A DNA stretch of 48,795 nucleotides, taken from an uncultured archaeon (GTDB taxonomy: Archaea; Aenigmatarchaeota; Aenigmatarchaeia; QMZP01). Position numbers and translations under genes: made by a program. The DNA is taken from the NCBI GenBank assembly GCA_964372825.1, contig CAYJTA010000001.1, positions 1-48,795 on the forward strand, written 5' to 3'. Positions within the stretch are counted from its first letter, which is position 1, and each line of letters starts with the position of its first letter. Shown here one piece after another: positions 1 to 48,795 of the stretch. Under the pieces are notes generated by a model. It saw nothing but the letters and a program-made list of their open reading frames with translations, had not been told where the DNA came from and searched no databases.

Positions 1-69
1 AAAAAGCGGCTCCATCTCCCTGCAATGCACGCACTCCGTGCCGTAAAATTCGATCAGATGGTCTGCCAT
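1..69 (-). CDS. thioredoxin/glutaredoxin-fold protein; only the N-terminal 23 codons are visible and the gene runs off the left edge
   Basis: Minus-strand ATG at 67-69. Translation is MADHLIEFYGTECVHCREMEPLF, with a CxxC (CVHC) motif right after a beta-strand-like segment, as in small thioredoxin-fold proteins. Confidence 0.4.
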   Translation of the reverse strand, partial: MADHLIEFYGTECVHCREMEPLF

Positions 70-144
70 GCTATAAATTGTCTCTTTTGGCTTAAATTTT
101 AGTCGCTATCAAAGATTATAATAATCAAGGCAATATTCAACATC

Positions 145-1182
145 ATGGCAAGGAAAGGCTTTATCCACATCATAGAGGTAATAGTCATAACTTTGGTAGT
201 CTTCGTGCTCGTTTTCCAGTTCTCCACCCTGCCTACAATACAGACTGACTGGCAGGCCCATGAGCTCAAGCTGCAGGCCTATGACATCCTCAGCCTGCTG
301 GATGCAAAAGGCATTGACTGGCTCAGTCCTGCCGATGTCTCGAGAAACATGGACTCCATACTGAACGGCACCAATGTCAAGTATGAGCTGAGGATATCCA
401 ATGCAGTGAAGAACAATATCTCTGTGGGATGCATATGCACGCCAGAGGAATACAGCCTCTTTCTCCCATCAGTAAATCCTGTCCAGTTCAACAGCAGGAC
501 AGTCACATTCCAGAGCGAGAGAATAGATTCTTCCAGCCCCTCATATTCCCTCAGACATGACGTCATCTATATAGGCACCTCGGCATGGAATTCGGGAAAG
601 ATAGAGAACACAAGCAGCCTTCTGCTTTCATACATTTCAAGCGGCAAAGGAATCCTGCTTTCCGCCAACCTCTCAAGGAACTCGGATCTGCTGGCAACCC
701 TTTTCGGCATAAGGTCTGTCACTGTTTCGCCCTCAAGCCTGCCATTCGTTTTCAGCGAATACGGCAGCCCCAGGCTGGCATCCGCTGTTGCCAGGTATTT
801 CACCAAAATACCCTATGCCTATGGCAGATACTTCTCAAGCATCCATGAATTCGAGTCATTTTCTCCTGTGAACAGCATAGATGCGGATGTAAAAAACATT
901 ATACTTGTCCAGAAGTCCACAGGCTATCCGGGTGCAATAGTAAGGGAGAGGATAGTGTCAGGCAAAGGAAGGGCTGCATGGCTGACCGTAAGCATTCAGC
1001 CCTCGGAGGACATACAGCACCTTGTCAGGAGCCTCATTCTATACCTCTCCGCAAACGAGTTCAGGGCGGCAGGAAACGATGTGCTGAGGCCAGTGAAGGC
1101 AACTATCCTGAGGGACCTCAGGAAAAGCGGCAGCATGCTGGAGCCTGTGGAGATAAGCCTTTATCTGAGCTATACTTTCTAA
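145..1182 (+). CDS. class III (prepilin-like) signal peptide protein, extracytoplasmic, function unknown
   Basis: 345-aa ORF. The N-terminus MARKG/FIHIIEVIVITLVVFVLVF has a short basic leader, a Gly, then a hydrophobic helix with Glu near +6, as in type IV pilin-like precursors. Several N-x-S/T sequons. Confidence 0.6.
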   Translation: MARKGFIHIIEVIVITLVVFVLVFQFSTLPTIQTDWQAHELKLQAYDILSLLDAKGIDWLSPADVSRNMDSILNGTNVKYELRISNAVKNNISVGCICTPEEYSLFLPSVNPVQFNSRTVTFQSERIDSSSPSYSLRHDVIYIGTSAWNSGKIENTSSLLLSYISSGKGILLSANLSRNSDLLATLFGIRSVTVSPSSLPFVFSEYGSPRLASAVARYFTKIPYAYGRYFSSIHEFESFSPVNSIDADVKNIILVQKSTGYPGAIVRERIVSGKGRAAWLTVSIQPSEDIQHLVRSLILYLSANEFRAAGNDVLRPVKATILRDLRKSGSMLEPVEISLYLSYTF

Positions 1183-1289
1183 ATTGTTGTTCACAATCAT
1201 ACGGCTGATGTTTTTTCCCTTACCGGCGTGATAAGGCCTCGCTTCCTGCGGGAAATGCCTATTTATTCATTGGAGCGCATTATCTGTGT

Positions 1290-1583
1290 ATGGAACAGCA
1301 GCAGGAAGGCGAGGTAATAAGGGTGAGGCTCCCAAGGAGAGGAGAAGTGCTAGGCACAATAGAGGAACTCCTCGGAGCTTGCAGGTTCAAGGTTTTATGT
1401 GCAGACGGCCATCTGAGGCTCTGCCGCATACCCGGCAAGTTCAGGAAAAGGGTCAATGTCTATATCGGCGACATCGTCCTTGTGGAGCCATGGTCAGTTG
1501 AAAGCAATGAGAAAGGCGACATCCTCTGGATATACAACAGGACCAATGCGGACTGGCTGAGGAGGAAGGGCTTCATCAAATAG
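1290..1583 (+). CDS. eif1a: translation initiation factor aIF-1A (S1-like OB fold)
   Basis: 97 aa. GEVLGTIEELLGACRFKVLCADGHLRLCRIPGKFRKRVNVYIGDIVLVEPW is the typical aIF-1A/eIF-1A core. Confidence 0.9.
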   Translation: MEQQQEGEVIRVRLPRRGEVLGTIEELLGACRFKVLCADGHLRLCRIPGKFRKRVNVYIGDIVLVEPWSVESNEKGDILWIYNRTNADWLRRKGFIK

Positions 1584-1968
1584 CATTGCTGCTATTTCCA
1601 GCCGGCTGTGCATTTCTTTGTCTGTACGTCCCATCCTTTTTCCTTATTATGATATCAGCTACCAAGTAGGCATCCAGATTATTTTTAGCATCTTCATGCT
1701 CCTGATCTCTTCGGCGTTGTTTGTACCTTTTCCATGCCTCGTCACGAAGTGACCACAATCCTTCCAACGGAATGCGGAACAGATGCTCTTCAGCCTCATG
1801 AACTTTTCTGATATCTTCGGAAGCCATGCCTAAGCTGGACAACCTATTATCCATATCATCCGACTGCAGAAGCAGATCTTCTACACAGCCTAAAGGTCCA
1901 AGCCCCCTTGACATTTCATATAGAATTTGGATTTGCTGCTGCGATGGACTGTATTTTTCCATATCCAT
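1576..1968 (-). CDS. hypothetical cytoplasmic protein
   Basis: 130-aa ORF. Its ATG directly abuts, in the same frame, the TAG stop of the upstream 1003-aa gene. Charged helical composition; no recognisable motif. Confidence 0.45.
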   Translation of the reverse strand: MDMEKYSPSQQQIQILYEMSRGLGPLGCVEDLLLQSDDMDNRLSSLGMASEDIRKVHEAEEHLFRIPLEGLWSLRDEAWKRYKQRRRDQEHEDAKNNLDAYLVADIIIRKKDGTYRQRNAQPAGNSSNAI

Positions 1969-4900
1969 CTATTTAGTAAGCGTCAGGAACCTTACAACAA
2001 GCACTGCAACTATGAGGAAGGCTATAATCCCTATAGCTATTGCTTTCAGGCTGTCCTGCCTGATTATCTTTCCTGTCTCATTTATAGTGGCATTGAACGA
2101 CACATTCTTGGCAGGCTTGGGAAGGCTGCTCACATTTTCAGGTCCAGCAGCAGGAGATGGTGTGGCAGTTGCCGTTTCCTTGGGCGCCGGAGCCGGAGAT
2201 GATGTTGCTGTGGGTTTCGGGGCAGGAGAAGCCGTAGCTTTTGGCGTTTCTGCCGGCGCTGGAGCCGCTGCCTCAGGAATCATGAAGAAGAGCTGCACAT
2301 GGGAATTGAGTCCAAACACTCCCGGATAAGAGCCGTATGTCCTGCCATCGCTGTGGTAGGCTATGGCTAGCGCAGATGCTGTTTCTTTTGTGCTTTTCTC
2401 AAGTGGCTTCAGTTTCAGGCTGAAAGCGCCATTTCCGTTCGCATCCGCCTTGAACCTGTTCTCTGAGCCGTCAGACGCGCCGCATGGCTTGTCAACTATC
2501 CGTGCATTCGGCGGGAAGGTTATCCGTGAGCACCAGGCTGTATATGTTCCATTCGGCACAAGCTTCTGGAAAGACAGGATCATTTCAGCGCTACCCTCTG
2601 TTGCAGTATATGTCCCGCTTCCAGCCGCAGCAAGCCATTCCCCGAGGGTGAAGTCCAATGATTTCCCTTTGGCGAATGGCCCCAGAGGCTTTTTGCCCAG
2701 ACTGAAAGGGTCATGTGCGGTTGCTGTCGCAGTTGCATATGCGGTCTTTGCGAGATTTTCAGCTTTCTTGGAATCATTTACATCAGGCCTCATTACCTGC
2801 CCCTTTTTCGTTTCATTTGTTTCGATGAAGACGTCCTGCTCGGGCATGCCTGCCTGCATGTGGTTCACAAACTTGATCTCAATCTTTTCTGCTGCCGGCT
2901 TTAATGTCGGGGAAGGCGCAGGAGGGGCTGTCGGCGTTGCTGTGGGTGCCGGCTGAGGAGAAGGCGATGGTGCTGGCGTGACAGTTGTTGTAGGTGTTGC
3001 CTGCGGCGAAGGCGCTGCGCCTGGCGCCGCCACATTCAGCTTTATATCAGCTGACGATTCCGAATATTCGGACTTCGCAATGATCTTTGCAGGATAGGAT
3101 GCGGGGCTGACGCCATAGGGCGGCGACGCGTAAAGATATATGGTCGCCTCCTGTCCGCTGTCGAGGGAAAGCGCTTTTGTGCCAAGGTACAGCCACTGGG
3201 GGCCTTCAACGCTGATGGAGAATGTGTTTTTCTTGAGTCCTGTATTCTTTATCTTCACAGGCAAGGCCAAAGACTTCAGGGCCTCAATGTTCGCTGCAGC
3301 AGGGGAGGATGGCAATACTGAAGAGGAGTAGCATGCCGCAGTATCCCTTATCACAAGGCTCCCCTTGGCAGATGCCTTTGCGTTCTTGGACACTGCACTG
3401 GCTTCCAAGGTTCTGGTTTCTGCTTTCGCAGAGCATGGGACTGCCACAGGGTATTTCAGCGTTTCGCTTTTCCCTGCCTCAACCTTCACACCCTTCTTTA
3501 TGCCCACGCCAGAAATTTCAACATCATACTCGTCAGCAACCTTCCCATTGTTGGAAACGACAAGCCCGATCTCCGCAGTGTCGCATGCGCATGTTTCGGT
3601 TTTTTCCGGCACCACAGAAAGCCCGGAGGCAAAGCAGTTCTCTGCCGTCAGCAACGAAATGGTCTTGTCGGTTATTCTGTCCGCCTTTGCGGCCACATTG
3701 ACTATCTTGTCGCCCACGAAATCGGCCTTGACGCTCAGCTTGACGCTTTTCGCCTCTTTCGGCTTGAGGCTCAACTGGCTTTTCTCAAGGGTTCCCAGAT
3801 CCGCTGTTATGTCCACCGTTTCCTCTACGGCGCCTATGTTCTTGACTATGACATCATAAGTTATTGCCGTGCTGGAGCAGACAGTGCTCTGCACAGGTGA
3901 CATCACAACCACTATCCCCCTGCACTCATCCACATCTATGTTGAGATTGACAGTCTTCCTGTCCGAAAGTGAGCTCAGGGGCGTGATGCGGATGCTGAAA
4001 GTCTGTTTCCCGGTAGACAGGGGAGTGACAAAGATCTTCATCTGGTCTTTCTGGCCGCTGCCAAGGGTCAGGCTCGCCTTTTCGGCCTTTGCAAATGCCT
4101 GGTCAGACTCCACCGAATATGTGTCCTCGAGGCCAAGGTTGGACAGGCCAAGCGTGAAGTTCGCAGAGCTTCCGAGGCACAGCTTTGCTGTTGTGGGCTG
4201 CACGTCAGCAACAAAGCTATAGCAGTCCCTCAGCGTCAGGGAGAATGGGCTGCTGGTCGTCGCAAGGGTTGCCCTTGATCTGGCCGACAATACAAATTCC
4301 TGCTTTCCTACAATGTCCTTCGGCGGAGTAAGCGAGACAGCAATTATTTTGCTTTCCCCGGCATTGAGGGTAATGGCCGGCGTATTGATTGTCGTATAAC
4401 TCACAGCCTGGCCGCCCTTCGTGACAAAGAGGTCGAATGTTTCAGATACCTTGCCGATGTTTTTGACCTCAGCTGCATATGCCACGGGCTCTTTTTTCTC
4501 CGAACAGATATCCTTCTGGCTTTCCGATATGACAACAGTGACTCCTCTGCAAGAAAGCACATTCACATTGAATGTCTTAGTGACAGTCTCCCTGGTCACG
4601 CCAGAGAGCGCAGAAACCGATATGGCATATGTGCCTGGCTGGACATCCGGCACCGTTATCCATATGGCCTCAAGCTGCCTTGTCTCCATCGGCGGCACGA
4701 ACATTTCAGGCTGTATGAATCCGCTCCAGCCTGAAGGCAAAGAGAGGCTCAGAGAGTATGTGTCGCTCTTGTCCAGCTGATTCCTGATATACAGGGGCAC
4801 AACGCTCTTATCCAGAGGCGGCGTGTCCTTCAGCACAGTGGGACAGGTAGATGGCGTCTGCAACAGTTTCAGGTCGAGGTCGAAGCTGGCTGCGTTGGCG

Positions 4901-4980
4901 AATTGTGAGATGATAGCTATGGAAACAATCCAGATAAAAATTATCTGTCCTGCAAATTTCATATACATACATATGACCAC
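1969..4980 (-). CDS. large cell-surface (S-layer-like/adhesin) protein with N-terminal signal peptide, repeated beta-sandwich domains, two Pro/Thr/Ala-rich linkers and a C-terminal TM anchor
   Basis: 1003-aa ORF. Hydrophobic N-terminus IIFIWIVSIAIISQFANA. Repeats of the type DTYSLSLSLPSGWSG / ETFDLFV / EDTYSV / ADEYDVEI. PT-rich linkers (APSPQATPTTTVTPAPSPSPQPAPTATPTAPPAPSP and APAPAETPKATASPAPKPTATSSPAPAP). C-terminal AIAIGIIAFLIVAVLVVRFLTLTK. Confidence 0.85.
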   Translation of the reverse strand: MVICMYMKFAGQIIFIWIVSIAIISQFANAASFDLDLKLLQTPSTCPTVLKDTPPLDKSVVPLYIRNQLDKSDTYSLSLSLPSGWSGFIQPEMFVPPMETRQLEAIWITVPDVQPGTYAISVSALSGVTRETVTKTFNVNVLSCRGVTVVISESQKDICSEKKEPVAYAAEVKNIGKVSETFDLFVTKGGQAVSYTTINTPAITLNAGESKIIAVSLTPPKDIVGKQEFVLSARSRATLATTSSPFSLTLRDCYSFVADVQPTTAKLCLGSSANFTLGLSNLGLEDTYSVESDQAFAKAEKASLTLGSGQKDQMKIFVTPLSTGKQTFSIRITPLSSLSDRKTVNLNIDVDECRGIVVVMSPVQSTVCSSTAITYDVIVKNIGAVEETVDITADLGTLEKSQLSLKPKEAKSVKLSVKADFVGDKIVNVAAKADRITDKTISLLTAENCFASGLSVVPEKTETCACDTAEIGLVVSNNGKVADEYDVEISGVGIKKGVKVEAGKSETLKYPVAVPCSAKAETRTLEASAVSKNAKASAKGSLVIRDTAACYSSSVLPSSPAAANIEALKSLALPVKIKNTGLKKNTFSISVEGPQWLYLGTKALSLDSGQEATIYLYASPPYGVSPASYPAKIIAKSEYSESSADIKLNVAAPGAAPSPQATPTTTVTPAPSPSPQPAPTATPTAPPAPSPTLKPAAEKIEIKFVNHMQAGMPEQDVFIETNETKKGQVMRPDVNDSKKAENLAKTAYATATATAHDPFSLGKKPLGPFAKGKSLDFTLGEWLAAAGSGTYTATEGSAEMILSFQKLVPNGTYTAWCSRITFPPNARIVDKPCGASDGSENRFKADANGNGAFSLKLKPLEKSTKETASALAIAYHSDGRTYGSYPGVFGLNSHVQLFFMIPEAAAPAPAETPKATASPAPKPTATSSPAPAPKETATATPSPAAGPENVSSLPKPAKNVSFNATINETGKIIRQDSLKAIAIGIIAFLIVAVLVVRFLTLTK

Positions 4981-5340
4981 AAATTTTTTATTCTTATCTG
5001 CTGTTTCATGAGGGACAAACTACGCCTGCATTACACGCCTGCTTTTCCGCGAAACCAGCAGCTTTTTGCGTTTCGTATGCCAAAAGTAATTCATGCGTAA
5101 TTGCAGGAGCAGCTATTCAAGATTACAGTAACAGCTCAAAACCGCTTAAGGATCATCTTATGCCTTTCCCTGTTTCATGCTTCTATATCTCGTTTCTAGC
5201 ATAAGTATTGTGATCTATACTATAATAACCGCAAAACATGGAAAATCAACGTCCTTGAATGGATTCAGATTAATCAGCTTCTGGGCAGTGCGCTGCCTTA
5301 TAGAGGTAATGTTTTATTCCATGCCCCCCCAAAAGACATC

Positions 5341-5595
5341 ATGGAAACCAAAAAGAGGCTGGAAGCAGAAACCAGGAAATGGCTTGAAAGGCTTGAAAAC
5401 GATATGCAGCTTATCAAATCCAGTAAGCTGCCTAAGCCCACAGCCGAGCAGATGGACAATGTTTATGCTTATATCGAAGACTGCCGCTACTTTCTCGGAA
5501 AGAAGGATCACATCAATTCCTTCGAGGCCATAATCTATGCCTGGGGGATATATGAAACCCTGCTGAGGCTTGGGATGATAGAAAAAGAGAAGTGA
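5341..5595 (+). CDS. small archaeal protein, DUF357-like
   Basis: 84 aa. The pattern YAYIEDCRYFLGKKDHINSFEAIIYAWGIYETLLRLGMI resembles the DUF357 consensus (Y..D...F...gD...A....YA.G.lD...rlG). Recognised from memory only. Confidence 0.5.
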   Translation: METKKRLEAETRKWLERLENDMQLIKSSKLPKPTAEQMDNVYAYIEDCRYFLGKKDHINSFEAIIYAWGIYETLLRLGMIEKEK

Positions 5596-5862
5596 GCCCG
5601 GAGGGATTCTCGCCTTGATTTATCAGTTCAGTATTTGTATTGCCTTTCTTTGGATACCTTACCCTTTCTTTTGGAAAGAAAGGGTAGCTTCGAACCCTCG
5701 ACACCCTGGTGTCACCTGCAGCCATTCATCCTTCCGTCATATGGCTCCGCACTAAGAGCCAGGTGCTCTACCAGATTGCTCTACCCTCTTCCTTTGTAAC
5801 TTTTTCTTTTCCGTGCACGCTTTTCTTTTCCTAAAAGAAAAGGGTGCCTGAGCTACGGGCCC
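5593..5862 (-). tRNA. tRNA-Lys (anticodon CTT) with three introns: D-loop about 5778-5847, anticodon loop about 5710-5751, T-loop about 5607-5688
   Basis: Minus-strand exons join to GGGCCCG-TA-GCTCAG..TCTGGTAGAGC-A-CCTGG-CTCTTA(G/A)-CCAGG-GTGTC-GAGGG-TTCGAAT-CCCTC-CGGGCTC-A. Acceptor, anticodon and T stems all pair. TATA box about 30 nt upstream and a T-rich tract downstream. Confidence 0.85.
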
Positions 5863-5887
5863 ACTATACCAATTAAAATGTCTCATC

Positions 5888-5897
5888 TATTTATACG
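5888..5897 (-). promoter_or_regulatory. TATA box for tRNA-Lys(CTT)
   Basis: Minus strand reads GTATAAATAG, centred about 30 nt upstream of the tRNA 5' end. It lies in the divergent intergenic region shared with the aIF-2 gamma gene. Confidence 0.45.
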
Positions 5898-5951
5898 CCT
5901 TCCTTTTCGTGAATATGGTATTGTGTATTTATTCCATGTGGGCAAAAAGAA

Positions 5952-7217
5952 GTGATCACTATGGCAGAGAAAACAAAAGCCAGGCAAAAGGCAAGGGAAG
6001 CCATTGACAGCAGGTTTTTGCCTGACATAAATGTAGGCATGATAGGCCATGTGGACCACGGCAAAACCACGCTTACAGCAGCCCTCACAGGCAAGTTCAC
6101 GGACACCCACAGCGAGGAGATCAAAAGGGGAATCACAATAAGGCTGGGCTATGCCGACGCTACCATCTACAGATGCCCCAAATGCCCGGACCGCATATAC
6201 GGGCTTGATCCAAAATGCCCCGTATGCCACTCTGAATGCGAGCCTGCGAGGACAGTGTCTTTTGTGGATGCCCCCGGGCATGAAACCCTCATGACAACAA
6301 TGCTCTCAGGGACAGCCATAATGGATGCAGCCATTCTTCTTGTGAGCGCTGCCGAGCCCTGCCCCCAGCCGCAGACAAGGGAGCATCTCAAAGCGCTTGA
6401 CATAGTGGGAATCAGGAACGTCATCATAGTCCAGAACAAGATCGATATTGTCACAAGGGAGCAGGCTCTCCAGAACTATGCCCAGATAAAGTCATTTGTC
6501 AAAGCCACCATCGCTGAAAATGCCCCCATCATACCCATCTCAGCGCAGCAGAAGATAAACATAGATTGCCTTGTGGGGATGCTTGCGGAAAGGCTGCCAA
6601 AATCCGAGAGGGATTCCAAAGGGAGGCTGAAGATGCTTGTTGCAAGGAGCTTCGATATCAACAGGCCCGGAACGCAGATAAAGGATCTCAGGGGCGGCGT
6701 CCTCGGGGGAAGCATACTTTCCGGGACTCTTCATGTGGGCGATGAAGTGGAGATAAGGCCCGGCATAAGCATCAAGAACAGGTACAGGCCTGTGTTCACA
6801 AAGGTTGCAGGCATCCAGAAGGCCGGCAGAAATATGGAAGAAGCCACTTCAGGCGGCCTTGTGGGCATTTCGACAACCCTAGACCCTTCCCTGACAAAGA
6901 GCGACAGCCTTGCGGGAAACATCCTCGGCCTGCCAGGCGAGATTCCGGAAACTGTTTATGACATCTCTATAGAAGCTCACCTTCTCGACAAGGTTGTCGG
7001 AACAAGGGAGGAGATGAGGGTCGAAGGCATAAAGCCGAACGAGACGCTTCTTCTTACAGTCGGCATATCAAGGACTATAGGGACTGTAGTCTCTGCCTCC
7101 CACGGGGTGGACATCAAGCTGAGGATGCCTGTATGCGCTGAAAAAGGCGACAGGATTGCCATATCAAGGCAGATACTCAGCAGATGGAGGCTCATAGGAT
7201 GGGGGGAGATAGTATGA
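5952..7217 (+). CDS. eif2g: translation initiation factor aIF-2 gamma subunit (GTPase)
   Basis: G1 motif GHVDHGKTTL, DAPGH, NKID, and the zinc knuckle CPKCPDRIYGLDPKCPVCHSEC typical of a/eIF2-gamma. The true start is probably the ATG at 5961 (MAEKTKA). Confidence 0.93.
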   Translation: MITMAEKTKARQKAREAIDSRFLPDINVGMIGHVDHGKTTLTAALTGKFTDTHSEEIKRGITIRLGYADATIYRCPKCPDRIYGLDPKCPVCHSECEPARTVSFVDAPGHETLMTTMLSGTAIMDAAILLVSAAEPCPQPQTREHLKALDIVGIRNVIIVQNKIDIVTREQALQNYAQIKSFVKATIAENAPIIPISAQQKINIDCLVGMLAERLPKSERDSKGRLKMLVARSFDINRPGTQIKDLRGGVLGGSILSGTLHVGDEVEIRPGISIKNRYRPVFTKVAGIQKAGRNMEEATSGGLVGISTTLDPSLTKSDSLAGNILGLPGEIPETVYDISIEAHLLDKVVGTREEMRVEGIKPNETLLLTVGISRTIGTVVSASHGVDIKLRMPVCAEKGDRIAISRQILSRWRLIGWGEIV

Positions 7218-7285
7218 TTGTTGCAACAGGATACGAATCCTTCTCCGGCAACGAGATCTTTTCACAAATCAGCTAGGTGGCGGAT

Positions 7286-7930
7286 TTAAGCCTCTTCTGT
7301 AGCTTTCTTTTCCGAACCAAACATAACCTTTGCAGCCAGATACCCAAAGGCAAAGCCGCCTATATGCGCCCAGAACGCTATACCTGAACCTCTCCCTCCC
7401 GCAAAGCTCTGGAAGCCAAGCAGCAGCTGTATCACAAACCACAGGCCTATTAGCATCCTGGCAGGCAGCCTATAGGTCTGGTAGAATGGCCCTATAGTCT
7501 TTATGCTGACATTCGGGAAAAGCACAAGATATGCCCCAAGCACGCCTGATATGGCCCCGGATGCCCCAACTGCGGGTATGACTGAACCCAGGTTGGTCAT
7601 GTAGTGGACAAGAGAGGCCGCAATGCCTGACATCAGATAAAATGCAAGGTACTTCACCTTTCCCATCCTGTCCTCCACATTATCCCCGTAAAGCCACAGG
7701 TACCACATGTTGCCGAATATGTGGTCCAGCCCTCCATGGAGGAACATGGCCGTAAACACCGTAAGGATGCTGAACTCGGCAGGCACGAAGCCGTATGTGT
7801 TCAGTATGTTCTCGAAATCCGAAAGACTCCATATGAAGACAGCTATATTGAAGGCTATTATGGAAACCGTCACATAGGGGAATGATTTAGAGACATTCTC
7901 ATCCTGGTAGGGGAAGAACTGGCCTTTCAT
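7286..7930 (-). CDS. rhomboid-family intramembrane serine protease
   Basis: 214 aa and polytopic. Motifs HGGLDHIFGNM, catalytic GASGAISGVLGAY, and HIGGFAFG with the catalytic His. Confidence 0.88.
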   Translation of the reverse strand: MKGQFFPYQDENVSKSFPYVTVSIIAFNIAVFIWSLSDFENILNTYGFVPAEFSILTVFTAMFLHGGLDHIFGNMWYLWLYGDNVEDRMGKVKYLAFYLMSGIAASLVHYMTNLGSVIPAVGASGAISGVLGAYLVLFPNVSIKTIGPFYQTYRLPARMLIGLWFVIQLLLGFQSFAGGRGSGIAFWAHIGGFAFGYLAAKVMFGSEKKATEEA

Positions 7931-7959
7931 CTTATTGCATGCTTTCCTGGGTAAAAAAG

Positions 7960-8565
7960 CTAACCGTACCCTTCCGTTATCTCCCTGGTTATGCTTCTGA
8001 ATGTCTTTTCTAGCGTTGCAGGCTCAAGGTTGCAGATGACCTCCCTCTCTTTGAACAGCACAACCATCTCCTTGACAAGGTCGAAGGCCTTCCTTGTGTC
8101 CTGTTTCAGCCTTGCGACACCGCCGGGCTCAAACTCCGGTTTATGGCCAGTCCTTATCTCCTTTATCTCCGCAGCATCCTTGTGTATCTGCCCGAGCAAC
8201 GAGTCAAGCTCCCTGAGCATGCATATGAGCCTGTAGTCCTGCCTTACCAGCTTCTTCAGCAGCTCCGGGGAGCTGTAGCTCCACTTGCAGTGTCTTATCT
8301 TGATTTCATCCGAGAAGATGTCGATCTCATCCTTCAGATGCTCAAGATCCCTGTTCAGGTTTTCATGCTGCAGCTCATAGAGAAGCTGGATGGTGAAAAA
8401 CAGCCTGTTCTTGCAGTTCCTGATGGCCTTCACAATCAGGTCCCCCATTTTCTGGTCAGTTGCGATAGCCTCTGTCCCATCCTCATAGCTGTAGCCTGGA
8501 ACCATCTTTTCAAGATCTTTCAGTATGATGGACGTTTCTTCCTTGGCCTTTTTCCAGCCTTCCAT
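7960..8565 (-). CDS. hypothetical helical cytoplasmic protein
   Basis: 201-aa ORF with protein-like charged/helical composition. No motif recognised. Confidence 0.55.
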   Translation of the reverse strand: MEGWKKAKEETSIILKDLEKMVPGYSYEDGTEAIATDQKMGDLIVKAIRNCKNRLFFTIQLLYELQHENLNRDLEHLKDEIDIFSDEIKIRHCKWSYSSPELLKKLVRQDYRLICMLRELDSLLGQIHKDAAEIKEIRTGHKPEFEPGGVARLKQDTRKAFDLVKEMVVLFKEREVICNLEPATLEKTFRSITREITEGYG

Positions 8566-8630
8566 AATTATCTATTCCCCCTTGGAGTTAAAATTGAATT
8601 TGAACGGTGGCTTATGAACTTATTGGGTCG

Positions 8631-9215
8631 TCAGAAGAGAATCCCATCCCTCATGATCCCGGCACCCCTGCCGGGGCACATCCTTGAAAAGATGCAGGCA
8701 TAATCAGTGACCGTAGTCATCTGGACCGCTATATCATGATTGCTTGATCCCCATGTCATGAGTATTCTGTCCAAATCTTTGGGCGCATAGCCGCCAAAAT
8801 CAAAATTTTCCTCCCCGTTTACAAACATCCTCAGCCTCTTCCCCCCGCTGTTGCAATAGCTCCTTTGCGTGCCTGCAACAAGGCAGTTTTTGTTAAGCTC
8901 CATCCCTATCGACCTGAAAAACATGCCTATGGAGGCATTGGAAGCTTCGATATGAAGCACGTATGGCCCATATGGATTGTCGAGGTGCAGATGTATGGAG
9001 GAGCTCTTTTCATTGTATTCCTTTCTCGAAAAATCGATCTCTTTCCCATCAATATAGACTTTGAAATCAGCATGCATGTGCGCAGAGCCTTCAGGGCCGA
9101 TCTCAGAAGGCTTCTTTTCAGTTGCAGTGAATATGCCGAGTACAAATATTATGGTCAAAGCAAATATTGCTGGCCAGAGAGGCCTTATCCAGTGACTTTC
9201 CCTTTTCTTTGCCAT
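8631..9215 (-). CDS. membrane-anchored extracytoplasmic protein with His-rich motifs, function unknown
   Basis: The track ORF is 8631..9272. The internal start MAKKRESHW at 9215 gives a basic leader plus one TM (LWPAIFALTIIFVLGIFTA) and avoids running up to the 5S gene. Motifs HMHADFKVYIDG, HLHLDNP and VLHIE. Confidence 0.6.
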   Translation of the reverse strand: MAKKRESHWIRPLWPAIFALTIIFVLGIFTATEKKPSEIGPEGSAHMHADFKVYIDGKEIDFSRKEYNEKSSSIHLHLDNPYGPYVLHIEASNASIGMFFRSIGMELNKNCLVAGTQRSYCNSGGKRLRMFVNGEENFDFGGYAPKDLDRILMTWGSSNHDIAVQMTTVTDYACIFSRMCPGRGAGIMRDGILF

Positions 9216-9252
9216 ATCGATTATTGTCAGCGGCCAAGAAAGCCTTTTGCCA

Positions 9253-9260
9253 TTTAAATA
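9253..9260 (+). promoter_or_regulatory. TATA box for the 5S rRNA gene
   Basis: TTTAAATA centred about 26 nt upstream of the predicted 5S 5' end. Confidence 0.5.
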
Positions 9261-9281
9261 CCTTCCAGCCATATTGTAACT

Positions 9282-9390
9282 GGGCGGCCAAAATGGGGAG
9301 GATCACCCGTTCCCGTTCCGAACACGGAAGTTAAGCTCCCCGATGGTCCAGGAAACCTGCCTAACGGCGGATAGCCTGGATAGCTGCCCA
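9282..9390 (+). rRNA. rrf: 5S rRNA (short, about 109 nt, not linked to 16S/23S within this window)
   Basis: Contains the conserved CCCGTTCCGAACACGGAAGTTAAGC block. Helix I is GGGCGGC/GCTGCCC, helix II-III is GGGGAG/CTCCCC, and helix IV-V is TCCAGG/CCTGGA. Confidence 0.85.
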
Positions 9391-9436
9391 CTTTCTATTT
9401 CCAAGTCCTATATCTTCATTTCGCGCCAAATGCAAC

Positions 9437-9444
9437 TTTTATAA
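9437..9444 (+). promoter_or_regulatory. TATA box for tRNA-Asp
   Basis: TTTTATAA about 40 nt upstream of the tRNA 5' end, which would imply a short leader. Confidence 0.35.
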
Positions 9445-9479
9445 GCTTTCCCTCATATCTAAATATTGGCTCATTAAAT

Positions 9480-9699
9480 GCCCATGTGGTGTAGCGGTCC
9501 AGCATAGGAGCCTGTCAGCAGCCTTTCTTTTCACAAAAGAAACGCTGGCGATAGAAAACTTCGCGAAGAAGGGCCGGCAGTCCGCTCTTGACCCGGGTTC
9601 AAATCTACCCTTTCTTTCCGAAAGAAAGGGTAAGTTATCCAAAGAAAGGGAATACACATACTGAACTGGATAATTATGGTGAAAATCCCGGCGTGGGCG
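9480..9699 (+). tRNA. tRNA-Asp (anticodon GTC) with two introns: canonical 37/38 intron about 9518-9582 and T-loop intron about 9605-9686
   Basis: Exons are GCCCATG-TG-GTGTAGCGGTCCAGCAT-A-GGAGC-CTGTCA|C-GCTCT-TGAC-CCGGG-TTCAAAT|CCCGG-CGTGGGC-G. All four stems pair and the anticodon loop CTGTCAC is typical of tRNA-Asp. Confidence 0.85.
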
Positions 9700-9734
9700 C
9701 TTCCTACCGAATTAGTTGTGTATAGGCATAACTT

Positions 9735-9971
9735 TCACCTGTTAATGAATCCTTTGACATCTGTGGCCAGCCACATCCCAAGTGCAGGGCCAGGAAGGCC
9801 GTCCAGAGCCTCATTCCAATAATCCACTGCTTTTCGAAATTCTTCCGAAAAAACTTGTATCTCTTCGTAACCTGCATTTATGTAGAAGTCTGCATCTCTC
9901 GAATTCATTGCCAGAATAATTCCATTCCGGCGAAGATAGCTATCGGTTAAATTCATGGTCTGCCTTTTCAT
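9735..9971 (-). CDS. hypothetical small protein
   Basis: 78-aa ORF in a lower-GC patch. No motif recognised. Confidence 0.35.
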   Translation of the reverse strand: MKRQTMNLTDSYLRRNGIILAMNSRDADFYINAGYEEIQVFSEEFRKAVDYWNEALDGLPGPALGMWLATDVKGFINR

Positions 9972-10023
9972 TTATTCCCGATATTCTTCTTCACTTATCT
10001 CTTGGTCCACAGGAGATTCATAT

Positions 10024-10129
10024 ATTAAAGTGAAACAACTAAAGAATCTGCATTTTCAGAAAGATATATAAACAGTCCTGTTATCGTTTTTCCGTTAACG
10101 CTTTTTGATTTATTTCATGGAAAAGGGTT
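10024..10129 (+). repeat. 106-bp direct repeat, copy A (105/106 identical to 14096-14201)
   Basis: TTAAAGTGAAACAACTAAAGAATCTGCATTTTCAGAAAGATATATAAACAGTCCTGTTATCGTTTTTCCGTTAACGCTTTTTGATTTATTTCATGGAAAAGGGTTA. It covers the last 16 codons and the 3' flank of the minus-strand gene ending at 10081. Confidence 0.9.
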
Positions 10130-10575
10130 ATATGGACATTGTCCAGATGAGAAAACCTTTCCGGTGCCATGGTCGGGTCAATACCTATAACGACCTCGGG
10201 CGACCATATTTTTCCCACACTGTCATCGCCTCCAATAGCAGGATAGAATATGACATTGCCTGTGCTGGCAACATTTTTCTTGAGTTCCTTCAGAATGCAT
10301 AAATATGCTTGATCAATGATATTCGTTCTCTCGTCAGCATAGTTTAGCGTGTTCCTGATATGCACGGATATCTCATTTCCGTGAGGCATCACATAAAAAG
10401 GCACCCCATTATATACTCTGCAAAATCTATCGTCAATGCCGGGCTCCAGATCCTCGGTTCCGGCAGCCTCTTACAGCAGCCTGAAAGCAAAGTCTTTGTA
10501 CTTCCTTTCGAATATTTCTGCAAGCTTGTATAGCTTCTCAGCGTTTGAAAGCGGAACAAAAGCCTTTTGTTTCAT
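10081..10575 (-). pseudogene. hypothetical protein gene interrupted by one in-frame TAA (10471-10473)
   Basis: ATG at 10575 opens MKQKAFVPLSNAEKLYKLAEIFERKYKDFAFRLL, then TAA. The same frame continues EAAGTEDLEPGIDDRFCRVYNG into the track ORF 10081..10404, which starts at GTG. Verified codon by codon. Confidence 0.5.
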
Positions 10576-10600
10576 AATAGATCTGATAAGAGGGTAAAAA

Positions 10601-11338
10601 TCAAACCAGCATGCTGAACATGTTCCTGTTAAGGCTTCTCTCTGCCAGAACCAGCGGCTTCTGCTCGATTCTCATTGGCACCGGCCTTCCGCATTCGTGG
10701 CAGTAGCCTTCGGCCTTTGCCTTCGGCGCGGGGGAATATGAAACCTGCCTGACTTTCTGCGCTGCACGCTCAACATAAGGCTGCACATAGCTCTTGAAGT
10801 ATGAATAGCTTGCGTTCTGCGCTTCTCTCTCGGCCACAAACCTGAGCCTATCAGTGCTGTTTTCCAATGCTTTTCTCGCTTCCCTCTTCGCTATAAGGGC
10901 GACATCATAATAGGCCTGCCTCATGGCATCCTCGAAGCTCCTCTCAAAGGACTCCTTCATCTCCATCCATCCCCTCGAAGCAGTATCCTTGGAATGGACA
11001 TGCCTCATCTCCATGTCCCTTTCGATGTGCCTCTCCCTCTCTTCAATAGCTTCTTTCAGCTTCGCTATCTCAGGCTTTATATCAGAAACATCGGTCTTTG
11101 GGGCAGGCTGCTGCACCACGACAACAGGTTCCGGCTGCTTAGGCTGCTGGACAATGACAACAGGCTTCGTTTCCTTAGGCTGCTGCACAAACACAACCGG
11201 CTTCTGCATCTGGCCGGTCGCATATAGCTCCATCATGTCCGTGATGAACTTGTTATAGCTCCTGCTGCCTTTTAGCGTGTCAGCTAGGCCTTTTGTCTCC
11301 CTGCTCACCCATATAGTCGTGCTTCCTGCCATGTTCAA
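10601..11338 (-). CDS. hypothetical protein with a possible N-terminal ribbon-helix-helix-like segment, three tandem PVVxVQQP repeats, a coiled-coil and a C-terminal CxxC
   Basis: 245 aa. N-terminus is TTIWVSRETKGLADTLKGSRSYNKFITDMMELY. Repeat region is QKPVVFVQQPKETKPVVIVQQPKQPEPVVVVQQP (nt about 11099-11206). C-terminus has CHEC. Confidence 0.6.
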   Translation of the reverse strand: MNMAGSTTIWVSRETKGLADTLKGSRSYNKFITDMMELYATGQMQKPVVFVQQPKETKPVVIVQQPKQPEPVVVVQQPAPKTDVSDIKPEIAKLKEAIEERERHIERDMEMRHVHSKDTASRGWMEMKESFERSFEDAMRQAYYDVALIAKREARKALENSTDRLRFVAEREAQNASYSYFKSYVQPYVERAAQKVRQVSYSPAPKAKAEGYCHECGRPVPMRIEQKPLVLAERSLNRNMFSMLV

Positions 11339-11432
11339 ACCTGTGTTATGGAGTATAGATGGCCATAAAGGCTACTTATAGTATGGCCTATATATATTTA
11401 AGCTTTTCGCTACTGAGAAGTTGTCTTTGCAT

Positions 11433-11864
11433 TCAGAATTTGCGCCTTTGCTGGTAACCGTTGCGGCTGAACTCAGATGGATGACCTGATGGCTGAGGAC
11501 ATGTGCCTAGAGAGCGCTTGTAATCTTCCTCCCTTCTCATGCCTTCATAGTCATGCCTCAGCTCTTCGCTCGCCGGTTCAAGCTCCGGGAGCCCTTTTTC
11601 AGTCGCCAGCCCCTCCCTCAGCCTTTTCAGGGCCTCGCCAAGCTGCCTGTCACTAGGCGCTTCTATTGTTATCAAAGCCCGATATGGCAGCAGGCAGTGT
11701 TTTGCATCGATAAGCGGCTTTGTCGGCAGCGAAACCCCTGTTATGGTTGCAGGCAGATCGCTGAACTCCACACTATAGGTTATTGTTTTGTCTTTCTCAG
11801 CGCTTTTAGCTGCAAGCCTTTCGAGTGGCAGATCATCCCTGCTGAGGTAGATTTGGCATGGCAT
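11433..11864 (-). CDS. hypothetical protein
   Basis: 143-aa ORF with protein-like composition. No motif recognised. Confidence 0.5.
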   Translation of the reverse strand: MPCQIYLSRDDLPLERLAAKSAEKDKTITYSVEFSDLPATITGVSLPTKPLIDAKHCLLPYRALITIEAPSDRQLGEALKRLREGLATEKGLPELEPASEELRHDYEGMRREEDYKRSLGTCPQPSGHPSEFSRNGYQQRRKF

Positions 11865-11923
11865 GGACTCAAATTCACCAGCAGGCTTTAAATACTATGA
11901 TGGTAGCCGGAAAAAGAAGAAAA

Positions 11924-12253
11924 TGAGCCCGGAGGGATTCTCGCAGCGCACATCGCTCTATCCAAAGAAAAGACAATACAAACGATGAGCTTGTTATTTA
12001 TTCTACATTTGTATTTCCTTTTCTTGGATACCCTACCCTTCTTTTTGGAAAAGAAGGGTGGTTTCGAACCCTCGACTCCCTGGTATCTTCCCCCATCTTT
12101 CTATCATTTGGCTAAAAGCCATCCATATGCTTTTAACGTGAGTTAAAAGCCAGGTGCTCTACCAGATTGCTCTACCCTCTTCCTTTGTAACTTTTTCTTT
12201 TCCGTGCACGCTTTTCTTTTCCTAAAAGAAAAGGGTGCCTGAGCTACGGGCCC
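11924..12253 (-). tRNA. tRNA-Lys (anticodon TTT) with three introns: D-loop about 12169-12238, anticodon loop about 12084-12142, T-loop about 11938-12062
   Basis: Exons are GGGCCCG-TA-GCTCAG..TCTGGTAGAGC-A-CCTGG-CTTTTAA-CCAGG-GAGTC-GAGGG-TTCGAAT-CCCTC-CGGGCTC-A. The 5' 106 nt (12148-12253) are identical to 5757-5862. Confidence 0.85.
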
Positions 12254-12280
12254 ACTGATATTCAAGATATTCTCTGTCTT

Positions 12281-12288
12281 ATTATAAA
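12281..12288 (-). promoter_or_regulatory. TATA box for tRNA-Lys(TTT)
   Basis: Minus strand reads TTTATAAT, centred about 31 nt upstream of the tRNA 5' end. This is the same spacing as at the CTT gene. Confidence 0.45.
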
Positions 12289-12395
12289 TAGCCATGAATG
12301 GCAGCATATCGCTCATGTTCAATTCATGGTCTAATAGATTCCTTCATCTCCGGTTTCCAAAAACAAAGAAAAAGAGAAAAAAAGAAAGTAAATTC

Positions 12396-13553
12396 TTACA
12401 CCGGCTTCCCGTATATGAATATCTGATTATTTGTAGTGTCGTCAAAGTTTCCTATGCACGGCTTCGGATACAGCAGCTTGAACTCCACTTCTGCCTGCCC
12501 TGTCGGAAGAAGGACATTGTTTGCCCACCCTGTCAGTGTCGCAGGCTTTCCTGGATCCAATAGGGTGCTGTTGAACAGCGGCCTTGCACCTGTACAAAGT
12601 CCTGTAGTAACTATGCTGAGATAGCTGCACTCAAAGTTTGTGTTCGGGTTAGTTACATGAGCCCAGCCTTCAGCCGGATTGTCTCCTGGGAAGCCTGTAA
12701 GGACTGTCTGAAGCGTCCCTGACCTTGCCCTGTAATAGACGCCTGTAACGTTATTTGCTGAACTTCCCTCGACATCCAGTTTGTTCGTATCCGGGCAGAG
12801 AGACGGTCCGCTTGTGGAGAACAGGTCAGTCATTGCTATGAAAACCCAAAGCGCTACCCTGTTAGCCGTATTTTCTATGAATATCCTGTTAAGGCTGTGT
12901 GCAAACTCTCCCGGCTGCACATTCTCGAATGTTATCGGACTGCCGTCGCTTGATATAACATCCATGCCTACCGAAGGGTTGAATATCCACCTCTCGGCAT
13001 ATAAGCTAGTTGTTAGCGCATTGCTTGCATCCATCACACCGATGGTCACATTAACAGGAGCGTCCGGATCTGTGGGCTCTACAGTGTAAAGACACCTGAA
13101 TGCCTTGTCTGTCTGGTTGTCTGTGACACCATTTGCCGTACTCGAGTTTCCTGTCTGCCTCAGTCCGTCGCATGTGCCGGGAAGCGATTCTGGTGAGCAT
13201 ATGACTTTAAGGGTGTCATTAATTTTCACATAAGCCTGTCCTATATCAATAACACCATTTGGGTCCCTGACTATCACTAAAAACCCAATCTCCTCGCCAT
13301 TGAAAGCATAGCTTCCAGGTCTCAGGTTCAGCACATTGATTGTCGGCGCATCAGCCCCTAGTTTTGTCGGGCTTCCTGTGCCATTGCCAAAGAAGTCCCC
13401 AGGGCTTATTGTGACTGTTCTGTTTTTGATGCATATCTGCGGGGCAATATCGCCTGGCTGCGCACCTGCACCGACGCTCCCACTTGGATCTGCAAGAGCA
13501 ATTGCTGCCAATAACGATGCCAAAACTACGGCTGATAGAATTATGCTTTTCAC
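12396..13553 (-). CDS. secreted Cys-containing, sequon-rich protein, function unknown
   Basis: The track ORF is 12396..13613. A GTG at 13553 is preceded by AGGAGGTGA with a 7-nt spacer, giving VKSIILSAVVLASLLAAIALA, a clean signal peptide. Many N-x-S/T sites. Confidence 0.8.
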   Translation of the reverse strand: MKSIILSAVVLASLLAAIALADPSGSVGAGAQPGDIAPQICIKNRTVTISPGDFFGNGTGSPTKLGADAPTINVLNLRPGSYAFNGEEIGFLVIVRDPNGVIDIGQAYVKINDTLKVICSPESLPGTCDGLRQTGNSSTANGVTDNQTDKAFRCLYTVEPTDPDAPVNVTIGVMDASNALTTSLYAERWIFNPSVGMDVISSDGSPITFENVQPGEFAHSLNRIFIENTANRVALWVFIAMTDLFSTSGPSLCPDTNKLDVEGSSANNVTGVYYRARSGTLQTVLTGFPGDNPAEGWAHVTNPNTNFECSYLSIVTTGLCTGARPLFNSTLLDPGKPATLTGWANNVLLPTGQAEVEFKLLYPKPCIGNFDDTTNNQIFIYGKPV

Positions 13554-13560
13554 GTTTTTG

Positions 13561-13569
13561 TCACCTCCT
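13561..13569 (-). promoter_or_regulatory. Shine-Dalgarno site (AGGAGGTGA) for the 12396..13553 gene
   Basis: Minus-strand AGGAGGTGA lies 7 nt upstream of the GTG and is complementary to the archaeal 16S 3' end consensus. Confidence 0.6.
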
Positions 13570-14095
13570 TTATTTGGGTACTTAGGGCGGCCATTGGCCT
13601 GCCGCCATTCCATGCATTGGCTTTCAGGCGTGGCCGCCCCAAGGCTGGCAAAGCTGCCTTGGTAATGCGCCCCTCGCTCGGCGCACCCTCCATTGGTTGC
13701 ACAAAGGAGAATGAACAGAAAAAGACATCCGTAGCCCTCTTGTACCCTTTCCGGGGCATAAGGCTTGAAAAGCTTCCGGTTATTTTCATCACAGCACTGT
13801 AAATGTGTCTCAGAATTTGGTATAAAAAACTAAGTAGCCTATGTGTAGTGCTTTTGTCTGGATTTTGTACCGCAGTACGCAGAACAGGCATATGTCAGGT
13901 CTTGGCTGAGGGGGCCATTGAAAAGGTATTTAAGCATGAAGGAACTTTTAGTTACCGAAAAGTGCTTTTTGTACTTCAACATCATGTGAATATCACACCT
14001 CTACGTGCTCTGATAGCCTGCTGTTTTATCGGCTTTTTGCATATTGTGAAAATATGTTTTCCTTGCAATTCCATTCCAAGAAGGCAGAGCAACTG

Positions 14096-14201
14096 TTAAA
14101 GTGAAACAACTAAAGAATCTGCATTTTCAGAAAGATATATAAAAAGTCCTGTTATCGTTTTTCCGTTAACGCTTTTTGATTTATTTCATGGAAAAGGGTT
14201 A
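14096..14201 (+). repeat. 106-bp direct repeat, copy B
   Basis: One mismatch to copy A (TATAAAAAGTCC versus TATAAACAGTCC). Here the 16 duplicated C-terminal codons are immediately preceded by an in-frame TAA, so this copy is a gene-end remnant. Confidence 0.9.
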
Positions 14202-14249
14202 ATTAGAGCGATTTCCATTCTTTTTATCTTAAACAGCCCAATAAATACT

Positions 14250-14522
14250 ATGAAGCATGGCATCTCAGAGACCATGTGGGTGATAGTCTCAGCGCTGGTT
14301 GTGCTTGTTGTCGCCATCGTAATCCTCACGATGTTCACCACCACTGCCGTCAATGTCGGCCGCTTCGTGGAGCATTGCAGGACAAGCGCGGCCACAACAT
14401 GCCAGTCGACAGCAAGCCTGCCTGTGGGCTGGGACACCACCAAGATGAGGACAGATGCAGGGGACAAGACATGTTCTGAAGTGACTGGAATAAAGGACTG
14501 TTCTGTGTTCAGAATCCAGTAA
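14250..14522 (+). CDS. small type IV pilin-like protein (class III signal peptide), paralog 1
   Basis: MKHG/ISETMWVIVSALVVLVVAIVILTMF followed by a short domain with 4 Cys. A TATA-like TTTTTATC lies about 24 nt upstream of the ATG, suggesting a leaderless transcript. Confidence 0.8.
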   Translation: MKHGISETMWVIVSALVVLVVAIVILTMFTTTAVNVGRFVEHCRTSAATTCQSTASLPVGWDTTKMRTDAGDKTCSEVTGIKDCSVFRIQ

Positions 14523-14613
14523 AGTTTGGCCTTGAGACCTTTTCTGCCTGTTTAGCCACACAACAACCCCCTTCCGAACCTATATAAGAGGGTTCAGCAC
14601 AATTAATTAAAAT

Positions 14614-14940
14614 ATGGCAAAAGGCATCACGAACACAATGTGGGTTGTAATCGCATCTCTTGTCATACTGATTGTTGCACTGGTGGTTTTGACTATTTTC
14701 AGCGGAGGTCTCAGGCCAATCCAGCCTCTGCTACAGTTTGCAGGCAACTGCCAGGTGCAGGCAAGGACAAGCTGCCAGAGTGTGGGCGTTTTGCCGGTCA
14801 GCTGGGAGGTTCCCGCCCCCGTAAATGACGGCGGCCAGCAAAAGTTCATGAGTTGCAGGCAGGCTGTATCAGGCTCGCCGCCCTCAGGCGAAGTAAGCTG
14901 CTCTACCTATCAGTACTCAGTACCTAAAACGCAGCCCTAA
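14614..14940 (+). CDS. small type IV pilin-like protein, paralog 2
   Basis: MAKG/ITNTMWVVIASLVILIVALVVLTIF. C-domain is NCQVQARTSCQSVGVLPVSWEVPAPVNDGGQQKFMSC...SC. TATATAAG lies about 29 nt upstream. Confidence 0.85.
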   Translation: MAKGITNTMWVVIASLVILIVALVVLTIFSGGLRPIQPLLQFAGNCQVQARTSCQSVGVLPVSWEVPAPVNDGGQQKFMSCRQAVSGSPPSGEVSCSTYQYSVPKTQP

Positions 14941-14946
14941 TGCTCT

Positions 14947-15246
14947 ATGCCTTCTCAAAAAGGCCTCTCCAACACAGTGTGGATTATAACTGCTGCTCTT
15001 GTAGCCCTTGTTATAGCGCTTGTCCTTCTGGGCGTCTTCACAGACGTATTGAAGCCCCTCATAGAATGGATGCAGTCCATTCTGGGCGGCAAAGATGGAG
15101 GCGGGGCCGATTCATGCACGAGGGCATGCAACATCTGGCAGTCCGTATGCGCCGAGGGAAGCTCCAAGACCTATTCCCAGTTCCCCGGCTGCACGAAGGT
15201 AGGCATATGCAGATGCCTGACGGAGACAGGGAATAAGAGCGGATAG
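14947..15246 (+). CDS. small type IV pilin-like protein, paralog 3 (divergent Cys-rich C-domain)
   Basis: MPSQKG/LSNTVWIITAALVALVIALVLLGVF with 7 Cys in the C-terminal half. Starts 7 nt after the paralog 2 stop. Confidence 0.8.
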   Translation: MPSQKGLSNTVWIITAALVALVIALVLLGVFTDVLKPLIEWMQSILGGKDGGGADSCTRACNIWQSVCAEGSSKTYSQFPGCTKVGICRCLTETGNKSG

Positions 15247-15282
15247 CCACGAATCTCGCATAATCAGGAATATTGACATAAT

Positions 15283-15597
15283 ATGGAGAAATCAGGCAAA
15301 AAGGCCATATGGATCATAATTTTGTTTGCTGTGATTCTCATATTTCTATCATGGGTCATTAGTCTTCCACCGCCACCAAGAAATCATATTCTTGTCAATT
15401 TCAAGACAAATTGCGAGATAAGAGCAAGAATAAACTGTCTTTCTTTAGGCGTTTTACCAATAGGCTGGGCAATACCTGTTCCGGTGAACGAAGGAGGGCG
15501 ACAAAGAATAATAAGCTGCTATAATGTCACAGGTTCCCAACAAAAAAACCTATCATGCGCCGCTTATGGCTATGCAGTGCCCAGAGAAAGCGGGTAA
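15283..15597 (+). CDS. pilin-like paralog 4 with a degenerate leader and lower GC
   Basis: The C-domain CEIRARINCLSLGVLPIGWAIPVPVNEGGRQRIISC is clearly homologous to paralogs 2 and 5. The N-terminus is MEKSGKKAIWIIILFAVILIFLSW and lacks the KG(I/L)(S/T)xT motif. Confidence 0.7.
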   Translation: MEKSGKKAIWIIILFAVILIFLSWVISLPPPPRNHILVNFKTNCEIRARINCLSLGVLPIGWAIPVPVNEGGRQRIISCYNVTGSQQKNLSCAAYGYAVPRESG

Positions 15598-15634
15598 AAG
15601 CACTTATTTACCCCCGCCACATATAATATTGTAT

Positions 15635-15973
15635 ATGGCCAGAGGCATGAGCCAGACGATGTGGATCGTTATAGGAGCCCTTGTCATACTGGTAGTGGCC
15701 CTTGTTGTGCTGACGATATTCACAGGAGGCGTGGGCAAGGCAGGCGCCCTGTCAAAATTCAGGGAGAACTGCGAATTGCAGTACAGAAGCAGCTGCTCCT
15801 CATTATGCACCATGCCCATCACATGGACTATACCGGTTCTTGTAAAGGAAGGAAGTCAGGCAGGCCAAATGAAGAGCTGTGACCAGGAGCTGCAGGGCAA
15901 AAACTGTCAGGATCCCGAGTTCAAGTGCAATACGCCCCCGCCTGCGGCTGGGCCTGTGGTAGCAAGCGGATGA
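15635..15973 (+). CDS. small type IV pilin-like protein, paralog 5
   Basis: The track ORF starts at 15524. The ATG at 15635 gives MARG/MSQTMWIVIGALVILVVALVVLTIF, matching the family leader. C-domain is NCELQYRSSCSSLCTMPITWTIPVLVKEG...SC. Confidence 0.8.
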   Translation: MARGMSQTMWIVIGALVILVVALVVLTIFTGGVGKAGALSKFRENCELQYRSSCSSLCTMPITWTIPVLVKEGSQAGQMKSCDQELQGKNCQDPEFKCNTPPPAAGPVVASG

Positions 15974-16043
15974 TAAGTGCCTTGCGAAAGCAGGCAAGTT
16001 TTCTCCGGACCCAAATAATATATGCCACGCCTATTATATTATT

Positions 16044-16730
16044 ATGGACGCCAAGCAGATTCTGGACATGATTGTCAATGACTACCCGTGGGAGCAGGTG
16101 CTCTACAAGATAATAGCCGTTGAGGCCCTCGACCCCTGGGACATCGATATTAACGCCCTTACAGACTCCTTTTTAAGCCATATCAAGAGGCTTGAAATAC
16201 TCGATTTCAAGATACCCGCCAAATACGTGATAATAGCTGCCATCCTCATCAGGATGAAATCGGATCACCTCCACTTCCTCGAGCCCCAGCCTGAGATGCT
16301 GCCTGAAGACGGGCTCGAGATTGAAGGCAATGGCGGCTCCGGCGAGAAACTGGACATAGCAGCCTTCGACATACCCTCCAGAAGGAGGCCGGCAAGGAAG
16401 ATAATGGTCGAGGACCTTGTGAGGGCCCTCAAAAGAGCCATGACCACAGAGCAGAGGCGGTATACAAGGCTGACAAAGGCAACCTTCGAGATGAAGCTTT
16501 CAAGGGAGGACATATCCAAGAGGATCGAGAACCTCTACAAAAAGATAGACAGCCTCATGTCCAGGCTGCGGAAGGAAGAGGTCCAGTTCTCCACCATCGT
16601 GCCGAAATGGGAGAGGCAGGAGGTAGTGAATGCGTTCCTGCCCCTGATTTACCTCGATCATGAGAAGAAAGTGGCCTGCAGGCAGGAGAAGTTCTTCGAC
16701 GAGATATATGTCAAGAAAAGGGCAAACTGA
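16044..16730 (+). CDS. scpA: segregation and condensation protein A (kleisin ScpA)
   Basis: 228 aa. The N-terminal PWDIDINALTDSFLSHIKRLE...IPAKYVIIAAILIRMKSDHL pattern matches the ScpA family. The gene is followed by scpB. Confidence 0.8.
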   Translation: MDAKQILDMIVNDYPWEQVLYKIIAVEALDPWDIDINALTDSFLSHIKRLEILDFKIPAKYVIIAAILIRMKSDHLHFLEPQPEMLPEDGLEIEGNGGSGEKLDIAAFDIPSRRRPARKIMVEDLVRALKRAMTTEQRRYTRLTKATFEMKLSREDISKRIENLYKKIDSLMSRLRKEEVQFSTIVPKWERQEVVNAFLPLIYLDHEKKVACRQEKFFDEIYVKKRAN

Positions 16731-16855
16731 CGCCTTCAGAATCCTGATTTGCAATACCTATACGCGCTCTATAGCCAGCCTATAGTATCGATCCGCACCT
16801 CCCTTTTTACCAAAAAGCCGAAGGAATTTAACCCCCCTCAGCCCTATTATGTGAT

Positions 16856-17716
16856 ATGGAGAAGCAAGTCATAGAAGCGGCCCTCTTCATGGCCCCCAGG
16901 CCCCTGAAGGTGGAGGAGATAGGGAAAATAGCAGGCATCAACTCCCTTGGCTATGTGAAGCAAATTCTTGAGGAGCTTAAGAAGGATTACGGAGGACGGG
17001 GCATAGAGCTTGTCCAGACGCCTGAAGGATGGCAGTTGCAGGCCAGGCAAGACTTGCTTCCAAAAGTCGCCCACCTTTCCCCCTATGCAGACCTTTCCGA
17101 GGGCTGCAAGCGGACCCTGGCCCTTGTGGCATACAGGGAGCCCGTGAAGCAGGCAGAGATTATCCGCATACAGGGCAATAAGGCCTATTCCTATGTCAAG
17201 CAGCTCGAGAAGATGGGCCTGGTCAGGGGAACGGTGAAGGGCAACACGAAGATACTCGGGCTCACGAAGGAGTTCGACGCCTATTTCGGGGAGGAGAAGG
17301 AGAAGATAAAGGCCAGGCTAGCTTCAGCTTTCGAACAGTGGCAGCGGAAGGCCCAGCAGCAGAAGGCGGAAACGCATGCGAATGCCATAGGCGGCCTTCA
17401 GGAGGCCGAACATATGGCCGCGGCAGAAGAGGCAGAAAAACCGCATCTGTCTGTATCTGAAAGGACAGGGATAGAAGCTGCAGAACAGGGCAAAATGAGC
17501 GCTGAAGAGAAGAAGACAGGGGCAAATGAAGGGAAAGAAGGAAGCAAATTGCCTGCCCACAGGGTCATAACATCAGAAGGGGAGAAGAAAATAAAGTCTG
17601 TCACTGTTCCCTCAAAAGCAGAAGACAGGGGACTCCCTGCAGGAAAACCAAAGGAAAAGGCCAAAGCCAAATTCGAGAAGGAGAGCGAAGAGATGGACGA
17701 AGAGGAGTACATTTAG
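16856..17716 (+). CDS. scpB: segregation and condensation protein B (ScpB) with a long charged C-terminal tail
   Basis: VIEAALFMAPRPLKVEEIGKIAG... and TLALVAYREPVKQAEIIRIQG...YSYVKQLEKMGLV are the tandem winged-helix ScpB signature. About 120 extra Lys/Glu-rich residues follow. Confidence 0.8.
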   Translation: MEKQVIEAALFMAPRPLKVEEIGKIAGINSLGYVKQILEELKKDYGGRGIELVQTPEGWQLQARQDLLPKVAHLSPYADLSEGCKRTLALVAYREPVKQAEIIRIQGNKAYSYVKQLEKMGLVRGTVKGNTKILGLTKEFDAYFGEEKEKIKARLASAFEQWQRKAQQQKAETHANAIGGLQEAEHMAAAEEAEKPHLSVSERTGIEAAEQGKMSAEEKKTGANEGKEGSKLPAHRVITSEGEKKIKSVTVPSKAEDRGLPAGKPKEKAKAKFEKESEEMDEEEYI

Positions 17717-17756
17717 CTTTTCCCTTTTAAAACATCCCCTGCATATTTCTTACATT

Positions 17757-19412
17757 ATGCCTGAAGATAGCCTTTTCTGGGCCGACCAGATGGCCGCTGC
17801 CGTGAAGGATAGGGTGGCCAGGGACCCTGTTCTCCAGAAGATTGTCAGGGAAAAAGGCTATATCTGTTATGATGAGAAAACACCTTCAGGAAAAATTCAT
17901 ATAGGCTCTGGAAGGGGCTGGATAATCCATGACACAGTGGCCAAGGCCATGCGCCATGCCGGAATGAAGGCAAAGTTCATCCTCAGCTCTGACGACATGG
18001 ACCCTATGGATGCAATACCTGTAGGCCTTGACAGGAGGAAATTCCTGCCTCTCATGGGCATGCCTATGAAGGATGTCCCCAGCCCTGCGGACGGATACGC
18101 CTCATTCGCAGAATACTATTTCATGGACTCTGCCGAAAAATTCCCTGATTTCGGGATAGAGGTGATTCTGGAGAGGACATCCCGCCACTACGGGAACGGG
18201 GATTTCAATCCTTACATCAGGCTCGCCCTGGACAGCCATGAGAAAATCCAGAAGATATACCAGCAGATGTATGGAAAAGGGATAGGAAAGCTGCCTTTCA
18301 ATCCCATATGCGAGAAGTGCGGCAAAATCGGGACTACTGTGGCCTATGAGTGGGACAGGGAAAGGGAAGTGATAAAATACAGGTGCTCCCCTGACCTTGT
18401 CGACTGGGCCAGGGGCTGCGGCCATCGGGGAGAGGCATCCCCATACAACGGGAACGGCAAGCTGCCGTGGAAAGTCGAGTGGGCCGCAAAGTGGCCGACG
18501 GTTGGCGTAGTCTTTGAGACCGCAGGCAAGGACCACTTCTCGAAAGGGGGCGCAAGGGAAGTGGCCATAAGGATATCCTCTGAGATTTTCAATTATCCTC
18601 CCCCATACCCTTCGAGCAGGACCGAGATAGGAAAGGGATACGAGTTCTTCACTGTCGGAGGGGCCAAGATGTCCACGTCAAAGGGGATAGGGGTTGGGTT
18701 CAGGGAAATCTCAGACATCCTCTCCCCAAAGATACTGAGATACCTTCTGGTAAGGACAAGGCCCCATGCTGTTATTGATTTCGATCCATATGGAACCAAT
18801 AAGCTCCTGCTACTCTATGACTGCTACGACAGGACCGAAAGGATATATTTCGGGGCAGAGAAGGTTGAAAACAAAAAGGAAGAGATGCAGGAAAAAAGGA
18901 TATATGAGCTTTCATATGTAGGGAAGATGCCAGCAGCCCTCCCGCCCCAGATACCTCTGGCATTCGCCTCAATGGTTGTCCAGACAACAAATTTCGACAT
19001 ACACAATGCTGTCCAGAAGATTTGGCAGATGAAAGGAATGGGAAAGCCCGGTAACAATGAGAAATCATATCTGGAAGAAAGGCTGAATGACGCTGCCAGC
19101 TGGGTGAGGAAATTTGCGCCCGAGCAGTACAGGTTTTCTTTGAGAGAAAGGGTAGAGAAGCTGCATCTGGAAGCCGGTTTAAGAAATGCGCTCGGAGACC
19201 TGTTCCATGTACTGAAGACATTCTCTGATGAAAAAGAACTGGAAGAAAACATCTACGAAATCATAAAAAAGAACAATGTCGAGGCCAGGGAATTCTTCAG
19301 GGCCTGCTACACGATTCTCATAGGGAAGGACCACGGGCCGAAGCTGGCCCAGTTCATGCTTTTTGCAGGGAAGGACAGGATTGTCAAGCTTCTACAGCAG
19401 GCTATTTCCTGA
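17757..19412 (+). CDS. lysK: lysyl-tRNA synthetase, class I
   Basis: 551 aa. Motifs FWADQMA, TPSGKIHIGSGRG (HIGH-type), SSDDMDPMD, and GAKMSTSKG (KMSKS-type). Overall layout matches archaeal class I LysRS. Confidence 0.85.
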   Translation: MPEDSLFWADQMAAAVKDRVARDPVLQKIVREKGYICYDEKTPSGKIHIGSGRGWIIHDTVAKAMRHAGMKAKFILSSDDMDPMDAIPVGLDRRKFLPLMGMPMKDVPSPADGYASFAEYYFMDSAEKFPDFGIEVILERTSRHYGNGDFNPYIRLALDSHEKIQKIYQQMYGKGIGKLPFNPICEKCGKIGTTVAYEWDREREVIKYRCSPDLVDWARGCGHRGEASPYNGNGKLPWKVEWAAKWPTVGVVFETAGKDHFSKGGAREVAIRISSEIFNYPPPYPSSRTEIGKGYEFFTVGGAKMSTSKGIGVGFREISDILSPKILRYLLVRTRPHAVIDFDPYGTNKLLLLYDCYDRTERIYFGAEKVENKKEEMQEKRIYELSYVGKMPAALPPQIPLAFASMVVQTTNFDIHNAVQKIWQMKGMGKPGNNEKSYLEERLNDAASWVRKFAPEQYRFSLRERVEKLHLEAGLRNALGDLFHVLKTFSDEKELEENIYEIIKKNNVEAREFFRACYTILIGKDHGPKLAQFMLFAGKDRIVKLLQQAIS

Positions 19413-19481
19413 TAGCTTTGCATCCTGTTTTCGCACAGGGGCGCAGGCCAAGCTTAAATATATCTGATACATGATGTAGCC

Positions 19482-20282
19482 ATGACAGGCGTACATGGAG
19501 GCATAAGGGCCAAATTGTCAAGGAACTCCGACATCCTTATAGCAATTGTAGCAGGCCTCGCTATCGTTTCAGTAATCGTAATATATCTCCTCAATATTCC
19601 CTATTCCCCCCCGGCTGCGGAAAAAGCTGCGCCTGCACTTCAGCCGGCCAGAACGGACAACGACAGCCTCGTCCTGGATAATGGCACAAGGCTCATAAGG
19701 GTTATTGAGAACAATACATATTCAGTGGATATCGAATATACTTCTGATGGCAGGCAATACAGATACATCTTCTTCCCAGAGCTCGTGCCTGCCCTAGAGT
19801 GGCTGAAGAACAACACAAGGCCGGATGATACAGTTACAAGCTGGTGGGACTACGGCCACACCATAAGGGGCTATTCGGACAGGAAGGCCCTGGCCTATGC
19901 GCCATCCAAGAGCATACTGTTCAGCGTTGCCGATTATGCTGTTACAGTAAAATGGGATGCGCAAGCAGCAGGGGAGCTTGAGGAAGACAGGAAAATATAC
20001 GACATTGCCTCAATCCTTTCTTCAAGTGATTATTCAAGATCAAGGGAGCTGATGAAAAAACACAATTCGAAATACATACTCATTTCATCATCCGACGTCT
20101 CCAAGACATGGATCATGTACAACGTGACAAGCACGTCATATGAGATCGTCAATACCAGCATGGGACCGATAGCAGTCAACTCCACAAGCCTCATCTTCCA
20201 GATCCTCAATCTTTCCAAAATAGACGGCTTCGAGCTGGCATTTACAGACAACAGGAACGCTGCGATATACAGGGTTGTGTGA
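19482..20282 (+). CDS. single-TM protein resembling the C-terminal globular domain of oligosaccharyltransferase AglB/STT3 (WWDYG motif)
   Basis: ALEWLKNNTRPDDTVTSWWDYGHTIRGYSDRKALAY carries the STT3/AglB WWDYG signature in its usual context. The protein ends AAIYRVV, like STT3 C-termini. It has one N-terminal TM and only 266 aa. Confidence 0.7.
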   Translation: MTGVHGGIRAKLSRNSDILIAIVAGLAIVSVIVIYLLNIPYSPPAAEKAAPALQPARTDNDSLVLDNGTRLIRVIENNTYSVDIEYTSDGRQYRYIFFPELVPALEWLKNNTRPDDTVTSWWDYGHTIRGYSDRKALAYAPSKSILFSVADYAVTVKWDAQAAGELEEDRKIYDIASILSSSDYSRSRELMKKHNSKYILISSSDVSKTWIMYNVTSTSYEIVNTSMGPIAVNSTSLIFQILNLSKIDGFELAFTDNRNAAIYRVV

Positions 20283-20590
20283 CGCGATGGTATAGGATAT
20301 AGATTACTGAAACAGGGCATACCATTTGTTGCTACAGGCGCTGCCGGAACTGGGGCAGCACTTGGTGCAGAGGCATCTGGTGTGACAGATTGGATGGTTA
20401 ATATTAATGAATATTATATCTCACTGTTTGGGCAATGGGCAAAAAATTTAGGGGAAAGCCTGAGGCCGGCATTCCATTATTTGACAGATATTGGTCTTGG
20501 CGGAGCAGCAGCATATCTGGCTTATTCGGCTTCCAGAAAATATCTGGAATAAAATCTCATCGAGGATCTCAGACGGCAGTAATCAGATGC

Positions 20591-21862
20591 CTATTGTTTT
20601 AACCCGTATTGCCCTTTGTTTCCAAGCATCTCCTCTATCCTCAGAAGCTGGTTGTATTTGGCCGTTCTCTCGCCTCTTGCCGGTGCGCCTGTCTTTATCT
20701 GGCCAGCATTCCAGCCCACGGCCAGATCAGCTATGAAGCTGTCCTCCGTCTCCCCGGAGCGGTGGCTTATGACCACATTCCAGCCTGCTTTTTTTGCCAT
20801 CCTGAAGGCCTCCACGGCTTCTGTTATGGTTCCTATCTGGTTGAGTTTGAGGAGCAAGGCATTTGCTGCCATCATATCTATTCCTCTCGAAAGCCTCTTT
20901 ACATTTGTGACAAAAATGTCATCCCCTACAATCTGTATCTTCCTTCCTATGGCCTCTGTAACCTTTCCAAACCCGTCAAAATCCTCCTCATGAAGAGGAT
21001 CCTCTATGGAAGCAATGGGATATTCCTCGCATAGCTTCTCATAAAAGGAGGCCATATCTTCCGGCACAATTTTCTTGCCGTCAATATGGTAAAGCCCCTC
21101 TTTGAAGAAGCTGCTTGCTGCCGCATCCAGTCCCAGACTGATTTCTTTTGGGCCGTAGCCTGCAATTTCAATGGCCTTCATTATTGCACCTAATGCCTGC
21201 CTTGTGTCAGACATTGGGGGCGCAAATCCTCCTTCATCACCCACATTTATCGCGCCTTTCCCGTGTTTTTCTTTGAGATATCCCTTGAGGCTGTGATAGA
21301 TTTCCGATCCGGCCTTCAGAGCCTCTGAAAAGTTTTTCATGCCGGAGGGCATTATCATGAACTCCTGTATCGCAAGGCCGTTTCCCGCATGCATGCCGCC
21401 GTTTATGATGTTTATCATGGGGACAGGCAGTATGATGGCCTTTCCTTTATTCATTTCAGCAAGATGCTGGAACAACTCACGTCCAAGGCCTGCTGCAGCG
21501 CATCTCGCATTCGCCATGGAAACGGCAAGGATCGCATTTGCGCCTAAATTGGATTTGTTTTGCGTCCCATCGGTTTCTATCATTTTTTTATCCACTTCTT
21601 ACTGCCTTCTGGAATCCGTTCCAATCAAGAGTTTCGAAATCCTTGAATTCACATTCATGACAGCATTCCTTACACCTTTCCCATGGAATTCCTTTGTCCC
21701 GTCTCTCATTTCCAAAGCCTCATGCGTGCCTGTGCTCGCTCCTGACGGGACCATCGCTCTTCCTGAGCCTTTCCCTGAATAGACTTCGGCCTCGACAGTA
21801 GGCGTGCTTCTGGAATCAAGCACCTGCCTTCCGTGGACCTTGGTTATCCCGAATCCTTCCAT
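20591..21862 (-). pseudogene. eno: enolase interrupted by a single in-frame TAA (track position 21599-21601); alternatively a split gene
   Basis: The N-terminal piece (21599..21862) has [14 protein letters not shown] and [13 protein letters not shown]. The C-terminal piece (20591..21595) has [27 protein letters not shown] and [10 protein letters not shown]. Both are in the same frame, reading ...SRRQ-TAA-E-V(GTG)DKKMIETDG. Confidence 0.88.
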
Positions 21863-21933
21863 AATATCAATCTATTTTACGGTATAAAATACTTGTTGTT
21901 CTTTTGTAATTCCATTCCATTTGGAAAAGCTTC

Positions 21934-22869
21934 TCATCTCAGCATGCTTCGAATGAAAAGAAAAGCATTCGACGGCCTTTCAGCCAGCCTGCGCATGACA
22001 TATGGGAACCAGTCCTCTCCATAGCTGAGATACATCCTTGCCGGGCGGCCCTTCTGTGCGAGCCTTTGAAGCTCTTCCGTTCTGATGCCGTGAAGCATCT
22101 GGAATCCGTATTTTTCTTCCGGGATCTCCATGTGGTCTATGATCCACTCAGCATGTCTGATCAGTTCTGCGTCATGTGTGGCTATTGCAGTCCGGTAGCT
22201 GCCTGATTTCGACTGATAGAGGGCCATATCCAATATCCTTCTGAAGGCCCTGTCTATCTCAGCCCTTTCGGTTATGAAATATTCAGGATCGCTGTAGGCG
22301 CCCTTGACAAGCCTTATGTTGCCGTTCTCTCTAAGGAGCATTTCAGCATGCTCTTCAGCCTTTTTGTCATTGGCCTGCAAAGCAACGATGATGGGAGGAT
22401 ACTGTTCATGAAATTCCAGATACAGGTCAATGGTATAATCAGTAAGTTCACCGCCCTCCATATCCATTTCAACATTCACTCCCTTTTCCTTTGCATATCC
22501 TACTATCCTCTTCAGGTTGTCATGGCAGATGATTGGTCCATTGCCTTCGATATCATATCCCAAATGCGAGGGCTTTACCGAAATATCTCCATTGATCCCC
22601 TCTTCTGCAATTGTGCTGATTATCCGGATAGTTTCTTCAGCCTCCTTCTCAACCCTTTCTTTCAGGTCTTCGCCCACATGAGATATGCTGCTCGCTATTC
22701 CATATTGCTCATATTCTCTCGCCACCTCCACGGCATTTCCAAGGGATTCGCCGGCAAGGAACTTCTTGGTAAGGCCGGAAAAGACTCTTTTGCCCACAGG
22801 GCTTCTGGTGAACCGATTGGGCCATTTTCTTTTCGACATCCAGTAAAATCCGCTGCCTATGGGGCCCAT
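21934..22869 (-). CDS. proline dehydrogenase family protein
   Basis: 311 aa. VKPSHLG, IRLVKGAY, IATHD, FQMLHGI, YLSYGEDWFPYVMRRLAERP follow the order of the Pro_dh (PutA-type TIM barrel) motifs. Confidence 0.75.
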   Translation of the reverse strand: MGPIGSGFYWMSKRKWPNRFTRSPVGKRVFSGLTKKFLAGESLGNAVEVAREYEQYGIASSISHVGEDLKERVEKEAEETIRIISTIAEEGINGDISVKPSHLGYDIEGNGPIICHDNLKRIVGYAKEKGVNVEMDMEGGELTDYTIDLYLEFHEQYPPIIVALQANDKKAEEHAEMLLRENGNIRLVKGAYSDPEYFITERAEIDRAFRRILDMALYQSKSGSYRTAIATHDAELIRHAEWIIDHMEIPEEKYGFQMLHGIRTEELQRLAQKGRPARMYLSYGEDWFPYVMRRLAERPSNAFLFIRSMLR

Positions 22870-22955
22870 AATCTCTTAAATAATATTCAGGGCAGAATTT
22901 TTATTGGAAAACAAAACCGTAGCTCACAGGTGCTCTGCAGAAGCCTAATGCATTT

Positions 22956-23663
22956 CTAAAATATCTTGAACTTGGAAGGCTCTATCCCCTTCTCCACAAT
23001 CACGAACTTGGCCTCTTTCCCTTCCTCCATAAACCTGTGCTTTGTTATTGTGGCCTTCCTTTCCGACAGCTTCTCAGTCTTCTCAAGGAAGATTATGGCC
23101 TTGCTCCAGTATTTCAGAACATCGCCTCCAATCATTTCATTCTCCCCTGTCTCCCAGTTCTTGAACGTGTGCGCAGTCATTATAACCGGTATCTTCCTCT
23201 GCCTGGCCATATTGGACAGCACGGAAAGCTGCCTGCTGAGCTCCCTGTTAGCTTCAAGAAGCTCCTCCCTGCTCTGCCTGCCTTTTTCAGGATCATTCCC
23301 GAGCCTGTACAGGGAAACAATGGAGTCAACAATTATGAGATCCGCATTTTTTTCCTGCAGCTGCTGTATGCATTTCCTCTGCTCTTCAAAAGTCTTTGGC
23401 TCCACAATTTCAATATTCTTGACAGCAGAATCGAAATCAATATCATTTCCTTTGCATATCTGCTGGAGCCTTTCCACGCTAAAGCCGCCCTCTGTATCAA
23501 TATAAACCGCTTTTCCTTTATTCTTCACACACTCCAAGACAGCGAGCAAACACAGATTAGTTTTCCCTGTCCCGGGCCCCCCATAGAAATTGGTCAAAGC
23601 CCCGCTCTCGAGGCCGCTGCTGCCGAACATGCCGCCTACGGGTTCAGGGAACGTAATGGCCAT
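22956..23663 (-). CDS. radB: RadB-type RecA-family recombination protein (no N-terminal HhH domain)
   Basis: 235 aa. Motifs GLESGALTNFYGGPGTGKTNLCL (Walker A), AVYIDTEGGFSVERL, and LIIVDSIVSLYR (Walker B region). Size is typical of RadB rather than RadA. Confidence 0.75.
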   Translation of the reverse strand: MAITFPEPVGGMFGSSGLESGALTNFYGGPGTGKTNLCLLAVLECVKNKGKAVYIDTEGGFSVERLQQICKGNDIDFDSAVKNIEIVEPKTFEEQRKCIQQLQEKNADLIIVDSIVSLYRLGNDPEKGRQSREELLEANRELSRQLSVLSNMARQRKIPVIMTAHTFKNWETGENEMIGGDVLKYWSKAIIFLEKTEKLSERKATITKHRFMEEGKEAKFVIVEKGIEPSKFKIF

Positions 23664-23686
23664 GATTAGATTATGGAGGCTGTATT

Positions 23687-23734
23687 TTAACCCTTTTCCG
23701 CATTTAAACTTGGAAAAAGCGTTAACGGAAAACG
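23687..23734 (-). repeat. third, partial and inverted copy of the 3' half of the 106-bp repeat, sitting in the radB promoter region
   Basis: Read on the minus strand: CGTTTTCCGTTAACGCTTTTTCCAAGTTTAAATGCGGAAAAGGGTTAA. It shares TTTTCCGTTAACGCTTTTT, a spacer of about 12 nt containing a TATA-like element, and GGAAAAGGGTTA with copies A and B. Confidence 0.7.
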
Positions 23735-23929
23735 GCCATTAAGTCGCCTATCCACTCCTTCATTTGCAACAGTAAGGATATATAAGCCTGCGCATCACTA
23801 TATTCAACCGGTGATGGTGATGCCATTCCAATATGCCCAGCAGGTGAGGCTCTTTGCCAGAGCGGGAAGGGGAATAGCCCAGATCTAGAGAGCCTTATAG
23901 CTGTTATATGGCTTCTGGCCCATCACTCT

Positions 23930-24190
23930 TTGGCAGAAAAGCAATGGCTGATTCTCAGAGAGCTTGCAGTTGCTGATGGAAGATTTTCAATAACAAGATT
24001 TGTAAACAGCCTTTCCTCAGGAAAAGACATATCAAGGTCAAGCCTTTGGTCTAGTGTGAGGCAACTCAAAATGTTCAATTTGATCGATACCTTTCCCCAT
24101 GCAAGGCTTACAGATATGGGCAGGCTTCTTGTAGAAATGGAGGTGCAGCATGAGAGAAGACAGAGTCAGATATCTGCAGGAATTGTCTGA
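23930..24190 (+). CDS. possible winged-helix DNA-binding protein; start codon uncertain (TTG)
   Basis: 86-aa ORF. WLILRELAVADGRFSITRFVNSLSSGKDISRSSLWSSVRQLKMFNLI looks like an HTH plus wing. The frame is open a further 42 codons upstream without an ATG or GTG. Confidence 0.35.
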   Translation: MAEKQWLILRELAVADGRFSITRFVNSLSSGKDISRSSLWSSVRQLKMFNLIDTFPHARLTDMGRLLVEMEVQHERRQSQISAGIV

Positions 24191-24428
24191 TGATATGGGC
24201 GCCTACATAAGGCCCGAATGGGTTCTGGAAGAAGGGAAGAGAACAGATTACATAACAGAGGACAGAATAAAGATGGAAATATCGCAACTTTTGGGCAGGC
24301 TGTCACAGGATTTCGGCGCTATGATAGTTGATCTATGGACAAACAACAATGATGCTGAATACAGAAACACTCATAAAGGCATGAGGGGAATGGATGTGAG
24401 GATATTAATCAGATACCCAGAAAAGTAA
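24150..24428 (+). CDS. hypothetical protein
   Basis: 92-aa ORF overlapping the previous ORF by 41 nt and ending 2 nt before tyrS. Confidence 0.4.
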   Translation: MREDRVRYLQELSDDMGAYIRPEWVLEEGKRTDYITEDRIKMEISQLLGRLSQDFGAMIVDLWTNNNDAEYRNTHKGMRGMDVRILIRYPEK

Positions 24429-24430
24429 TT

Positions 24431-25519
24431 ATGGATGTCCTGACCAGGCTGGAGCTTATCAGGAACGTGGGAGAGGAGATAATAACACTGGAAGAGTTAA
24501 GGCAGCTCCTCGAGACAAATCCTAAACCAGTGGCCTATGACGGCTTCGAGCCTTCAGGCCTCGCCCCCATCCACTTCGGCATTTACCGTGCAATAAACCT
24601 CAAAGACCTCCTGAAGGCAGGCATCCATTTCAAGCTTTTCCTTGCCGACTGGCACGCATGGGTGAACAACAAGATGGGCGGCGATCTGGAGAGGATAAGG
24701 AAGGTTGGCGAATACTTTGTTGAAGTGTGGATGGCTGCTGGAATAGATATGTCAAAGATTGAAATTGTATGGGCCAGCGATATTTGTTCTAAAAGAGAGT
24801 ATTGGAAAAAAATGATAATAATAGGCAAAAATACCACAATAAAAAGGGCTGCAAGAGCCTTAACTATTATGGGCCGGAAAGAAGGGGAATTGCAGGAGGT
24901 CGCCCAGTATCTGTATCCCCTGATGCAGGCCGCAGACATATTCGAACTGGATGTCGACATCTGCCAGCTCGGTTTGGACCAGAGGAGGGCCAATATCCTG
25001 GCAAGGGAAGTGGCCGAAAGGATGAAATGGAAGAAGCCAGTAGCTGTCCACCACCACATGCTCATGGGCCTGCAGGGAAAGAAGCAGGCCGAGGGCTTTG
25101 AGACAAACGCTGAAATGGACGCCGAGATAAGCAGCAAGATGTCTAAAAGCAAACCGGAATCATCCATATTTGTCCATGACACACTTGGTGCAATAAAGTC
25201 AAAAATAGCAAAGGCATACTGCTCCCCGAAGGAGGTGGACAACAACCCCATGCTTGAGTACTGCAGATATATCATATTCAGGCACTTCAGGGAAATGAGG
25301 ATAGAGAGGCCTTCCAAATTCGGGGGAGACGTCTCATTCAGCAATTATAAAGAACTGGAAGACACATTCAAGAAAGGAGAGCTGCACCCTGCTGATTTGA
25401 AAAATGCCGCCGCAATTCATCTGGATAAGATTATAAGCCCTATAAGGGATCATTTCGAGAAGAACAAAAAGGCAAAGGAATTGTACGATTTCGTGAGGAA
25501 GCAGGAAGTGACGAGATAG
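24431..25519 (+). CDS. tyrS: tyrosyl-tRNA synthetase, archaeal type
   Basis: Close collinearity with archaeal TyrRS as I recall it: AYDGFEPSG..IHFG, LADWHAW, YPLMQAADI, KMSKSKP, and KFGGDVSFSNYKELEDTFKKGELHPADLKNAAA. Confidence 0.88.
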   Translation: MDVLTRLELIRNVGEEIITLEELRQLLETNPKPVAYDGFEPSGLAPIHFGIYRAINLKDLLKAGIHFKLFLADWHAWVNNKMGGDLERIRKVGEYFVEVWMAAGIDMSKIEIVWASDICSKREYWKKMIIIGKNTTIKRAARALTIMGRKEGELQEVAQYLYPLMQAADIFELDVDICQLGLDQRRANILAREVAERMKWKKPVAVHHHMLMGLQGKKQAEGFETNAEMDAEISSKMSKSKPESSIFVHDTLGAIKSKIAKAYCSPKEVDNNPMLEYCRYIIFRHFREMRIERPSKFGGDVSFSNYKELEDTFKKGELHPADLKNAAAIHLDKIISPIRDHFEKNKKAKELYDFVRKQEVTR

Positions 25520-25546
25520 ATCATATCCTTTGCTTGATGTTAAGCG

Positions 25547-26557
25547 CTAACCAGCCTCATACAGGCATTCTTCAAGATCTCTCAACAAGCCTGGATGCAA
25601 GTGCCTCATTGTCCAGCCCCTCACCCTGTCCCTCACAGGCCTCAGTTTCCTCTTGATGCCTTCTGGTAGAAATGTGAGCGTTGAGTATGGGGGGTCCGAA
25701 CCCATTCTGTAGAGAAGATATCTCACTGACTGCGTTGGCTCTGGCCTCCCGAAATGTTTCTTGAATACCCTGTCTTTCTGCTCCCTTGCAAATTTGGCAT
25801 CTACAGGTTCTCCTGTAATTGATTTCGGATGGCATCTATAGAATACGGAAACAAAAGACCCATAGGACGGCTTATAGCCGCCTTCCAGCGCAGCTTCCAT
25901 GCTGGATAGCGACATATCCCTGTCTTCCCCATGGGAAAGATTGGGATCGAACACGCCTTCCTGTCCGTATTTTGCAGCCACAAAGTCTTTCAGATACCTC
26001 AAAAAGCCTGTTCCCCACATTATCGTGTGATGATTGAAAAGCCGATGATTCCCAACAGACGATAGGTATTTTTCCCCATTCCCGCCTTTCCACCCCCTGA
26101 TCCCTATCACTTCTCCTGTCTCATCAAGGAAAGCCATATCAGTGTGCACAAAGCCGGTCCCGTTGCCCATTTTCCATATCCGCTTCTGAACGCTGTCTTT
26201 CGGCAGCAAATCATCCGAATGAAGAAACGCAATGGCATATAAATCGCTTGCTTCAGACCTTGTGAACACATCGCCACTGCCTGCGAGACAACAGTCTATG
26301 CCGAGATTCAGAGCATTGGAAGCCGTTCTCAGGTCTGAAGGAGACTTATCCCTTCTGATGTAACGTATTCTGGAATCATGGTATTCTCGAAGAAAGCCCT
26401 CCACATCAGAACTTGAGCCATCATCGACAACAACATGCACAAGGTTCAGAGCATCTGTCCTTTGCCTGATAAAACTCCTCACGGTATGATCAAACAGCTT
26501 CAGCCTCTCATTTTGCGGAGTTGCATAAACGGGAGATATGACAGCCGCTGTTGCCAT
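25547..26557 (-). CDS. family 2 glycosyltransferase
   Basis: AVISPVYATPQNERLKLFDHTVRSFIRQ, VVVDDGSSSD, and FLHSDDLL (DxD-like) fit the GT-A fold pattern. Confidence 0.7.
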   Translation of the reverse strand: MATAAVISPVYATPQNERLKLFDHTVRSFIRQRTDALNLVHVVVDDGSSSDVEGFLREYHDSRIRYIRRDKSPSDLRTASNALNLGIDCCLAGSGDVFTRSEASDLYAIAFLHSDDLLPKDSVQKRIWKMGNGTGFVHTDMAFLDETGEVIGIRGWKGGNGEKYLSSVGNHRLFNHHTIMWGTGFLRYLKDFVAAKYGQEGVFDPNLSHGEDRDMSLSSMEAALEGGYKPSYGSFVSVFYRCHPKSITGEPVDAKFAREQKDRVFKKHFGRPEPTQSVRYLLYRMGSDPPYSTLTFLPEGIKRKLRPVRDRVRGWTMRHLHPGLLRDLEECLYEAG

Positions 26558-26603
26558 ATAGAGGGTAAGATTATAAGCTATTTAAAGCCGGATGCATGTG
26601 GTA

Positions 26604-27323
26604 TCACCACTTCCCTCCGGCCCCTCCACCTCCGCTTCCGCCTCCGCCAAACCCGCCGAAGCCTCCCCTCCCGCCTCCGCCTTTCCCTGTCCCAAAATAC
26701 CCCCATTTCCTGCCGCTTTCAGACTCGCTCGTTTTTTTTGCGGCCTTGGCTATGCCTATGATAACTACAAACACGATTAAAAAGAAAACCAGAATCAGTA
26801 AAATATCGCCCTCCTCTATCTCTTTTTCATCCTCTTTATCGCCATTTCCTTCAATCTCGGCCGAAATCCCCTTCACAGCGCAGAATATGCCTTTTCCATA
26901 TTCTCCTGTCCTGAAGTTCTCCGTGAAGCAGTTTCTGCCTATCCTGCCGGCTTTCGCATCATTCATGCTCCCCTCGAGGCCATATCCGACCTCTATCCTC
27001 CATTGCCTGTCATCAACCGCTATAAGGATCAGAAGGCCGTTGTCCACCCCCTTCTTCCCTATGCCCCACTTCTGGAACAGCCTTTCGGCATATGAGTTTA
27101 TCTCATCCCCCTCAAGGCTCTTTACCGTCACGACAGCAATCTCTATGCTCCTGTTTTCCTCCAGCCTTGCCAGATAATCCTCAATCTGGGCCCTGCTGTA
27201 CTGGTCTATGACCCCTGCGAAATCATTCACATAGCCTTGCGGATTCGGGGTATCCAGCGCAGACTCTGCCTGGGATATGATAAGAATAAGGAATAAAGGA
27301 ATCAGCAAAATTTTCTTTGACAT
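26604..27323 (-). CDS. TPM-domain (YgcG-like) membrane protein with a Gly-rich C-terminal tail
   Basis: The track ORF extends to 27410. The internal ATG at 27323 gives the signal peptide MSKKILLIPLFLILIISQAES and removes the overlap with lemA. Motifs GYVNDFAGVI, IEIAVVTVKSLEG, NGLLILIAVDDRQWRIEVGYGLEG. A TM follows, then GGGGRGGFGGFGGGGSGGGG. Confidence 0.8.
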   Translation of the reverse strand: MSKKILLIPLFLILIISQAESALDTPNPQGYVNDFAGVIDQYSRAQIEDYLARLEENRSIEIAVVTVKSLEGDEINSYAERLFQKWGIGKKGVDNGLLILIAVDDRQWRIEVGYGLEGSMNDAKAGRIGRNCFTENFRTGEYGKGIFCAVKGISAEIEGNGDKEDEKEIEEGDILLILVFFLIVFVVIIGIAKAAKKTSESESGRKWGYFGTGKGGGGRGGFGGFGGGGSGGGGAGGKW

Positions 27324-27345
27324 ATGTCTATCTCCCCCTGCGCTG

Positions 27346-27915
27346 TCAAGGGAACTCGACTTGAGGCGCCTTTTCAGCCCCCTTCTCGGCCTCGAAATAT
27401 TTCCTGTCAATGAGTCCCATCTGCCCGGCTATGATGGATGTCGGTATCGAGTGTATGGCAGTGTTGTACTTCCTCACATCATCATTGTACCTCATCCTCT
27501 CGACAGATATCCTGTTCTCTGTCCCTGCAAGCTCGTCCTGCAGGCTGAGGAAATTCTGGCTGGCCTTCAGCTCGGGGTAATTCTCTGCAACAAGCAGCAG
27601 CCTCGATATGGTCCTTTCCACATCTCCCGCAGCCGCTATCTTCTCATCCTGTGTCGGGGCCGTCTGCCACCTTGACCTGATCTCTGTTATCTCCTTCAGC
27701 ACCCTCTCTTCGAAACTGGCATAGCCTTTGACAACATTCACGAGGTTCGGGATAAGATCAACCCTCCTCTGGTACTGCGCCTCCACATTGGCCCACTGCC
27801 TGTCCACAGCCTGGTTGAGGCCGACAAGGTAATTGTACGTGGAGACATACCATAACACAGTAATCAGCACAATTGCTGCTACGCCTCCGAGAGCATATTT
27901 GGCCGTGTTGTCCAT
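27346..27915 (-). CDS. lemA: LemA family protein
   Basis: 189 aa with one N-terminal TM. YNYLVGLNQAVDRQWANVEAQYQRRVDLIPNLVNVVKGYASFE is the LemA signature. The pairing with a TPM gene is the usual arrangement. Confidence 0.85.
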   Translation of the reverse strand: MDNTAKYALGGVAAIVLITVLWYVSTYNYLVGLNQAVDRQWANVEAQYQRRVDLIPNLVNVVKGYASFEERVLKEITEIRSRWQTAPTQDEKIAAAGDVERTISRLLLVAENYPELKASQNFLSLQDELAGTENRISVERMRYNDDVRKYNTAIHSIPTSIIAGQMGLIDRKYFEAEKGAEKAPQVEFP

Positions 27916-27960
27916 CGTAATTATTGGTTTTCTCCGCTATTTAAATCGCTCTTGGCGATA

Positions 27961-28686
27961 TCATATCAGCTCATCGCTGAAGTCTTCCCATGACATCTCC
28001 AGCTTCCTGAAATACTTGTTGATCTTCCTGACAAGAACCCTGGCTAAGCCCACCTTGTCAACTTCTTTCAGGCTCATATCGGCTGTTTCCCTTGCGAGCA
28101 AAGTCCCCTGAGGCTCAATCAGTTTTGACTTGTCCAGAGGGCTGCCGGAAAAATCAGGATTGTTTTCAGGGCAGACGATAAGCGAGCCCTTGGGCTGGTT
28201 GTAGTAATGAGAACCAAGGCCGTCATAAAGCAGCGCATGGAATAATCTTCTGTCTCCCCGGGAATAGGAAAAGAGATCTATTGTCGCTACGGGGACTTCA
28301 TACACTGCTTCCTCCCCTCCGACTGTGCCTGTTTCAACCTCCTTGAATGCGTATATTATCGATTGCCTAGGATGATATCCCAGAGAAATTGCAATGATAT
28401 CAAAGGCCGCCGTCAACTCCTGCGATTTCGCAGGATAATGTATGGAATCCACTTTTTTCTGCGTTCTCAAAAATCCGGAAAGGCCGCTCAGCATGATAGG
28501 CACAGAAAGCCTTCCAGCCTGCCCTTTAAGTCCGCTGCTCCTGTATGCATTTTCTATGCCTTTGGAAGCATCAACCCTTTCAAGGCAGCCTATTTTTTCC
28601 TCAACCCCTATGCCTTCATACCCATCATTCGCCCTGTCTATACTGAATTTCATTCTGGATTTTGGATAGAAGGTATTTATATCCAA
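27961..28686 (-). CDS. hypothetical cytoplasmic protein
   Basis: 241-aa ORF in the same long minus-strand gene string. No motif recognised. Confidence 0.55.
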   Translation of the reverse strand: MDINTFYPKSRMKFSIDRANDGYEGIGVEEKIGCLERVDASKGIENAYRSSGLKGQAGRLSVPIMLSGLSGFLRTQKKVDSIHYPAKSQELTAAFDIIAISLGYHPRQSIIYAFKEVETGTVGGEEAVYEVPVATIDLFSYSRGDRRLFHALLYDGLGSHYYNQPKGSLIVCPENNPDFSGSPLDKSKLIEPQGTLLARETADMSLKEVDKVGLARVLVRKINKYFRKLEMSWEDFSDELI

Positions 28687-28717
28687 AGCAGGCCTGTTAC
28701 CGGTGAACTGCGGCAGC

Positions 28718-29665
28718 CTATTTCTTCAGCTTCCTGAGGATCTCCTCGCATCTCTCCAGATGGTAGCTTGCCATCAAATCCAGGTCTCTGGTGGCAAAAT
28801 CGTTCGCAAGCCTGTACTCCTCCTCCAGCTCGCTTCTGTCAACGCCATACACTGTTGGCATGGCCTTTTCTATTTTCGAAAGCCTGCCTCTGACATCTCC
28901 CGGAAAGCCATCCTGCTTTGGTGCTTTCATCCTGCCAGCGCCTCTGAGAATTCTTTTAATTGTTTCCGTAATACCGCCTGCTTTTTGCTTGCTCTCAATC
29001 TCGCTTTTTTCGCTCACCTTTTTCCCGGACATCTCTTTCCCGGCTTCGCCTTTCCATTCGCCTGGCATTGTGCCCTTTCCAAGATTCATATCTTTCTGTT
29101 TCTTTCCTTCAATCGCCTTCGGCCGCCTAAGCAGCGCCTTGAAGCTGAAGGCCGCCCCGAAAAGCCTGCCCATCTCCTGCCTGGCTTCTGTCCCCTTTGC
29201 CCTTGCTGTGAGCAGCCTGTCCTGCTCCTTCACCATTATGCCCCTGAATGTCTTCTCGTCTATCTTCCTCTTGAAATACTGGATCTCCGCGTTTTTCCTG
29301 CTGGCTATTATGGCCTGCTCCTCAGCCAGCAGCTGATGAAGGCTTCTCCTCAGCCTTGTGTAGGGGATTGCGAATGCTGTCATGAAGTAGCTGCCAAACG
29401 AAACAACAACAATGACAGCCACTATGGCGTTGAGGTTCGAATAGACAAATTTCAGGAAAGCCAGGCCCACGCTTTCCAGAGAGGCCTTTATGAACTCATC
29501 TTCAGTGGCGCTCATCAGCTTTTCAAGTGACTGCAGGTCATCAGATGATATGGCCTTTTCCGCCTTCTCAAGGGCTTTTTCTATCCTGCCTATCTTCTCC
29601 TTCAGGCTTTCGACGTCTATGCCCAGGTTTTCAAGTTCTATAGTAGCATTTTTCAGATCTGCCAA
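28718..29665 (-). CDS. coiled-coil membrane protein, function unknown; start uncertain (TTG)
   Basis: 315 aa. Helical N-terminal region, a central TM pair (VGLAFLKFVYSNLNAIVAVIVVVSFGSYFMTAFAI), and a Lys/Glu-rich C-terminal half. Confidence 0.55.
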   Translation of the reverse strand: MADLKNATIELENLGIDVESLKEKIGRIEKALEKAEKAISSDDLQSLEKLMSATEDEFIKASLESVGLAFLKFVYSNLNAIVAVIVVVSFGSYFMTAFAIPYTRLRRSLHQLLAEEQAIIASRKNAEIQYFKRKIDEKTFRGIMVKEQDRLLTARAKGTEARQEMGRLFGAAFSFKALLRRPKAIEGKKQKDMNLGKGTMPGEWKGEAGKEMSGKKVSEKSEIESKQKAGGITETIKRILRGAGRMKAPKQDGFPGDVRGRLSKIEKAMPTVYGVDRSELEEEYRLANDFATRDLDLMASYHLERCEEILRKLKK

Positions 29666-29755
29666 GGCCTTGGGATATTTGTTCCTTATAGTCTCCGCGA
29701 GCCTGTTGGGAAGGACTTTTATGAGTATGGAGGCTGTTTACTCTGCCTGACAATC

Positions 29756-32700
29756 CTAGTCGGAAAAAGTCACAACGGAAACATAATCGCAGGGTCTGGC
29801 AGTCAGAGGCACATGGATCTTTATCTGCATCGCTTTTTCAGTGCCCTTTATCCCTTCTATCTGCAATGAGCCCTTTTCAGGGAAGAACCTGCAGCATTCG
29901 CTCTGCACCCCCACTTCCACATCAAGCCTCTCGTTTCCAGTATTCCTTACCTTCCCGCTGATGAATGCATCCATCCCCTGCCTGATTTCGAAGGACAACT
30001 GATAGAGCAGAAGCTCAAAGGCCGCGATTTTTTCTGCCTCCCTCTGTATCTTCCTGCACGCACGCAGCATGATGTCGCATTCCAGGCCGCCTTCGCAGTC
30101 CCTGTCGCTTGCACATGCCTCGCCTTCCCTGCTCAGGTTCTTGGCTGCCCCTATTGCGCTGCTTGATGTCCCGCCGCCTACTGAAGCGCCAGAGGAGCCT
30201 GAAGAGGATGACTGCTGGGTTGTCGGCACCACAAAATCTGTCCCTGAATTCTTGAAAGAATCAGTGCCTGATGCAAAGATGCTGAATGACCCGCTGGCAT
30301 CAGCTGCCGATAACGATTGGTTATTTGAGTATATTCCGTCGCTCTCTTTGCTGAGAAGAGCAAACTGGTTATTGCACTTGTTGGTCTGGCACTGGACAAT
30401 CACAGAGGCGTCAGCTACAGGCTCTGATCTTATGTTCAGCACCCTCACCCTCATATTTATCTGCTGGCCTGAGCTTACAAATTCGTTTGCTATCGGGCTT
30501 ATTATCTGGGTTGTAAGGGATTTGTAGACCCCGAATGCCGCTGTTGCGACCCCCCTGTTTCCGCTCCTGCTGGCATTGGCATAGACCACATACGTCGCAC
30601 TGCTGCCTGAATCGGCATCGGGCTTGTCAGTTGCCTCTATCCTGTAGTATGCCGAACCCTGAACAGAGCCGTTGGCCACAGTGGCATTTGCCGCAGACCT
30701 GTCGAGGATGATGCTGAGGTTGAAGCCTGTCACATTCTCATTGTTGGCATTTCTGACGATCACATTGATGCTGACATTCTCGCCCTTGTTGTACGAGCTG
30801 TATGGAGTTGACACGTTTACAGTGTACACATCTGTCACATTGAAGCTGCCTGCGGATGATGAGTTTATGTTTCCCGACATGTCGGAAGCAAAAACAATGA
30901 ACGAGAAATTGCCGGTCTCATTCGCATTTGTGAAATCAAGAGAATAGAGACTGTTCCTTATCTGCGAGGCGGAATGGTTTTGCCTCCCTCCCGAAGGGTG
31001 CGTCACCTGCACCGTGACAGAATTTATTATCGAATTGTCCGTCACATTGGCGGATATGGTATTGGTTTCGTACAGGTTAAGGGTGCTGTAGGCCTTGGAG
31101 ACGGAGTTTATCTGCGGCCTCTGGCTGTCGCTGGCTATGACAATCACGAGCATGCTACTGTTTGCGGGCTGGTGGTAGGTGGAGTTGACAGTGAAGTTGA
31201 CATACGCCTGGCCTGCAGCCGTGCCGTTTACTGTGAAGCTTACCTTCCTCGGTTTTGTGCCTTCAAACGTCACATTGCCGATGTTCCTGAAGTTTTCCGT
31301 AAGATTAATCACGCCTGATGATGAAGAATATGCCGATACATTTATCAGATCCCCATTGCTCGGGGTAAGGAGCATGCTTATGTTGGCAGGCTGGCCAAGA
31401 GGTATGGATACCTGGCTGCCATTGCCGTCAGCAGGCTCTATGCTTATGTTTCCTAGCGGCACAGAAAAGGTTAAGTTTTTCGTGACAGTGATCCTCATTA
31501 TGGCTGTAACAGAGACTGTGTAATTTCCTGACCTTGTGACGTTCCTGTATGCTCCTGAGTACTGCAGACTGCTGCCTGAAACACGTGAGAGAGATACAAT
31601 CTCAGTAACATTCCCCGGCTTCATAATCAGCGCCCTCACGCTCTGCACGGAGCTAGCATTCCCGCTTATGTTGGCCTGTATTGCAAGGGTATTGTTCACG
31701 GGCAGGCTTGAATTGGAAAGGGATACATTGAACTGGAGCTCCTTTACCTCCAGCTGCATGGTCGTATTCAGCGATCCGATGTTTCCCTGGCTGTCGTTCG
31801 CATATTCTGCAAGTATCGTGTAGTTCCTGCTGTCCTGGGTCTGGTTTAACACAAGCTCCCATGTCCCTGATTGGAGGCTGCCGGTGAGTAAGGAGAGGCT
31901 CATGTTGGTGAGGTTGCCATAGCTGTCGTTCACCATCACCCATGCGGCTGTCACATTGGCATTGTCTGTAGCAGCAAGAGTGACTGAAGATGACTCATTG
32001 ACATTGACAATATTCAGCGAGATGTCAGCCGAGGATATCTCAGGCCTCTCGGCGTCAAGGGCAGTCACGATCACGCTATTGCTGGCATTGAACATGCCTG
32101 AGAGGCCATCTATGGCCGTTGCAGTGAAGTTGAAGATGCCAGCTGCCGGCAGGGATATGTTCCAGCTTGCTGTCCTGCTGCTATTGGATGGTATGCTTTC
32201 AATGATCGTATAGTTGTTTCCTGCATCCGAAGAGAATGATGCATTGACATAGTATGCCTTTCCGCTTCTCCCCTCTTTGGCATCATTAGTGACAGTGACG
32301 CTGAAGTTGAAGTAACCGCTCTGGTTGAATACGCATGCTCCAAGGCCATTGCAGAGCATCGAGGTTATGTTAAGGAGAGGGGAGATGGTTGTGGTATAAT
32401 CAGAAATGTTTGTCTCTCCCGCGCCTATTGTCCATGAAGAGTTTGTATCCTGAACTTTTGCCGATGCGCTGGTGTTTGCTGTTATATTGATTGAGGAGAC
32501 AGCAGTCAGAGGGGTTGCAGTTATCAGGTTTCCTGCATAAATCATGGAGCATGCTGAGCCGCATTCATACCGGCTTATATTGGAATAGGAATCAGGCAGG
32601 AAGAGGTTAAAACTTTTATTGGCCATGCTCCTGTTGAAATTGATGGATAGCAGGATGGAGCCGTTTGTGGCCGAATCTATTGTTTTTGATCCGTTTATTG

Positions 32701-35700
32701 TCGCCGACAGCGTCGAATTGACAACAAGGAAGCTCCTGTTTAGCTGGGTCTCATTGAGGCCCGCTGCATTCCCCATGCTGTCATTCGCGAACAGCATCGT
32801 GATTGTGTGCCTTCCTGTCGCATTTGTATTCGCAAATGCCAGGGAAAAGTTTGCTTCTCCTGAATAAGGAGACATGCTGAAGTTCCTCCTCATGCCGGAA
32901 TAGTTCAGTTCCACGATGGCGTGGCTGATGCCGCCTGCGTCTGACAAATTGGCCATTATCCTGATGCTCTCGAAGGGATGCACCCTGGCATCGCTGAAAA
33001 TCGCATCTGTCACATTGAATGATATGTTGCCTGATGTCGGAGGGGCGTTGTCAAGGGTATAAGCCGCATACGTCGAAATTGTATTTCCTGCGGAATCAGT
33101 TGCATATAATGTGACATTTCTTTGCCCATTGCCTGAAAAGGCCGGACTGAAACCGATCCCGCTCGGGAAGCTTGTGTTTGTCCCGTTTCCGTTGTCGAAA
33201 CGAAGGGAAGCCATGCCTGAGGCAGAGTCGGAAACTGCCACAGTAAGCTGTGTGGAGGATGTTATCCTGCTGCCGTTTGCCGGGCTCGTGGAAATGAATG
33301 ATGGCTTAGTGAGGTCAACAGAAAAATTCCTGCCTGCTGAGGCTGTCAGTCCGACAGAGTCATTGGCCTGCACTGTCACCTCGCACTTTCCCATGCCCTC
33401 TGTCTGGCAGTAGGAGATATTTGCGAGGAAAGGCTGGCCGCATGGAATTGTTATCCACCCTGATTCTGAGCTTCCTGCAATTCTGGACATGCAGGATAAA
33501 TTGCTGGTATCTGCAGCGGAGAAGGTCACATTAAAACTGTTTGACTGCCAGCTGTTGGCGGCAGGAGATGCGATTGATACAGAAGGCTGTGTGTTGTCAG
33601 TGCTCAGGTATATACTGCTTGTATTGCTGTTTCCAGCTTCATCTGTTGCTGAAACCTCTATCATGCAGTTCGAAGCATTGTTGTCGGAGCAGAGCTGGGT
33701 GCTGAAGCTGATGTTGGACGCGCAGCTCGTGTTGAATGGGCCATTCGTTCCTGACTGGGCGAAGCTCCAGCTGCAGGAGCCCAGCCTGACGGCATCTGAG
33801 GCAGAGAAGCTCACATTTATCGCGCGTGTCTGTAGGCTAGCATTGGAAGGGGATGTTATGGAAACAGATGGCTTCTGCCTGTCTATGTATGCCCAGCTCC
33901 TGTCTGTCGCCGATGCTGTCGTGTTGTCTATTGAAGTGAAATTGACAGAATAGTTTCCATCCGCAAGGCTCTGGATGTTTATTGTATTTGTAAATGAACA
34001 TGTAGTTGAGCTGATGCCCGCTACCGAATAATTGGCTATCAATGTCGAATTGTAAATATAGTAGCTGCACTCCGTCAGTATCCTGCCTATTACTGCGGAG
34101 CCTCTCATGTCGAGGCTGAAATTGCCGCCTAATATCTTTTCTCTGGGAAAGACTATCGCAGCAGTGGGCTTCTGATTGTCGACTGAAAATGTAGCGTTCC
34201 TGCTTGCCGCATTGCTCGCATTGTCAGAGGAGTTTACCACAAGGACAAATGTTGCGACAGTATACGGATTGCTGTCGAACGTCGAGTTCCAGTTAGGATA
34301 TGTGAGGTTGCCGCTGGAAATCGTCTGGCTCATGTTGCTTGCGTTGAGGATGCTGTATGTCGCATTGGTTGCTCCTGCCCCCAAGTCGGTTATGTTGGCC
34401 CTTATCTCGATTGCGCCTGACCTGCTGCTCCCATCGGGAGGGTTGAGAATCGTTATTGAAGGCGCCTTCCTGTCTATCCTTATCAGGCTGCTGTTTTTAG
34501 TGCTCTCCAGATTGCCCACGCTGTCATTGCTCCTGTACCGGACATATATCTGGCACTCCTCACCCTGGCCGCATGCTGCTGTTGCCACTGCTCCTGCCGT
34601 TGCCGGCATGCACTCAGGCTGGGTTGTCCTGTAAGTGCAATATAATGTGACACTGCATGCAGTCACGTTGTCTGTGCAGTTCAGCCTTACAGCCTGGTCG
34701 CTTGTTTTCCAGTCAGGGGATGTATAATTGTCTGAAGTGTTTGGCGGCGTCACATCCAGCGTGTAAAAAAGGAGGGTATTGTTCGCATTTCCTGCGCTGT
34801 CATTCGCATATACTGTGAGGTTCCTGAGGCCTTCCCCTGTGAACCCCGGGCTGAATGAGATATTGTTTGTTATGCTGAAATTCGTGCCGTTGCCGTTATT
34901 GGCAAGAGCATTAGCGCCCGAAACGGCATCAGAAAAGGATATGGTGGCTGTTGTACTGCCTGTTATGTTGGAGTTGTTTGCAGGGGAGAATGAAGAGAAA
35001 GAGGGCGCTGTATTGTCAGCAATAAAGGCAAAAAGCGTCGTGTTTGTATTTCCTGCGGAATCATTCGCATACGCCCTCAGAGTCCTGCTGCCTTCGGCCG
35101 TATAGCCAGGATTGAAAGAGACATTGTCTGCAAAGCTCGTATTTGTTCCATTGCCGTTATCAAACCAGCTGGCGGCTATGCCTGAAAATGATTCTATTAA
35201 ATCTATCCTTATGTTCCTTGCAAAGTTTATATAGGAGCCGTTGGCAGGATCCATCAGATTGAATGCAGGGGCCGTGTTGTCGACGGCAAACGAATAAAGG
35301 GTCCAGTTCTGGTTGCCCGAATTGTCCATGAAGCTTGCATTCAGCGTCTTGTTCCCTTCGCTCGCATAACCTGGATTGAATGCCGCGCCGCTGGAAAAGC
35401 CTGTTTTTGTCCCATTGCCGTTGTCGAATGTGTGGCCTGAGCTTGCAACGCCTGAAAGGCTGTCGTTCAGCGCTATAGTGAGGTTTGCCGAAGAGGTTAT
35501 GAATGAGTTGTTGGCCCTCGATATCGATACTATATAGGGAGGCTGGCGGTCGATGGTAATCGTATCACTCAGTGTGGTTGTCTGCACATTCCCTGCTGTA
35601 TCTTTCACCTGCACATAAATTGTTTTCAGGCCATCGGAATTCGTGCAGCCATAACTTGAATTTGTGAAATTGAAATCAGAATATGTTGTAGTCCATGCTA

Positions 35701-37012
35701 CCCAGTTTGCCCAGTTTGAGTTGTCGCATGAGAAGCGCATGTAATCAGGGTTGCCATCCGATGCGTTCTGGTCAGCTATATAGAGTGCAGGCTTCTCTTT
35801 GTTCGTATATGTTGGCCCGGGGTCAGAATCGCTTTCTATGGTTATTCTTGAAGCAGTAGGAGCTGTCCTGTCCACGCTAACCGTCACATTGTCGAACTTC
35901 CCCCAGAAGCCGTCAAAGTCCTTGCAGTGCACGGCTATTGTATGGTTCCCCTCTGAAAGGCCTGCAGTATTTATAGTTATATTTGCAATCTCTGTGGCGC
36001 TGCTGAATGACCCGTCTTTTGCCCCAAGGGCTGTTCCTGAGCCGAAAGAGCCTGTTGTGTCCACAAAATACTCCGCTGCCGTTATGTTCGAATACCTCTG
36101 GGTTGTGTTGCATGTGACGTTAAGCACAGTCGTGCTGTTTGTCAGATTTGGCGTCAGCCTTGCCCCCTTAGAATCTGGAGACACGAGGTAACCTAGAACC
36201 TGCTTCATCAGGCTTCGTCGCGTGGAGTTTCCGCTGCTCCTTTCAAAGGCAAAGCCGAAGAGTAAGGTTTTGTATGATGCCGTCTTTGCTCTTATGGCGG
36301 CATATCCGCCCTCAAAGGCGTCGCTACAGATCCAGTAATATAGGCCAGAAATTAAATAAAGGCTGCAGTATTTGAATACATTGGCTGAAAGCGAATCCTT
36401 TCCGTCTATAATGTCCGGATTGTCAGCACCGGCGTTAAGGATGTTTATCGTGAAGTCATCGCCTATGGGGTCTTTTTTTGTTGTGTCGGCATCCCTCACG
36501 TAATCATCATAAAAGGCATCATCTGCTATGTATTCAGCATGGAGGTAGCTCTCAAAGAAGCTGTCCACATGGCCTATGTCAGACGCTATGTCCTGGCCTG
36601 TGAGGAACAGCTTCCCGCCATTGTCCAGGTACCACTGGAGGTTCTGCCTGTCTGCTGCTGTCAGGGTCGGATAGTTGAAATCCCCGCCTACCGCTCCTGT
36701 ATCGAAGGCCGTAAACCAAATAACTATGTCATAGTCCCTCATCAGGCTGGTGCAGCTTGCCGTTGTCGTATTGTATCCCGGGCCGTCGCCTGTCTGAGAC
36801 GAAACCACGCACTTGTCGAAAGAATAGCCGTTCCCCTGTATGGCCCATGCATAATATTTCTCAAGCTGGGAGTTTGTGCATTCCACCCCTCCCGGACAGA
36901 AATGGGCATCCTCGACAAGAAGTATTTTCGCCTTGGGGGAGTCAGAGTATACTATATTCGATAGAAGGGCAAAGGCAAAGGCCAAAATAAGGAGAAATCT
37001 GAATAAGCGCAT
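29756..37012 (-). CDS. giant secreted surface protein/adhesin candidate (2418 aa) with a Sec signal peptide, many Ig-like repeat modules and very dense N-glycosylation sequons; no C-terminal anchor
   Basis: Uninterrupted 7.26-kb ORF. Signal peptide is MRLFRFLLILAFAFALLSNIVYS. Repeated modules of the type TAPxF..SPANxSxIT....I..SDxxSG......NGNGTN.S......F.PG...EG.R.L..YA.DSAGN. The motif GLKTIYVQVKDTAGN is typical of Ig-like surface repeats. By eye I counted about 35 N-x-S/T sites in the first 760 aa. Confidence 0.9.
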   Translation of the reverse strand: MRLFRFLLILAFAFALLSNIVYSDSPKAKILLVEDAHFCPGGVECTNSQLEKYYAWAIQGNGYSFDKCVVSSQTGDGPGYNTTTASCTSLMRDYDIVIWFTAFDTGAVGGDFNYPTLTAADRQNLQWYLDNGGKLFLTGQDIASDIGHVDSFFESYLHAEYIADDAFYDDYVRDADTTKKDPIGDDFTINILNAGADNPDIIDGKDSLSANVFKYCSLYLISGLYYWICSDAFEGGYAAIRAKTASYKTLLFGFAFERSSGNSTRRSLMKQVLGYLVSPDSKGARLTPNLTNSTTVLNVTCNTTQRYSNITAAEYFVDTTGSFGSGTALGAKDGSFSSATEIANITINTAGLSEGNHTIAVHCKDFDGFWGKFDNVTVSVDRTAPTASRITIESDSDPGPTYTNKEKPALYIADQNASDGNPDYMRFSCDNSNWANWVAWTTTYSDFNFTNSSYGCTNSDGLKTIYVQVKDTAGNVQTTTLSDTITIDRQPPYIVSISRANNSFITSSANLTIALNDSLSGVASSGHTFDNGNGTKTGFSSGAAFNPGYASEGNKTLNASFMDNSGNQNWTLYSFAVDNTAPAFNLMDPANGSYINFARNIRIDLIESFSGIAASWFDNGNGTNTSFADNVSFNPGYTAEGSRTLRAYANDSAGNTNTTLFAFIADNTAPSFSSFSPANNSNITGSTTATISFSDAVSGANALANNGNGTNFSITNNISFSPGFTGEGLRNLTVYANDSAGNANNTLLFYTLDVTPPNTSDNYTSPDWKTSDQAVRLNCTDNVTACSVTLYCTYRTTQPECMPATAGAVATAACGQGEECQIYVRYRSNDSVGNLESTKNSSLIRIDRKAPSITILNPPDGSSRSGAIEIRANITDLGAGATNATYSILNASNMSQTISSGNLTYPNWNSTFDSNPYTVATFVLVVNSSDNASNAASRNATFSVDNQKPTAAIVFPREKILGGNFSLDMRGSAVIGRILTECSYYIYNSTLIANYSVAGISSTTCSFTNTINIQSLADGNYSVNFTSIDNTTASATDRSWAYIDRQKPSVSITSPSNASLQTRAINVSFSASDAVRLGSCSWSFAQSGTNGPFNTSCASNISFSTQLCSDNNASNCMIEVSATDEAGNSNTSSIYLSTDNTQPSVSIASPAANSWQSNSFNVTFSAADTSNLSCMSRIAGSSESGWITIPCGQPFLANISYCQTEGMGKCEVTVQANDSVGLTASAGRNFSVDLTKPSFISTSPANGSRITSSTQLTVAVSDSASGMASLRFDNGNGTNTSFPSGIGFSPAFSGNGQRNVTLYATDSAGNTISTYAAYTLDNAPPTSGNISFNVTDAIFSDARVHPFESIRIMANLSDAGGISHAIVELNYSGMRRNFSMSPYSGEANFSLAFANTNATGRHTITMLFANDSMGNAAGLNETQLNRSFLVVNSTLSATINGSKTIDSATNGSILLSINFNRSMANKSFNLFLPDSYSNISRYECGSACSMIYAGNLITATPLTAVSSINITANTSASAKVQDTNSSWTIGAGETNISDYTTTISPLLNITSMLCNGLGACVFNQSGYFNFSVTVTNDAKEGRSGKAYYVNASFSSDAGNNYTIIESIPSNSSRTASWNISLPAAGIFNFTATAIDGLSGMFNASNSVIVTALDAERPEISSADISLNIVNVNESSSVTLAATDNANVTAAWVMVNDSYGNLTNMSLSLLTGSLQSGTWELVLNQTQDSRNYTILAEYANDSQGNIGSLNTTMQLEVKELQFNVSLSNSSLPVNNTLAIQANISGNASSVQSVRALIMKPGNVTEIVSLSRVSGSSLQYSGAYRNVTRSGNYTVSVTAIMRITVTKNLTFSVPLGNISIEPADGNGSQVSIPLGQPANISMLLTPSNGDLINVSAYSSSSGVINLTENFRNIGNVTFEGTKPRKVSFTVNGTAAGQAYVNFTVNSTYHQPANSSMLVIVIASDSQRPQINSVSKAYSTLNLYETNTISANVTDNSIINSVTVQVTHPSGGRQNHSASQIRNSLYSLDFTNANETGNFSFIVFASDMSGNINSSSAGSFNVTDVYTVNVSTPYSSYNKGENVSINVIVRNANNENVTGFNLSIILDRSAANATVANGSVQGSAYYRIEATDKPDADSGSSATYVVYANASRSGNRGVATAAFGVYKSLTTQIISPIANEFVSSGQQINMRVRVLNIRSEPVADASVIVQCQTNKCNNQFALLSKESDGIYSNNQSLSAADASGSFSIFASGTDSFKNSGTDFVVPTTQQSSSSGSSGASVGGGTSSSAIGAAKNLSREGEACASDRDCEGGLECDIMLRACRKIQREAEKIAAFELLLYQLSFEIRQGMDAFISGKVRNTGNERLDVEVGVQSECCRFFPEKGSLQIEGIKGTEKAMQIKIHVPLTARPCDYVSVVTFSD
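34742..35551 (-). repeat. three tandem modules of about 90 aa inside the giant protein (aa about 488-757); a fourth related copy lies further downstream
   Basis: The three modules QPPYIVSISRANNSFITSSANLTIALNDSLSGV...DNGNGTKT...NPGYASEGNKTL...DNSGN, TAPAFNLMDPANGSYIN...DNGNGTNTSF...NPGYTAEGSRTLRAYANDSAGN and TAPSFSSFSPANNSNITG...NNGNGTNFS...SPGFTGEGLRNLTVYANDSAGN align. The later copy is KPSFISTSPANGSRITS...DNGNGTNTSF...YATDSAGN. Confidence 0.8.
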
Positions 37013-37105
37013 ATTATAATGTTTGTTTTGTGATTAATAATTAATTTTGTTACTAACCTAATAATATAGGGCAGAATGGGCTACGTAAAAATGCCAAAAG
37101 CGGGC

Positions 37106-38656
37106 CTATTTCTTCATCCCCGCCTTCCTCATTACCGCCTCAGGGTCCATATAATATTCCGAGACAAGCCTGCCCACATCGTTTATGTCATTTATGTTTT
37201 TCTTCGCCATCCAGTTCAGCATCCCGACCTTCTGCCGCTGGTCGGCCACAAAATCGTCATACTCCATGCCCGCATAGAGCTTGAGCTCGTCCATCACCCT
37301 TGCCGACTTGTTCAGGGAAAGCACCTGGTCTGTTGTGGGGATCCACCTGAAGACAGGGTTTAGTTCTGCTACAGCATTGTCCACATCAGAAATGATCTCC
37401 ACTATCTCCAGCACCCTCCTTATCTCCCTTCTCCTGTCCCTGTGCATGACAGCCACGAGGTCAAGGGCTCCAAGCATGCTCACAGGGATGCTGATGGGCG
37501 GGTTTGTAAGCCTCTTGACAGCTTCCTGCGCAGTATTGGCATGAAGGGTAGAATATACAGAGTGGCCTGTGTGTATCGCTTCAAACAGCACTTCTGCTTC
37601 CCTGCTCCTCCTTATCTCCCCTACAAGAATTCTGTCAGGCCTCATCCTCAGGCTGTTCACCATGAGGTCAAGCATGGTCACCTGCCCTTTGCCCTCCGAA
37701 TTTGGCGATCTTGTCGTCAGCGGCACCCAGTGGAGGAACTCAGGGAGCTGGAGCTCCCTTGTGTCTTCTATGCTGACTATCCTGTGAGAAGGGGAGATGA
37801 AATTCGTCAGCACGTTCAGCAGGCTTGTTTTTCCGCTTGCAGTCCCCCCGACTATGAGGACATTCATCTCATATTGTATGGCCAGCCACAGGAATGCGGC
37901 AGCCTCAGACGTTATCGTCTTGGACAATATGAAGTCCGTTATTGTCCATGGCTTCCTTGCGAAGCGTCTTATGGTCAGGGTATGGCCCCGCGAGCTTATG
38001 GGGAACAGAGTTGCATTTGTCCTATCGCCTGTTGTAAGATAGGCATCCATGAGGGGGCTGAGGTTCGTTATCTGCACCCCTATCTTCCTCCCTATGCTTG
38101 CTGCATAGTTGTAGATCTCCGCTTCAGTCTGTATGATTATATTCGTCTTGAGCCAGCCCAGCTTCCTGTGGTAAACCCAGACAGGCTCCTTGCAGCCGTT
38201 GACAACAATCTCTTCGAGGTTCTCGTCCTTCAGCAGTATCTCCAGCGGCCCCAGGCCAAGGGACTTGTTGACCAGTATTTCAGCCAGTATCTTGGCATCC
38301 GTCTCCTCCATGGAGCCGAAGGCTTCCCTTATCAGCTCCAGGCTCCTCTTGAAGAATGATTCCTTGAGCCTTTCGGCCTGCTCCTGCGTAAGCGTCTCCT
38401 CTGTGCTTATGGCTATCTCCACTATCAGCCTCTCCCTTATGGAATCCAGGACAGCCTCTGTTGCAGCCTCCACCTTCGGGAATATGACCTTATAAGTAGG
38501 GACAAACTCGGCAGGGTACTTCAGGATGCTGACTTTTGCCGACAGTTCATCCAGGCTGACATAGTATTCCCTCAGCGGCTTTCCGGCATCCATAATAATA
38601 TTTGGCCGCTGCCCTTTATAACTTGGGTTTTGAACCATGTTCCGGGATGCCGGCAT
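37106..38656 (-). CDS. type II/IV secretion-family ATPase (archaeal FlaI/ArlI- or PilB-like pilus/archaellum assembly ATPase)
   Basis: 516 aa. Motifs NVLIVGGTASGKTSLLNVL (Walker A), RIVSIEDTRELQL, RMRPDRILVGEIR (Walker B/Asp box), and TGHSVYSTLHA (His box). Confidence 0.88.
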   Translation of the reverse strand: MPASRNMVQNPSYKGQRPNIIMDAGKPLREYYVSLDELSAKVSILKYPAEFVPTYKVIFPKVEAATEAVLDSIRERLIVEIAISTEETLTQEQAERLKESFFKRSLELIREAFGSMEETDAKILAEILVNKSLGLGPLEILLKDENLEEIVVNGCKEPVWVYHRKLGWLKTNIIIQTEAEIYNYAASIGRKIGVQITNLSPLMDAYLTTGDRTNATLFPISSRGHTLTIRRFARKPWTITDFILSKTITSEAAAFLWLAIQYEMNVLIVGGTASGKTSLLNVLTNFISPSHRIVSIEDTRELQLPEFLHWVPLTTRSPNSEGKGQVTMLDLMVNSLRMRPDRILVGEIRRSREAEVLFEAIHTGHSVYSTLHANTAQEAVKRLTNPPISIPVSMLGALDLVAVMHRDRRREIRRVLEIVEIISDVDNAVAELNPVFRWIPTTDQVLSLNKSARVMDELKLYAGMEYDDFVADQRQKVGMLNWMAKKNINDINDVGRLVSEYYMDPEAVMRKAGMKK

Positions 38657-38862
38657 CTCCTTCTTGCCACCGTTAGCTTTCCCATGAAATGATGCCGCTT
38701 GATTCCTATGTCTTGTGATGGGATGAAACAGAAAGGCATTTGCAAGCTAGGCAAGGCGGCATCAATTCTCAGGAGAAAAATCAACAGCAAAAGTAAGCTA
38801 TCTGATTCGGCCCCCTTTTGTCTCCCTGAACCAATATAATCGGACGGAGAGAATATTATAAC

Positions 38863-40119
38863 ATGCGGAAGCCGGATGTAAGAAATAAGGGAGATATGCT
38901 CAGCTCTATAAGATCCTTCCTCTCCGCCATAGGGAATCAGCCAGGAAAAACATCATCAGCATCTTCCAGTGATAAACTCCTGAAGAAAAAGGCGGCCGGC
39001 AAAAGGATCAGAAAGAATCTGAAGCATTCTGTAGCGAGGCGGGTCATAGCCAAAAAGACAGCGCCTATGGGAAAGCATGCCATAAGCATAGTAAAGGCTA
39101 CACACCTCAGGATTCCCCGGCCTGCGGCTTCCAGGCAGCTCCTTGAGAATCTTGCCCCCAAAGTATCCATCAAGCCCGCATCCCATGCCCTAAAGCATGC
39201 AGAACCGGCCGGAAAAAAGAACCGGAAGCCTGCAATCAAACCCGCTCCCAAGCTGCTTATCCGGAAAATAGCTCCCAAGTCTGCATTCCACACCTCAAAA
39301 CATTTAGGGGCTGGTGGAAAAAACCAGAAGCCTGAGCCCTCATTTCCCCAACATATTGTCCGCAGGCAATCCCTGAACCGCCTTGCCTCAAAGATCAAAG
39401 TTAAGCTCCAGTCTTACGCCCAAAAGCATGCAGAGCCTGTCGAAAAGAAGGAAGACAAAAAAGCGGTCCAGAAATCTGCCATATCCGCAGTCCAGCAATT
39501 CCTGAAGCAGTCTGCTCCAAAAATTGCCGCCAAACCTCCATTCAGAGCCCAAAAGCATATAGAGCCCCTTGAAAATACAAAACAGCTTCAGACGTCTTCT
39601 ATAGCTCTGGCAGCCAAACAGATCCTGAAGCAGCTTATCCCAAAGATCGGCATCAGGCCTGCATCTCATCGCCGGGAGACCGCAGAACTTTCCGGAAAAA
39701 TGAACCAGAAGCCTGCCATGCCTCCTGCCCCAAAGCAGCCGCCGCCCAAAAAAGAGCCGCCGAAGCAGGCTGGAGTAATATACAAGCCGGCCAAGGAATT
39801 GCCGGTTGACAAGAGGGAGTGGCCCATCAGCCTCGATGGAAAAGGCCAGAAACAGGCAGAAAAACCCAAGCTGCCGCAGTTCGACATGCCCATTTTCCTC
39901 GAGACAAATGTGGACAGGCTTTATGCCATCATACAGGCCAAAGGATCAATGGACATGGGCGAAGCTGCGAGACAGTTCAAGGTAACTGAGCAGAAAGTTG
40001 AGGAATGGTGCAGGATGCTTGAAGACCATGGCATGATAGAGATCCATTACCCTCCTTTCGGCAAGCCTCAGATAAGGCTGAAGCAGGCAGAGAAAAAGTC
40101 AGAGCCGCAGGCCTCATGA
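38863..40119 (+). CDS. Lys-rich repeat protein with a C-terminal winged-helix domain, divergent from the ATPase gene
   Basis: 418 aa. Five repeats of about 40 aa fit (L/F)L(K/E)x(L/S)APKI..KP.....KH.EP. They are followed by a Pro/Lys linker and NVDRLYAIIQAKGSMDMGEAARQFKVTEQKVEEWCRMLEDHGMIEIHYPPFG (HTH plus wing). Confidence 0.7.
   Translation: MRKPDVRNKGDMLSSIRSFLSAIGNQPGKTSSASSSDKLLKKKAAGKRIRKNLKHSVARRVIAKKTAPMGKHAISIVKATHLRIPRPAASRQLLENLAPKVSIKPASHALKHAEPAGKKNRKPAIKPAPKLLIRKIAPKSAFHTSKHLGAGGKNQKPEPSFPQHIVRRQSLNRLASKIKVKLQSYAQKHAEPVEKKEDKKAVQKSAISAVQQFLKQSAPKIAAKPPFRAQKHIEPLENTKQLQTSSIALAAKQILKQLIPKIGIRPASHRRETAELSGKMNQKPAMPPAPKQPPPKKEPPKQAGVIYKPAKELPVDKREWPISLDGKGQKQAEKPKLPQFDMPIFLETNVDRLYAIIQAKGSMDMGEAARQFKVTEQKVEEWCRMLEDHGMIEIHYPPFGKPQIRLKQAEKKSEPQAS
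39136..39738 (+). repeat. five tandem degenerate repeats of about 40 aa within the 418-aa protein
   Basis: Repeat starts at aa 93 (LLENLAPKV), 131 (LLIRKIAPK), 170 (SLNRLASKI), 213 (FLKQSAPKI) and 254 (ILKQLIPKI). Each is followed by a KH(A/I/L)EP-type motif. Confidence 0.65.
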
Positions 40120-40175
40120 TGATAATCAGATGCGCCCTCTCAAAGAATATTTCTCCGGATTTATGAGTTTCTGCA

Positions 40176-41414
40176 TCAAGGCTCCAGCAGCTCGCTGAGA
40201 TTATATCTTGCTGCCGTGCCATTGTCAAGCCTCAGCCATGCCTGCATCCCCCTGACAGCCTTTCCCGGATATGATACTGTGGAAAAATAAAGATCATCCA
40301 CCATGCTCTTCCCGGTATCCACTGACAGCCCCAGCGCCTGTAGCTCAGGGATGTTCACGAAGCTCTCAAGGCCGTTGGAGCTCTGGTTTGTTATGTTGTC
40401 CTCCAGCCTTTTCAGGAAGCTCATGCCATTGCCGGCAAAACCGAAATAGAGGCCGTTGTCGACCGCACCTGTGACAGGAAGGTGCCATGCAGACTTGGTC
40501 TTGTTGTCAAGGTAGAGCTGTGAATAATTTGCCAGCTTCAGGGTCTGGTTGACTATGCTTACGGCATTGGGGGCAGACTTTATATAGCAGCCGGTGGCAG
40601 GGGCATCGGCAGTCTCCGAAAGCACGCCTGCGAAGCCCGAAAGGCCTGAAGCATTGTAAACGACAAGTATGCTGCTCCCATTTGCCTGGCTCGCATTGAA
40701 CGATATGGAGCCCGAGCAGCTGGCCCCTGAAGCCGAGGCATTGCCTGAAACAAGCTTCCTTGCCGCATATCCCATGCCATATTTTTTCAGCAGCCTTTTC
40801 GAATAGCCATTGGTGTGAAGAGGATGTAATGGATCCTCGAACTCATATAATGCCACATTGGCAAGGCTCACCCTGCCTCCGGAAAACCTTATCCTTCCCG
40901 TAACATCAGTGACATTAATGCTCACCCTGACAGAGAAATTCATGGTGAAGGGATCCGCTAAAGACACGGAGAGGCTGCTGTAGGAAAGGGCTTTCTGGAG
41001 GTCAACGGTCACGCCAAGGATCCTTGTTCTCCAGTCATCGAGGGTATTGTTCTCCATTATGTAGATGTCGGCTGAGTTCAAAGTGCCGTTAAGCATGAGC
41101 TCCGCAATCCCTCCTGTTGAGCTGTTCAGCCCTTGCCCGTAGATTATCACATTGTTTATCGACGCCAGTATGGCCCTTTTGGCAGCAATCTCCACCGCCC
41201 TGTCAAAATCCTCAGCCATGGATCTCGACAGCTCCCCCACCTGATCCGAGACAACCTTTTCCATGCTTCCGGCGCTCTGTTCCTGCGCGGCAAAAAGGAA
41301 GCCTGAAGCGAAAAGGATGACAGGTATGGCAAGGAAGGCCGCTATTATCGAGTACACCTGCCCGTCCATGGACTTTTGCCCGTCCGTTGCCTTTCGCCTT
41401 CTGCATTCTTTCAT
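40176..41414 (-). CDS. extracytoplasmic sequon-rich protein with an N-terminal TM / possible class III signal peptide
   Basis: 412 aa. Possible start is MDGQ/VYSIIAAFLAIPVILFASGFLF. Many N-x-S/T sites. The start overlaps the upstream stop (TGATGA), which implies translational coupling. Confidence 0.7.
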   Translation of the reverse strand: MKECRRRKATDGQKSMDGQVYSIIAAFLAIPVILFASGFLFAAQEQSAGSMEKVVSDQVGELSRSMAEDFDRAVEIAAKRAILASINNVIIYGQGLNSSTGGIAELMLNGTLNSADIYIMENNTLDDWRTRILGVTVDLQKALSYSSLSVSLADPFTMNFSVRVSINVTDVTGRIRFSGGRVSLANVALYEFEDPLHPLHTNGYSKRLLKKYGMGYAARKLVSGNASASGASCSGSISFNASQANGSSILVVYNASGLSGFAGVLSETADAPATGCYIKSAPNAVSIVNQTLKLANYSQLYLDNKTKSAWHLPVTGAVDNGLYFGFAGNGMSFLKRLEDNITNQSSNGLESFVNIPELQALGLSVDTGKSMVDDLYFSTVSYPGKAVRGMQAWLRLDNGTAARYNLSELLEP

Positions 41415-42355
41415 CAGCTCAGCACCCTTATCTGGAGCCTTGCAGGCCCCCAGAGAGTAGGCACGCCTGCTATGCTCTGGTTCTCAAGCTTCACGTTGGT
41501 GGCAACCGCAAACGGCCCGAGCTCCTGCCTCAGCCTCTCCTCTGCATCGCTTTGGGCCGCAGTGAAATTCGGGAAGACATCATTATATCCTACCGCAGAC
41601 TTCAGGAATGCCCTCTTCTCCCCCAGGCTCTTGTCAGGGTCTACCCCATATCCATAGGTGAAGTTGAGCTCAAATTTGTTGTATCCCAGATTCAGCACTC
41701 CCTGGCTGAGGTTGGAGGAGTAGCCGAACCTCGCAAACTCCTTGATCAGGGGGTCGCTGCTTCCATTCGCCGGATCGTGGTTGTAGAGGATGATGCCATT
41801 GGCCTTGGCCCTCTGGAGGGGATTCTGTGTTGTCCTGAAGAGCCAGGCAAGCTGCCAGATTGCTGAGAGCGGCGTGGCATTACCCGCAAAGGTGACGTTC
41901 CACCTGATATATCTTTTGAAATCAGGAAAGCCGGTGTCAGGATCGCTGGACGCTTCAAGCTGCACGGGAGAGGAGACATCAATATACAGGAATGGTGTCG
42001 ATGTCGTGTGCTTCACCTCCACATAGCTGCTGTTAAGGATTCTTCTCTCGTATCCCAGCGCTTCCAGCGAGCTGTATGTGTCTATCTCGGCGATGAACCA
42101 GAAGAACCTGCTGTTGAGCATACTGTAGCTGGTTTTGGATTCCACAACGGGCCTTATATCCGTATCGTTCCATAATACTGTGCCATTGGCAGGCTGCTTC
42201 TTGCTGATAATGGTCTCATTTCCCTTCCAGCCGAACTTGAGTGTCACGTTCTTCACCTGCGTGTTTTTGGTGAGGTTGATGAAGACGCCGAGGGAGGATA
42301 CATTGCCGCTGATGAATATGGGCTTCTTGTAGAGGATGGATGCGTTGCTCTTCAC
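41414..42355 (-). CDS. sequon-rich extracytoplasmic-type polypeptide lacking its own signal peptide; probably the continuation of 42449..43267 across an in-frame TAG
   Basis: 313 aa from a GTG. About 15 N-x-S/T sequons but no hydrophobic N-terminus. 31 sense codons connect it in-frame to the TAG of the upstream gene. Confidence 0.6.
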   Translation of the reverse strand: MKSNASILYKKPIFISGNVSSLGVFINLTKNTQVKNVTLKFGWKGNETIISKKQPANGTVLWNDTDIRPVVESKTSYSMLNSRFFWFIAEIDTYSSLEALGYERRILNSSYVEVKHTTSTPFLYIDVSSPVQLEASSDPDTGFPDFKRYIRWNVTFAGNATPLSAIWQLAWLFRTTQNPLQRAKANGIILYNHDPANGSSDPLIKEFARFGYSSNLSQGVLNLGYNKFELNFTYGYGVDPDKSLGEKRAFLKSAVGYNDVFPNFTAAQSDAEERLRQELGPFAVATNVKLENQSIAGVPTLWGPARLQIRVLS

Positions 42356-42448
42356 CTCCTCATAATAGAATCTTTCCGTGTGCGGCTTTGACTGGAACTC
42401 GGTGGTGGTATAATTTATTATCCAGTGGGTCGCTCCATCATCGCCTGC

Positions 42449-43267
42449 CTAATACCCCCCTGAGCCGAACATGCCCTCCAGAACTATCACGTTCATCCCT
42501 GTTGTCAGCTGTGAAGTGAGGTTGTCCAGCTTCTTGGTACCTGTCCCTGAGGTGTAGAATTTCCCGTTGATGTACACTTTGAACGGATTGTCCGTGTATG
42601 AAGTCTCGACGAAGCCCGAAGCTGACGTTATGTTCGCGTCAGCTGGTATAGGTATGAAATACGTCACATTCACCACATTGTTGTTGGTCCCTCCTGTCGG
42701 TTTCCGGACGCTGCTTGAAACCACATCGCCCATGACAATCAGGGTGGTGTTCTTCCTTATGTCAAGCGCAAAGGCCCTTGCAACATAGCCCGATATGGGC
42801 TTGCCTCTCGTCACGCCGGAGACAATTGTGTTAAGCTTGGAAAGGTATGTAGAATTTGCCGTCTTGTTGTAGAGCATGTCAGTGTCCATCAGTATCTCAT
42901 AGCCGTACTTGGTGCCGTTCAGCAGTTTCTCAGCAACTTCCTTTGTGATGTTCGTCGCATGGGACACATTCCCTTCAGCCCAGAAAGCCCCTATGATGTC
43001 CATCAGGGTCTTGTCCATGTCCTCCCCTGTTATCAGCCCCTGGGATATGTACTGGCTTATCGATGAGAGCTGCTGCATCTCTGAAACCTTCGCCTTCTTG
43101 AAGATATTCAGGAGGTCCTTGGCCACATAATAGTCCCTCTCATATGCAAGTTCTGTGCTGGTTCCCGTGATCTGGATCGTCGCCACAAACCCGGCCAGGA
43201 ACAGCAGTATGCCTATGGCCACAAGGCTGTCCAGGCTGAGCACGAAGCCTTTCAACGCAATTTCCAT
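42449..43267 (-). CDS. class III signal peptide (pilin-like) protein, large
   Basis: MEIALKG/FVLSLDSLVAIGILLFLAGFVATI resembles the leader of the 145..1182 product. The body is sequon-rich. It ends in a TAG that is in-frame with the next ORF. Confidence 0.7.
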   Translation of the reverse strand: MEIALKGFVLSLDSLVAIGILLFLAGFVATIQITGTSTELAYERDYYVAKDLLNIFKKAKVSEMQQLSSISQYISQGLITGEDMDKTLMDIIGAFWAEGNVSHATNITKEVAEKLLNGTKYGYEILMDTDMLYNKTANSTYLSKLNTIVSGVTRGKPISGYVARAFALDIRKNTTLIVMGDVVSSSVRKPTGGTNNNVVNVTYFIPIPADANITSASGFVETSYTDNPFKVYINGKFYTSGTGTKKLDNLTSQLTTGMNVIVLEGMFGSGGY

Positions 43268-43348
43268 TCAAATAATTATGTAAAAAGGCGGCTAATATTT
43301 ACGAATATACGCCTTTACCACTTATACTATAGCGTCCAAATAAATATT

Positions 43349-43738
43349 ATGCCCCTCAAGCTGCAAGCCGCTATAGAATTCATGATCATCCTTGGCGCTT
43401 TCATACTCTTCCTTACACTCATGGTGCATGTGGCCCTACAGAAGACAAGCGAAGTGAACCAGGCCTCTGACGGCCTCGAGGCCGGCCAGGTGCTTGAGTC
43501 AGCCTCGTCCAAGCTGAACACGGCCTTCCTTGAAGGGGACGGCTTCTCCATAAACATCAGCCTCCCCCAAAAGCTGAGGGGCAAGAACTACACCATAAAC
43601 ATCTCAAACAGCTTCCTTTATGTCAACCTTTCGAATACATTCTACCAGACACGCCTGCTCGCTTCCAACATCTCAGGCTCCCTCAGGAAGGGCGATAACA
43701 TGGCCAGCAACAGGAACAGCGTGCTATACATATCATGA
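43349..43738 (+). CDS. small class III signal peptide protein (archaeal pilin-like, QxxxE-type leader)
   Basis: MPLKLQ/AAIEFMIILGAFILFLTLMV approximates the archaeal class III signal motif QxSxExxxL. 129 aa with several sequons. Divergent from the 43267 operon. Confidence 0.7.
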   Translation: MPLKLQAAIEFMIILGAFILFLTLMVHVALQKTSEVNQASDGLEAGQVLESASSKLNTAFLEGDGFSINISLPQKLRGKNYTINISNSFLYVNLSNTFYQTRLLASNISGSLRKGDNMASNRNSVLYIS

Positions 43739-43800
43739 GGCAGTGACAGGCCCTATGCATATAGTCTAAGGGATATATTAAGCGCCGATATAATTCACAT

Positions 43801-44664
43801 ATGCTCTGGTTCCTGTTCTCCATCCTTACGGCCTTCTTCGAGTCCATGAAGGACGTATTCAGCAAGAAGAGCCTCAGGAATGTGGACGAGTATGCTGCAG
43901 CATTTTCCCTGAGGCTTTTTGCCCTGCCGTTTTTATTCCCTCTCCTGTTTTTTATAGAAATCCCGTCCCTGGGAAAAGATTTCTGGACTGCTTTACTGTT
44001 AGGCGGCCTCCTGAATGTCCTCTCAACAATAATCTACATGAAGGCCCTCAGGGGCTCTGAGTTGTCCATTTCAGTCCCAATGCTGACCTTCACTCCCGCC
44101 TTCCTTCTCATCACATCCCCGATAATGCTGGGGGAATTCCCGAATCCGGCAGGCTTCCTTGGGATAATCCTGATAGTCTTCGGCTCCTATACCTTGAACA
44201 TAAAGGAAAAGCACAAAGGCCAGCTTGCGCCTTTGAAGGCCCTCCTGAAGGAAAGGGGGCCAAAATACATGCTTGCAGTCGCTTTTATCTGGAGCATGAC
44301 CTCCAATTTCGACAAAATAGGGGTTCTTAATTCATCCCCCATTTTCTGGGTGATAGCCATAGACACATTCCTCGCCCTTGCCCTTTTTCCTATATTCCTG
44401 TGGAAATCGCAGGAAAGCCTCAAGCAGATATCAGGAAACATGAAATGCCTTATACCTCTTGGCCTCTCAAGCGTCCTCACCCTTGTCTTCCAGATGACCG
44501 CAATAACCATGACCCTCGTGGCCTATGTCATTTCTGTCAAGAGGACGAGCGCAATAATGGGCGTTGTAATGGGCCATTTCCTCTTCAGGGAGAAGGGGAT
44601 AAAAGAAAGACTGGCAGGGGCCGTGCTGATGGTGACTGGTGTGGCGCTCATAACATTGTCCTGA
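43801..44664 (+). CDS. EamA/DMT-superfamily transporter
   Basis: 287 aa with about 10 hydrophobic helices in two similar halves. Typical EamA N-terminus FSILTAFFESMKDVFSKK. Confidence 0.7.
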   Translation: MLWFLFSILTAFFESMKDVFSKKSLRNVDEYAAAFSLRLFALPFLFPLLFFIEIPSLGKDFWTALLLGGLLNVLSTIIYMKALRGSELSISVPMLTFTPAFLLITSPIMLGEFPNPAGFLGIILIVFGSYTLNIKEKHKGQLAPLKALLKERGPKYMLAVAFIWSMTSNFDKIGVLNSSPIFWVIAIDTFLALALFPIFLWKSQESLKQISGNMKCLIPLGLSSVLTLVFQMTAITMTLVAYVISVKRTSAIMGVVMGHFLFREKGIKERLAGAVLMVTGVALITLS

Positions 44665-44681
44665 AACAATGGAGATGCCCT

Positions 44682-44930
44682 CTATAATTCAAATTCAGAG
44701 CCGCTAACATTCACTTTAACCCTGAATCCGGCCTTTTTAACCAAAGCAAGCTTCCCCATGCCTTTGCCAGCGGCCTTCATGGCCATCTCTGCCGCAAGCA
44801 GCGTATCCTTGACATCAACCATTATCTCTCTCCCTTCCGCTCTCGCATCGAACGCATGCCTGCCATCGATTTCAACTTTCACAGAGACCTTTCCCGACTT
44901 GAAGCACGAGAGGAGCTTTTCGGTCATCAT
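44682..44930 (-). CDS. hypothetical small protein
   Basis: 82-aa ORF with beta-rich Lys/Val alternation (KVSVKVEIDG, FRVKVNVSG). Confidence 0.4.
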   Translation of the reverse strand: MMTEKLLSCFKSGKVSVKVEIDGRHAFDARAEGREIMVDVKDTLLAAEMAMKAAGKGMGKLALVKKAGFRVKVNVSGSEFEL

Positions 44931-45015
44931 AAGGTTGTTATTATTGCCCCTCTCTTAAATATGCCCCTTGACTATTGTTCTGTGATATCAGTAAGAAGAA
45001 AAGGCTTGCTGCAGA

Positions 45016-45219
45016 TCACTTCTTCTTCTCAATAGGCACAAAAGTCACAACAACGTTCCCGTCCACCTTTACCTTGCTCTTGCCTATGTGGAACTGCACG
45101 CCGTCGAGGTCCAGGCTTGCCTTGGCCTGCCTGCCCTCAAGCATCTTGACAAAGGCCTCCATGAAGTCCGAGTGCTCGCTTATCCTGATTTTCATCTGAT
45201 TAATATTGGGCCGCATCAT
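45016..45219 (-). CDS. hypothetical small protein (start trimmed to the internal Met)
   Basis: The track ORF 45016..45390 would overlap the divergent ATPase gene. MMRPNINQMKIRISEHSDFMEAFVKMLEGRQAKASLDLDGVQFHIGKSKVKVDGNVVVTFVPIEKKK is the plausible product. Confidence 0.4.
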   Translation of the reverse strand: MMRPNINQMKIRISEHSDFMEAFVKMLEGRQAKASLDLDGVQFHIGKSKVKVDGNVVVTFVPIEKKK

Positions 45220-45237
45220 AATAAATAAAGGGAGCCG

Positions 45238-46536
45238 ATGACCGTAGAGAAGATAGTCGTGGGCAGGGACAGGGAAGACCTTAACAGATATAAAGACAAG
45301 GGAACTGCCTTCATCGGCAGACACATTGTGGGCACAGGAGAGCTGTCCCATTATACCAACCCCGTCATGATGGATGTTGTCAGGCCCCATGTTGTGCTTG
45401 TCTGCGGCAAGAGAGGAACGGGCAAGTCTTATTCAGGAGGAGTCATAGCAGAGGAAATGACGCTTCTGCCCCAGGAAATCAGGCAGAACCTCGCCATCCT
45501 CATGATAGACACGATGGGCATATACTGGAGCATGAAACTGCCGAATGAAAAGGACAGGGACATCCTGAAGGAATGGGGCATGCTCCCTAAATCCCTGCCC
45601 GTGAAGCTTTTCGTGCCTAAGCAGTTCATCAAGGACTATGTGGATGTGGGGGTGAAGGTTGATGCGCCGTTCACCCTGCCTGCAGGGGAGATTTCGGCGA
45701 TGGACTGGATAATCTCCTTCGGGTTTACTCTGATAGACCCCTACGGGATAGCCGTAGAAAGGGCTGTAAAGACCGTCAGCTCCAGGTTCGGCAGCAGGTA
45801 TTCGATAGACGACATAATAGCCGAGATAGAGGCAGACAGCAGGACATCCAAGGAAATCAAGGACGCTCTGACCAACCGCTTTCTCATGGCCAAGGACTGG
45901 GGGATTTTTGAAAGGGACGGCACCCCTATCAGGACGCTGCTAGAGGGAGGGACTGTGACAGTGCTTGATGTCAGCCACTATATGCGCGCCTCAGCAGGCT
46001 GGAGCGTCAGGAGCATGGTTGTCGGCCTTCTCTCCAGGAGGGTGTTCCAGGAGAGGCTCATGGCAAGGAAGAGCGAGGAGTTTGAGCAGATGACAGGCGA
46101 GAGAAGGAGAGGCGTGCCCATGATCTGGATAATCATGGACGAGGCCCACCAGTTCATCCCCAATGTCGGCGAGACAGCAGCAAGCGAGCCGCTGATGACC
46201 CTTGTAAAAGAGGGAAGAGAGCCCGGCATAAGCCTTCTCCTGATAACCCAGCAGCCCTACAAGCTGCATCCTGACGCCTTGTCTCAGGTAGACCTGATTA
46301 TCTCCCACAGGCTCACTGCCAGGGCAGACATGCAGGCCTTGCGAGGGATAATGCAGAGCTATGTCCTCGATGACATACAGGAGCTCATCAACAGCCTTCC
46401 AAGGCTGAAAGGCGCAGCAGTCGTCCTTGACGACAACTCGGAAAGGCTTTACACAGTCCAGATAAGGCCAAGACTAAGCTGGCATGCCGGAGGCAGCCCG
46501 ACAGCGATAAGGGAGAAGACGCTGTTGAGCGGGTAG
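45238..46536 (+). CDS. HerA/FtsK-like P-loop ATPase (DUF87-type)
   Basis: 432 aa. Motifs HVVLVCGKRGTGKSYSGG (Walker A), IWIIMDEAHQFIP (Walker B, DEAH-like), and LLLITQQPYKLHPDALSQVDLIISHRL. Confidence 0.7.
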   Translation: MTVEKIVVGRDREDLNRYKDKGTAFIGRHIVGTGELSHYTNPVMMDVVRPHVVLVCGKRGTGKSYSGGVIAEEMTLLPQEIRQNLAILMIDTMGIYWSMKLPNEKDRDILKEWGMLPKSLPVKLFVPKQFIKDYVDVGVKVDAPFTLPAGEISAMDWIISFGFTLIDPYGIAVERAVKTVSSRFGSRYSIDDIIAEIEADSRTSKEIKDALTNRFLMAKDWGIFERDGTPIRTLLEGGTVTVLDVSHYMRASAGWSVRSMVVGLLSRRVFQERLMARKSEEFEQMTGERRRGVPMIWIIMDEAHQFIPNVGETAASEPLMTLVKEGREPGISLLLITQQPYKLHPDALSQVDLIISHRLTARADMQALRGIMQSYVLDDIQELINSLPRLKGAAVVLDDNSERLYTVQIRPRLSWHAGGSPTAIREKTLLSG

Positions 46537-46542
46537 CGAGCT

Positions 46543-46752
46543 TTAGGCCTCAAGCCTCTCGATCATTTCCCTTAATTTCTCGAGATTATCCACATATCTG
46601 CTGCTGATTGCGGCATAGTCAACATAATCCTTCACCGACAGAAGATCGTCACAGGCAGTAGCCCTTGCCTGTGCTCCCTCATCTTGGGGGTCTAATCTTA
46701 TTCCAGTTGTAGTATACGGATATTCTTGCATGCCAGCCTCCCTGCAATGCAA
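46543..46752 (-). CDS. hypothetical small protein
   Basis: 69-aa ORF downstream of the MFS gene on the same strand. Confidence 0.3.
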   Translation of the reverse strand: MHCREAGMQEYPYTTTGIRLDPQDEGAQARATACDDLLSVKDYVDYAAISSRYVDNLEKLREMIERLEA

Positions 46753-46791
46753 CGCTTCATATCAGCATTCGATATCGCTATAACACAAAAA

Positions 46792-48297
46792 TCAATACAC
46801 GCCCATCCTCACATACCTCATCCTGTAAAGCATCTCCTTTATCCTCTTCTTCAGCGTCTTTGCGCCCTCATAACCCTTCCTCGTGTATGTCACCGGCAGC
46901 AGGATGGTTTCCATTGCCCCCTCGAAAGGCTGCCTTGCCGCAAGCTCGACAAATGCGTCCCTGAAGGGAATCTCCTTTCCCTTTCCATTGCCGCCCCTTA
47001 TCCACGGTATCAGGGCCAGCGACACAGCCCTGAGAAGGAAGCTCACGAGGAACAGGCTCTGCAGGCTTGCTGAATGCATGTCGGGCGAAGCGAGCAGGGG
47101 GTTCGAGTCGAAGTAATGCGCCAGCGCGCCTGCTGTGATTGCGCCCAGCACCATGGAAAATTCTTTTACAGTGTTATGCTTTGCGACAAAGGAAAGCCTC
47201 TGCTCCTTTGGAGTGGTTGATAAAGTCAGGGCAAACACGGCCGTGTCAAAGCCTGACCATGCGAAGCCGTCCAGGATCGCAATCATGAGGCCGTGGGCGG
47301 GCAGGCTGGCGAATATCCATGCAAACGGTATCAGTATGACAAGCATGCCTGTCACGGCCAGCACAGTCTTTTCGCCCACGATGTCAAGGGCCTTTCCCCA
47401 GTGCCTGTAGCTGAGGGTCTCGCTCAGGCTTGTGAAGGCAATTATTGCGGCCAGCCAGACTATCCCGAGCTGCAGCTCATTGAGAACATAGACCGCTATG
47501 AAAGGGGAGGCAATCTTGACAGAGAACTGCATGAAGGCAACAAAAGAGGTGAAATAAACAAAGTTCCTGTTGACAGAGAGCCACCTTTTCGTGCCTTCGA
47601 TATCTATCCTGATATGGGACGCGAACTTGTACGGAGGCCTGTAGGAAGGATCCTCTATCTTGAGGTACACCATCACCACAGAGAGTAAGCCGAGGATAAG
47701 TGAAATTGCAAAGGCTAAGCCATAACCCTGCATTGCCTGCCCAGCCATAGTAAAAGATCCTATCACGCTCCCTAGAACCAATATGGAAGCAAGGCTGGTG
47801 AAGCCCATCAGCATGTTCCTCCTTGCGAAAAACCTGCCCCTCATGTTATCAGGCACTATGTCGCCTATCAGGCTTGCCCAAGCGGGCGTCTTGAGGGCCA
47901 TGAAGAATGTGGACAGGGCGAGGAAAGCTATTGCAAGATATATCATGCTGATGCCCGAGAAAGCCATGAATATGAGAGGGATCAGCATCAGCCTCTGCAG
48001 ACCTGAGCATATGTTCCAGACTGCCTTCCTGCTCCCCAGCTTTTCCGCAAGCTTCACCCCCGGCAGCTGGCTTATCCCCCTCCCAAGGGACTGCATGCTG
48101 TCCAGAAGGGCAACCTCAACCTTGCCTGCCCCAAGGCTCAGAATGAATGGTATTGAATAGCTGTCCACTATCTTTGTGGCCGCTGTCGCAAAAGCGCCAT
48201 CAAGCGTGCTGTATTTCAGGTTCGCCTTCTCTGGACCCTTGAGGCTGACGATTTCAACCTTCCCTTCGCTTCTGGATAAGTTCTTGTGAAGTGTCAT
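46792..48297 (-). CDS. MFS-type transporter
   Basis: 501 aa with about 12 hydrophobic helices. The loop motif GDIVPDNMRGRFFARRN is as in MFS loop 2-3/8-9. Confidence 0.7.
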   Translation of the reverse strand: MTLHKNLSRSEGKVEIVSLKGPEKANLKYSTLDGAFATAATKIVDSYSIPFILSLGAGKVEVALLDSMQSLGRGISQLPGVKLAEKLGSRKAVWNICSGLQRLMLIPLIFMAFSGISMIYLAIAFLALSTFFMALKTPAWASLIGDIVPDNMRGRFFARRNMLMGFTSLASILVLGSVIGSFTMAGQAMQGYGLAFAISLILGLLSVVMVYLKIEDPSYRPPYKFASHIRIDIEGTKRWLSVNRNFVYFTSFVAFMQFSVKIASPFIAVYVLNELQLGIVWLAAIIAFTSLSETLSYRHWGKALDIVGEKTVLAVTGMLVILIPFAWIFASLPAHGLMIAILDGFAWSGFDTAVFALTLSTTPKEQRLSFVAKHNTVKEFSMVLGAITAGALAHYFDSNPLLASPDMHSASLQSLFLVSFLLRAVSLALIPWIRGGNGKGKEIPFRDAFVELAARQPFEGAMETILLPVTYTRKGYEGAKTLKKRIKEMLYRMRYVRMGVY

Positions 48298-48535
48298 GGT
48301 TTTGCCTCAATAAGATGCTGTCAATAATGAACGGCTAATTTCTGCAATAACTGCCAAAGCCACCAGAATCACCCTTTATGCTTCCTGACACAGCCATACA
48401 CCATTTCACGGTAACGTTATATTTCTCCCAGCCCCTTTAAATATTTAGGTATTAAAGTATCTAAACTAGAAAATATGAAAAAATATCCATGCCCCATACA
48501 GAAAGCTTTAAAAATCCTTAAATTATACTTCAGTT

Positions 48536-48718
48536 ATGCCTGAAGAACCTGAGACTATCACTACCACGATAGAGATAAACAAGGAGCTTTTTCTTAAGTT
48601 CAAGGCCCTTTGTGTGCTGAGCGAGCTGACCATTTCCGGAGAAATAGAGAAGATGATCAAGAAGAAGGTCGAAGAACTGTCGAAAGAAGTGGAGATGCCG
48701 GTGGCTGCGAAAAGTTAG
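48536..48718 (+). CDS. small ribbon-helix-helix (CopG-like) protein
   Basis: 60 aa. TITTTIEINKELFLKFKALCVLSELTISGEIEKMIKKKV fits a beta-strand plus two helices. Confidence 0.45.
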   Translation: MPEEPETITTTIEINKELFLKFKALCVLSELTISGEIEKMIKKKVEELSKEVEMPVAAKS

Positions 48719-48795
48719 CGCTTATTGCAGAATCCCCTGGCTTTTCAGGTAAAGTATAGAATGAGCAGTAGAATCACTATGAAGACTGTCCCGAA

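Follow-up and report, generated by a model that had tools for sequence, protein, structure and literature searches.

The multi-intron tRNA genes of Thermoproteales carry up to three bulge-helix-bulge (BHB) introns per gene, with sites that include the D-loop and the T-loop, with relaxed motifs of the hBH and HBh' forms, and with a broad-specificity endonuclease (Sugahara et al. 2008, as cited in PMC4033280). Three introns is also the published maximum for a tRNA gene (PMC3239211, PMC4033280). In Thermoproteales, similar introns recur across tRNA genes and positions, which implies that they have spread by transposition (Fujishima et al. 2010, as cited in PMC4033280). A second related system is ARMAN-2 (Candidatus Micrarchaeum acidiphilum), which has a high fraction of interrupted tRNA genes, the 59/60 site with an hBH motif, and the endonuclease architecture discussed below (PMC3239211, PMC3488258). 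This enzyme is of the epsilon2 type, i.e., a single polypeptide of ~390 aa made of alphaN, alpha and betaC units, and its catalytic and specificity residues have been named (PMC3488258). In vitro, the ARMAN-2 enzyme cuts introns at 37/38 (hBHBh') and at 59/60 (hBH) (PMC3239211), and it accepts relaxed motifs (PMC3239211, PMC3488258). As of 2018, in the literature searched, the epsilon2 type had been reported only from ARMAN-1/-2 and Mancarchaeum (PMC5829648).

A tRNA intron may also serve as a guide for modification. In the pre-tRNA-Trp box C/D guide, an antisense element of the 37/38 intron lies beside box D' and points, by the fifth-nucleotide rule, to a ribose of the anticodon loop, and the precursor can either pair with the guide or fold into the BHB, but not both at once (Clouet d'Orval et al. 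2001, as cited in PMC2584109 and PMC7994747). Position 34 of tRNA-Met, tRNA-Leu(UAA) and tRNA-Trp is a wobble ribose targeted by box C/D guides in Pyrococcus, and among those guides only that of tRNA-Trp is known to be intronic (PMC7994747, PMC2584109). Natural guides are described as always bipartite and pseudo-symmetric, and single-motif constructs lose specificity (PMC1635284).

The locus described here shares features with each of these systems. It lies in a window of 48,795 nt, the whole contig that was analysed, and we read it as a working tRNA-Lys(CUU) gene of Candidatus Aenigmatarchaeota (DPANN), apparently the only one of its genome, with three endonuclease-spliced introns; we put the probability of this reading at roughly 0.9.

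Gene layout and splice junctions

The gene runs from 5862 to 5593 on the minus strand (270 nt) and consists of four exons of 15, 23, 22 and 14 nt and three introns, namely 72 nt at 15/16, 42 nt at 37/38 and 82 nt at 59/60 (Table 1). Read on the minus strand, the order is GGGCCCGUAGCUCAG, 72 nt, UCUGGUAGAGCACCUGGCUCUUA, 42 nt, ACCAGGGUGUCGAGGGUUCGAA, 82 nt, UCCCUCCGGGCUCA. An earlier note, made from the letters alone, had proposed a tRNA-Lys(CTT) gene with three introns at 5593-5862, and the four exon pieces were located where it had put them; its estimates of about 70, 42 and 82 nt for the inserts differ from the actual lengths only in the first, and its figure of about 72 percent intron was measured as 72.6% (196/270 nt). 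It had also described a canonical cloverleaf with every stem paired. ARAGORN agrees, folding the joined 74 nt as tRNA-Lys(ctt), a perfect cloverleaf whose acceptor, D, anticodon and T stems are fully paired over 7 (one of them G-U), 4, 5 and 5 bp, and this product has the same length and arm structure as intron-less relatives. The MFE structure of the mature tRNA, at -36.5 kcal/mol, is not the cloverleaf (-32.8 kcal/mol). CCA is absent from the encoded 3' end. The TATAAATA box is likely the promoter of the gene, and GTATAAATAG is also found upstream of the sister-species orthologue at a similar distance; the T5 run is likely the transcription terminator.

Table 1. Features of the tRNA-Lys(CUU) gene, its paralogue and the candidate guide elements of anticodon-loop introns (positions in the window).
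Feature	Position	Strand	Description and basis
Whole tRNA-Lys(CUU) gene	5593..5862	-	Spliced 74 nt a perfect cloverleaf by ARAGORN
TATAAATA box, likely archaeal promoter	5888..5895	-	26-33 nt upstream of mature 5' end
Exon 1, positions 1-15	5848..5862	-	5' acceptor strand, U8 A9, 5' D-stem GCUC, A14 G15; ARAGORN, junction from D-loops that lack the intron, in the sister species and many relatives
Intron 1, 72 nt	5776..5847	-	D-loop 15/16, HBh'; solver, shuffles, junction comparison
Exon 2, positions 16-37	5753..5775	-	Rest of D-arm, CCUGG anticodon-stem strand, loop CUCUUA including anticodon CUU; ARAGORN
Intron 2, 42 nt	5711..5752	-	Canonical 37/38, hBHBh'; solver, shuffles, base-34 covariation
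Candidate antisense element GGAGCCA in intron 2	5742..5748	-	Complementary to tRNA positions 29-35
Candidate K-loop in intron 2	5726..5740	-	Box D'-like AUGA (5740-5737), short loop, box C'-like AGGAUGA (5732-5726)
Exon 3, positions 38-59	5689..5710	-	3' anticodon stem, variable loop GUGUC, 5' T-stem GAGGG, UUCGAA; ARAGORN
Intron 3, 82 nt	5607..5688	-	T-loop 59/60, hBH; solver, shuffles, repeat family
Exon 4, positions 60-73	5593..5606	-	U60, 3' T-stem, 3' acceptor strand, discriminator A; ARAGORN
T5 run, likely transcription stop	5582..5586	-	7 nt past gene; T-rich tail also after sister orthologue
Paralogue tRNA-Lys(UUU), 330 nt	11924..12253	-	Interrupted at the same three sites, by introns of 72, 59 and 125 nt
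Lys(UUU) intron, candidate guide			Antisense GUUAAAAGC, 9 nt, pairs with 31-39; then 3 nt, UGGA, hairpin, AAU-GA; predicted target C32
Met(CAU) intron, candidate guide			Antisense UUAUGAGU; then G, UCGA; predicted target C34
Leu(UAA) intron, candidate guide			Antisense UCUUAAGU; then G, UUGA; predicted target U34
Trp(CCA) intron, candidate guide			Antisense UUGGAGC; then U, UUGA; predicted target C34; read by eye

The earlier note had named the lack of any BHB-like structure at the three junctions as a refutation, and a BHB-type motif was found at all three, each with bulges of 3 nt. At 15/16, the central helix H is GCUC/GAGC (4/4 pairs), in which the 5' D-stem strand GCUC pairs with an intron-borne copy of its 3' strand, GAGC; the bulges are AG^G and AA^U, and the inner helix h', ACCCU/AGGGU (5 bp), follows beyond a C-A mismatch, so that the motif, being without an outer helix h, is of the HBh' form. 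At 37/38, the anticodon stem CCUGG/CCAGG (5 bp) is the outer helix, followed by the central helix CUCU/GGUG with 3/4 pairs (U33 mismatched with U, U35 in a wobble with G), the bulges UA^G and AC^A, and an inner helix of UGC/GCA and then AGCCAU/AUGGCU (3+6 bp). The 59/60 motif is of the hBH form, with the T-stem GAGGG/CCCUC (5 bp) as outer helix, UUCG/CGAG (4/4) as central helix, and the bulges AA^G and AA^U. Judged by sequence alone, this T-loop junction could be 58/59 or 59/60, since the two ends share a repeated A; the BHB register selects 59/60, the same site to which the earlier note had assigned the insert.

Across 13 Lys genes compared, base 34 and the intron base opposite it in the 37/38 central helix change together, the partner being G in 6/6 CUU genes and A in 7/7 UUU genes. 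The inner helices of this motif vary in sequence from genome to genome with pairing always kept, and the U33 mismatch recurs in 4/6 CUU genes.

Standard searches pass over the locus. Default-mode ARAGORN reported no gene there, the intron option likewise gave nothing, the Rfam tRNA model missed the gene at its gathering threshold, and a permissive Rfam scan of the locus returned a 14.9-bit partial tRNA match and chance matches only. A BHB-plus-cloverleaf solver was written for this study, which enumerates BHB-like candidate introns in a stretch (a central 4-bp helix, two flanking 3-nt bulges, plus an outer or inner helix) and then looks for sets of up to four or five removals that leave a cloverleaf. 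Given the bare 270 nt, the solver listed 198 candidate introns and returned the proposed pattern together with one variant in which the D-loop junction is shifted by 1 nt, to 16/17. Shuffling the introns between unchanged exons gave BHB scores as high as the observed ones at the true junctions in 0, 9 and 11 of 2000 trials for the three introns, and a whole-gene solution of the solver arose in 3/150 intron shuffles.

The three BHB motifs and the acceptor stem are compatible in one structure of -70.5 kcal/mol, vs. -82.6 kcal/mol for the unconstrained MFE of the precursor. MFE folds of the precursor and of single-intron versions drew no canonical 3-nt bulges; this, like the MFE structure of the mature tRNA, is treated as a limit of the energy model and not as counter-evidence to the structure.

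Splicing enzymes, related genes and rival readings

The earlier note had expected a broad-specificity endonuclease, and a genome search for the EndA type returned one epsilon2-type homologue. The only tRNA_int_endo match of the genome, its single splicing endonuclease, is a protein of 396 aa with N-terminal and catalytic Pfam domains, residues 9-396 of which align to residues 11-387 of PDB 4FZ2 (the ARMAN-2 epsilon2 EndA; E = 4e-94). The catalytic triad Y236, H251 and K282 is conserved in the alignment, as is the specificity lysine K161, with GTYK becoming GVYK. From this homology the enzyme is predicted to be of the broad-specificity epsilon2 type, as such introns need. A scan with one genome per species gave 197 relatives, the closest of which are labelled Candidatus Aenigmatarchaeota (nearest 83% identity), followed by Micrarchaeota, and the epsilon2-type enzyme was found throughout Aenigmatarchaeota. 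The pairing of heavily interrupted tRNA genes with an epsilon2 endonuclease is hereby extended from ARMAN/Micrarchaeota to Aenigmatarchaeota. The RtcB ligase was not found in the assembly (89.7% complete, 162 contigs). Since RtcB is present in 38/40 relatives searched, including the same genus, its absence here is taken as an assembly gap, and a ligase-less lineage was rejected on the same count.

From these elements a processing route can be proposed. Transcription from the TATA-box promoter would give a precursor of ~275 nt, in which each insert would fold with its flanking exon into a BHB motif (HBh' at 15/16, hBHBh' at 37/38, hBH at 59/60). The single epsilon2-type endonuclease would then cut both bulges of every motif, an RtcB-type ligase would join the four exons and probably circularise the introns, and end trimming and CCA addition would lead to a 77-nt tRNA. 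The grounds in hand are the motifs, the enzyme gene, the exact junction read from intron-less alleles, the selection on exons only, and the covariation in the central helix.

The intron-less alleles come from a sister genome of the same genus. Lys(CUU) and Lys(UUU) each have a syntenic orthologue in it, in which the 37/38 and 59/60 introns are kept and the D-loop intron is absent from both genes; there, the sequence reads GCUCAG followed directly by UCUGGUAGAGC, which is exactly the predicted D-loop junction. The exons of both Lys genes are 74/74 identical between the two species, and the shared introns are 80% and 74% identical in the CUU gene and 83% and 68% in the UUU gene (Fisher p = 2e-7 vs. 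exons), a divergence that matches the pattern expected if selection acts on exons only. Across the order, tRNA-Lys genes carry 0 (one CUU gene), 1, 2 or 3 introns at these sites, and three-intron tRNA-Lys genes occur in six further related genomes. With a strict exon pattern the gene was recovered from this genus alone, and a looser pattern was used for the wider search. No other tRNA-Lys sequence was found in the assembly. A Lys gene free of introns could lie in the 10% of the genome that the assembly lacks.

The tRNA gene complement of the genome places the locus among many interrupted genes. Standard finders reported 12 tRNA genes (Rfam) or 8 to 15 (ARAGORN) and no tRNA-Lys. A search anchored on the T-arm and acceptor stem, followed by intron solving, gave 24 candidates, of which 21 are clear tRNA genes and six are intron-less; roughly half of the solved genes carry the 59/60 intron. 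Three introns each were counted in at least four genes, namely Lys(CUU), Lys(UUU), Asn(GUU) and Leu(CAA). The earlier note had placed three introns at the extreme end of what is described, which holds against the literature maximum of three; however, in this genome and order such genes are common and not exceptional. By solver and inspection, no convincing gene with more than three introns was found in this genome. The solver's four-intron solution for a tRNA-Leu gene on contig C109 is really the three-intron Leu(CAA) with a long anticodon intron that the solver left unresolved, and its four-intron calls on C146 and C157 are a probable false positive and a two-intron tRNA-Trp gene. Standard finders thus see 12-15 tRNA genes in a 90%-complete genome; multi-intron genes are missed, and therefore genome-quality scores and claims of 'missing tRNA' for DPANN bins are biased.

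Three other readings of the locus were weighed against the working gene. It might be a dead tRNA gene, invaded by repeated elements, in which processing has been lost and the BHB motifs are leftovers; the D-loop and T-loop inserts do belong to repeat families found at many places of the genome, some outside tRNA bodies, and the standard tRNA finders miss the gene. However, the assembly has no Lys tRNA genes besides Lys(CUU) and its UUU paralogue, all stems are intact, the exons have stayed identical in the sister species as the introns diverged, the BHB motifs are far above chance and covary, the promoter box is conserved, and the same architecture recurs in many genomes. Repeats might also have been misjoined into a tRNA gene during assembly of a fragmented metagenome bin, a concern raised by the 162 contigs and by the repeated nature of the inserts; yet a single 48.8-kb contig holds two such genes at a distance of 6.4 kb, the same gene structure and synteny are seen in other species that were assembled independently, and every insert sits exactly where a BHB forms. 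Since the paralogue, the sister species, the selection pattern, the order-wide occurrence, the covariation and the lack of a spare copy all point the same way, both a pseudogene and an artefact are very unlikely, the artefact to the point of being barely credible.

It is also improbable, though a small share of our belief goes to it, that the gene is spliced but that one or more inserts leave otherwise than by endonuclease cleavage at the given boundaries; the newly gained D-loop element or the mismatched 37/38 motif, for instance, might be cut at displaced positions, might have to follow a fixed order of removal, or might depend on a helper factor. Pointing in this direction are the 37/38 central helix with only 3/4 pairs, the D-loop motif without helix h, the 16/17 variant returned by the solver, the dependence of 59/60 over 58/59 on the BHB register alone, and an antisense element in intron 2 that competes with BHB formation. 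On the other side, the product of the D-loop junction is fixed by the intron-less alleles, the U33 mismatch recurs in 4/6 CUU genes and is therefore tolerated, and relaxed motifs are taken by the ARMAN-2 enzyme (PMC3239211, PMC3488258). The preferred reading is a working gene spliced at 15/16, 37/38 and 59/60.

The anticodon-loop intron as a candidate methylation guide

The 42-nt intron of this gene contains GGAGCCA, 1 nt, AUGA, a short loop and AGGAUGA, i.e., the order of guide, box D' and box C', and the fifth nucleotide upstream of AUGA pairs with C32. The antisense element forms 6 Watson-Crick pairs and 1 G-U with the tRNA, which is short beside the ~8-12 nt of box C/D guides, and points at C32; it is kept as GGAGCC or UAAGAGCC in orthologues. 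This layout arose in 0.33% of shuffled introns. AUGA and AGGAUGA each depart once from the CUGA/RUGAUGA consensus, and the hairpins of relatives covary. The same layout can be read in the anticodon-loop introns of Lys(UUU), Met(CAU), Leu(UAA) and Trp(CCA) (Table 1). Those of Met, Leu(UAA) and Trp point at position 34, which coincides with the wobble riboses targeted in Pyrococcus (PMC7994747, PMC2584109).

The Lys(UUU) introns of about a dozen genera conserve the element (U)UAAAAGC, followed by 1 or 3 nt, NNGA, a hairpin that varies and always pairs, a 3-nt NRU bulge, and GA. The layout of NNGA, hairpin and NRU-GA reads as the sequence signature of a K-turn. Through the spacing, the predicted target differs among these introns, being C32 in most and U34 in three.

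Fibrillarin and Nop5 are encoded in the genome, and across 26 genomes of the order no match to a TrmJ-type Cm32 methyltransferase reached its cut-off. Canonical bipartite box C/D sRNAs, sought by regex, did not exceed the level of shuffled controls, and the D-loop and T-loop introns yielded no convincing antisense element. Intron 2 was not classed as a canonical box C/D sRNA, there being only one box pair: the 42-nt intron has no bipartite C/D plus C'/D' architecture.

We tentatively suggest, at somewhat less than even odds, that the 42-nt intron may be kept as a minimal C'/D'-type guide with a single K-loop, which would direct 2'-O-methylation of C32 in cis before splicing, and that the same device may have been retuned in the Lys(UUU), Met(CAU), Leu(UAA) and Trp(CCA) introns and in the tRNA-Lys introns of a dozen Aenigmatarchaeota genera. 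Against this suggestion stand the single box pair per intron, the short antisense of Lys(CUU), and the variable spacing and target of Lys(UUU). If it is true, intron-borne guides extend well beyond tRNA-Trp, a half-size guide exists in nature although in vitro work suggests poor specificity, and there is a functional reason for retaining 37/38 introns in several tRNAs. The pre-tRNA-Trp intron differs in having both C/D and C'/D' motifs, in contrast to the single candidate K-loop of the Lys intron. Intronic guides are not known for the host tRNAs Lys, Met and Leu-UAA, the guide of tRNA-Met being 'always exonic' (PMC2584109).

Intron families and comparison with known systems

Between the Lys(CUU) and Lys(UUU) paralogues the D-loop intron matches at 72/72 positions, and the other two introns are 42% and 54% identical. 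Because it is identical in the paralogues and absent from the sister species, the D-loop intron is a recent gain in this species, either copied between the Lys paralogues or inserted into both. It consists of a pyrimidine/purine hairpin module and then a second purine tract, with a core that reads pyrimidine tract, loop, purine tract, GCGUKCACGG, second purine tract. The same core occurs in anticodon-loop introns of Leu and His genes of this genome, in another genus (88% identity, D-loop of a tRNA-Leu gene), and in tRNA-Lys D-loop introns across the order. The T-loop intron belongs to another family, with the hairpin ACCCUUUCUUU/AAAGAAAGGGU, which BLAST located at at least 20 places in the genome, at least 8 of them directly after the T-loop sequence UUCRAA. 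Some copies of the D-loop and T-loop families lie outside tRNA bodies. For the 42-nt anticodon intron, no related copy turned up at any other place in the genome. The gain of a tRNA intron is seldom caught in nature, and the D-loop case offers a system for asking how introns move.

The gene differs from the multi-intron genes of Thermoproteales in lineage and in enzyme, the Thermoproteales being Crenarchaeota with an (alpha-beta)2 endonuclease and the host here a member of the DPANN Aenigmatarchaeota with an enzyme predicted to be an epsilon2 homodimer. In addition, the introns here carry conserved repeat modules. Typical non-canonical introns of Thermoproteales are much shorter than the 42-125 nt of the two Lys genes here. 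With respect to the proposed transposition in Thermoproteales, the present case adds presence and absence between species, paralogue copies identical at 72/72 positions, and a distinct pyrimidine/purine hairpin. The ARMAN-2 examples have one or two short introns (e.g., 13 nt at 59/60), in contrast to the three long ones here. A known eukaryotic nuclear tRNA gene likewise has one intron in each of three arms; however, the endonuclease there is eukaryotic and the introns are unrelated. No dedicated paper on tRNA introns in Aenigmarchaeota was found in the literature searched, which is not proof of absence. The tRNA-Lys(CUU) gene is one more of the archaeal tRNA genes with multiple introns; for its lineage and its endonuclease type, genes of this kind are not described in the literature searched.

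Build and possible nesting of the introns

The D-loop and T-loop introns of the tRNA-Lys(CUU) gene (window 5776-5847 and 5607-5688), both at non-canonical positions, share a common design: a loop of 3 nt separates a pyrimidine tract from a purine tract complementary to it, and after a short spacer comes a second, near-identical purine tract. Since the two purine tracts are nearly identical, the pyrimidine tract could pair with either of them, or all three tracts could stack. The T-loop intron has a close counterpart in the 59/60 intron of the tRNA-Asp(GUC) gene, with 93% identity across 69 alignable nt. Positions 669-740 of L004 (a stretch of G019 contig C112) are an intron in the D-loop of a tRNA-Leu gene in another genus, with which the Lys(CUU) D-loop intron shares 88% identity, whereas the identity between orthologous introns of the sister species is just 68-83%. 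This comparison of sequences implies either that the D-loop module recently moved between lineages or that its sequence is under constraint. On the plus strand, the TGA stop (window 5593-5595) of an ORF (5341..5595 or longer) overlaps the final three bases of the minus-strand Lys(CUU) gene.

The T-loop intron of the paralogous tRNA-Lys(UUU) gene is 158 nt long in the sister species (L014, a stretch of G001:C23, about 370-520) vs. 125 nt in G000, the archaeon's own genome. The sister copy contains a second hairpin module, CCUUUUCUUUU/AAAAGAAAAGG, which is missing from the 125-nt copy, suggesting that insertions have become nested inside introns. The tRNA-Leu(CAA) gene of G000 carries two hairpin modules within its anticodon-loop insert, in which a simple bulge-helix-bulge splicing motif was looked for and not found; this insert may consist of one intron nested in another.

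Copies of the T-loop intron module outside tRNA bodies

Four copies of the T-loop intron module, a repeated hairpin family, start after an apparent tRNA 3′ end, defined as acceptor strand plus discriminator, and therefore lie outside the tRNA body. They could be trailers, tandem-gene spacers, or pieces of split or permuted genes.

Module copies and other genes in G000 (C numbers denote contigs) and the window
Feature	Location	Strand	Description
T-loop intron module copy	C28:146-200		0-7 nt past apparent tRNA 3′ end
T-loop intron module copy	C43:86-141		0-7 nt past apparent tRNA 3′ end
T-loop intron module copy	C89:3006-3031		0-7 nt past apparent tRNA 3′ end
T-loop intron module copy	C36:2918-2983		0-7 nt past apparent tRNA 3′ end
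tRNA-Leu(CAA) gene, 380 nt	C109:1750-1371	minus	D-loop and T-loop introns, anticodon-loop insert ~150 nt
tRNA-Trp(CCA) gene	C157:2555-2209	minus	D-loop intron, anticodon-loop intron ~190 nt
tRNA-Asp(GUC) gene	window 9480-9699	plus	two introns: 65 nt at 37/38, 82 nt at 59/60
5S rRNA gene	window 9280-9392		adjoins tRNA-Asp(GUC) gene

Ligation and methylation machinery

The RtcB ligase (PF01139) gave no match in the 89.7% complete G000 assembly, but a search of 40 relatives found it in 38. In several relatives, the RtcB open frames span 900-1500 aa and the PF01139 match is broken into pieces, the pattern expected for inteins.

Among 26 genomes of the order, none reaches the cut-off for the TrmJ-type (TIGR00050) methyltransferase and 24 lack any match; the match in G000 itself is interrupted by three in-frame stops. 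Regex scans of the whole genome turned up no more canonical bipartite box C/D sRNAs than shuffled sequence did, and yet fibrillarin and Nop5 are encoded. The anticodon-loop intron of the tRNA-Trp(CCA) gene contains UUGGAGC + U + UUGA with C34 as its predicted target, which is likewise the target of the classic tRNA-Trp intron guide.

Follow-up and report, generated by a model that had tools for sequence, protein, structure and literature searches.

A family of putative BHB introns at one T-loop position of tRNA-Asp and tRNA-Lys genes carries a pyrimidine/purine hairpin and a mirror-image purine tract

Introduction

Transposition of tRNA introns has been reported in the Thermoproteales (Fujishima et al. 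2010, Mol Biol Evol 27:2233, as cited in PMC4033280 and PMC4090602). As described in these two reviews, the Thermoproteales introns resemble those presented here in that one gene may hold up to three of them, they are gained and lost between close genomes and the mechanism of their spread is unknown. A 2014 review states the same of the mechanism of intron transposition in general (PMC4090602). The hosts differ, being Crenarchaeota there and DPANN (Aenigmatarchaeota and others) here, and the summary accounts in PMC4033280 and PMC4090602 mention no conserved sequence or structure module. In contrast, one module here spans several phyla, rRNA introns and sites outside introns.

An intron at the corresponding position is known from the ARMAN-2 (Micrarchaeota) pre-tRNA-Cys; it lies between nucleotides 59 and 60, has an hBH motif and was cut experimentally, in vitro, by epsilon2 EndA, a DPANN enzyme (PMC3239211). 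It shares with the introns described below the T-loop site, a relaxed bulge-helix-bulge (BHB) on the T-stem and a DPANN host, but its length is 13 nt and it lacks the module. Since both Thermoproteales transposition and the ARMAN-2 59/60 site had already been reported, the phenomenon at our locus as the initial annotation framed it, a spread of homologous introns among different tRNAs, is of a known kind. The marks of transposing introns, namely similar introns in tRNAs of different identity and occupancy that differs between close genomes, were both found here. Our analysis concerns a window of 48,795 nucleotides, the whole stretch of Aenigmatarchaeota DNA that was analysed, and loci related to it.

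Results

Three tRNA genes of the window were rebuilt by hand and then tested with ARAGORN. We found that removal of the inserts yields the canonical tRNAs Asp(GTC), Lys(CTT) and Lys(TTT) (Table 1). ARAGORN, run with and without intron options, called no tRNA in the unspliced window, and Rfam at both gathering and E <= 1 thresholds returned no tRNA there, its sole match being a 5S rRNA. A candidate fourth T-arm at 38627 was examined and is not a tRNA. The intron coordinates and sequences of the initial annotation were borne out; it had placed the Asp T-loop intron at 9605-9686, which gives the same spliced product as 9604-9685 because a T follows both junctions. It had also described a perfect hairpin of about 11 bp in each T-loop intron, and we found 12 bp in the Asp and Lys(CTT) introns and 11 bp in that of Lys(TTT).

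Table 1. Positions of the three tRNA genes in the window, with their putative introns and module parts.
Feature	Position	Strand	Description	Basis
tRNA-Asp(GTC) gene	9480..9699	+	exons 9480-9517, 9583-9603, 9686-9699	ARAGORN tRNA-Asp(gtc) after deleting two inserts
tRNA-Asp T-loop intron	9604..9685	+	82 nt, between nucleotides 59 and 60	splice test, fold
tRNA-Asp T-loop intron, pyrimidine/purine hairpin	9606..9632	+	12 bp, TACCCTTTCTTT / AAAGAAAGGGTA	
tRNA-Asp T-loop intron, second purine tract (R2)	9641..9649	+	AAAGAAAGG	
tRNA-Asp anticodon-loop intron (37/38)	9518..9582	+	65 nt, with module copy	
tRNA-Asp anticodon-loop intron, module	hairpin 9524-9542; R2-like tract 9551-9558	+	R2-like tract ATAGAAAA	
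tRNA-Lys(CTT) gene	5593..5862	-	three introns	ARAGORN tRNA-Lys(ctt) once spliced
tRNA-Lys(CTT) T-loop intron (59/60)	5607..5688	-	82 nt; hairpin 5660-5686, R2 5643-5651	
tRNA-Lys(CTT) canonical anticodon-loop intron	5711..5752	-	42 nt, without module	
tRNA-Lys(CTT) D-loop intron, after nucleotide 15	5776..5847	-	72 nt; module 5800-5845	
tRNA-Lys(TTT) gene	11924..12253	-	three introns	ARAGORN tRNA-Lys(ttt) once spliced
tRNA-Lys(TTT) T-loop intron (59/60), long form	11938..12062	-	125 nt; hairpin 12034-12060, R2 12017-12025	
tRNA-Lys(TTT) canonical anticodon-loop intron	12085..12143	-	59 nt, without module	
tRNA-Lys(TTT) D-loop intron	12167..12238	-	identical to the tRNA-Lys(CTT) D-loop intron; module 12191-12236	

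The minimum-energy folds of all three T-loop junctions show a bulge-helix-bulge, with a 4-bp helix on the T-stem and 3-nt bulges AA|N and AA|T. In the Asp precursor T54-A57 (TTCA) pairs with TGAA at 9680-9683 and the bulges are AA|T and AA|T, while in the Lys precursors T54-G57 (TTCG) pairs with CGAG at the 3' end of the intron. The inner helix h' of the T-loop introns is not canonical in these folds, which makes the motif a relaxed hBH. Of 138 T-arm sites selected by a search pattern that itself demanded this pairing, 71 show the geometry as well. At the D-loop, the tRNA-Lys(CTT) intron's 3' end, GAGC, resembles the D-stem and pairs with GCTC. From this anatomy we propose that T54-N57 of the precursor would pair with the last four intron nucleotides as in the folds, that EndA would cut in both bulges and that RNA ligase would then join the exons. 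Neither an EndA domain, for which the 30 window ORFs were scanned, nor a ligase was found in the window.

Two syntenic relatives served for comparison, L001 (81%) and L002 (neighbouring aIF2-gamma gene 96% identical). The exons of the three genes are 71/73, 74/74 and 74/74 identical to those of L001, and the introns are 72-88% identical or restructured. Neither ARAGORN nor Rfam detected a further gene for tRNA-Asp or tRNA-Lys in the window, and the cell therefore probably requires these copies. From exon conservation, this probable necessity and the junction geometry we infer that the inserts are archaeal BHB introns of the relaxed hBH type and are excised. Other intron classes were considered. 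Introns of groups I and II gave no Rfam match at E up to 1, and 82-125 nt is too short for either. For a C/D box sRNA intron there was no Rfam snoRNA match, and inspection by eye found only the D-box sequence CUGA, with no C box (RUGAUGA) conserved among the three T-loop introns.

We then compared the inserts with each other. Global alignment of the Asp and Lys(CTT) T-loop introns gave 72/81 identical positions (89%) and a score of 118, compared to 14 +/- 4.6 (maximum 32) for shuffled sequences, which places the real score about 22 standard deviations above the shuffles. The 35-nt intron tail, which is free of T/C and A/G runs, is identical at 29/35 positions with a score of 38 (shuffles 10 +/- 3.3, maximum 24 in 1000). 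The tail speaks against a resemblance confined to low-complexity runs, one of the outcomes that the initial annotation had named beforehand as fatal to its reading. A repeat search paired 5589-5697 with 9595-9703 (109 nt, 83% complementary), 5620-5713 with 11994-12087 (81%), and 5753-5865 with 12144-12256, the 5' halves of the two Lys genes including the D-loop intron (99% over 113 nt). In the 48.8 kb the T-loop module pattern matches only the three T-loop introns, where 0.01 sites are expected, and perfect pyrimidine/purine hairpins with 7 bp or more were found six times, in each case inside a tRNA intron. The exons of Asp and Lys are less alike than their introns, with 48/59 identical positions in the aligned stretches (81%, semi-global alignment; equal to 66% of 73 nt) versus 89%, and the exon match around the intron comes to about 7 + 4 nt. 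The alignment of three T-loop introns at one site, as first described, is thus far above chance in the shuffle tests. This supports the view that the three inserts belong to one intron family at one tRNA position, in host genes that are not homologous beyond the generic tRNA fold.

Related hairpins had also been noted in the D-loop and Asp anticodon introns, and a covariance-model search had been suggested. A model trained on the T-loop introns only matched the D-loop intron of tRNA-Lys(CTT) with 38.9 bits (E = 2.6e-7) and the Asp anticodon intron at 9519-9561 with 21.5 bits (E = 0.003), in agreement with that observation. It recovered 6/6 modules of the window and gave no other full-length match with E < 0.1.

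The module opens with a pyrimidine/purine hairpin of 9-13 bp, whose start lies 2-8 nt past the 5' splice site. Next comes an accessible purine tract, R2, which in the Asp T-loop intron is single-stranded in the minimum-energy fold. R2 of the long Lys(TTT) intron is paired with a pyrimidine tract located downstream, near 11952-11974. We found that R2 is the mirror image of the purine arm of the hairpin and not a copy of it, with 123 mirror versus 2 direct cases, counts that overstate the number of independent events because the sequences are related by descent. The ratio was 45:1 among archaeal genome loci, a subset biased by a selection pattern that included R2, 78:1 among metagenome loci, which are free of this bias, and 17:1 among bacterial loci. 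In a subset selected with R2 unconstrained it was 25:0. The rule holds across more than 20 run-length classes; scoring was by comparison of run lengths, as scoring of full stem strings is confounded by flanking C/G runs. This mirror relation was overlooked in the initial annotation.

A check for compensatory changes in the hairpin had also been suggested. The lower stem has 13 paired extension types by direct count, and all but one are fully Watson-Crick. A C.C mismatch is conserved at the base of the upper stem, and a G stands at the aligned R2 position in 16/17. The core is almost free of mismatches, and a strand-selection test on G.U versus C.A wobbles came upon a single instance of either type among 127 hairpins. 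In introns with a second hairpin, this is placed close to the 3' end in inverted orientation in 6/8 cases. Among 52 T-loop introns, 6 carry an inverted second module at the 3' end, as does the Lys(TTT) intron of L001, and about 44/52 have one hairpin only. In two-module introns about 10-14 nt separate the end of the second hairpin from the 3' splice site. A single module in most introns is unlike what is expected of a two-ended cut-and-paste transposon.

Comparison of the syntenic relatives revealed recent exchange, gain and loss, which supports the spread of introns between non-homologous tRNAs that had been claimed from the window. The orthologous Lys(CTT) gene of L002 carries a T-loop intron of the Lys(TTT) type, 95% identical to the Lys(TTT) intron of the window and 77% identical to its Lys(CTT) intron. 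At the D-loop, the intron measures 72 nt in the window, is about 105 nt and different in L002, and is missing from both Lys genes of L001, where the site is cleanly empty. Despite this swap, gain and loss, exons remain 97-100% identical among the close relatives. The comparison shows that the three introns form a single sequence family, copied from one tRNA gene to another in recent times. For the two Lys isoacceptors gene conversion would be the most likely route, because the flanking exons are identical. For Asp and Lys a transposition-like or microhomology event seems more likely because of the short exon match, and after such a transfer the last ~14 nt of the intron would adapt to the new exon.

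Beyond the window, the covariance model gave 79 matches in 52 archaeal loci. The matches of the genome scan came from MAGs whose record titles, from which we took the phylum labels, read Aenigmatarchaeota, Micrarchaeota, Pacearchaeota, Altiarchaeota and Iainarchaeum. A metagenome scan with R2 unconstrained yielded 52 distinct candidate 59/60 introns, after removal of which ARAGORN calls more than 12 isotypes, calls that are unreliable where other introns remain. One 16S gene is 185 nt longer than its model and has two modules inside. The module is thus found in introns of the D-loop, the anticodon loop and the T-loop, in insertions of 16S rRNA and at some sites that are not introns. Outside introns it occurs in both orientations in mRNA leaders, directly past tRNA 3' ends and upstream of tRNA, with copies upstream of AhpC and S3Ae genes. 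R2 lies 7 nt before the AhpC start codon in L078, and in L053 and L064 it is the purine arm of the hairpin, not R2, that takes the corresponding place before the S3Ae start codon. Elements of the same architecture, with the mirror bias given above, were found in bacteria; these look-alike repeats match no Rfam family, and two inverted copies enclose DUF4062 and TRADD-N-like genes and no transposase. A scan of viral contigs gave 13 matches, all of which look like terminators or chance matches, with no link to DPANN viruses. The initial annotation therefore under-estimated the scope of the module, which marks a family that reaches several DPANN phyla and includes copies in rRNA genes as well as copies that lie outside introns.

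Discussion

Our data are probably best explained by a family of relaxed hBH introns that has been copied between tRNA genes and whose 5' module may be the end of a mobile element and a candidate triplex. We propose that the module would serve a small, non-autonomous mobile element as its cis-acting end, and that stable-RNA genes may tolerate this element because EndA removes it. The initial annotation had offered a shared functional RNA element as an alternative to intron spread; the two are compatible. No transposase or other trans-acting partner was found. Nor was a clean target-site duplication: the D-loop empty and filled sites compare without one, and all that L078 and L028 show is a long duplication in the flanks (44 nt and about 27 nt).

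Mirror symmetry is a sequence signature of an intramolecular triple helix and suggests that the module, as single-stranded nucleic acid, would fold into one. Mirror repeats are known from H-DNA, and RNA triple helices from ENE/MALAT1 and telomerase pseudoknots, in which two U-rich strands clamp an A-rich one. The triplex code predicts a mirror repeat, and isolated C among T is the optimal composition for a pyrimidine-motif triplex. Formed on the sense strand, it would be a purine-motif triplex, a type that to our knowledge is well established for DNA and not for RNA; the favourable U.A-U and C+.G-C triples would require the antisense strand or one of the long forms. That the hairpin and its mirror purine tract form a true triple-helix element, in ssDNA or RNA, and act as the cis determinant of insertion or persistence across DPANN is a tentative proposal. 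If it were true, this would be the first sequence-defined "mobility module" of BHB introns, and the multicopy bacterial repeats of the same architecture would point to an undescribed general class of triplex-based mobile or regulatory elements.

The module could instead be a splicing or folding device, in which the very stable hairpin and the purine tract replace the missing h' of the relaxed BHB, offer a handle to the DPANN-type EndA with its L3 insertion or guard against mispairing of the intron with the exons, so that its conservation would reflect co-evolution with the enzyme. We consider this possible but on the unlikely side. The spacing of the hairpin to the 5' splice site, that of the second hairpin to the 3' splice site in two-module introns, and the absence of a canonical h' from the minimum-energy folds fit such a role, as does the L3 loop common to DPANN EndAs, which is associated with more disrupted tRNA genes (PMC5829648). 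It sits poorly with the modules outside introns in both orientations, with the same architecture in bacteria, which lack EndA, and with the canonical anticodon introns of the same Lys genes, which do without a module; a folding insulator also has no need of mirror symmetry. Somewhat less probable still is that nothing transposed and that old introns were homogenised by gene conversion, a concerted evolution acting through common T-arm and D-arm sequences. The two Lys genes would suit it well, with identical acceptor, D and T arms, near-identical 5' halves that include the D-loop intron, and a Lys(TTT)-type intron in the Lys(CTT) gene of L002. However, Asp and Lys have only GGGTTC and TCCC in common around introns that are more alike than the exons, members of the family are present, too, at D-loop, anticodon-loop and rRNA sites without common flanks, and the D-loop site of L001 is cleanly empty.

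We think it very unlikely that the introns are kept as a functional small RNA, such as a guide RNA, a Shine-Dalgarno-like decoy or a stable circular RNA, with the module as its core. R2 does resemble a ribosome-binding site, it or the purine arm stands before the AhpC and S3Ae start codons, and in other archaea BHB introns are turned into circles after excision (PMC12558985). Against this, Rfam gave no family even at E up to 1, no C box was seen by eye, the region past R2 varies widely in sequence and in length (42-300 nt), and no target was identified. Least probable by far is that the genes are pseudogenes with unremoved inserts, or the similarity a low-complexity coincidence, even though hairpin and R2 are T/C and A/G runs and standard tRNA finders pass over the genes. 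The non-repetitive tails are 83% identical, exons are kept while introns diverge, the spliced products are canonical tRNAs, and the window's lack of other detected Asp or Lys genes makes these copies likely needed.

Returning to mobile relaxed hBH introns as the favoured reading, a conserved and structurally unusual module at intron ends is a first sequence clue to, and a concrete experimental handle on, the gain and movement of BHB introns. The mirror rule itself yields a clean prediction that can be put to the test, namely that a natural nucleic acid forms a long base-triple structure. "Missing tRNAs" have been noted in DPANN genomes (PMC5829648). Since none of the three genes of the window is picked up by ARAGORN or by the Rfam tRNA model, some of these may be module-bearing multi-intron genes, and the module covariance model finds such overlooked genes easily.

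Several other known systems share features with the module. Like the known triplex systems, it combines a homopurine/homopyrimidine duplex with a third tract that fits the triplex code by polarity and sequence; it differs in that its triplex is a candidate predicted from sequence and that the third strand on the sense strand is purine-rich, for which there is no established RNA type. Like MITEs and palindrome-associated elements (e.g. IS200/IS605 derivatives), it is short, non-coding and multicopy with hairpin-forming ends, some copies have two inverted end modules, and copies lie in intergenic leaders and in genes. In contrast to these, most copies here are single-module, neither a transposase partner nor a consistent target-site duplication was found, and insertion into essential RNA genes would be rescued by RNA splicing. 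The euryarchaeal tRNA-Trp intron with its C/D box sRNA is likewise a tRNA intron carrying a conserved functional RNA element, but the introns described here have no C/D boxes or Rfam match, and lie at another position in other host tRNAs. What is new here is a module common to tRNA, 16S rRNA and non-intron sites across DPANN phyla, and its mirror-image purine tract.

Three tRNA genes carry T-loop introns of one family

No tRNA was found in the unspliced window by ARAGORN, even with its intron options, or by the Rfam tRNA model at E <= 1, and the sole RNA match was a 5S rRNA gene. When insert boundaries were set by hand and ARAGORN was run on the spliced sequences, tRNA-Asp(GTC), tRNA-Lys(CTT) and tRNA-Lys(TTT) were called, each canonical once its inserts are excised. 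The initial annotation had placed and read the three T-loop inserts correctly; its 9605-9686 for tRNA-Asp and our 9604-9685 are interchangeable, since both junctions are followed by a T. In annotations of MAGs with such multi-intron genes, tRNAs will go under-counted.

Features of the window discussed in the text
Feature	Position	Strand	Remarks
tRNA-Lys(CTT) gene	5593-5862	-	D-loop, anticodon-loop and T-loop introns; ARAGORN call after excision
5S rRNA gene	9280-9392	+	88 nt 5' of tRNA-Asp, same strand
tRNA-Asp(GTC) gene	9480-9699	+	two introns; ARAGORN call after inserts cut out
tRNA-Asp anticodon-loop intron	9518-9582	+	
tRNA-Asp T-loop intron	9604-9685	+	
Duplicated intergenic segment	10025-10130 and 14096-14201		106 nt, 99% identity
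tRNA-Lys(TTT) gene	11924-12253	-	D-loop, anticodon-loop and T-loop introns; ARAGORN call after excision
Class I lysyl-tRNA synthetase gene	17757-19412	+	6-12 kb from both tRNA-Lys genes
Enolase gene	about 20591-21857	-	in-frame TAA at 21599-21601
Trp/Tyr-type synthetase gene	24431-25519	+	
2418-aa ORF	29756-37012	-	internal repeats; 127-nt family at 33069, 34773, 35034

The order of 5S rRNA and tRNA-Asp genes is kept in L001 and L002, two syntenic relatives of the window, with a spacer of ~220 nt in L001. The nearness of the synthetase genes to the tRNA-Lys genes is probably a coincidental clustering of translation genes. The TAA in the enolase gene breaks an otherwise complete frame and could be a sequencing error, the mark of a pseudogene or recoding. 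The duplicated segment holds a TATA-like box, GAAAGATATATAAA.

A repeat search of the window paired 5589-5697 with 9595-9703 (109 nt, 83% complementary) and 5620-5713 with 11994-12087 (81%). A degenerate hairpin pattern matched the three inserts only in 48.8 kb, where 0.01 matches were expected. In global alignment the Asp and Lys(CTT) inserts shared 72 of 81 positions and scored 118, against 14 +/- 4.6 for shuffled sequences. Their 35-nt tails, which are free of T/C or A/G runs, were identical at 29 positions and scored 38, where 1000 shuffles gave 10 +/- 3.3 and never more than 24. Low complexity, which would have undone the earlier proposal of shared ancestry, therefore does not account for the similarity, and the three inserts form one intron family.

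The window has six perfect pyrimidine/purine hairpins of 7 bp or longer, and every one lies in a tRNA intron. A covariance model built from 42 T-loop modules (the 5' hairpin of the intron plus a second purine tract) recovered the three T-loop introns, as a model so built should. Three further introns were matched full-length: the two D-loop introns, at 38.9 bits (E = 2.6e-7), and the intron in the Asp anticodon loop, at 21.5 bits (E = 0.003). No further full-length match with E below 0.1 was found in the window. The model, which the initial annotation had suggested building, thus recovers all six hairpin introns and confirms the relatedness suspected for the D-loop and Asp anticodon hairpins.

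Predicted splice junctions are of a relaxed type

When T-arm plus intron is folded to minimum energy, T54-N57 pairs with a four-nucleotide stretch at the intron 3' end; the predicted 4-bp helix stacks on the T-stem, with the bulges AA|N and AA|T on its two sides, a geometry that would put the splice sites at 59/60. Asp pairs TTCA with TGAA and Lys pairs TTCG with CGAG; each intron 3' end thus matches its own host exon. Since the canonical inner helix is missing, the junctions would be of the relaxed hBH type of the bulge-helix-bulge (BHB) motif. By eye, the D-loop intron follows the same scheme: its 3' end GAGC AA|T mimics the D-stem 3' strand and pairs with GCTC. As modelled, the junctions of the window are BHB-compatible. 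An ARMAN-2 pre-tRNA-Cys with a 59/60 hBH intron is cleaved in vitro by its own tRNA splicing endonuclease, EndA (PMC3239211), and we infer that the inserts of the window are spliced by EndA.

Exons are conserved while introns are exchanged, gained and lost

We compared the window with L001 (aIF2-gamma 81% identical) and L002 (96%). By its aIF2-gamma, encoded next to the tRNA genes, the window belongs to Aenigmatarchaeota (DPANN): a protein of a MAG named Candidatus Aenigmatarchaeota is 81% identical to the window aIF2-gamma, and a GCA_053536595.1 protein 96%. Exon identity between the window and L001 was 71/73, 74/74 and 74/74, whereas introns were 72-88% identical or rebuilt. The L001 Asp T-loop intron is 242 nt long and carries the module twice. 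In the window the D-loop intron is 72 nt long, and its copies in the two Lys genes are 99% identical; both L001 Lys genes lack it, and in L002 it is about 105 nt with a different sequence. The L002 Lys(CTT) T-loop intron is 95% identical to the window Lys(TTT) intron but only 77% identical to the window Lys(CTT) intron, which in turn is 89-90% identical to Asp introns. Hence introns were exchanged among genes after these close relatives split. The comparison shows conserved exons and recently exchanged, gained and lost introns, which bears out the intron spread first proposed from the window. Gene conversion would be the simplest route between the Lys isoacceptors because their flanks are identical. 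The Asp and Lys flanks match only in GGGTTC and TCCC, and since these are so short an Asp-Lys transfer is more likely a transposition-like or microhomology event.

The module recurs in other genomes

Hairpin plus second purine tract was found at no fewer than 119 loci in species-representative genomes, about half of those listed being archaeal MAGs labelled in their records as Aenigmatarchaeota, Micrarchaeota (including Norongarragalinales), Pacearchaeota, Altiarchaeota and Iainarchaeum. At an E-value of 1e-3 or less the covariance model gave 79 matches in 52 archaeal loci among the matches listed. Judged mostly by eye from the flanks, the module lies directly 3' of D-loop, anticodon-loop or T-loop exon sequence in many tRNAs; in the MAG of L001, no fewer than five tRNA genes carry it (L001, L020, L085). 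In metagenomes, a search anchored on the T-arm that left the second tract unconstrained yielded at least 52 distinct candidates for 59/60 introns, 42-296 nt long. With these excised, ARAGORN called Asp, Lys, Phe, Ala, Ser, Leu, Trp, Arg, Val, Asn, Glu, Gly and others, some calls being unreliable where introns remain.

A Pacearchaeota 16S rRNA gene (L046, 6058-7720, minus strand) is 1663 nt long, 185 nt longer than the 1478-nt Rfam model, and has two module-bearing insertions, near 6900 and 7087; the spacer tRNA-Ala (about 5800) has a T-loop intron with the module.

Copies also occur outside introns. Upstream of an AhpC/TSA gene (L078, contig CAYYYJ010000031.1, minus strand, about 5550-5790) are two tandem 98-nt units, each made of the gene's first 44 nt and a 54-nt module whose purine tract AAAGGAG lies 7 nt before the ATG, like a ribosome-binding site. 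In the S3Ae gene leaders of two related archaeal genomes (L053, around 3988; L064, minus strand, around 1843) the module is inverted, the hairpin purine arm overlaps the Shine-Dalgarno position, and between the orthologues a change from T3 to T4 is coupled with one from A3 to A4. Modules right after the discriminator base of otherwise intact tRNAs (L004, minus strand, 3821 and 6126; L005, minus strand, 4370) or on both sides of one (L072, around 1500-1700) could be trailers, processing signals or remnants. The module is common to several intron positions, RNA classes and phyla and to some non-intron sites.

Bacterial multicopy repeats open with the same architecture of hairpin, 1-2 nt linker and mirror purine tract. 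We found them in L092 (1319-1495 and, inverted, 2425-2630), in one Lentisphaeria MAG (L010, L022, L024, L037, L060, L079, L080, L103, L111, L118), in Desulfomonilia / 'delta proteobacterium' (L032, L036, L061, L084, L102) and in Flavonifractor (L070, L075, L095, L109). No Rfam family was found for them. The loop is often complementary to bases just 3' of the tract, giving pseudoknot potential, and in L084 DUF4062 and TRADD-N-like genes lie between two inverted copies.

The second tract mirrors the hairpin

The hairpin is 9-13 bp long, with a loop of some 3 nt and a core of C-T3-C-T3-4 with its complement, and starts 2-8 nt past the 5' splice site. Its lower stem has 13 paired extension types, including CC/GG, GC/GC, GGC/GCC, GAC/GTC, AGCC/GGCT and TACCC/GGGTA, fully Watson-Crick in all but one. 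Changes in the hairpin are therefore compensatory, a point that the initial annotation had proposed to check. In a subclass a further 3-4 bp of lower stem follow a conserved C.C (21 hairpins) or C.T (12 hairpins) mismatch.

The second tract, placed 8-17 nt 3' of the A/G core of the hairpin, is the mirror image of the purine arm (the parallel complement of the pyrimidine arm), not a copy: T3CT4 goes with A3GA4, T2CT5 with A2GA5 and T2CT3CT4 with A2GA3GA4. We tallied all hairpins with asymmetric run patterns among the matches listed. Mirror exceeded direct by 45 to 1 in the window together with the archaeal genome loci, the latter picked with a pattern that included the second tract, by 78 to 1 in metagenome loci and by 17 to 1 in bacterial loci; these sequences share descent, so the counts overstate independent events. 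The T-loop set with the second tract unconstrained gave 25 mirror, 0 direct and 5 ties among the matches listed. The tally covers more than 20 run-length classes in both polarities, and the tract position aligned with the C.C mismatch is G in 16/17. The tract stays accessible: it either directly follows the lower stem or, by eye, forms the loop of a short C-run/G-run hairpin. Longer introns have a downstream pyrimidine tract that pairs with it. Where there is a second hairpin, the 3' splice site follows 10-14 nt later and the hairpin is inverted in 6/8 cases; the intron then carries inverted modules at its two ends.

Interpretation and comparison with known introns

Both the mirror rule and the compensatory hairpin changes are evident in the sequences. 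To our knowledge mirror repeats are not produced by any copying mechanism, so the mirror rule must be selected. The sole structural code that would fit it is base-triple formation. On the sense strand a purine motif would form, with the second tract antiparallel to the purine arm (A.A-U and G.G-C); the complementary strand, and long forms on the sense strand, would form a pyrimidine motif (U.A-U and C+.G-C). The composition seen here, isolated C among T, is the one best suited to the pyrimidine motif. The element may act as RNA or single-stranded DNA, for mobility or splicing.

The main rival is that the module is a splicing handle, which would fit the fixed distance between module and splice site and the DPANN-specific L3 loop of EndA (PMC5829648), but would leave the non-intron copies and the bacterial look-alikes unexplained. 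We infer the module to be the end of a small non-autonomous mobile element.

Full-text literature searches turned up no archaeal intron described as having a conserved pyrimidine/purine module or the potential to form a triplex. In ARMAN-2, 59/60 introns and multi-intron tRNAs are already known (PMC3239211), and the T-loop introns of the window share the 59/60 hBH site. In Thermoproteales, similar introns in different tRNAs, multi-intron genes and rapid gain have been described as "intron transposition", with the mechanism stated to be unknown (PMC4033280, PMC4090602); the window likewise has similar introns in different tRNAs and several per gene. Intron spread among tRNAs is therefore already known in kind, and the new element is the mirror-repeat module.

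Follow-up and report, generated by a model that had tools for sequence, protein, structure and literature searches.

A 5' segment with its D-loop intron, probably transferred recently between two triple-intron tRNA-Lys genes of an Aenigmatarchaeota genome

The two tRNA-Lys genes of an Aenigmatarchaeota (DPANN) genome, with anticodons UUU and CUU, contain the same 5' block. Most probably the block was passed recently, and non-reciprocally, from one paralog to the other, and with it a 72-nt D-loop intron, most parsimoniously from the CTT gene to the TTT gene. The direction, considered by itself, is held with moderate confidence. What we infer in this account is the mechanism of recombination, its direction and the actual splicing. 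The stretch of DNA analyzed (hereafter the window, 48,795 nt) is contig 1 of a short-read MAG (1.15 Mb, 162 contigs, 90% complete).

Both genes are on the minus strand, i.e., in the same orientation, 6.4 kb apart. Introns were placed by spliced alignment to a Lys template, together with the coordinates. The tRNA-Lys(UUU) gene (11924-12253, 330 nt) consists of four exons and three introns. Exon 1 (nt 1-15 of the tRNA, 12239-12253) is followed by a D-loop intron of 72 nt at position 15/16 (12167-12238). Exon 2 (nt 16-37, 12144-12166), with the anticodon base 34 at 12147, is followed by an anticodon-loop intron of 59 nt at position 37/38 (12085-12143), which carries an antisense to the anticodon loop. 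Exon 3 (nt 38-59, 12063-12084), with the isoacceptor-specific A45, is followed by a T-loop intron of 125 nt at position 59/60 (11938-12062) and by exon 4 (nt 60-73, 11924-11937). The position of the T-loop intron is ambiguous, from 56/57 to 59/60, because GAA is repeated; 59/60 is retained by the bulge rule. The tRNA-Lys(CUU) gene (5593-5862, 270 nt) has its exons at 5862-5848, 5775-5753, 5710-5689 and 5606-5593, and its introns at 5847-5776 (72 nt), 5752-5711 (42 nt) and 5688-5607 (82 nt). For both genes the joined exons give a canonical tRNA of 74 nt, recognized by ARAGORN as tRNA-Lys(ttt) and tRNA-Lys(ctt), respectively. The two mature tRNAs differ at two positions, i.e., nt 34 and nt 45, and are identical to the products of the corresponding genes of a sister species (G001, see below).

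ARAGORN detects in the window neither the two intact Lys genes nor the tRNA-Asp(GUC) gene (9480-9700, plus strand), which has an intron at 37/38 and a short-form T-loop intron of the Lys family. Rfam, at gathering as well as at permissive thresholds, finds no Lys or Asp gene, the 5S rRNA alone being found. ARAGORN finds 15 tRNA genes in the whole genome, none of these three among them; on the basis of this total, the majority of the tRNA genes of the genome are probably multi-intron. Such MAGs would look poor in tRNA unless multi-intron genes are searched for.

The repeat search and the MAFFT alignment give the same block: 12144-12256 (TTT locus, minus strand, probable recipient) and 5753-5865 (CTT locus, minus strand, probable donor) are identical over 113 nt with one mismatch, at nt 34 of the anticodon (T at 12147, C at 5756). 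The first-pass annotation had reported by eye an identity of 106 nt between 12148-12253 and 5757-5862, and it is exact (106/106). These 106 nt comprise exon 1 (15 nt), the 72-nt intron at 15/16 and exon 2 through nt 33; the 113-nt block adds three upstream bases and nt 34-37, of which nt 34 is the mismatched one. The D-loop introns (12238-12167 and 5847-5776) are thus identical at 72/72 positions. Between the same two genes, the T-loop introns differ at 16/78 positions (Fisher, p = 1.6e-5 against 0/72) and all the other aligned non-coding positions at 65/157 (p = 1.3e-13 against 0/72), therefore the identity of the D-loop introns is not due to chance. Whichever the direction, an identity of 72/72 would require a recent transfer between the paralogs.

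The D-loop intron has the features of a relaxed splicing motif. The bulge-helix-bulge (BHB) criterion used was a central helix of 4 bp, bulges of 3 nt and cuts 2 nt 3' of the helix, in strict or relaxed (HBh' or hBH) form. The D-loop intron corresponds to HBh': (i) helix H joins GCUC of the exon (nt 10-13) to GAGC, which lies close to the 3' end of the intron; (ii) helix h' joins ACCC, at the 5' end of the intron, to GGGU; (iii) each strand is cut 2 nt 3' of the central helix (AG|G and AA|U). Removal of the intron restores the D-loop AGUCUGGUA, as in the intron-less genes of G001. Helix covariation is in agreement with this assignment: among 10 homologs from the order, 90% of the cells are paired, 5/8 pairs are compensatory and 0/500 shuffles match these values, a result that is supportive and not a formal proof, the segments having been extracted by hand and an extra C.A by the bulge of the window copy having been dropped. 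The members of the D-loop intron family are found in Lys and class II tRNA genes, the homologs from other genera being 52-82% identical. In the class II tRNAs the exon is GCCA and its intron partner UGGC. The T-loop intron, as read from the sequence, forms an hBH motif at 59/60 with the T stem, UUCG/CGAG and an AAU bulge. A box C/D sRNA was also considered for the D-loop intron and was rejected, since neither C nor D boxes are present.

The genome encodes a single EndA (L171:1186-2376, i.e., contig C6 of the window genome, G000, minus strand) of 396 aa with domains PF01974 and PF02778. It gives a full-length match to PDB 4FZ2 (E = 4e-94) and appears to be a splicing endonuclease of the epsilon2 type. 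4FZ2 is the three-unit epsilon2 EndA of ARMAN-2, which cuts relaxed motifs (PMC3488258), and in 2018 this type was reported from relatives of Micrarchaeum only (PMC5829648). The Lys introns are presumably excised in vivo, because in the genome the Lys 5' exon has a match in these two genes only.

The history of each segment was examined in relatives. The nearest genomes are Candidatus Aenigmatarchaeota MAGs. The gene for aIF2-gamma adjoins the CTT gene and has 80% identity with its counterpart in a groundwater MAG of this group (contig L011 of G001), a sister species in the same genus; its further matches are in Aenigmatarchaeota and other DPANN. A second relative, GCA_053536595.1 (contigs L172 and L173), was reached through a 96%-identical aIF2-gamma and through a cluster mate of a neighbouring protein, which gave the 5' half of the TTT gene. 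With 87-92% nucleotide identity to the window it is closer than G001. Positions 145-13613 of the window are collinear with L011, both tRNA-Lys genes being at orthologous places, and both loci are also collinear with L172 and L173. The two loci are old, i.e., they pre-date the event and do not result from a fresh duplication. Exact look-ups of two window proteins gave no second assembly of the window genome. Metagenome contigs were also scanned for two exact patterns, the intron/exon junction and a degenerate one, with no match.

In G001 neither Lys gene has a D-loop intron, and the anticodon-loop and T-loop introns are orthologous to those of the window. In the four-way alignment with G001, the informative sites support the grouping (TTT,TTT)(CTT,CTT) by 22:1:1 in total, the count being 6:0 for the 5' flank, 11:0 for the anticodon-loop intron and 5:1:1 for the T-loop intron. 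The introns of orthologs are about 70-84% identical only between the two species, which are thus well separated. In GCA_053536595.1 the D-loop intron is absent from the TTT gene, exon 1 being joined straight to exon 2. Its CTT gene has at the same 15/16 site an intron of 105 nt, with 56 matches to the 72 nt of the window and many indels. It is plausible that the two CTT introns are orthologous, the 105-nt copy being strongly diverged. In other words, the flanks, the anticodon-loop introns and the T-loop introns group by ortholog, and the state of the D-loop intron groups by genome. Since all segments follow the species tree except the D-loop intron, which follows the genome, this is the signature of gene conversion. 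Orthology, synteny and the comparison with two relatives thus bear out what the first-pass annotation had proposed for the 5' segment, namely gene conversion or concerted evolution. A block ancestral and unchanged everywhere does not agree with its absence from both G001 genes and from the TTT gene of GCA_053536595.1. The independent turnover of introns in the 3' half, proposed in the same place, is not found either: the introns there are old, specific to each paralog and conserved between species.

As to the direction, the TTT gene is intron-less in both nearest relatives and the CTT gene of the nearest one contains a homolog, so that a transfer from CTT to TTT is the simplest history. The D-loop intron would have been present in the CTT gene before the window genome and GCA_053536595.1 separated, would have diverged afterwards and, in the window lineage, would recently have been copied into the TTT gene. 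The opposite choice, with TTT as donor, had been considered on the basis of the 15/16 introns present in TTT genes across the family and of the A at flank base -3. GCA_053536595.1 led to reversal of this preference, because it shows that the A at -3 is ancestral in CTT, and its TTT gene is intron-less. An intron ancestrally present in TTT, with losses in the two relatives, is possible, since in four other genera (G006, G007, G016 and G017) the TTT gene has an intron of this family at 15/16.

The transfer could have occurred by gene conversion or by template switching between direct repeats 6.4 kb apart, i.e., by short-homology repair. The sole homology arms would have been the identical flanking exon sequences, the left one of 15-18 nt and the right one of 19-23 nt, and it is from these lengths that short-homology repair or template switching is proposed. 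Such arms are very short for classical homologous recombination, which counts against the transfer as explained here. The border of the block at nt 34 may have two reasons: the sequence beyond it (the anticodon-loop introns beyond nt 37) is non-homologous, and a tract spanning nt 34 would erase one isoacceptor and be selected against.

A comparable event, on the other side of the gene pair, is seen in GCA_053536595.1. Its two Lys genes share an identical block of 139 nt starting right after nt 45 (T in CTT, A in TTT). This block is the ortholog of the long TTT T-loop intron of the window (90.7%), which suggests that the 3' half of the CTT gene was overwritten from TTT. This evidence comes from contig ends, since both contigs stop at the 139-nt block, as would happen if the assembly had been broken by a repeat of roughly the k-mer length of the assembler. 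At the 3' end of the TTT locus, L172:6340-6524 contains a T-loop intron version with a third hairpin and does not overlap with L173:5910-6153; the two versions could reflect a strain mixture or a much longer, composite intron. Lys pairs with similar 3' halves and different 5' introns are also found in G008 (L146/L147, 98 nt at 99% across the two 3' introns), G023 (L135/L136, 69 nt at 97%) and G024 (L163/L164, 60 nt at 98%). In this family, segmental conversion within the Lys gene pair appears to be recurrent. The T-loop introns of G024 are about 365 nt long.

The T-loop introns of the window (12062-11938 and 5688-5607) are homologous and longer in TTT, as had been noted: 125 nt vs. 82 nt, with 83-86% identity over the common part of about 78 nt. 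The TTT intron indeed contains an inverted repeat, its arms (12030-12008 and 11982-11959) folding into a long hairpin, and the two other copies, CTT and Asp(GTC) (9480-9700), have the left arm without the right one. However, the description of the TTT intron as expanded by this inverted repeat has to be abandoned, for the two-armed long form is also found in Lys(TTT) of G001 and in Arg(CCT) and Gln(TTG). The long form consists of hairpin 1, the long inverted-repeat hairpin and a third hairpin. It is found in Lys(TTT) of G001, in GCA_053536595.1 and in the Arg(CCT) (contig C145) and Gln(TTG) (C143) genes of the window genome; relative to G001, the third hairpin is deleted (28 nt) in the TTT intron of the window. 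The short form is that of the CTT genes of both species and of the Asp gene of the window. From the occurrence of the long form in Lys(TTT), Arg(CCT) and Gln(TTG), the inverted repeat appears to be part of the full-length architecture of the family, and the short CTT and Asp forms would be truncated ones. The family comprises introns of Lys, Asp, Arg(CCT), Gln(TTG) and Leu genes. The short T-loop intron resembling that of Lys(CTT) is present in tRNA-Asp(GUC) of the window and of GCA_053536595.1 (L172:3945-4165). In G001 the same gene (L011:13319-13600) has a different, long T-loop intron of the AGGC...GCCC type. This difference suggests that T-loop introns are exchanged also between non-isoacceptor genes a few kb apart.

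The anticodon-loop introns had been described as 42 vs. 59 nt long and unrelated. The lengths are correct, but a core of about 20 nt is common to both, GCCAAATGATAGAAAGATGG in TTT and GCCATATGACGGAAGGATGA in CTT (15/20 by eye), the rest being largely unalignable. The 59-nt intron of the window is orthologous to the TTT introns of G001 and GCA_053536595.1. More generally, the 37/38 intron of Lys(UUU) is kept in the TTT genes of G001, G002, G004, G007, G011, G013, G015-G017 and G022. Its parts come in this order: first TTAAAAGC, which is antisense to the anticodon loop, next a CUGA-like box, then a hairpin that varies and last an AUGAYAG-like box. C32 pairs with the base that lies five positions upstream of CUGA. 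This arrangement is similar to that of a box C'/D' guide for Cm32 carried by an intron. The window genome encodes fibrillarin (G000:C9:6496-7128). The CUGA is degenerate in the genus of the window.

The introns, the D-loop intron among them, are built of hairpin modules, for example N3-4-C-CUUUUCUUUU-loop-AAAAGAAAAG-C-N'-RCGGAAAAGAAAA, and such modules recur in numerous further tRNA introns and in intergenic arrays, both in the genome and in its order. Arrays outside recognizable tRNA genes are at C6:2860-3180, C6:6465-6785, C28:1-477, C23:1467-1945, C2:10469-10934 and C14:4990-5050 of the window genome. In C36:2861-3360 (minus strand), the 3' end of a tRNA-Leu is followed by a hairpin module and by a second 3'-exon-like sequence, GAGAATCCTTCTCTCCCGCA, which is possibly a remnant or an alternative 3' half. 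In the window, 10024-10135 and 14096-14201 are copies of a MITE-like dispersed repeat (106-112 nt, at least 20 copies at 95-100% across contigs), one end of which corresponds to the reverse complement of the hairpin module of the introns. That these two copies bracket an integrated element with the TTT gene was considered and rejected: the repeat is dispersed (at least 20 copies) and the TTT locus is syntenic in G001.

The modules lead to a speculative extension, which we regard as rather unlikely: that they are self-propagating, each being followed by a mirror-image purine tract, and home introns between tRNA genes with no endonuclease. The modules would provoke breaks or replication stalls, which would be repaired by short homology from the neighbouring tRNA paralog. 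If this were true, the 5' block of the window genome and the 3' block of GCA_053536595.1 would be two snapshots of one process. Quite unlikely, in turn, is that a site-specific mobile intron or hairpin module was recently inserted twice, independently, from a third source copy, at the same D-loop position of both genes. This would agree with the wide distribution of the module in tRNA introns and intergenic repeats of the genome and order, and with the repeat of about 112 nt which contains it in at least 20 near-identical copies, so that modules appear to be mobile. A search of the window genome for a further copy of the 72-nt intron argues against it, having found none (best match, 89-91% over 44 nt), and so does the 3' end of the intron, which fits the Lys D-stem (GAGC), unlike the copies of class II tRNAs (TGGC).

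An assembly artefact, i.e., a block created by collapse, chimeric joining or polishing of the two paralogs, is very unlikely, although the short-read MAG, with its 162 contigs, is probably not free of errors. Two suspicious internal duplications, both 100% identical, are present in it: positions 1-1949 and 2278-4226 of C84 (1949 nt) and positions 3875-4650 and 4619-5394 of C72 (776 nt); they are probably assembly artefacts or tandem repeats. Other near-identical repeats (C52, C22, C146 and C77) are duplicated ends of protein genes and contain no tRNA genes. Nevertheless, both copies of the block are inside one contig of 48.8 kb, with unique flanks orthologous to two other assemblies. In addition, the common sequence without the intron is 18 nt on one side and 19-23 nt on the other, which we infer to be too short for a path switch in a de Bruijn graph; at the usual assembler k, the junctions between flank and intron should thus be present in the reads.

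Still less probable is an RNA-mediated route, in which the D-loop intron, once excised, enters the other pre-tRNA-Lys at the homologous site by reverse splicing and reaches the chromosome as a DNA copy through recombination, in a manner resembling retrohoming. It would account for an intron at exactly the same site in both genes, and the 3' end of the intron, which pairs with the exon strand of the D-stem, could dock on an isoacceptor with identical exons. This route is weakened by the reverse transcriptase search (PF00078), which detected none in the genome (90% complete). To our knowledge, reverse splicing is no established reaction of the archaeal protein endonuclease and ligase. The current view for such introns is also a DNA-level route (review PMC4090602).

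It is hardly credible that the intron is ancestral in both genes and kept identical by strong purifying selection on a functional intron RNA: the module helices are indeed conserved with compensatory changes across genera, but the intron is absent from three of the four Lys genes of the two relatives (both of G001 and TTT of GCA_053536595.1), the remaining CTT copy differs by many indels and the homologs of other genera are only 52-82% identical. Equally hard to credit is a recent duplication of the whole gene followed by an anticodon change and replacement of the 3' part, since both loci, despite mature tRNAs that differ only at nt 34 and nt 45, have their own flanks and introns at orthologous positions in G001 and GCA_053536595.1.

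Compared with the two relatives, the gene pair has the value of a clean natural experiment: across three genomes the D-loop intron is in both, one or neither of the two genes, while all other segments retain the history of their orthologs. This pattern points to homology-driven copying at the DNA level, between neighbouring isoacceptors, as one route of intron gain and loss, with selection at nt 34 and nt 45 setting the borders of the tracts. According to the review PMC4090602, the movement of short protein-spliced introns among the tRNA genes of archaea still awaits an explanation.

The process belongs to a known kind, that of concerted evolution among tRNA genes and of intron «transposition» in archaea. 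In yeasts, as cited in PMC4090602, intergenic conversion between tRNA genes also equalizes introns (Amstutz 1985, Heyer 1986, Mori 2011). The Lys case is alike in the non-reciprocal homogenization of dispersed genes, intron included, and in the short tracts bounded by sequence that must stay different. It is unlike in that the two genes are isoacceptors of an archaeon, one segment only is homogenized and a whole intron would be inserted with exon arms of roughly 18-23 nt. In the homing of group I introns and archaeal rRNA introns, similarly, an intron-less allele gains the intron by copying from an intron-containing homolog; unlike in endonuclease homing, the 72-nt intron has no ORF and is spliced by a cellular protein enzyme. 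With regard to splicing, the closest likeness is to ARMAN-2 (Candidatus Micrarchaeum), with relaxed HBh' and hBH motifs in D- and T-loops (PMC3239211, PMC3488258) and an epsilon2 EndA which the sole EndA of the window genome matches over its full length (4FZ2). The window genome belongs, however, to another phylum.

Archaeal intron «transposition» (2010, Mol Biol Evol 27:2233, as cited in PMC4090602) is of a mechanism unknown according to the authors of PMC4090602. The Thermoproteales-type groups resemble the present case in several respects: (i) highly similar short BHB-type introns at the same non-canonical positions of different tRNA genes; (ii) up to three introns per gene; (iii) late intron gain. 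Introns more than 70% similar at the same position in distinct tRNA genes, by which these groups are defined, are found here in the T-loop and D-loop families. The differences are that the lineage is DPANN (Aenigmatarchaeota) and not Thermoproteales (Thermoproteota), that the Lys introns are built of pyrimidine/purine hairpin modules also present outside tRNA genes, and that the comparison of three genomes points here to homology-driven copying between neighbouring paralogs.

What the first reader, a model, noticed from the sequence alone, without database searches (positions are those of the whole stretch)
20591..21862. Enolase carries a single in-frame TAA after residue 87, with all catalytic motifs otherwise intact
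The two ORFs are in the same frame and read ...[40 protein letters not shown]. This is collinear with the usual enolase sequence (..LIG.D...[22 protein letters not shown]), and the stop falls at a variable position. Downstream motifs (SHRSGETED, [10 protein letters not shown]) are intact, so there is no sign of long-term decay. Possible explanations are a very recent nonsense mutation, a base-call error, a two-piece enzyme restarted at the GTG two codons later, or programmed readthrough. Enolase is normally essential in glycolysis and gluconeogenesis.
Basis: partly seen in the sequence, partly recalled or inferred. Interest (0 to 1): 0.6.

Follow-up and report, generated by a model that had tools for sequence, protein, structure and literature searches.

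The report
Enolase gene with one stray stop
A normal-looking, single-copy enolase gene of a small hot-spring archaeon (Aenigmarchaeota, assembled from a metagenome) carries one premature TAA; this draft genome has about ten such isolated stops, so it is most likely a sequence error or a very recent mutation, not a new mechanism.

Summary
The minus-strand enolase (21862..20591) has one in-frame TAA at 21599-21601 after residue 87, then GAA and GTG. Everything else is intact.

The genome is a fragmented DPANN (Aenigmarchaeota) MAG: 1.15 Mb, 162 contigs, 79 ten-N gaps. It has only this one enolase.

The two closest genomes have Glu at the site (GAG and GAA), so one G->T change made the stop. None of 24 relatives with an enolase has an internal stop.

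On its own branch the gene shows the strongest purifying selection of the three (S 39.5, N 13.5). It has no unique change at any column invariant in 19 other enolases.

Compared with the whole sister genome, this MAG has about 10-11 isolated in-frame stops in conserved genes; the sister has 2-3. They include single-copy ribosomal protein uS2 and two more genes in this window. That equals only about 4.5e-4 changes per site, or 0.2% of the neutral expectation.

TAA ends 24% of long ORFs. aRF1 motifs are canonical. No RNA structure follows the stop, and no credible suppressor tRNA was found.

Verdict: an ordinary tip-of-lineage nonsense lesion, either a consensus error or minor allele, or a very recent null.

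The parts
21602..21862 (-). Enolase codons 1-87 (first part of the N-terminal domain: three beta strands and the first long helix)
   Evidence: Enolase_N positions 1-84, E=4e-29; model secondary structure
21599..21601 (-). In-frame TAA at codon 88. The sister genome G001 has GAG and GCA_053536595.1 has GAA (Glu), so one G->T change from GAA gives the stop
21593..21595 (-). GTG two codons after the stop. It is the only conceivable restart codon; no Shine-Dalgarno-like motif was seen and nothing was tested
   Evidence: function is inference only
20591..21598 (-). Enolase codons 89-423 plus the TAG terminator: the rest of the N-terminal domain and the complete TIM-barrel domain with all catalytic residues
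   Evidence: Enolase_C 413 bits; 2PA6 M. jannaschii enolase, E=2.5e-154; pLDDT 91.5
21863..21888 (-). AT-rich TTTATA element about 20 nt upstream of the ATG, in the 71-nt gap after the proline-dehydrogenase-like gene. It is possibly a TATA box for a leaderless or short-leader mRNA
   Evidence: the archaeal-promoter reading is inference
10471..10473 (-). Second isolated in-frame TAA of this window, in a conserved 279-aa hypothetical gene. The sister has GAA (Glu35), with 90.6% identity around the site
42449..42451 (-). Third isolated in-frame stop of this window: TAG in a 618-aa pilin-like surface protein. The sister has GAG (Glu274), with 79% identity over 614 aa

Best explanation
This is the organism's single, ordinary enolase gene (phosphopyruvate hydratase). 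It carries one G->T change that turned Glu88 (GAA) into TAA at the very tip of this lineage. The stop has no programmed role. Most likely the living population makes a full-length enzyme, and the TAA is a consensus error or a minor allele that entered a fragmented, probably low-coverage metaSPAdes-type MAG. The same kind of isolated stop occurs in about ten other conserved genes of this assembly. Shown: the single-base origin, the absence of decay, the absence of a second copy, and the genome-wide excess of isolated stops, including in uS2. Inferred: that the cause is technical or a minor allele rather than a fixed null.
For: (1) Both closest genomes have Glu at the site (GAG in G001, GAA in GCA_053536595.1), in the same RadB / proline dehydrogenase / enolase / LysRS neighbourhood.
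(2) None of the 24 relatives with an enolase has an internal stop.
(3) Changes unique to the window's branch are S=39.5, N=13.5. That N/S ratio is lower than in the two intact relatives (37.5/22.5 and 48/42). dN/dS is 0.16-0.18, and no column invariant in 19 other enolases is changed.
(4) The gene is single-copy. Its pathway partners PGK and a PEP-synthase/PPDK-type enzyme are intact.
(5) In the whole-genome comparison with the sister, about 10-11 conserved genes of this MAG carry one isolated in-frame stop, against 2-3 in the sister over a similar number of aligned codons.
(6) One of these genes is single-copy ribosomal protein uS2, stopped at a conserved Tyr29. That cannot be a fixed null in a living cell.
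(7) The stops amount to about 4.5e-4 changes per site, or 0.2% of what neutral evolution would give on this branch. Their residue and stop-type spectrum fits random point changes.
(8) The assembly is fragmented: 162 contigs, N50 8.5 kb, 79 ten-N gaps and a 2.5-kb length cut-off. This matches a published hot-spring Aenigmarchaeota pipeline (PMC8407114).
(9) Excess internal stops track assembly error and low coverage (PMC11017572).
Against: No independent assembly of this species was found. The enolase stop lies in the longest contig (48.8 kb, no N gaps, far from contig ends), where coverage should be best, and that contig holds 3 of the roughly 11 stops. De Bruijn assemblers rarely fix random read errors at good coverage. 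Clear frameshifts are not in excess compared with the sister once N gaps are removed. An error process would therefore have to be substitution-only.
Confidence: 0.6

Rival explanations
1. The TAA is a real allele, at majority or fixed frequency. Enolase was knocked out very recently, as an early step of the reductive gene loss typical of host-dependent DPANN archaea.
For: 7 of 31 related genomes lack enolase altogether, so the lineage can live without it. This MAG shows no pyruvate kinase and no metalloenzyme-type phosphoglycerate mutase, so the lower pathway is already patchy. The stop sits in the best-assembled contig. Another stop-bearing gene in the window, at 10081-10575, also loses similarity to the sister at a repeat boundary, as a real pseudogene would.
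Against: There is only one lesion, and constraint on the gene's own branch is not relaxed. The same kind of stop hits single-copy uS2, where a fixed null is not viable. PGK and PEP-synthase/PPDK-type genes are intact.
Confidence: 0.25
2. The enzyme is made in two pieces. Ribosomes terminate at TAA and restart at the GTG 3 nt downstream (termination-reinitiation). The 87-aa and 334-aa chains then assemble into an active enolase.
For: A GTG lies two codons after the stop, and both pieces are fully conserved. Restarting at closely spaced stop and start codons is an established mechanism in archaea and bacteria (my own knowledge, not checked here).
Against: The split is not shared by any relative. 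It cuts inside the N-terminal domain, at the cap of helix 87-98, and not at the domain boundary near residue 130. No ribosome-binding motif precedes the GTG. The other stops in this genome have no nearby restart codon, so one common cause fits better.
Confidence: 0.06
3. Stop codons are read through or suppressed in this organism, either by a programmed signal at this site or by a genome-wide leaky or suppressor tRNA system. A full-length enolase is then made despite the TAA.
For: About ten otherwise well-conserved genes, including essential uS2, carry single in-frame stops, mostly TAA or TAG. tRNA detection in this genome is very incomplete: 12 Rfam hits, probably because the tRNAs are rich in introns. 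A suppressor tRNA therefore cannot be excluded.
Against: TAA ends 203 of 838 long ORFs. Nonsense changes reach only 0.2% of the neutral expectation, so they are strongly selected against. aRF1 keeps the NIKS, YxCxxxF and GGQ motifs. The 100 nt after the stop do not fold better than shuffles (z=+0.6). No stop is shared with the sister species. The only suppressor-like ARAGORN calls need 400-800-nt 'introns' and look spurious.
Confidence: 0.06

Closest known systems
Archaeal enolase (phosphopyruvate hydratase), e.g. Methanocaldococcus jannaschii enolase, PDB 2PA6
   Same: It aligns end to end (E=2.5e-154) and has Enolase_N plus Enolase_C domains. All catalytic and metal-binding residues are present. 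The predicted fold is confident (pLDDT 91.5, pTM 0.91).
   Different: One in-frame TAA at codon 88, where 2PA6 has Arg94 and the nearest relatives have Glu.
Spurious 'internal stop' pseudogenes caused by assembly error or low coverage (Cooley and Wright 2024, PMC11017572)
   Same: The lesion is a single substitution-type stop in an otherwise perfect gene. The assembly has an excess of such stops compared with a close relative (about 11 versus 2-3) and is highly fragmented.
   Different: Not proven here, because no reads were available. The stop lies in the longest, gap-free contig.
Recent pseudogenes in reductive genomes of symbionts (DPANN archaea, insect endosymbionts)
   Same: The genome is small and probably host-dependent. 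Enolase is absent from 7 of 31 relatives, and the glycolytic pathway is incomplete (PMC8407114).
   Different: There is only one lesion and no relaxed selection on the branch. Essential uS2 carries the same kind of stop.
Naturally split genes of Nanoarchaeum equitans and programmed stop-codon readthrough (Sec, Pyl, leaky stops)
   Same: A conserved protein is encoded in two collinear open frames separated by a stop.
   Different: The break is not conserved in relatives and not at a domain boundary. There is no recoding signal, TAA is a normal terminator, and the release factor is canonical.

Membership tests
Enolase (PF03952 + PF00113) | N-terminal enolase domain followed by the C-terminal TIM-barrel domain, collinear with known enolases | tested here: met
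   Enolase_N 1-84 and 87-131; Enolase_C 413 bits; 2PA6, residues 2-416 against 7-416
Enolase (PF03952 + PF00113) | Catalytic and metal-binding residues: Ser of SGASTG, His158, Glu167, Glu210, Asp246, Glu287, Asp314, Lys339, His367, Lys390 (window numbering) | tested here: met
   All fall in invariant columns of the 20- and 28-sequence alignments
Enolase (PF03952 + PF00113) | One uninterrupted reading frame | tested here: not met
   TAA at 21599-21601; 'stops_inside 1 TAA' for this genome only
Enolase (PF03952 + PF00113) | Enzyme activity (2-phosphoglycerate to phosphoenolpyruvate) | not testable with these tools
   Needs expression and assay
Decaying pseudogene | Several lesions and/or relaxed selection (raised dN/dS) on the gene's own branch | tested here: not met
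   One lesion only. Branch-unique changes are S 39.5, N 13.5, the lowest N/S of the three genomes. No change at invariant columns
Decaying pseudogene | A second intact copy takes over the function | tested here: not met
   Only one Enolase_C match in the 89.7%-complete genome
Programmed stop-codon readthrough or codon reassignment | The stop is conserved at the same site in orthologues | tested here: not met
   24 relatives have no internal stop. The two closest have GAG and GAA
Programmed stop-codon readthrough or codon reassignment | The codon is not used as a normal terminator, or the release factor is altered | tested here: not met
   TAA ends 203 of 838 ORFs of at least 200 aa. aRF1 has the NIKS, YxCxxxF and GGQ motifs
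Programmed stop-codon readthrough or codon reassignment | Stimulatory RNA structure downstream of the stop | tested here: not met
   MFE -16.4 against a shuffle mean of -18.3 kcal/mol, z=+0.60
Programmed stop-codon readthrough or codon reassignment | A suppressor tRNA (anticodon UUA or CUA) is present | tested here: inconclusive
   No credible one was found. Only 12 tRNAs are detectable by Rfam, so the tRNA set is far from complete
Naturally split gene (two-piece enzyme) | The split is conserved in related genomes | tested here: not met
   one open frame in all relatives
Naturally split gene (two-piece enzyme) | The split lies at a domain boundary or a tolerated surface site | tested here: not met
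   Codon 88 is the N-cap of helix 87-98, inside the N-terminal domain, which ends near residue 130
Naturally split gene (two-piece enzyme) | The second piece has its own translation start signal | tested here: inconclusive
   A GTG lies 3 nt after the stop, with no clear ribosome-binding motif. Reinitiation was not tested

The most novel reading that the evidence does not exclude
This DPANN archaeon tolerates isolated in-frame TAA/TAG (and TGA) codons in about 2% of its conserved genes, including uS2 and enolase. It would do so by decoding them at useful efficiency, for example through an undetected intron-rich suppressor tRNA or unusually leaky termination. The stops would then be real and the proteins full-length.
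Probability: 0.05. Interest if true: 0.8.

Novelty: already known. Interest (0 to 1): 0.15.

Why it matters
As it stands, the finding matters mainly as a quality flag. This MAG carries about ten isolated in-frame stops, so automated annotation will mis-score several genes as missing or truncated. These include enolase, uS2, a diphthine-synthase-like methylase and a phosphoglucomutase-type enzyme. That would bias metabolic reconstructions of Aenigmarchaeota. If reads showed the stops to be real and fixed, there would be two consequences. The enolase case would be a snapshot of gene loss at its first step in a symbiont. The uS2 case would force a search for stop suppression in DPANN archaea.

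Tried and rejected
**Read-level and independent-assembly checks**
- A metagenome-wide exact pattern around the stop, with N at the first stop base, gave no hit.
- Exact look-ups of the neighbouring ProDH and RadB proteins found no other assembly of this species.
- The protein search found nothing closer than 85% identity apart from the window's own 330-aa call.

**Genome-wide scans for interrupted genes**
- A codon-usage scan was abandoned. Antisense 'shadow' frames score like genes.
- The third-codon-position filter also fails for one antisense frame.
- What worked was greedy longest-ORF selection, plus the sister genome as reference, plus a check for a covering ORF in another frame.

**Other ideas tested**
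- Frameshift excess: 20 candidates, of which 8 of the 10 sites inspected were runs of exactly 10 N at scaffold joins. Only two clear 1-nt homopolymer indels were verified.
- A G->T (oxidative damage) bias or a Glu-specific pattern: 4 of 7 single-step stops are G->T. This is not significant given codon usage and kappa of about 1.
- Proximity of the stops to N gaps or contig ends: none.
- ARAGORN 'tRNA-Pyl(cta)', 'tRNA-SeC' and 'tRNA-Stop' calls: all need 400-800-nt introns or have poor arms, so I judged them spurious.

Full report
**Observation.** The minus strand of 20591-21862 holds one enolase gene broken by a single in-frame TAA. ATG at 21862 opens 87 codons ending ..[13 protein letters not shown] lies at 21599-21601, then GAA, then GTG at 21593-21595. 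From the GTG, 334 codons (the 20591..21595 ORF) continue to TAG at 20591-20593. Pfam places the 87-aa piece on Enolase_N positions 1-84. It places the 334-aa piece on Enolase_N 87-131 followed by a full Enolase_C (413 bits). The two ORFs are therefore collinear parts of one gene.

**Organism and context.**
- The window is the largest contig of a 1.15-Mb assembly: 162 contigs, N50 8.5 kb, smallest contigs just over 2.5 kb, 79 runs of exactly ten N, 89.7% complete.
- The nearest named protein is from a Candidatus Aenigmarchaeota MAG.
- The neighbours are core genes: aIF2-gamma, rhomboid, ScpA/ScpB, LysRS, an AglB-like protein, a proline-dehydrogenase-like protein, RadB, a Tyr/Trp-tRNA synthetase, a PilB-type ATPase and pilin-like proteins.
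- The 2.5-kb cut-off and N-joined scaffolds match the metaSPAdes pipeline described for hot-spring Aenigmarchaeota MAGs (PMC8407114). That paper also reports no pyruvate kinase but a PEP synthase in most such MAGs.
- I find the same here. PGK is present and intact. A PPDK_N-type (PEP-synthase/PPDK) 962-aa ORF is present. Pyruvate kinase and a metalloenzyme-type phosphoglycerate mutase were not found.

**Is there a second copy, and what do relatives show?**
- The genome has a single Enolase_C match.
- Of 31 related genomes, 24 have an enolase hit and 7 have none. No relative has an internal stop.
- The same-genus genome G001 (85% aa identity) reads ..IDSRNQ-E-QVDRKM, with GAG at the site.
- A third genome, GCA_053536595.1 (84% identity), reads ..MDSRKQ-E-EVDKKM, with GAA.
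- All three genomes share the order RadB / proline dehydrogenase / enolase / two small ORFs / LysRS.
- The ancestral codon was therefore Glu, and one G->T change from GAA gives TAA.
- In a wider alignment the column is variable (E/R/A/K/Q/W). It lies between the nearly invariant Q87 and the invariant D91.

**No decay.**
- Pairwise dN/dS for the gene is 0.16-0.20.
- Changes unique to each of the three lineages are S=39.5, N=13.5 for the window, 37.5/22.5 for G001 and 48/42 for GCA. The broken copy therefore has the lowest N/S on its own branch.
- It has no unique residue at any column that is invariant in the 19 other enolases aligned.
- All catalytic and metal-binding positions are intact.
- The read-through protein aligns end to end with M. 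jannaschii enolase 2PA6 (E=2.5e-154). It folds confidently as an enolase (pLDDT 91.5, pTM 0.91).
- The stop is therefore very young relative to a branch of dS about 0.25, or it is not real.

**The stop is not alone.**
- I fetched the whole sister genome and compared the two genomes both ways with tblastn.
- After removing antisense shadow frames, about 10-11 conserved genes of this MAG carry one isolated in-frame stop. The stops are 6 TAA, 3 TAG and 1 TGA, plus a doubtful cluster of three TAG on C80. The reverse comparison finds 2-3 in the sister over a similar number of aligned codons (196,000 against 184,000).
- Two of the stops are in this window. One is TAA at 10471-10473 in a conserved 279-aa gene, where the sister has GAA. 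The other is TAG at 42449-42451 in a 618-aa pilin-like protein, where the sister has GAG. Earlier first-reader notes had flagged both.
- Elsewhere the stops hit a diphthine-synthase-like TP_methylase, a phosphoglucomutase/phosphomannomutase, a DUF7502 protein, an HTH membrane protein and a BNR/PKD surface protein.
- Most tellingly, single-copy ribosomal protein uS2 reads CTPYMKHFV-TAA-KIREDGLG, where the sister has a conserved Tyr. A fixed null of uS2 is not compatible with life. At least some of these stops must therefore be errors, minor alleles or decoded codons.

**How many stops would be expected?**
- In the aligned codons, 3.9% of all single-base changes create a stop.
- A neutral branch of 0.25 changes per site would give about 5,700 stops. 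The 10-11 observed correspond to about 4.5e-4 changes per site, or 0.2% of that.
- Nonsense codons are thus strongly purged in this lineage. What remains is the amount expected from a small residual error rate or from un-purged very recent mutations.
- The residues replaced (E x4, Y x2, K, S, H, R) and the stop types fit random point changes, given codon usage and kappa of about 1. The apparent G->T excess is not significant.
- The stops are not near N gaps or contig ends.
- Most apparent frameshifts are ten-N scaffold joins. Any error process would therefore be mainly substitutional.
- An excess of internal stops is a documented marker of assembly error and low coverage (PMC11017572).

**Tests of the exotic readings.**
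- Code change or readthrough: TAA ends 203, TAG 246 and TGA 389 of the ORFs of at least 200 aa.
- aRF1 has the NIKS, YxCxxxF and GGQ motifs.
- The 100 nt after the stop fold no better than shuffles (z=+0.6).
- No stop is shared with the sister species.
- No credible suppressor tRNA was found. tRNA detection is poor in this genome, with only 12 Rfam hits.
- Two-piece enzyme: the GTG 3 nt after the stop could in principle serve termination-reinitiation. However, the break is at the N-cap of helix 87-98 inside the N-terminal domain. It is unique to this genome, and the other stops have no nearby start.

**What could not be done.** No independent assembly of this species was retrievable.

**Verdict.** This is an ordinary enolase gene with one tip-of-lineage nonsense change.
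- I put about 0.6 on a consensus error or minor allele in a fragmented MAG.
- I put about 0.25 on a real, very recent knockout. That is plausible in a DPANN lineage where 7 of 31 relatives lack enolase, and because the stop sits in the best contig.
- I put about 0.06 each on a two-piece enzyme and on readthrough.

Interest is low. The useful by-product is that this assembly has an excess of isolated in-frame stops, which should be checked against reads before any metabolic inference is drawn from it.

Noticed in passing
window 10081-10575 (-), stop at 10471-10473: A conserved 279-aa hypothetical gene (90.6% identical to the sister over residues 1-149) has an in-frame TAA where the sister has GAA. 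It also loses similarity to the sister exactly at 10129. Similarity resumes at 10028 in another frame.
   Followed up: partly
window 41414-43267 (-), stop at 42449-42451: A 618-aa pilin-like, sequon-rich surface protein is one ORF in the sister (79% identity). Here it is split by TAG at the sister's Glu274 (GAG).
   Followed up: partly
window 28718-37012 (-): The giant 2418-aa ORF plus the following 315-aa ORF align to a single 2735-aa ORF in the sister genome. Two stops and low similarity mark the junction (around 29740-29758).
   Followed up: no
own genome, contig C60:5535-6158 (+), stop at 5619: Single-copy ribosomal protein uS2 carries an in-frame TAA at a conserved Tyr (codon 29). The flanks are identical to the sister at 15 of 15 and 14 of 15 residues.
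   Followed up: partly
own genome, whole: There are 79 runs of exactly ten N. Flanking bases are often duplicated across the gap (e.g. CTGATGT-N10-CTGATGT), which mimics frameshifts in conserved genes such as Pelota and several others.
   Followed up: yes
own genome and window: Only 12 tRNA matches by Rfam in the genome, 8-15 by ARAGORN, and none in the window. This is far too few for an 89.7%-complete genome and suggests intron-rich or otherwise unusual tRNA genes.
   Followed up: partly
window 20591-21862 compared with relatives: Outside its own genus, this enolase is closest to Thermofilaceae/Thermoprotei enzymes (about 63% identity). Most genomes of the same DPANN family carry an enolase only about 35% identical to it, and four same-order genomes also give a second, much weaker match (24-29% identical). 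This looks like horizontal acquisition of a TACK-type enolase.
   Followed up: no
own genome C70:~4325-4331 and C26:~10235-10242: Two genuine 1-nt homopolymer indels (an A-run and a G-run) shift the frame of genes that are about 82% identical to the sister's.
   Followed up: partly

Follow-up and report, generated by a model that had tools for sequence, protein, structure and literature searches.

A secretion ATPase gene of the archaeal pilus kind, followed by a gene for a giant surface protein on a contig with no platform gene (T2SSF, FlaJ/TadC), raises the question of whether the two proteins form a surface machine that works without a platform or whether the ATPase belongs to a pilus system whose parts have been separated. 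The window, that is the whole stretch of DNA analysed (48,795 nt), is an entire 48.8-kb contig, and the best protein matches assign it to a DPANN archaeon, Aenigmatarchaeota-like. Our analysis favours the separated system: with a probability of about 0.75, what lies here is half of a Tad-like (archaeal type IV pilus) system that has been rearranged in an Aenigmatarchaeota-type DPANN archaeon. In the Tad-like and archaeal type IV pilus (T4P) loci of DPANN and Euryarchaeota, a VirB11/TadA-family ATPase is accompanied by a TadB/TadC module, pilins are encoded in cis or in trans and kaiC genes are found nearby (PMC4858521, PMC9563170); the modular evolution of these loci, with components in trans, has already been described (Makarova, Koonin & Albers 2016, PMC4858521; the Nanohaloarchaeota study, PMC9563170). 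Here, unlike in those loci, the ATPase/TadC module itself is broken by a giant-protein cassette, and the platform and major pilin of the window's lineage lie at a separate locus.

The ATPase and the pilus-locus genes of the window

The features on which the analysis is based are listed below.

25547–26557, minus strand: GT2 glycosyltransferase (31 bits, cutoff 23)
26604–27410, minus strand: TPM-domain protein (TPM_phosphatase, E=2e-42, 144.8 bits; likely start 27323)
27346–27915, minus strand: LemA (Pfam E=8e-57, 191.6 bits)
27961–28686, minus strand: cytoplasmic protein of 241 aa (u241; likely start 28653)
28718–29665, minus strand: detached C-terminal module of the giant, 315 aa, in frame with the giant ORF
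29738–29758, minus strand: two in-frame stops (TAG 29756–29758, TAA 29738–29740) splitting an ancestral giant gene of ~2765 aa
29756–37012, minus strand: ectodomain of the giant surface protein, 2418 aa, with a Sec-type signal peptide and weak Big_3_3, Big_13, Big_7 and MG2 matches
37106–38656, minus strand: FlaI/GspE/TadA-superfamily secretion ATPase (Pfam T2SSE PF00437, E=1e-34)
38863–40119, plus strand: 418-aa protein, basic repeat-rich N-terminus and C-terminal winged-helix-like domain, a conserved gene of the locus
40176–41414, minus strand: 412-aa protein, rich in sequons and hydrophobic in an N-terminal segment, a conserved Aenigmatarchaeota pilus-locus component
41414–43267, minus strand: large pilin-like protein, class III-type signal peptide MEIALKG/FVLSLD followed by a hydrophobic helix
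43349–43738, plus strand: 129-aa pilin-like protein (p129), Q-type class III signal peptide MPLKLQ/AAIEFMI

The ORF calls bear out the gene order given in a preliminary description of this DNA: on the minus strand, the T2SSE ATPase is followed by the 2418-aa secreted ORF, the 315-aa and 241-aa ORFs, LemA, TPM and GT2, with short gaps of 22–93 nt. The same description had the ATPase heading this string, but conserved pilus-locus genes lie upstream of it (38863–43738). It was right that the window encodes no platform: two T2SSF HMMs, built from 131 TadB/TadC-like proteins of relatives, gave no better match than E=0.19 among window ORFs of at least 60 aa, and the polytopic membrane proteins encoded are just a rhomboid and two transporters (EamA and MFS). 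A PilA-like major pilin is also absent from the window, and no Pfam match to a prepilin peptidase (FlaK/PibD/TadV) was obtained in the part of the contig's ORFs that was scanned.

The longest ORF of the ATPase encodes 516 aa, and the likely start at 38593 gives 495 aa, in agreement with the public protein P0001. Its domain (120 bits against Pfam PF00437, cutoff 24.9 bits), the complete set of motifs (Walker A GTASGKT, Asp box IEDTRE, Walker B RILVGEIR, His box GHSVYSTLHA) and full-length collinearity place it in the FlaI/GspE/TadA (T2SSE) superfamily. The closest solved structure is A. fulgidus GspE 2OAP (247 bits over residues 28–511, the full length), followed by FlaI (202 bits) and CpaF (185 bits). 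Its alignment with the NCBIfam FlaI model NF058587 also runs from end to end; an ArlI/FlaI equivalog was nevertheless rejected, since the score (282 bits) falls under the 550-bit cutoff and archaellins, ArlJ, ArlH and ArlF/G are absent from the window. It is 99.2% identical to its counterpart in the sister genome GCA_053536595.1. In a neighbour-joining tree it clusters with the ATPases of the related loci L006, L001, L003 and L007, inside the T2SSF-adjacent ATPases of Aenigmatarchaeota and, as judged by sequence, it is a member of a conserved Aenigmatarchaeota Tad-like pilus locus.

The genes upstream agree with this assignment, being orthologous to the upstream part of classical pilus loci. 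The winged-helix domain of the 418-aa protein, whose profile finds weak IclR/Lrp/MarR wHTH matches in the PDB (best E=3e-4), is encoded directly upstream of the ATPase in ~50 DPANN loci; the gene is inverted, diverging from the ATPase, in the window and the sister genome, and L111 shows this same orientation. Homologs of the 412-aa protein (31–43% identity) are found upstream of the ATPase in L003, L008, L010, L012, L013, L020, L022, L026, L027, L029, L119 and L120. The large pilin-like gene is cut by a single in-frame TAG (42449–42451) into ORFs of 272 aa (p272) and 313 aa (p313), and is unbroken in L027 (653 aa, 41% identity), in L120 (619 aa, 52%) and in L111, where the counterpart has 618 aa and GAG at the position of the stop. 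The small pilin-like protein p129, with weak TadE/DUF7266 matches and homologs at the matching position in L001, L012, L013, L027 and L120, is the sole ORF of the window carrying the Q-type class III motif; the class III signal peptides of p272 and p129 are seen at the level of motifs.

The giant surface protein and its partner

The ectodomain of the giant consists of Ig-like repeats, a Ser/Gly linker and a Cys-rich 'SECC...HVPL' stalk domain, preceded by a signal peptide of Sec type and not of class III. It had been called a glycoprotein, which fits its strong enrichment in sequons (142 NxS/T, against 53 +/- 6 in shuffled sequences). An AT-rich, TATA-like stretch precedes its ATG, so that the gene may have its own promoter. 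What had been taken for a separate coiled-coil membrane protein is the C-terminal anchor of the giant itself, in the same frame: a coiled-coil stalk, one transmembrane (TM) helix and a cytoplasmic tail of ~210 aa with the motif AEIQYFKR-IDEKTFR-IMV-EQDRLL conserved in the alignment. The tail is better conserved than the ectodomain. Every feature of the module, from signal peptide and Ig-like repeats to stalk, coiled coil, TM helix and tail, is thus encoded in the window, split by stops. Full-length homologs share 81% (L111), 40% (L001), 39% (L113) and 33% (L087) identity with it; a PDB sequence search with the giant gave no match, and the 315-aa tail retrieved nothing but itself in a word-indexed protein search.

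At the two stops the sister genome has AAG and AAA in an intact ORF of 2761 aa, and the proteins of L001 and L003 are colinear with the giant across the junction. A double frameshift need not be invoked, as L001 and L111 align colinearly without any change of frame. Recoding of TAG/TAA (pyrrolysine or another code) was discarded as well: both stops end genes (15/32) at the end positions of the homologs, and ordinary Lys/Glu codons occupy all three sites in the sister genome. The premature stops of the giant and of the 620-aa pilin-like gene would be either recent inactivating mutations or consensus errors.

The distribution of the giant's C-terminal module was surveyed by scanning metagenomes for a pattern and by a full HMMER search, which recovered 166 representative clusters (at 50% identity) with proteins of up to 6221 aa. 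A KaiC-like ATPase follows the module in 20 of 25 metagenome loci and a genuine pilus ATPase is nearby in just one; the constant partner of the giant is therefore the KaiC-like ATPase and not the T2SSE pilus ATPase. In fact, L087, which encodes an end-to-end ortholog of the giant, has no pilus ATPase within 10 kb, and in L001, L003, L113 and L114 a single-domain KaiC-family ATPase (~240 aa) is encoded directly downstream of the giant. This protein scores 141 bits on generic archaeal KaiC models against 55–58 bits on ArlH/FlaH.

The KaiC-like gene is absent from the window and, at the ATPase locus, from the sister genome. The only match of the KaiC-like HMM in the window, at 19.5 bits, is RadB (22956–23663), which was rejected as the missing partner, being a genuine RadB by score (202 bits, cutoff 172 bits). 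The place of the KaiC-like gene is taken by that of the 241-aa protein, which has an L111 homolog (82% identity) and no Pfam or NCBIfam match, and whose single-sequence AF2 model was unusable (pLDDT 31). With no KaiC-like HMM match and no Walker A motif, it was rejected as a degenerate KaiC-like ATPase. Further downstream, LemA and TPM_phosphatase form a pair of adjacent genes, both over the Pfam cutoff; in BLAST searches against all related loci, LemA, TPM and GT2 had no syntenic homologs near the ATPase or the giant.

Platform genes in related loci

The core of the classical locus is ATPase, TadB, TadC and major pilin, and of 65 species-level loci, 50 have a pair of T2SSF genes immediately after the ATPase. 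The preliminary description assumed that the platform gene almost always adjoins that of the ATPase; this is true of 41/42 loci from other DPANN, whereas in the phylum-level clade of the window it holds for just 9/23. In the subclade with ATPases at least ~66% identical to that of the window, a cassette lies between the ATPase and the two platform genes: L113 and L114/L115 have a co-directional operon of ATPase, giant, KaiC-like ATPase, small stalk protein and two T2SSF genes, and in L003 the T2SSF genes are 8.2 kb downstream. The platform is thus encoded with the ATPase in L113, L114, L003 and L120, not in the window. The sister genome has the same local order, with the ATPase–giant pair, and carries its T2SSF pair and a PilA-like pilin on a separate contig (JAIYGZ010000108.1); its T2SSF clusters with the L113, L114 and L003 proteins, a grouping that parallels the ATPase clade. 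A PilA-like major pilin follows the T2SSF pair in L117 and L120. The sister's T2SSF shares its 90%-identity cluster with a second NCBI T2SSF, P0358, which is encoded on a contig of 8.8 kb and, like the window's own proteins, has no entry in the gene-position index, which is circumstantial evidence for a platform gene in the very organism of the window.

The pairing of ATPase and giant is itself conserved in relatives, a point that the earlier description had left to be checked. It recurs in independent assemblies and in at least seven related lineages (L111/L112, L001/L002, L113, L114, L003–L005, L007 and L119), with ATPases 66–99% identical and a spacing of 49–171 nt in the window, L111, L001, L003, L007, L113 and L119. 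The proposal that the giant replaced the platform does not survive the comparison, as T2SSF genes are present in the same cluster in L113, L114/L115 and L003 and on another contig in the sister genome; a platform gene in the same cluster had been named beforehand as evidence against that proposal, and it is found in the relatives. Judging from these gene neighbourhoods, the giant does not replace the platform, and the arrangement is an unusual gene order rather than a new kind of machine.

A probable split pilus locus and the rival readings

The ancestral order, kept in L120 and many others, would have been small pilin-like, ~620-aa pilin-like, ~400-aa and winged-helix protein, ATPase, TadB-like, TadC-like and PilA-like major pilin. 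In the window's subclade, a mobile surface cassette of two to three genes would have been inserted right after the ATPase, comprising the giant (predicted as a Sec-exported, N-glycosylated, C-terminally membrane-anchored Ig-repeat protein), the single-domain KaiC-like ATPase and a small paralog of the stalk; the platform genes would thereby have come to lie ~10 kb further downstream, as in L113 and L114. The distal block (T2SSF pair and major pilin) would then have moved to another locus in the lineage that the window shares with its sister, where the ATPase locus has no KaiC-like gene and the 241-aa protein comes after the giant instead. The ATPase would still drive the assembly of pili, the TadB/TadC platform being supplied in trans, and the giant, exported by Sec and held by its own TM helix, may serve as an adhesin or an S-layer-like coat, with a cytoplasmic tail to which the KaiC-like regulator, in loci that encode one, probably docks. 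The ATPase/TadC module of Aenigmatarchaeota is frequently split, and here the steps can be followed from classical operon through cassette insertion to relocation of platform and major pilin; a platform gene missing beside an archaeal pilus ATPase on a MAG contig is thus no evidence of a platform-less machine.

Some observations fit this split-locus reading less well. In L006, the nearest relative at the species level (ATPase 84% identical), the ATPase gene stands by itself among unrelated neighbours, without giant or pilin genes; this shows a fluid locus, which may have lost genes. With this precedent, the in-frame stops (two in the giant, one in the p272/p313 gene, all sense codons in the sister) and the missing KaiC-like and stalk genes could mark a decaying remnant, with the platform and KaiC-like genes lost, the giant and the 620-aa gene pseudogenes and no coherent function left. 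We regard this as unlikely: apart from single-base stops the genes are intact over 2765 and 618 codons and collinear with the sister, the ATPase retains every motif at near identity to the sister's, and the giant, the 618-aa protein and the T2SSF pair are all intact in the sister genome. Moreover, the housekeeping enolase gene on the same contig is also interrupted by an in-frame stop, so that the pattern points to consensus or sequencing problems or to genome-wide nonsense polymorphism, not to decay of this locus only. Counting against the split-locus reading too, the ATPase–giant adjacency persists down to 66% ATPase identity, and could reflect a functional link beyond co-location. In this subclade the pilus ATPase might have gained a second client, the tail of the giant (with the KaiC-like protein in loci that have it) docking on the FlaI-like hexamer in the manner of ArlI/ArlH/ArlX, and ATP hydrolysis controlling how a host-attachment protein of 2700 aa is deployed, tensioned or turned over. 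If true, this would explain why the ATPase–giant adjacency has outlived that of ATPase and platform, and we give it an outside chance.

Two further readings also tie the ATPase to the giant. That an ATPase without its platform works directly with the giant, as a surface-assembly or attachment module, is suggested by a 48.8-kb contig devoid of T2SSF, by the conserved close adjacency and by a conserved cytoplasmic tail that could touch a cytoplasmic ATPase. It is very improbable, given that the same operon ends in T2SSF pairs in L113, L114 and L003, that a cognate pair exists elsewhere in the sister genome, that the signal peptide is Sec and not class III, that orthologs such as L087 lack a nearby pilus ATPase and that the tail's constant neighbour is the KaiC-like ATPase. 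The motor sub-complex of the archaellum consists of ArlI (FlaI), ArlH (FlaH, KaiC-like) and ArlX, a membrane-anchored coiled-coil scaffold, and L001, L113 and L114 contain a similar contiguous trio of FlaI-like ATPase, one-TM coiled-coil protein and single-domain KaiC-like ATPase, which, with the distant ArlH/FlaH matches and the tail conserved above the ectodomain, might suggest an equivalent complex coupling a motor to an adhesin. This we consider the least probable reading of all, as the KaiC-like protein scores far higher on generic KaiC than on ArlH (55 bits, cutoff 215), most giant–KaiC modules are not close to a pilus ATPase and the KaiC-like gene is missing at the locus in the window and the sister. 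Unlike the archaellum, moreover, these loci have an ATPase well under the FlaI cutoff, no archaellins and no ArlF/G/J, and where the archaellum has a small scaffold they encode an extracellular giant of 2700 aa as the membrane protein.

Giant proteins are known from comparable settings. Thermoproteales clade 4G T4P loci encode a large adhesin together with a large S-layer-like protein anchored at its C-terminus (PMC4858521), and in layout they share with the loci described here a large signal-peptide protein with a C-terminal TM anchor and multiple cysteines within a T4P locus; unlike them, the present giant has a conserved ~210-aa tail and a KaiC-like partner, and occurs away from T4P genes. 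SPEARE and other giant DPANN surface proteins (PMC9563170) are likewise very large, fast-evolving surface proteins of reduced-genome, probably host-attached archaea, but SPEARE are defined by other domains and the present family by its stalk–TM–tail module and KaiC-like neighbour. The giant–KaiC module, which we did not find described in the literature searched, has no name and is defined here; it is a concrete candidate for regulated cell–cell attachment in DPANN archaea.

The ATPase and the conserved pilus block

Every ORF of the minus-strand gene string in the preliminary description, including those for LemA, a TPM-domain protein and a GT2 glycosyltransferase, was found, and the short intergenic spacing claimed for it measures 22–93 nt, operon structure being judged here by gene spacing alone. 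An AT-rich, TATA-like stretch lies ahead of the ATG of the giant protein gene. In BLAST comparisons of related loci, LemA, TPM and GT2 were linked to the ATPase or the giant in none of the relatives and are best treated as unrelated neighbours; glycosylation of the giant by GT2 is a possible candidate role. The window, which is a whole contig of 48,795 bp, carries archaeal housekeeping genes (aIF2-gamma, class I LysRS, RadB, ScpA/B), its ATPase matches the public protein P0001 exactly from residue 22 onwards, its GC content stays at 0.47–0.53 along the whole contig with no break at the string, and the top matches to the ATPase are Aenigmatarchaeota MAGs.

Principal genes of the string and of the conserved upstream block
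37106-38656, minus strand: ATPase (T2SSE, E=1e-34)
29756-37012, minus strand: 2418-aa ORF
28718-29665, minus strand: 315-aa ORF
27961-28686, minus strand: 241-aa ORF
43349-43738: 129-aa pilin-like ORF, upstream block
41414-43267: 272-aa and 313-aa pair, upstream block
40176-41414: 412-aa ORF, upstream block
38863-40119, plus strand: 418-aa ORF, upstream block (C-terminal domain only)

The NCBIfam FlaI model aligns end to end with the ATPase, whose catalytic motifs are intact, and scores 282 bits, below its cutoff of 550, while among solved structures the A. fulgidus GspE-type protein 2OAP (247 bits) precedes FlaI (202) and CpaF (185). On these sequence scores we therefore assign the enzyme to the archaeal FlaI/GspE/TadA superfamily and not to the archaellum orthologs.

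A BLAST search against 80 species-level loci identified several window genes as a conserved upstream block of Aenigmatarchaeota loci, and the ATPase is thus one member of a conserved pilus locus, with the remaining genes upstream of it. In the classical order, represented by L120, a 134-aa pilin-like protein on the opposite strand, proteins of 619, 389 and 229 aa and a 210-aa winged-helix protein are followed by the ATPase, two T2SSF platform proteins and a 128-aa PilA-like pilin (MKKKGQ|AAMEYL...; class III signal peptides were assigned by motif). About 50 DPANN loci (among L003-L085) encode, immediately ahead of the ATPase, the domain of about 60 aa that forms the C-terminus of the 418-aa protein, and a profile of this domain matches winged-helix regulators weakly (IclR, E=3e-4). 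The 418-aa gene is inverted in the window and in the sister genome (GCA_053536595.1), which gives the ATPase a separate intergenic region upstream. This winged-helix-like domain is C-terminal in Aenigmatarchaeota proteins of about 110-345 aa and N-terminal in Woesearchaeota proteins of about 380 aa; the window version is joined to a lysine/proline-rich repeat region of 330 aa.

Next to the pilus locus a HerA/DUF87-type ATPase (45238-46536, plus strand) is conserved; it shares 60-62% identity with genes in the equivalent position in L010, L012, L013 and L027 and also occurs in L111, the ATPase-locus contig of the sister. An EamA-family transporter gene (43801-44664, plus strand; best homolog in L021, 61% identity) is missing from the otherwise collinear L111, the alignment jumping from window position 44706 to 43763, which indicates a recent insertion in the window or a deletion in the sister.

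A split giant protein and its KaiC-like partner

The 315-aa ORF, previously described as a separate coiled-coil membrane protein, is in frame with the 2418-aa ORF, from which it is separated by a TAG (29756-29758) and a TAA (29738-29740) six codons apart. This junction is crossed without a break by the homologs from L001 (2705 aa) and L003 (1161 aa), and L111, collinear with window positions 48684-27940 at 86-94% nucleotide identity, carries an uninterrupted ORF of 2761 aa in which AAG and AAA stand in place of the two stops; the two ORFs are thus one gene. In all, three window genes are split by four in-frame stops and are intact in relatives: the giant, the 272/313-aa pilin-like pair, with a TAG (42449-42451) within the conserved GSGG-x-x-GDDGATH motif where the sister has GAG, and enolase, with a TAA (21599-21601) between positions 84 and 87 of Enolase_N. 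Real nonsense polymorphism, readthrough and consensus error are all possible explanations of these stops.

The reconstructed giant consists of a Sec signal peptide and Ig-like repeats, followed towards the C-terminus by a Cys-rich stalk domain, a coiled coil, one transmembrane helix and a cytoplasmic tail of about 210 aa, and it contains 142 NxS/T sequons against 53 +/- 6 in shuffles. Conservation is highest in the membrane-proximal part of the tail (alignment A1). Between sister and window (28718-38593 compared with L111), protein identity is 99.2% for the ATPase and only 81% for the giant, an unequal divergence that fits diversifying or relaxed selection on a surface protein.

A full HMMER search detected the module of stalk, transmembrane helix and tail in 166 representative clusters, whose proteins reach 6221 aa and almost always carry it at their C-terminus, and a metagenome scan with it yielded 25 loci (L086-L110). 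In 20 of these, as well as in L001, L003, L113 and L114, the giant is followed by a single-domain KaiC-family ATPase of about 240 aa, scoring 208 bits with Pfam KaiC, 141 with NCBIfam KaiC_arch_3 and only 55 with ArlH. A genuine pilus ATPase with T2SSF lies within 10 kb of the giant tail in L086 only (1/25); two other apparent ATPase matches near metagenome giants proved to be a PIN-ATPase-KH protein and an intein-containing protein, not pilus ATPases. L087 encodes an end-to-end ortholog of the window giant (33% identical across 2851 aa); its neighbours are KaiC-like genes and GluRS, and pilus genes are absent. The real partner of the giant is the KaiC-like ATPase: the conserved two-gene module comprises a C-terminally anchored giant, with the tail motif AEIQYFKR-IDEKTFR, and then the single-domain KaiC-like ATPase, is mostly distant from pilus genes and sometimes includes a "mini-stalk" paralog of about 250 aa. 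No description of this module was found in the literature searched. At the ATPase-giant locus of the window and of the sister there is no KaiC-like gene, and a conserved, predicted cytoplasmic protein (241 and 231 aa, respectively) follows the giant in its stead.

Near one giant-tail locus, L109 encodes a 1283-aa T2SSE-like ATPase (7789-11640, minus strand) with an intein containing a LAGLIDADG endonuclease. Other surface candidates in the window are a 345-aa ORF (145-1182, plus strand) with a class III-like N-terminus (MARKG|FIHIIEV...), a 1003-aa protein (1969-4980, minus strand) of S-layer-like appearance, with Pro/Thr-rich linkers and a C-terminal transmembrane helix, a 405-aa secreted protein (12396-13613, minus strand) homologous to a protein of 1265 aa that precedes the ATPase in L003, and a small ORF (15524-15973, plus strand) with a pilin-like hydrophobic N-terminus.

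Position of the platform genes in relatives

The preliminary description reported no platform gene in the window, and this holds: HMMs built from 131 TadB-/TadC-like proteins adjoining homologous ATPases detected no T2SSF among all ORFs of at least 60 aa (best E-value 0.19), and the only real polytopic proteins in a hydropathy scan were a rhomboid, the EamA transporter and an MFS transporter. The count was restricted to the 65 loci in which at least 3 kb follow the ATPase; in 50 of them two T2SSF genes directly adjoin it. The general statement that archaeal ATPase genes almost always stand beside their platform is correct for ATPases less than 57% identical to that of the window (Woesearchaeota, Nanoarchaeia and others; 41/42) but fails in the Aenigmatarchaeota-type clade, where the platform is adjacent in only 9/23 loci; in this phylum, then, uncoupling is common. 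Among the 65 loci, a gene of 800 aa or more immediately after the ATPase occurs only in the window's own subclade. Further Aenigmatarchaeota ATPase loci have no adjacent T2SSF (L009, L011, L014, L017, L018, L019, L021, L024, L025), a conserved wHTH (~227 aa)-ATPase-~120-aa arrangement being one example among such clades, and L008, L020 and L027 retain the upstream pilin block with no platform after the ATPase. Such loci may be second paralogs or additional split systems.

The ATPase-giant pairing is conserved within the subclade, a homologous giant directly following the ATPase in L111/L112 (99% ATPase identity), L001/L002 (69%), L007 (68-69%), L113 (67%), L003-L005 (66-67%), L119 (66%) and also L114. 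The exceptions are L006 (84%, the closest species-level representative), in which the ATPase stands alone beside FBPase and unknown genes, and L120 (64%), with the classical ATPase-T2SSF-T2SSF order.

It had been proposed that the giant replaced the platform beside the ATPase, and the relatives contradict this. In L113 and L114/L115 a complete co-directional operon contains the ATPase (493 aa), the giant (2732 or 2251 aa), the KaiC-like ATPase (240 aa), a 247-257-aa protein and two T2SSF proteins (295 and 319 aa). The stalk of the giant thus has a miniature paralog in the 247-257-aa protein, which combines a signal peptide and a SECC...HAPL domain with a coiled coil and a transmembrane helix. 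L003 has the same ATPase-giant-KaiC-stalk genes, and its T2SSF pair follows 8.2 kb after the ATPase. From these gene orders, the giant was inserted between ATPase and platform, with no replacement. In the sister, the T2SSF pair (293 and 316 aa) lies on a separate contig, JAIYGZ010000108.1 (L117), with no ATPase or KaiC-like gene ahead of it; behind it come a PilA-like pilin (MEYLMTYGWAILIV...) and another pilin-like ORF. One further NCBI protein, P0358, on an 8,843-bp contig, belongs to the 90%-identity cluster of the L117 T2SSF; its absence from the gene-position index, shared with the proteins of the window, is circumstantial evidence that it stems from the window's genome.

The best-supported account has three steps, in which a classical Tad-like operon would have been the starting state, a giant-adhesin/KaiC cassette would have been inserted behind the ATPase, and the T2SSF pair and the major pilin would then have moved elsewhere in the window/sister lineage. 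Most likely, pilus assembly continues to be driven by the ATPase, acting with a platform supplied in trans. Archaeal type IV pilus components have been inferred to work in trans and to evolve modularly, and KaiC ATPases, S-layer-like proteins and adhesins are listed among the components of their loci (Makarova et al., 2016; PMC4858521); Tad clusters with kaiC genes have been reported in other DPANN (PMC9563170). In neighbour-joining trees without support values, the ATPases of the window, L006, L001, L003 and L007 make up one clade, which is nested among Aenigmatarchaeota ATPases that have T2SSF beside them, and T2SSF-A of L117 clusters with the T2SSF of L113, L114 and L003, mirroring the ATPase clade.
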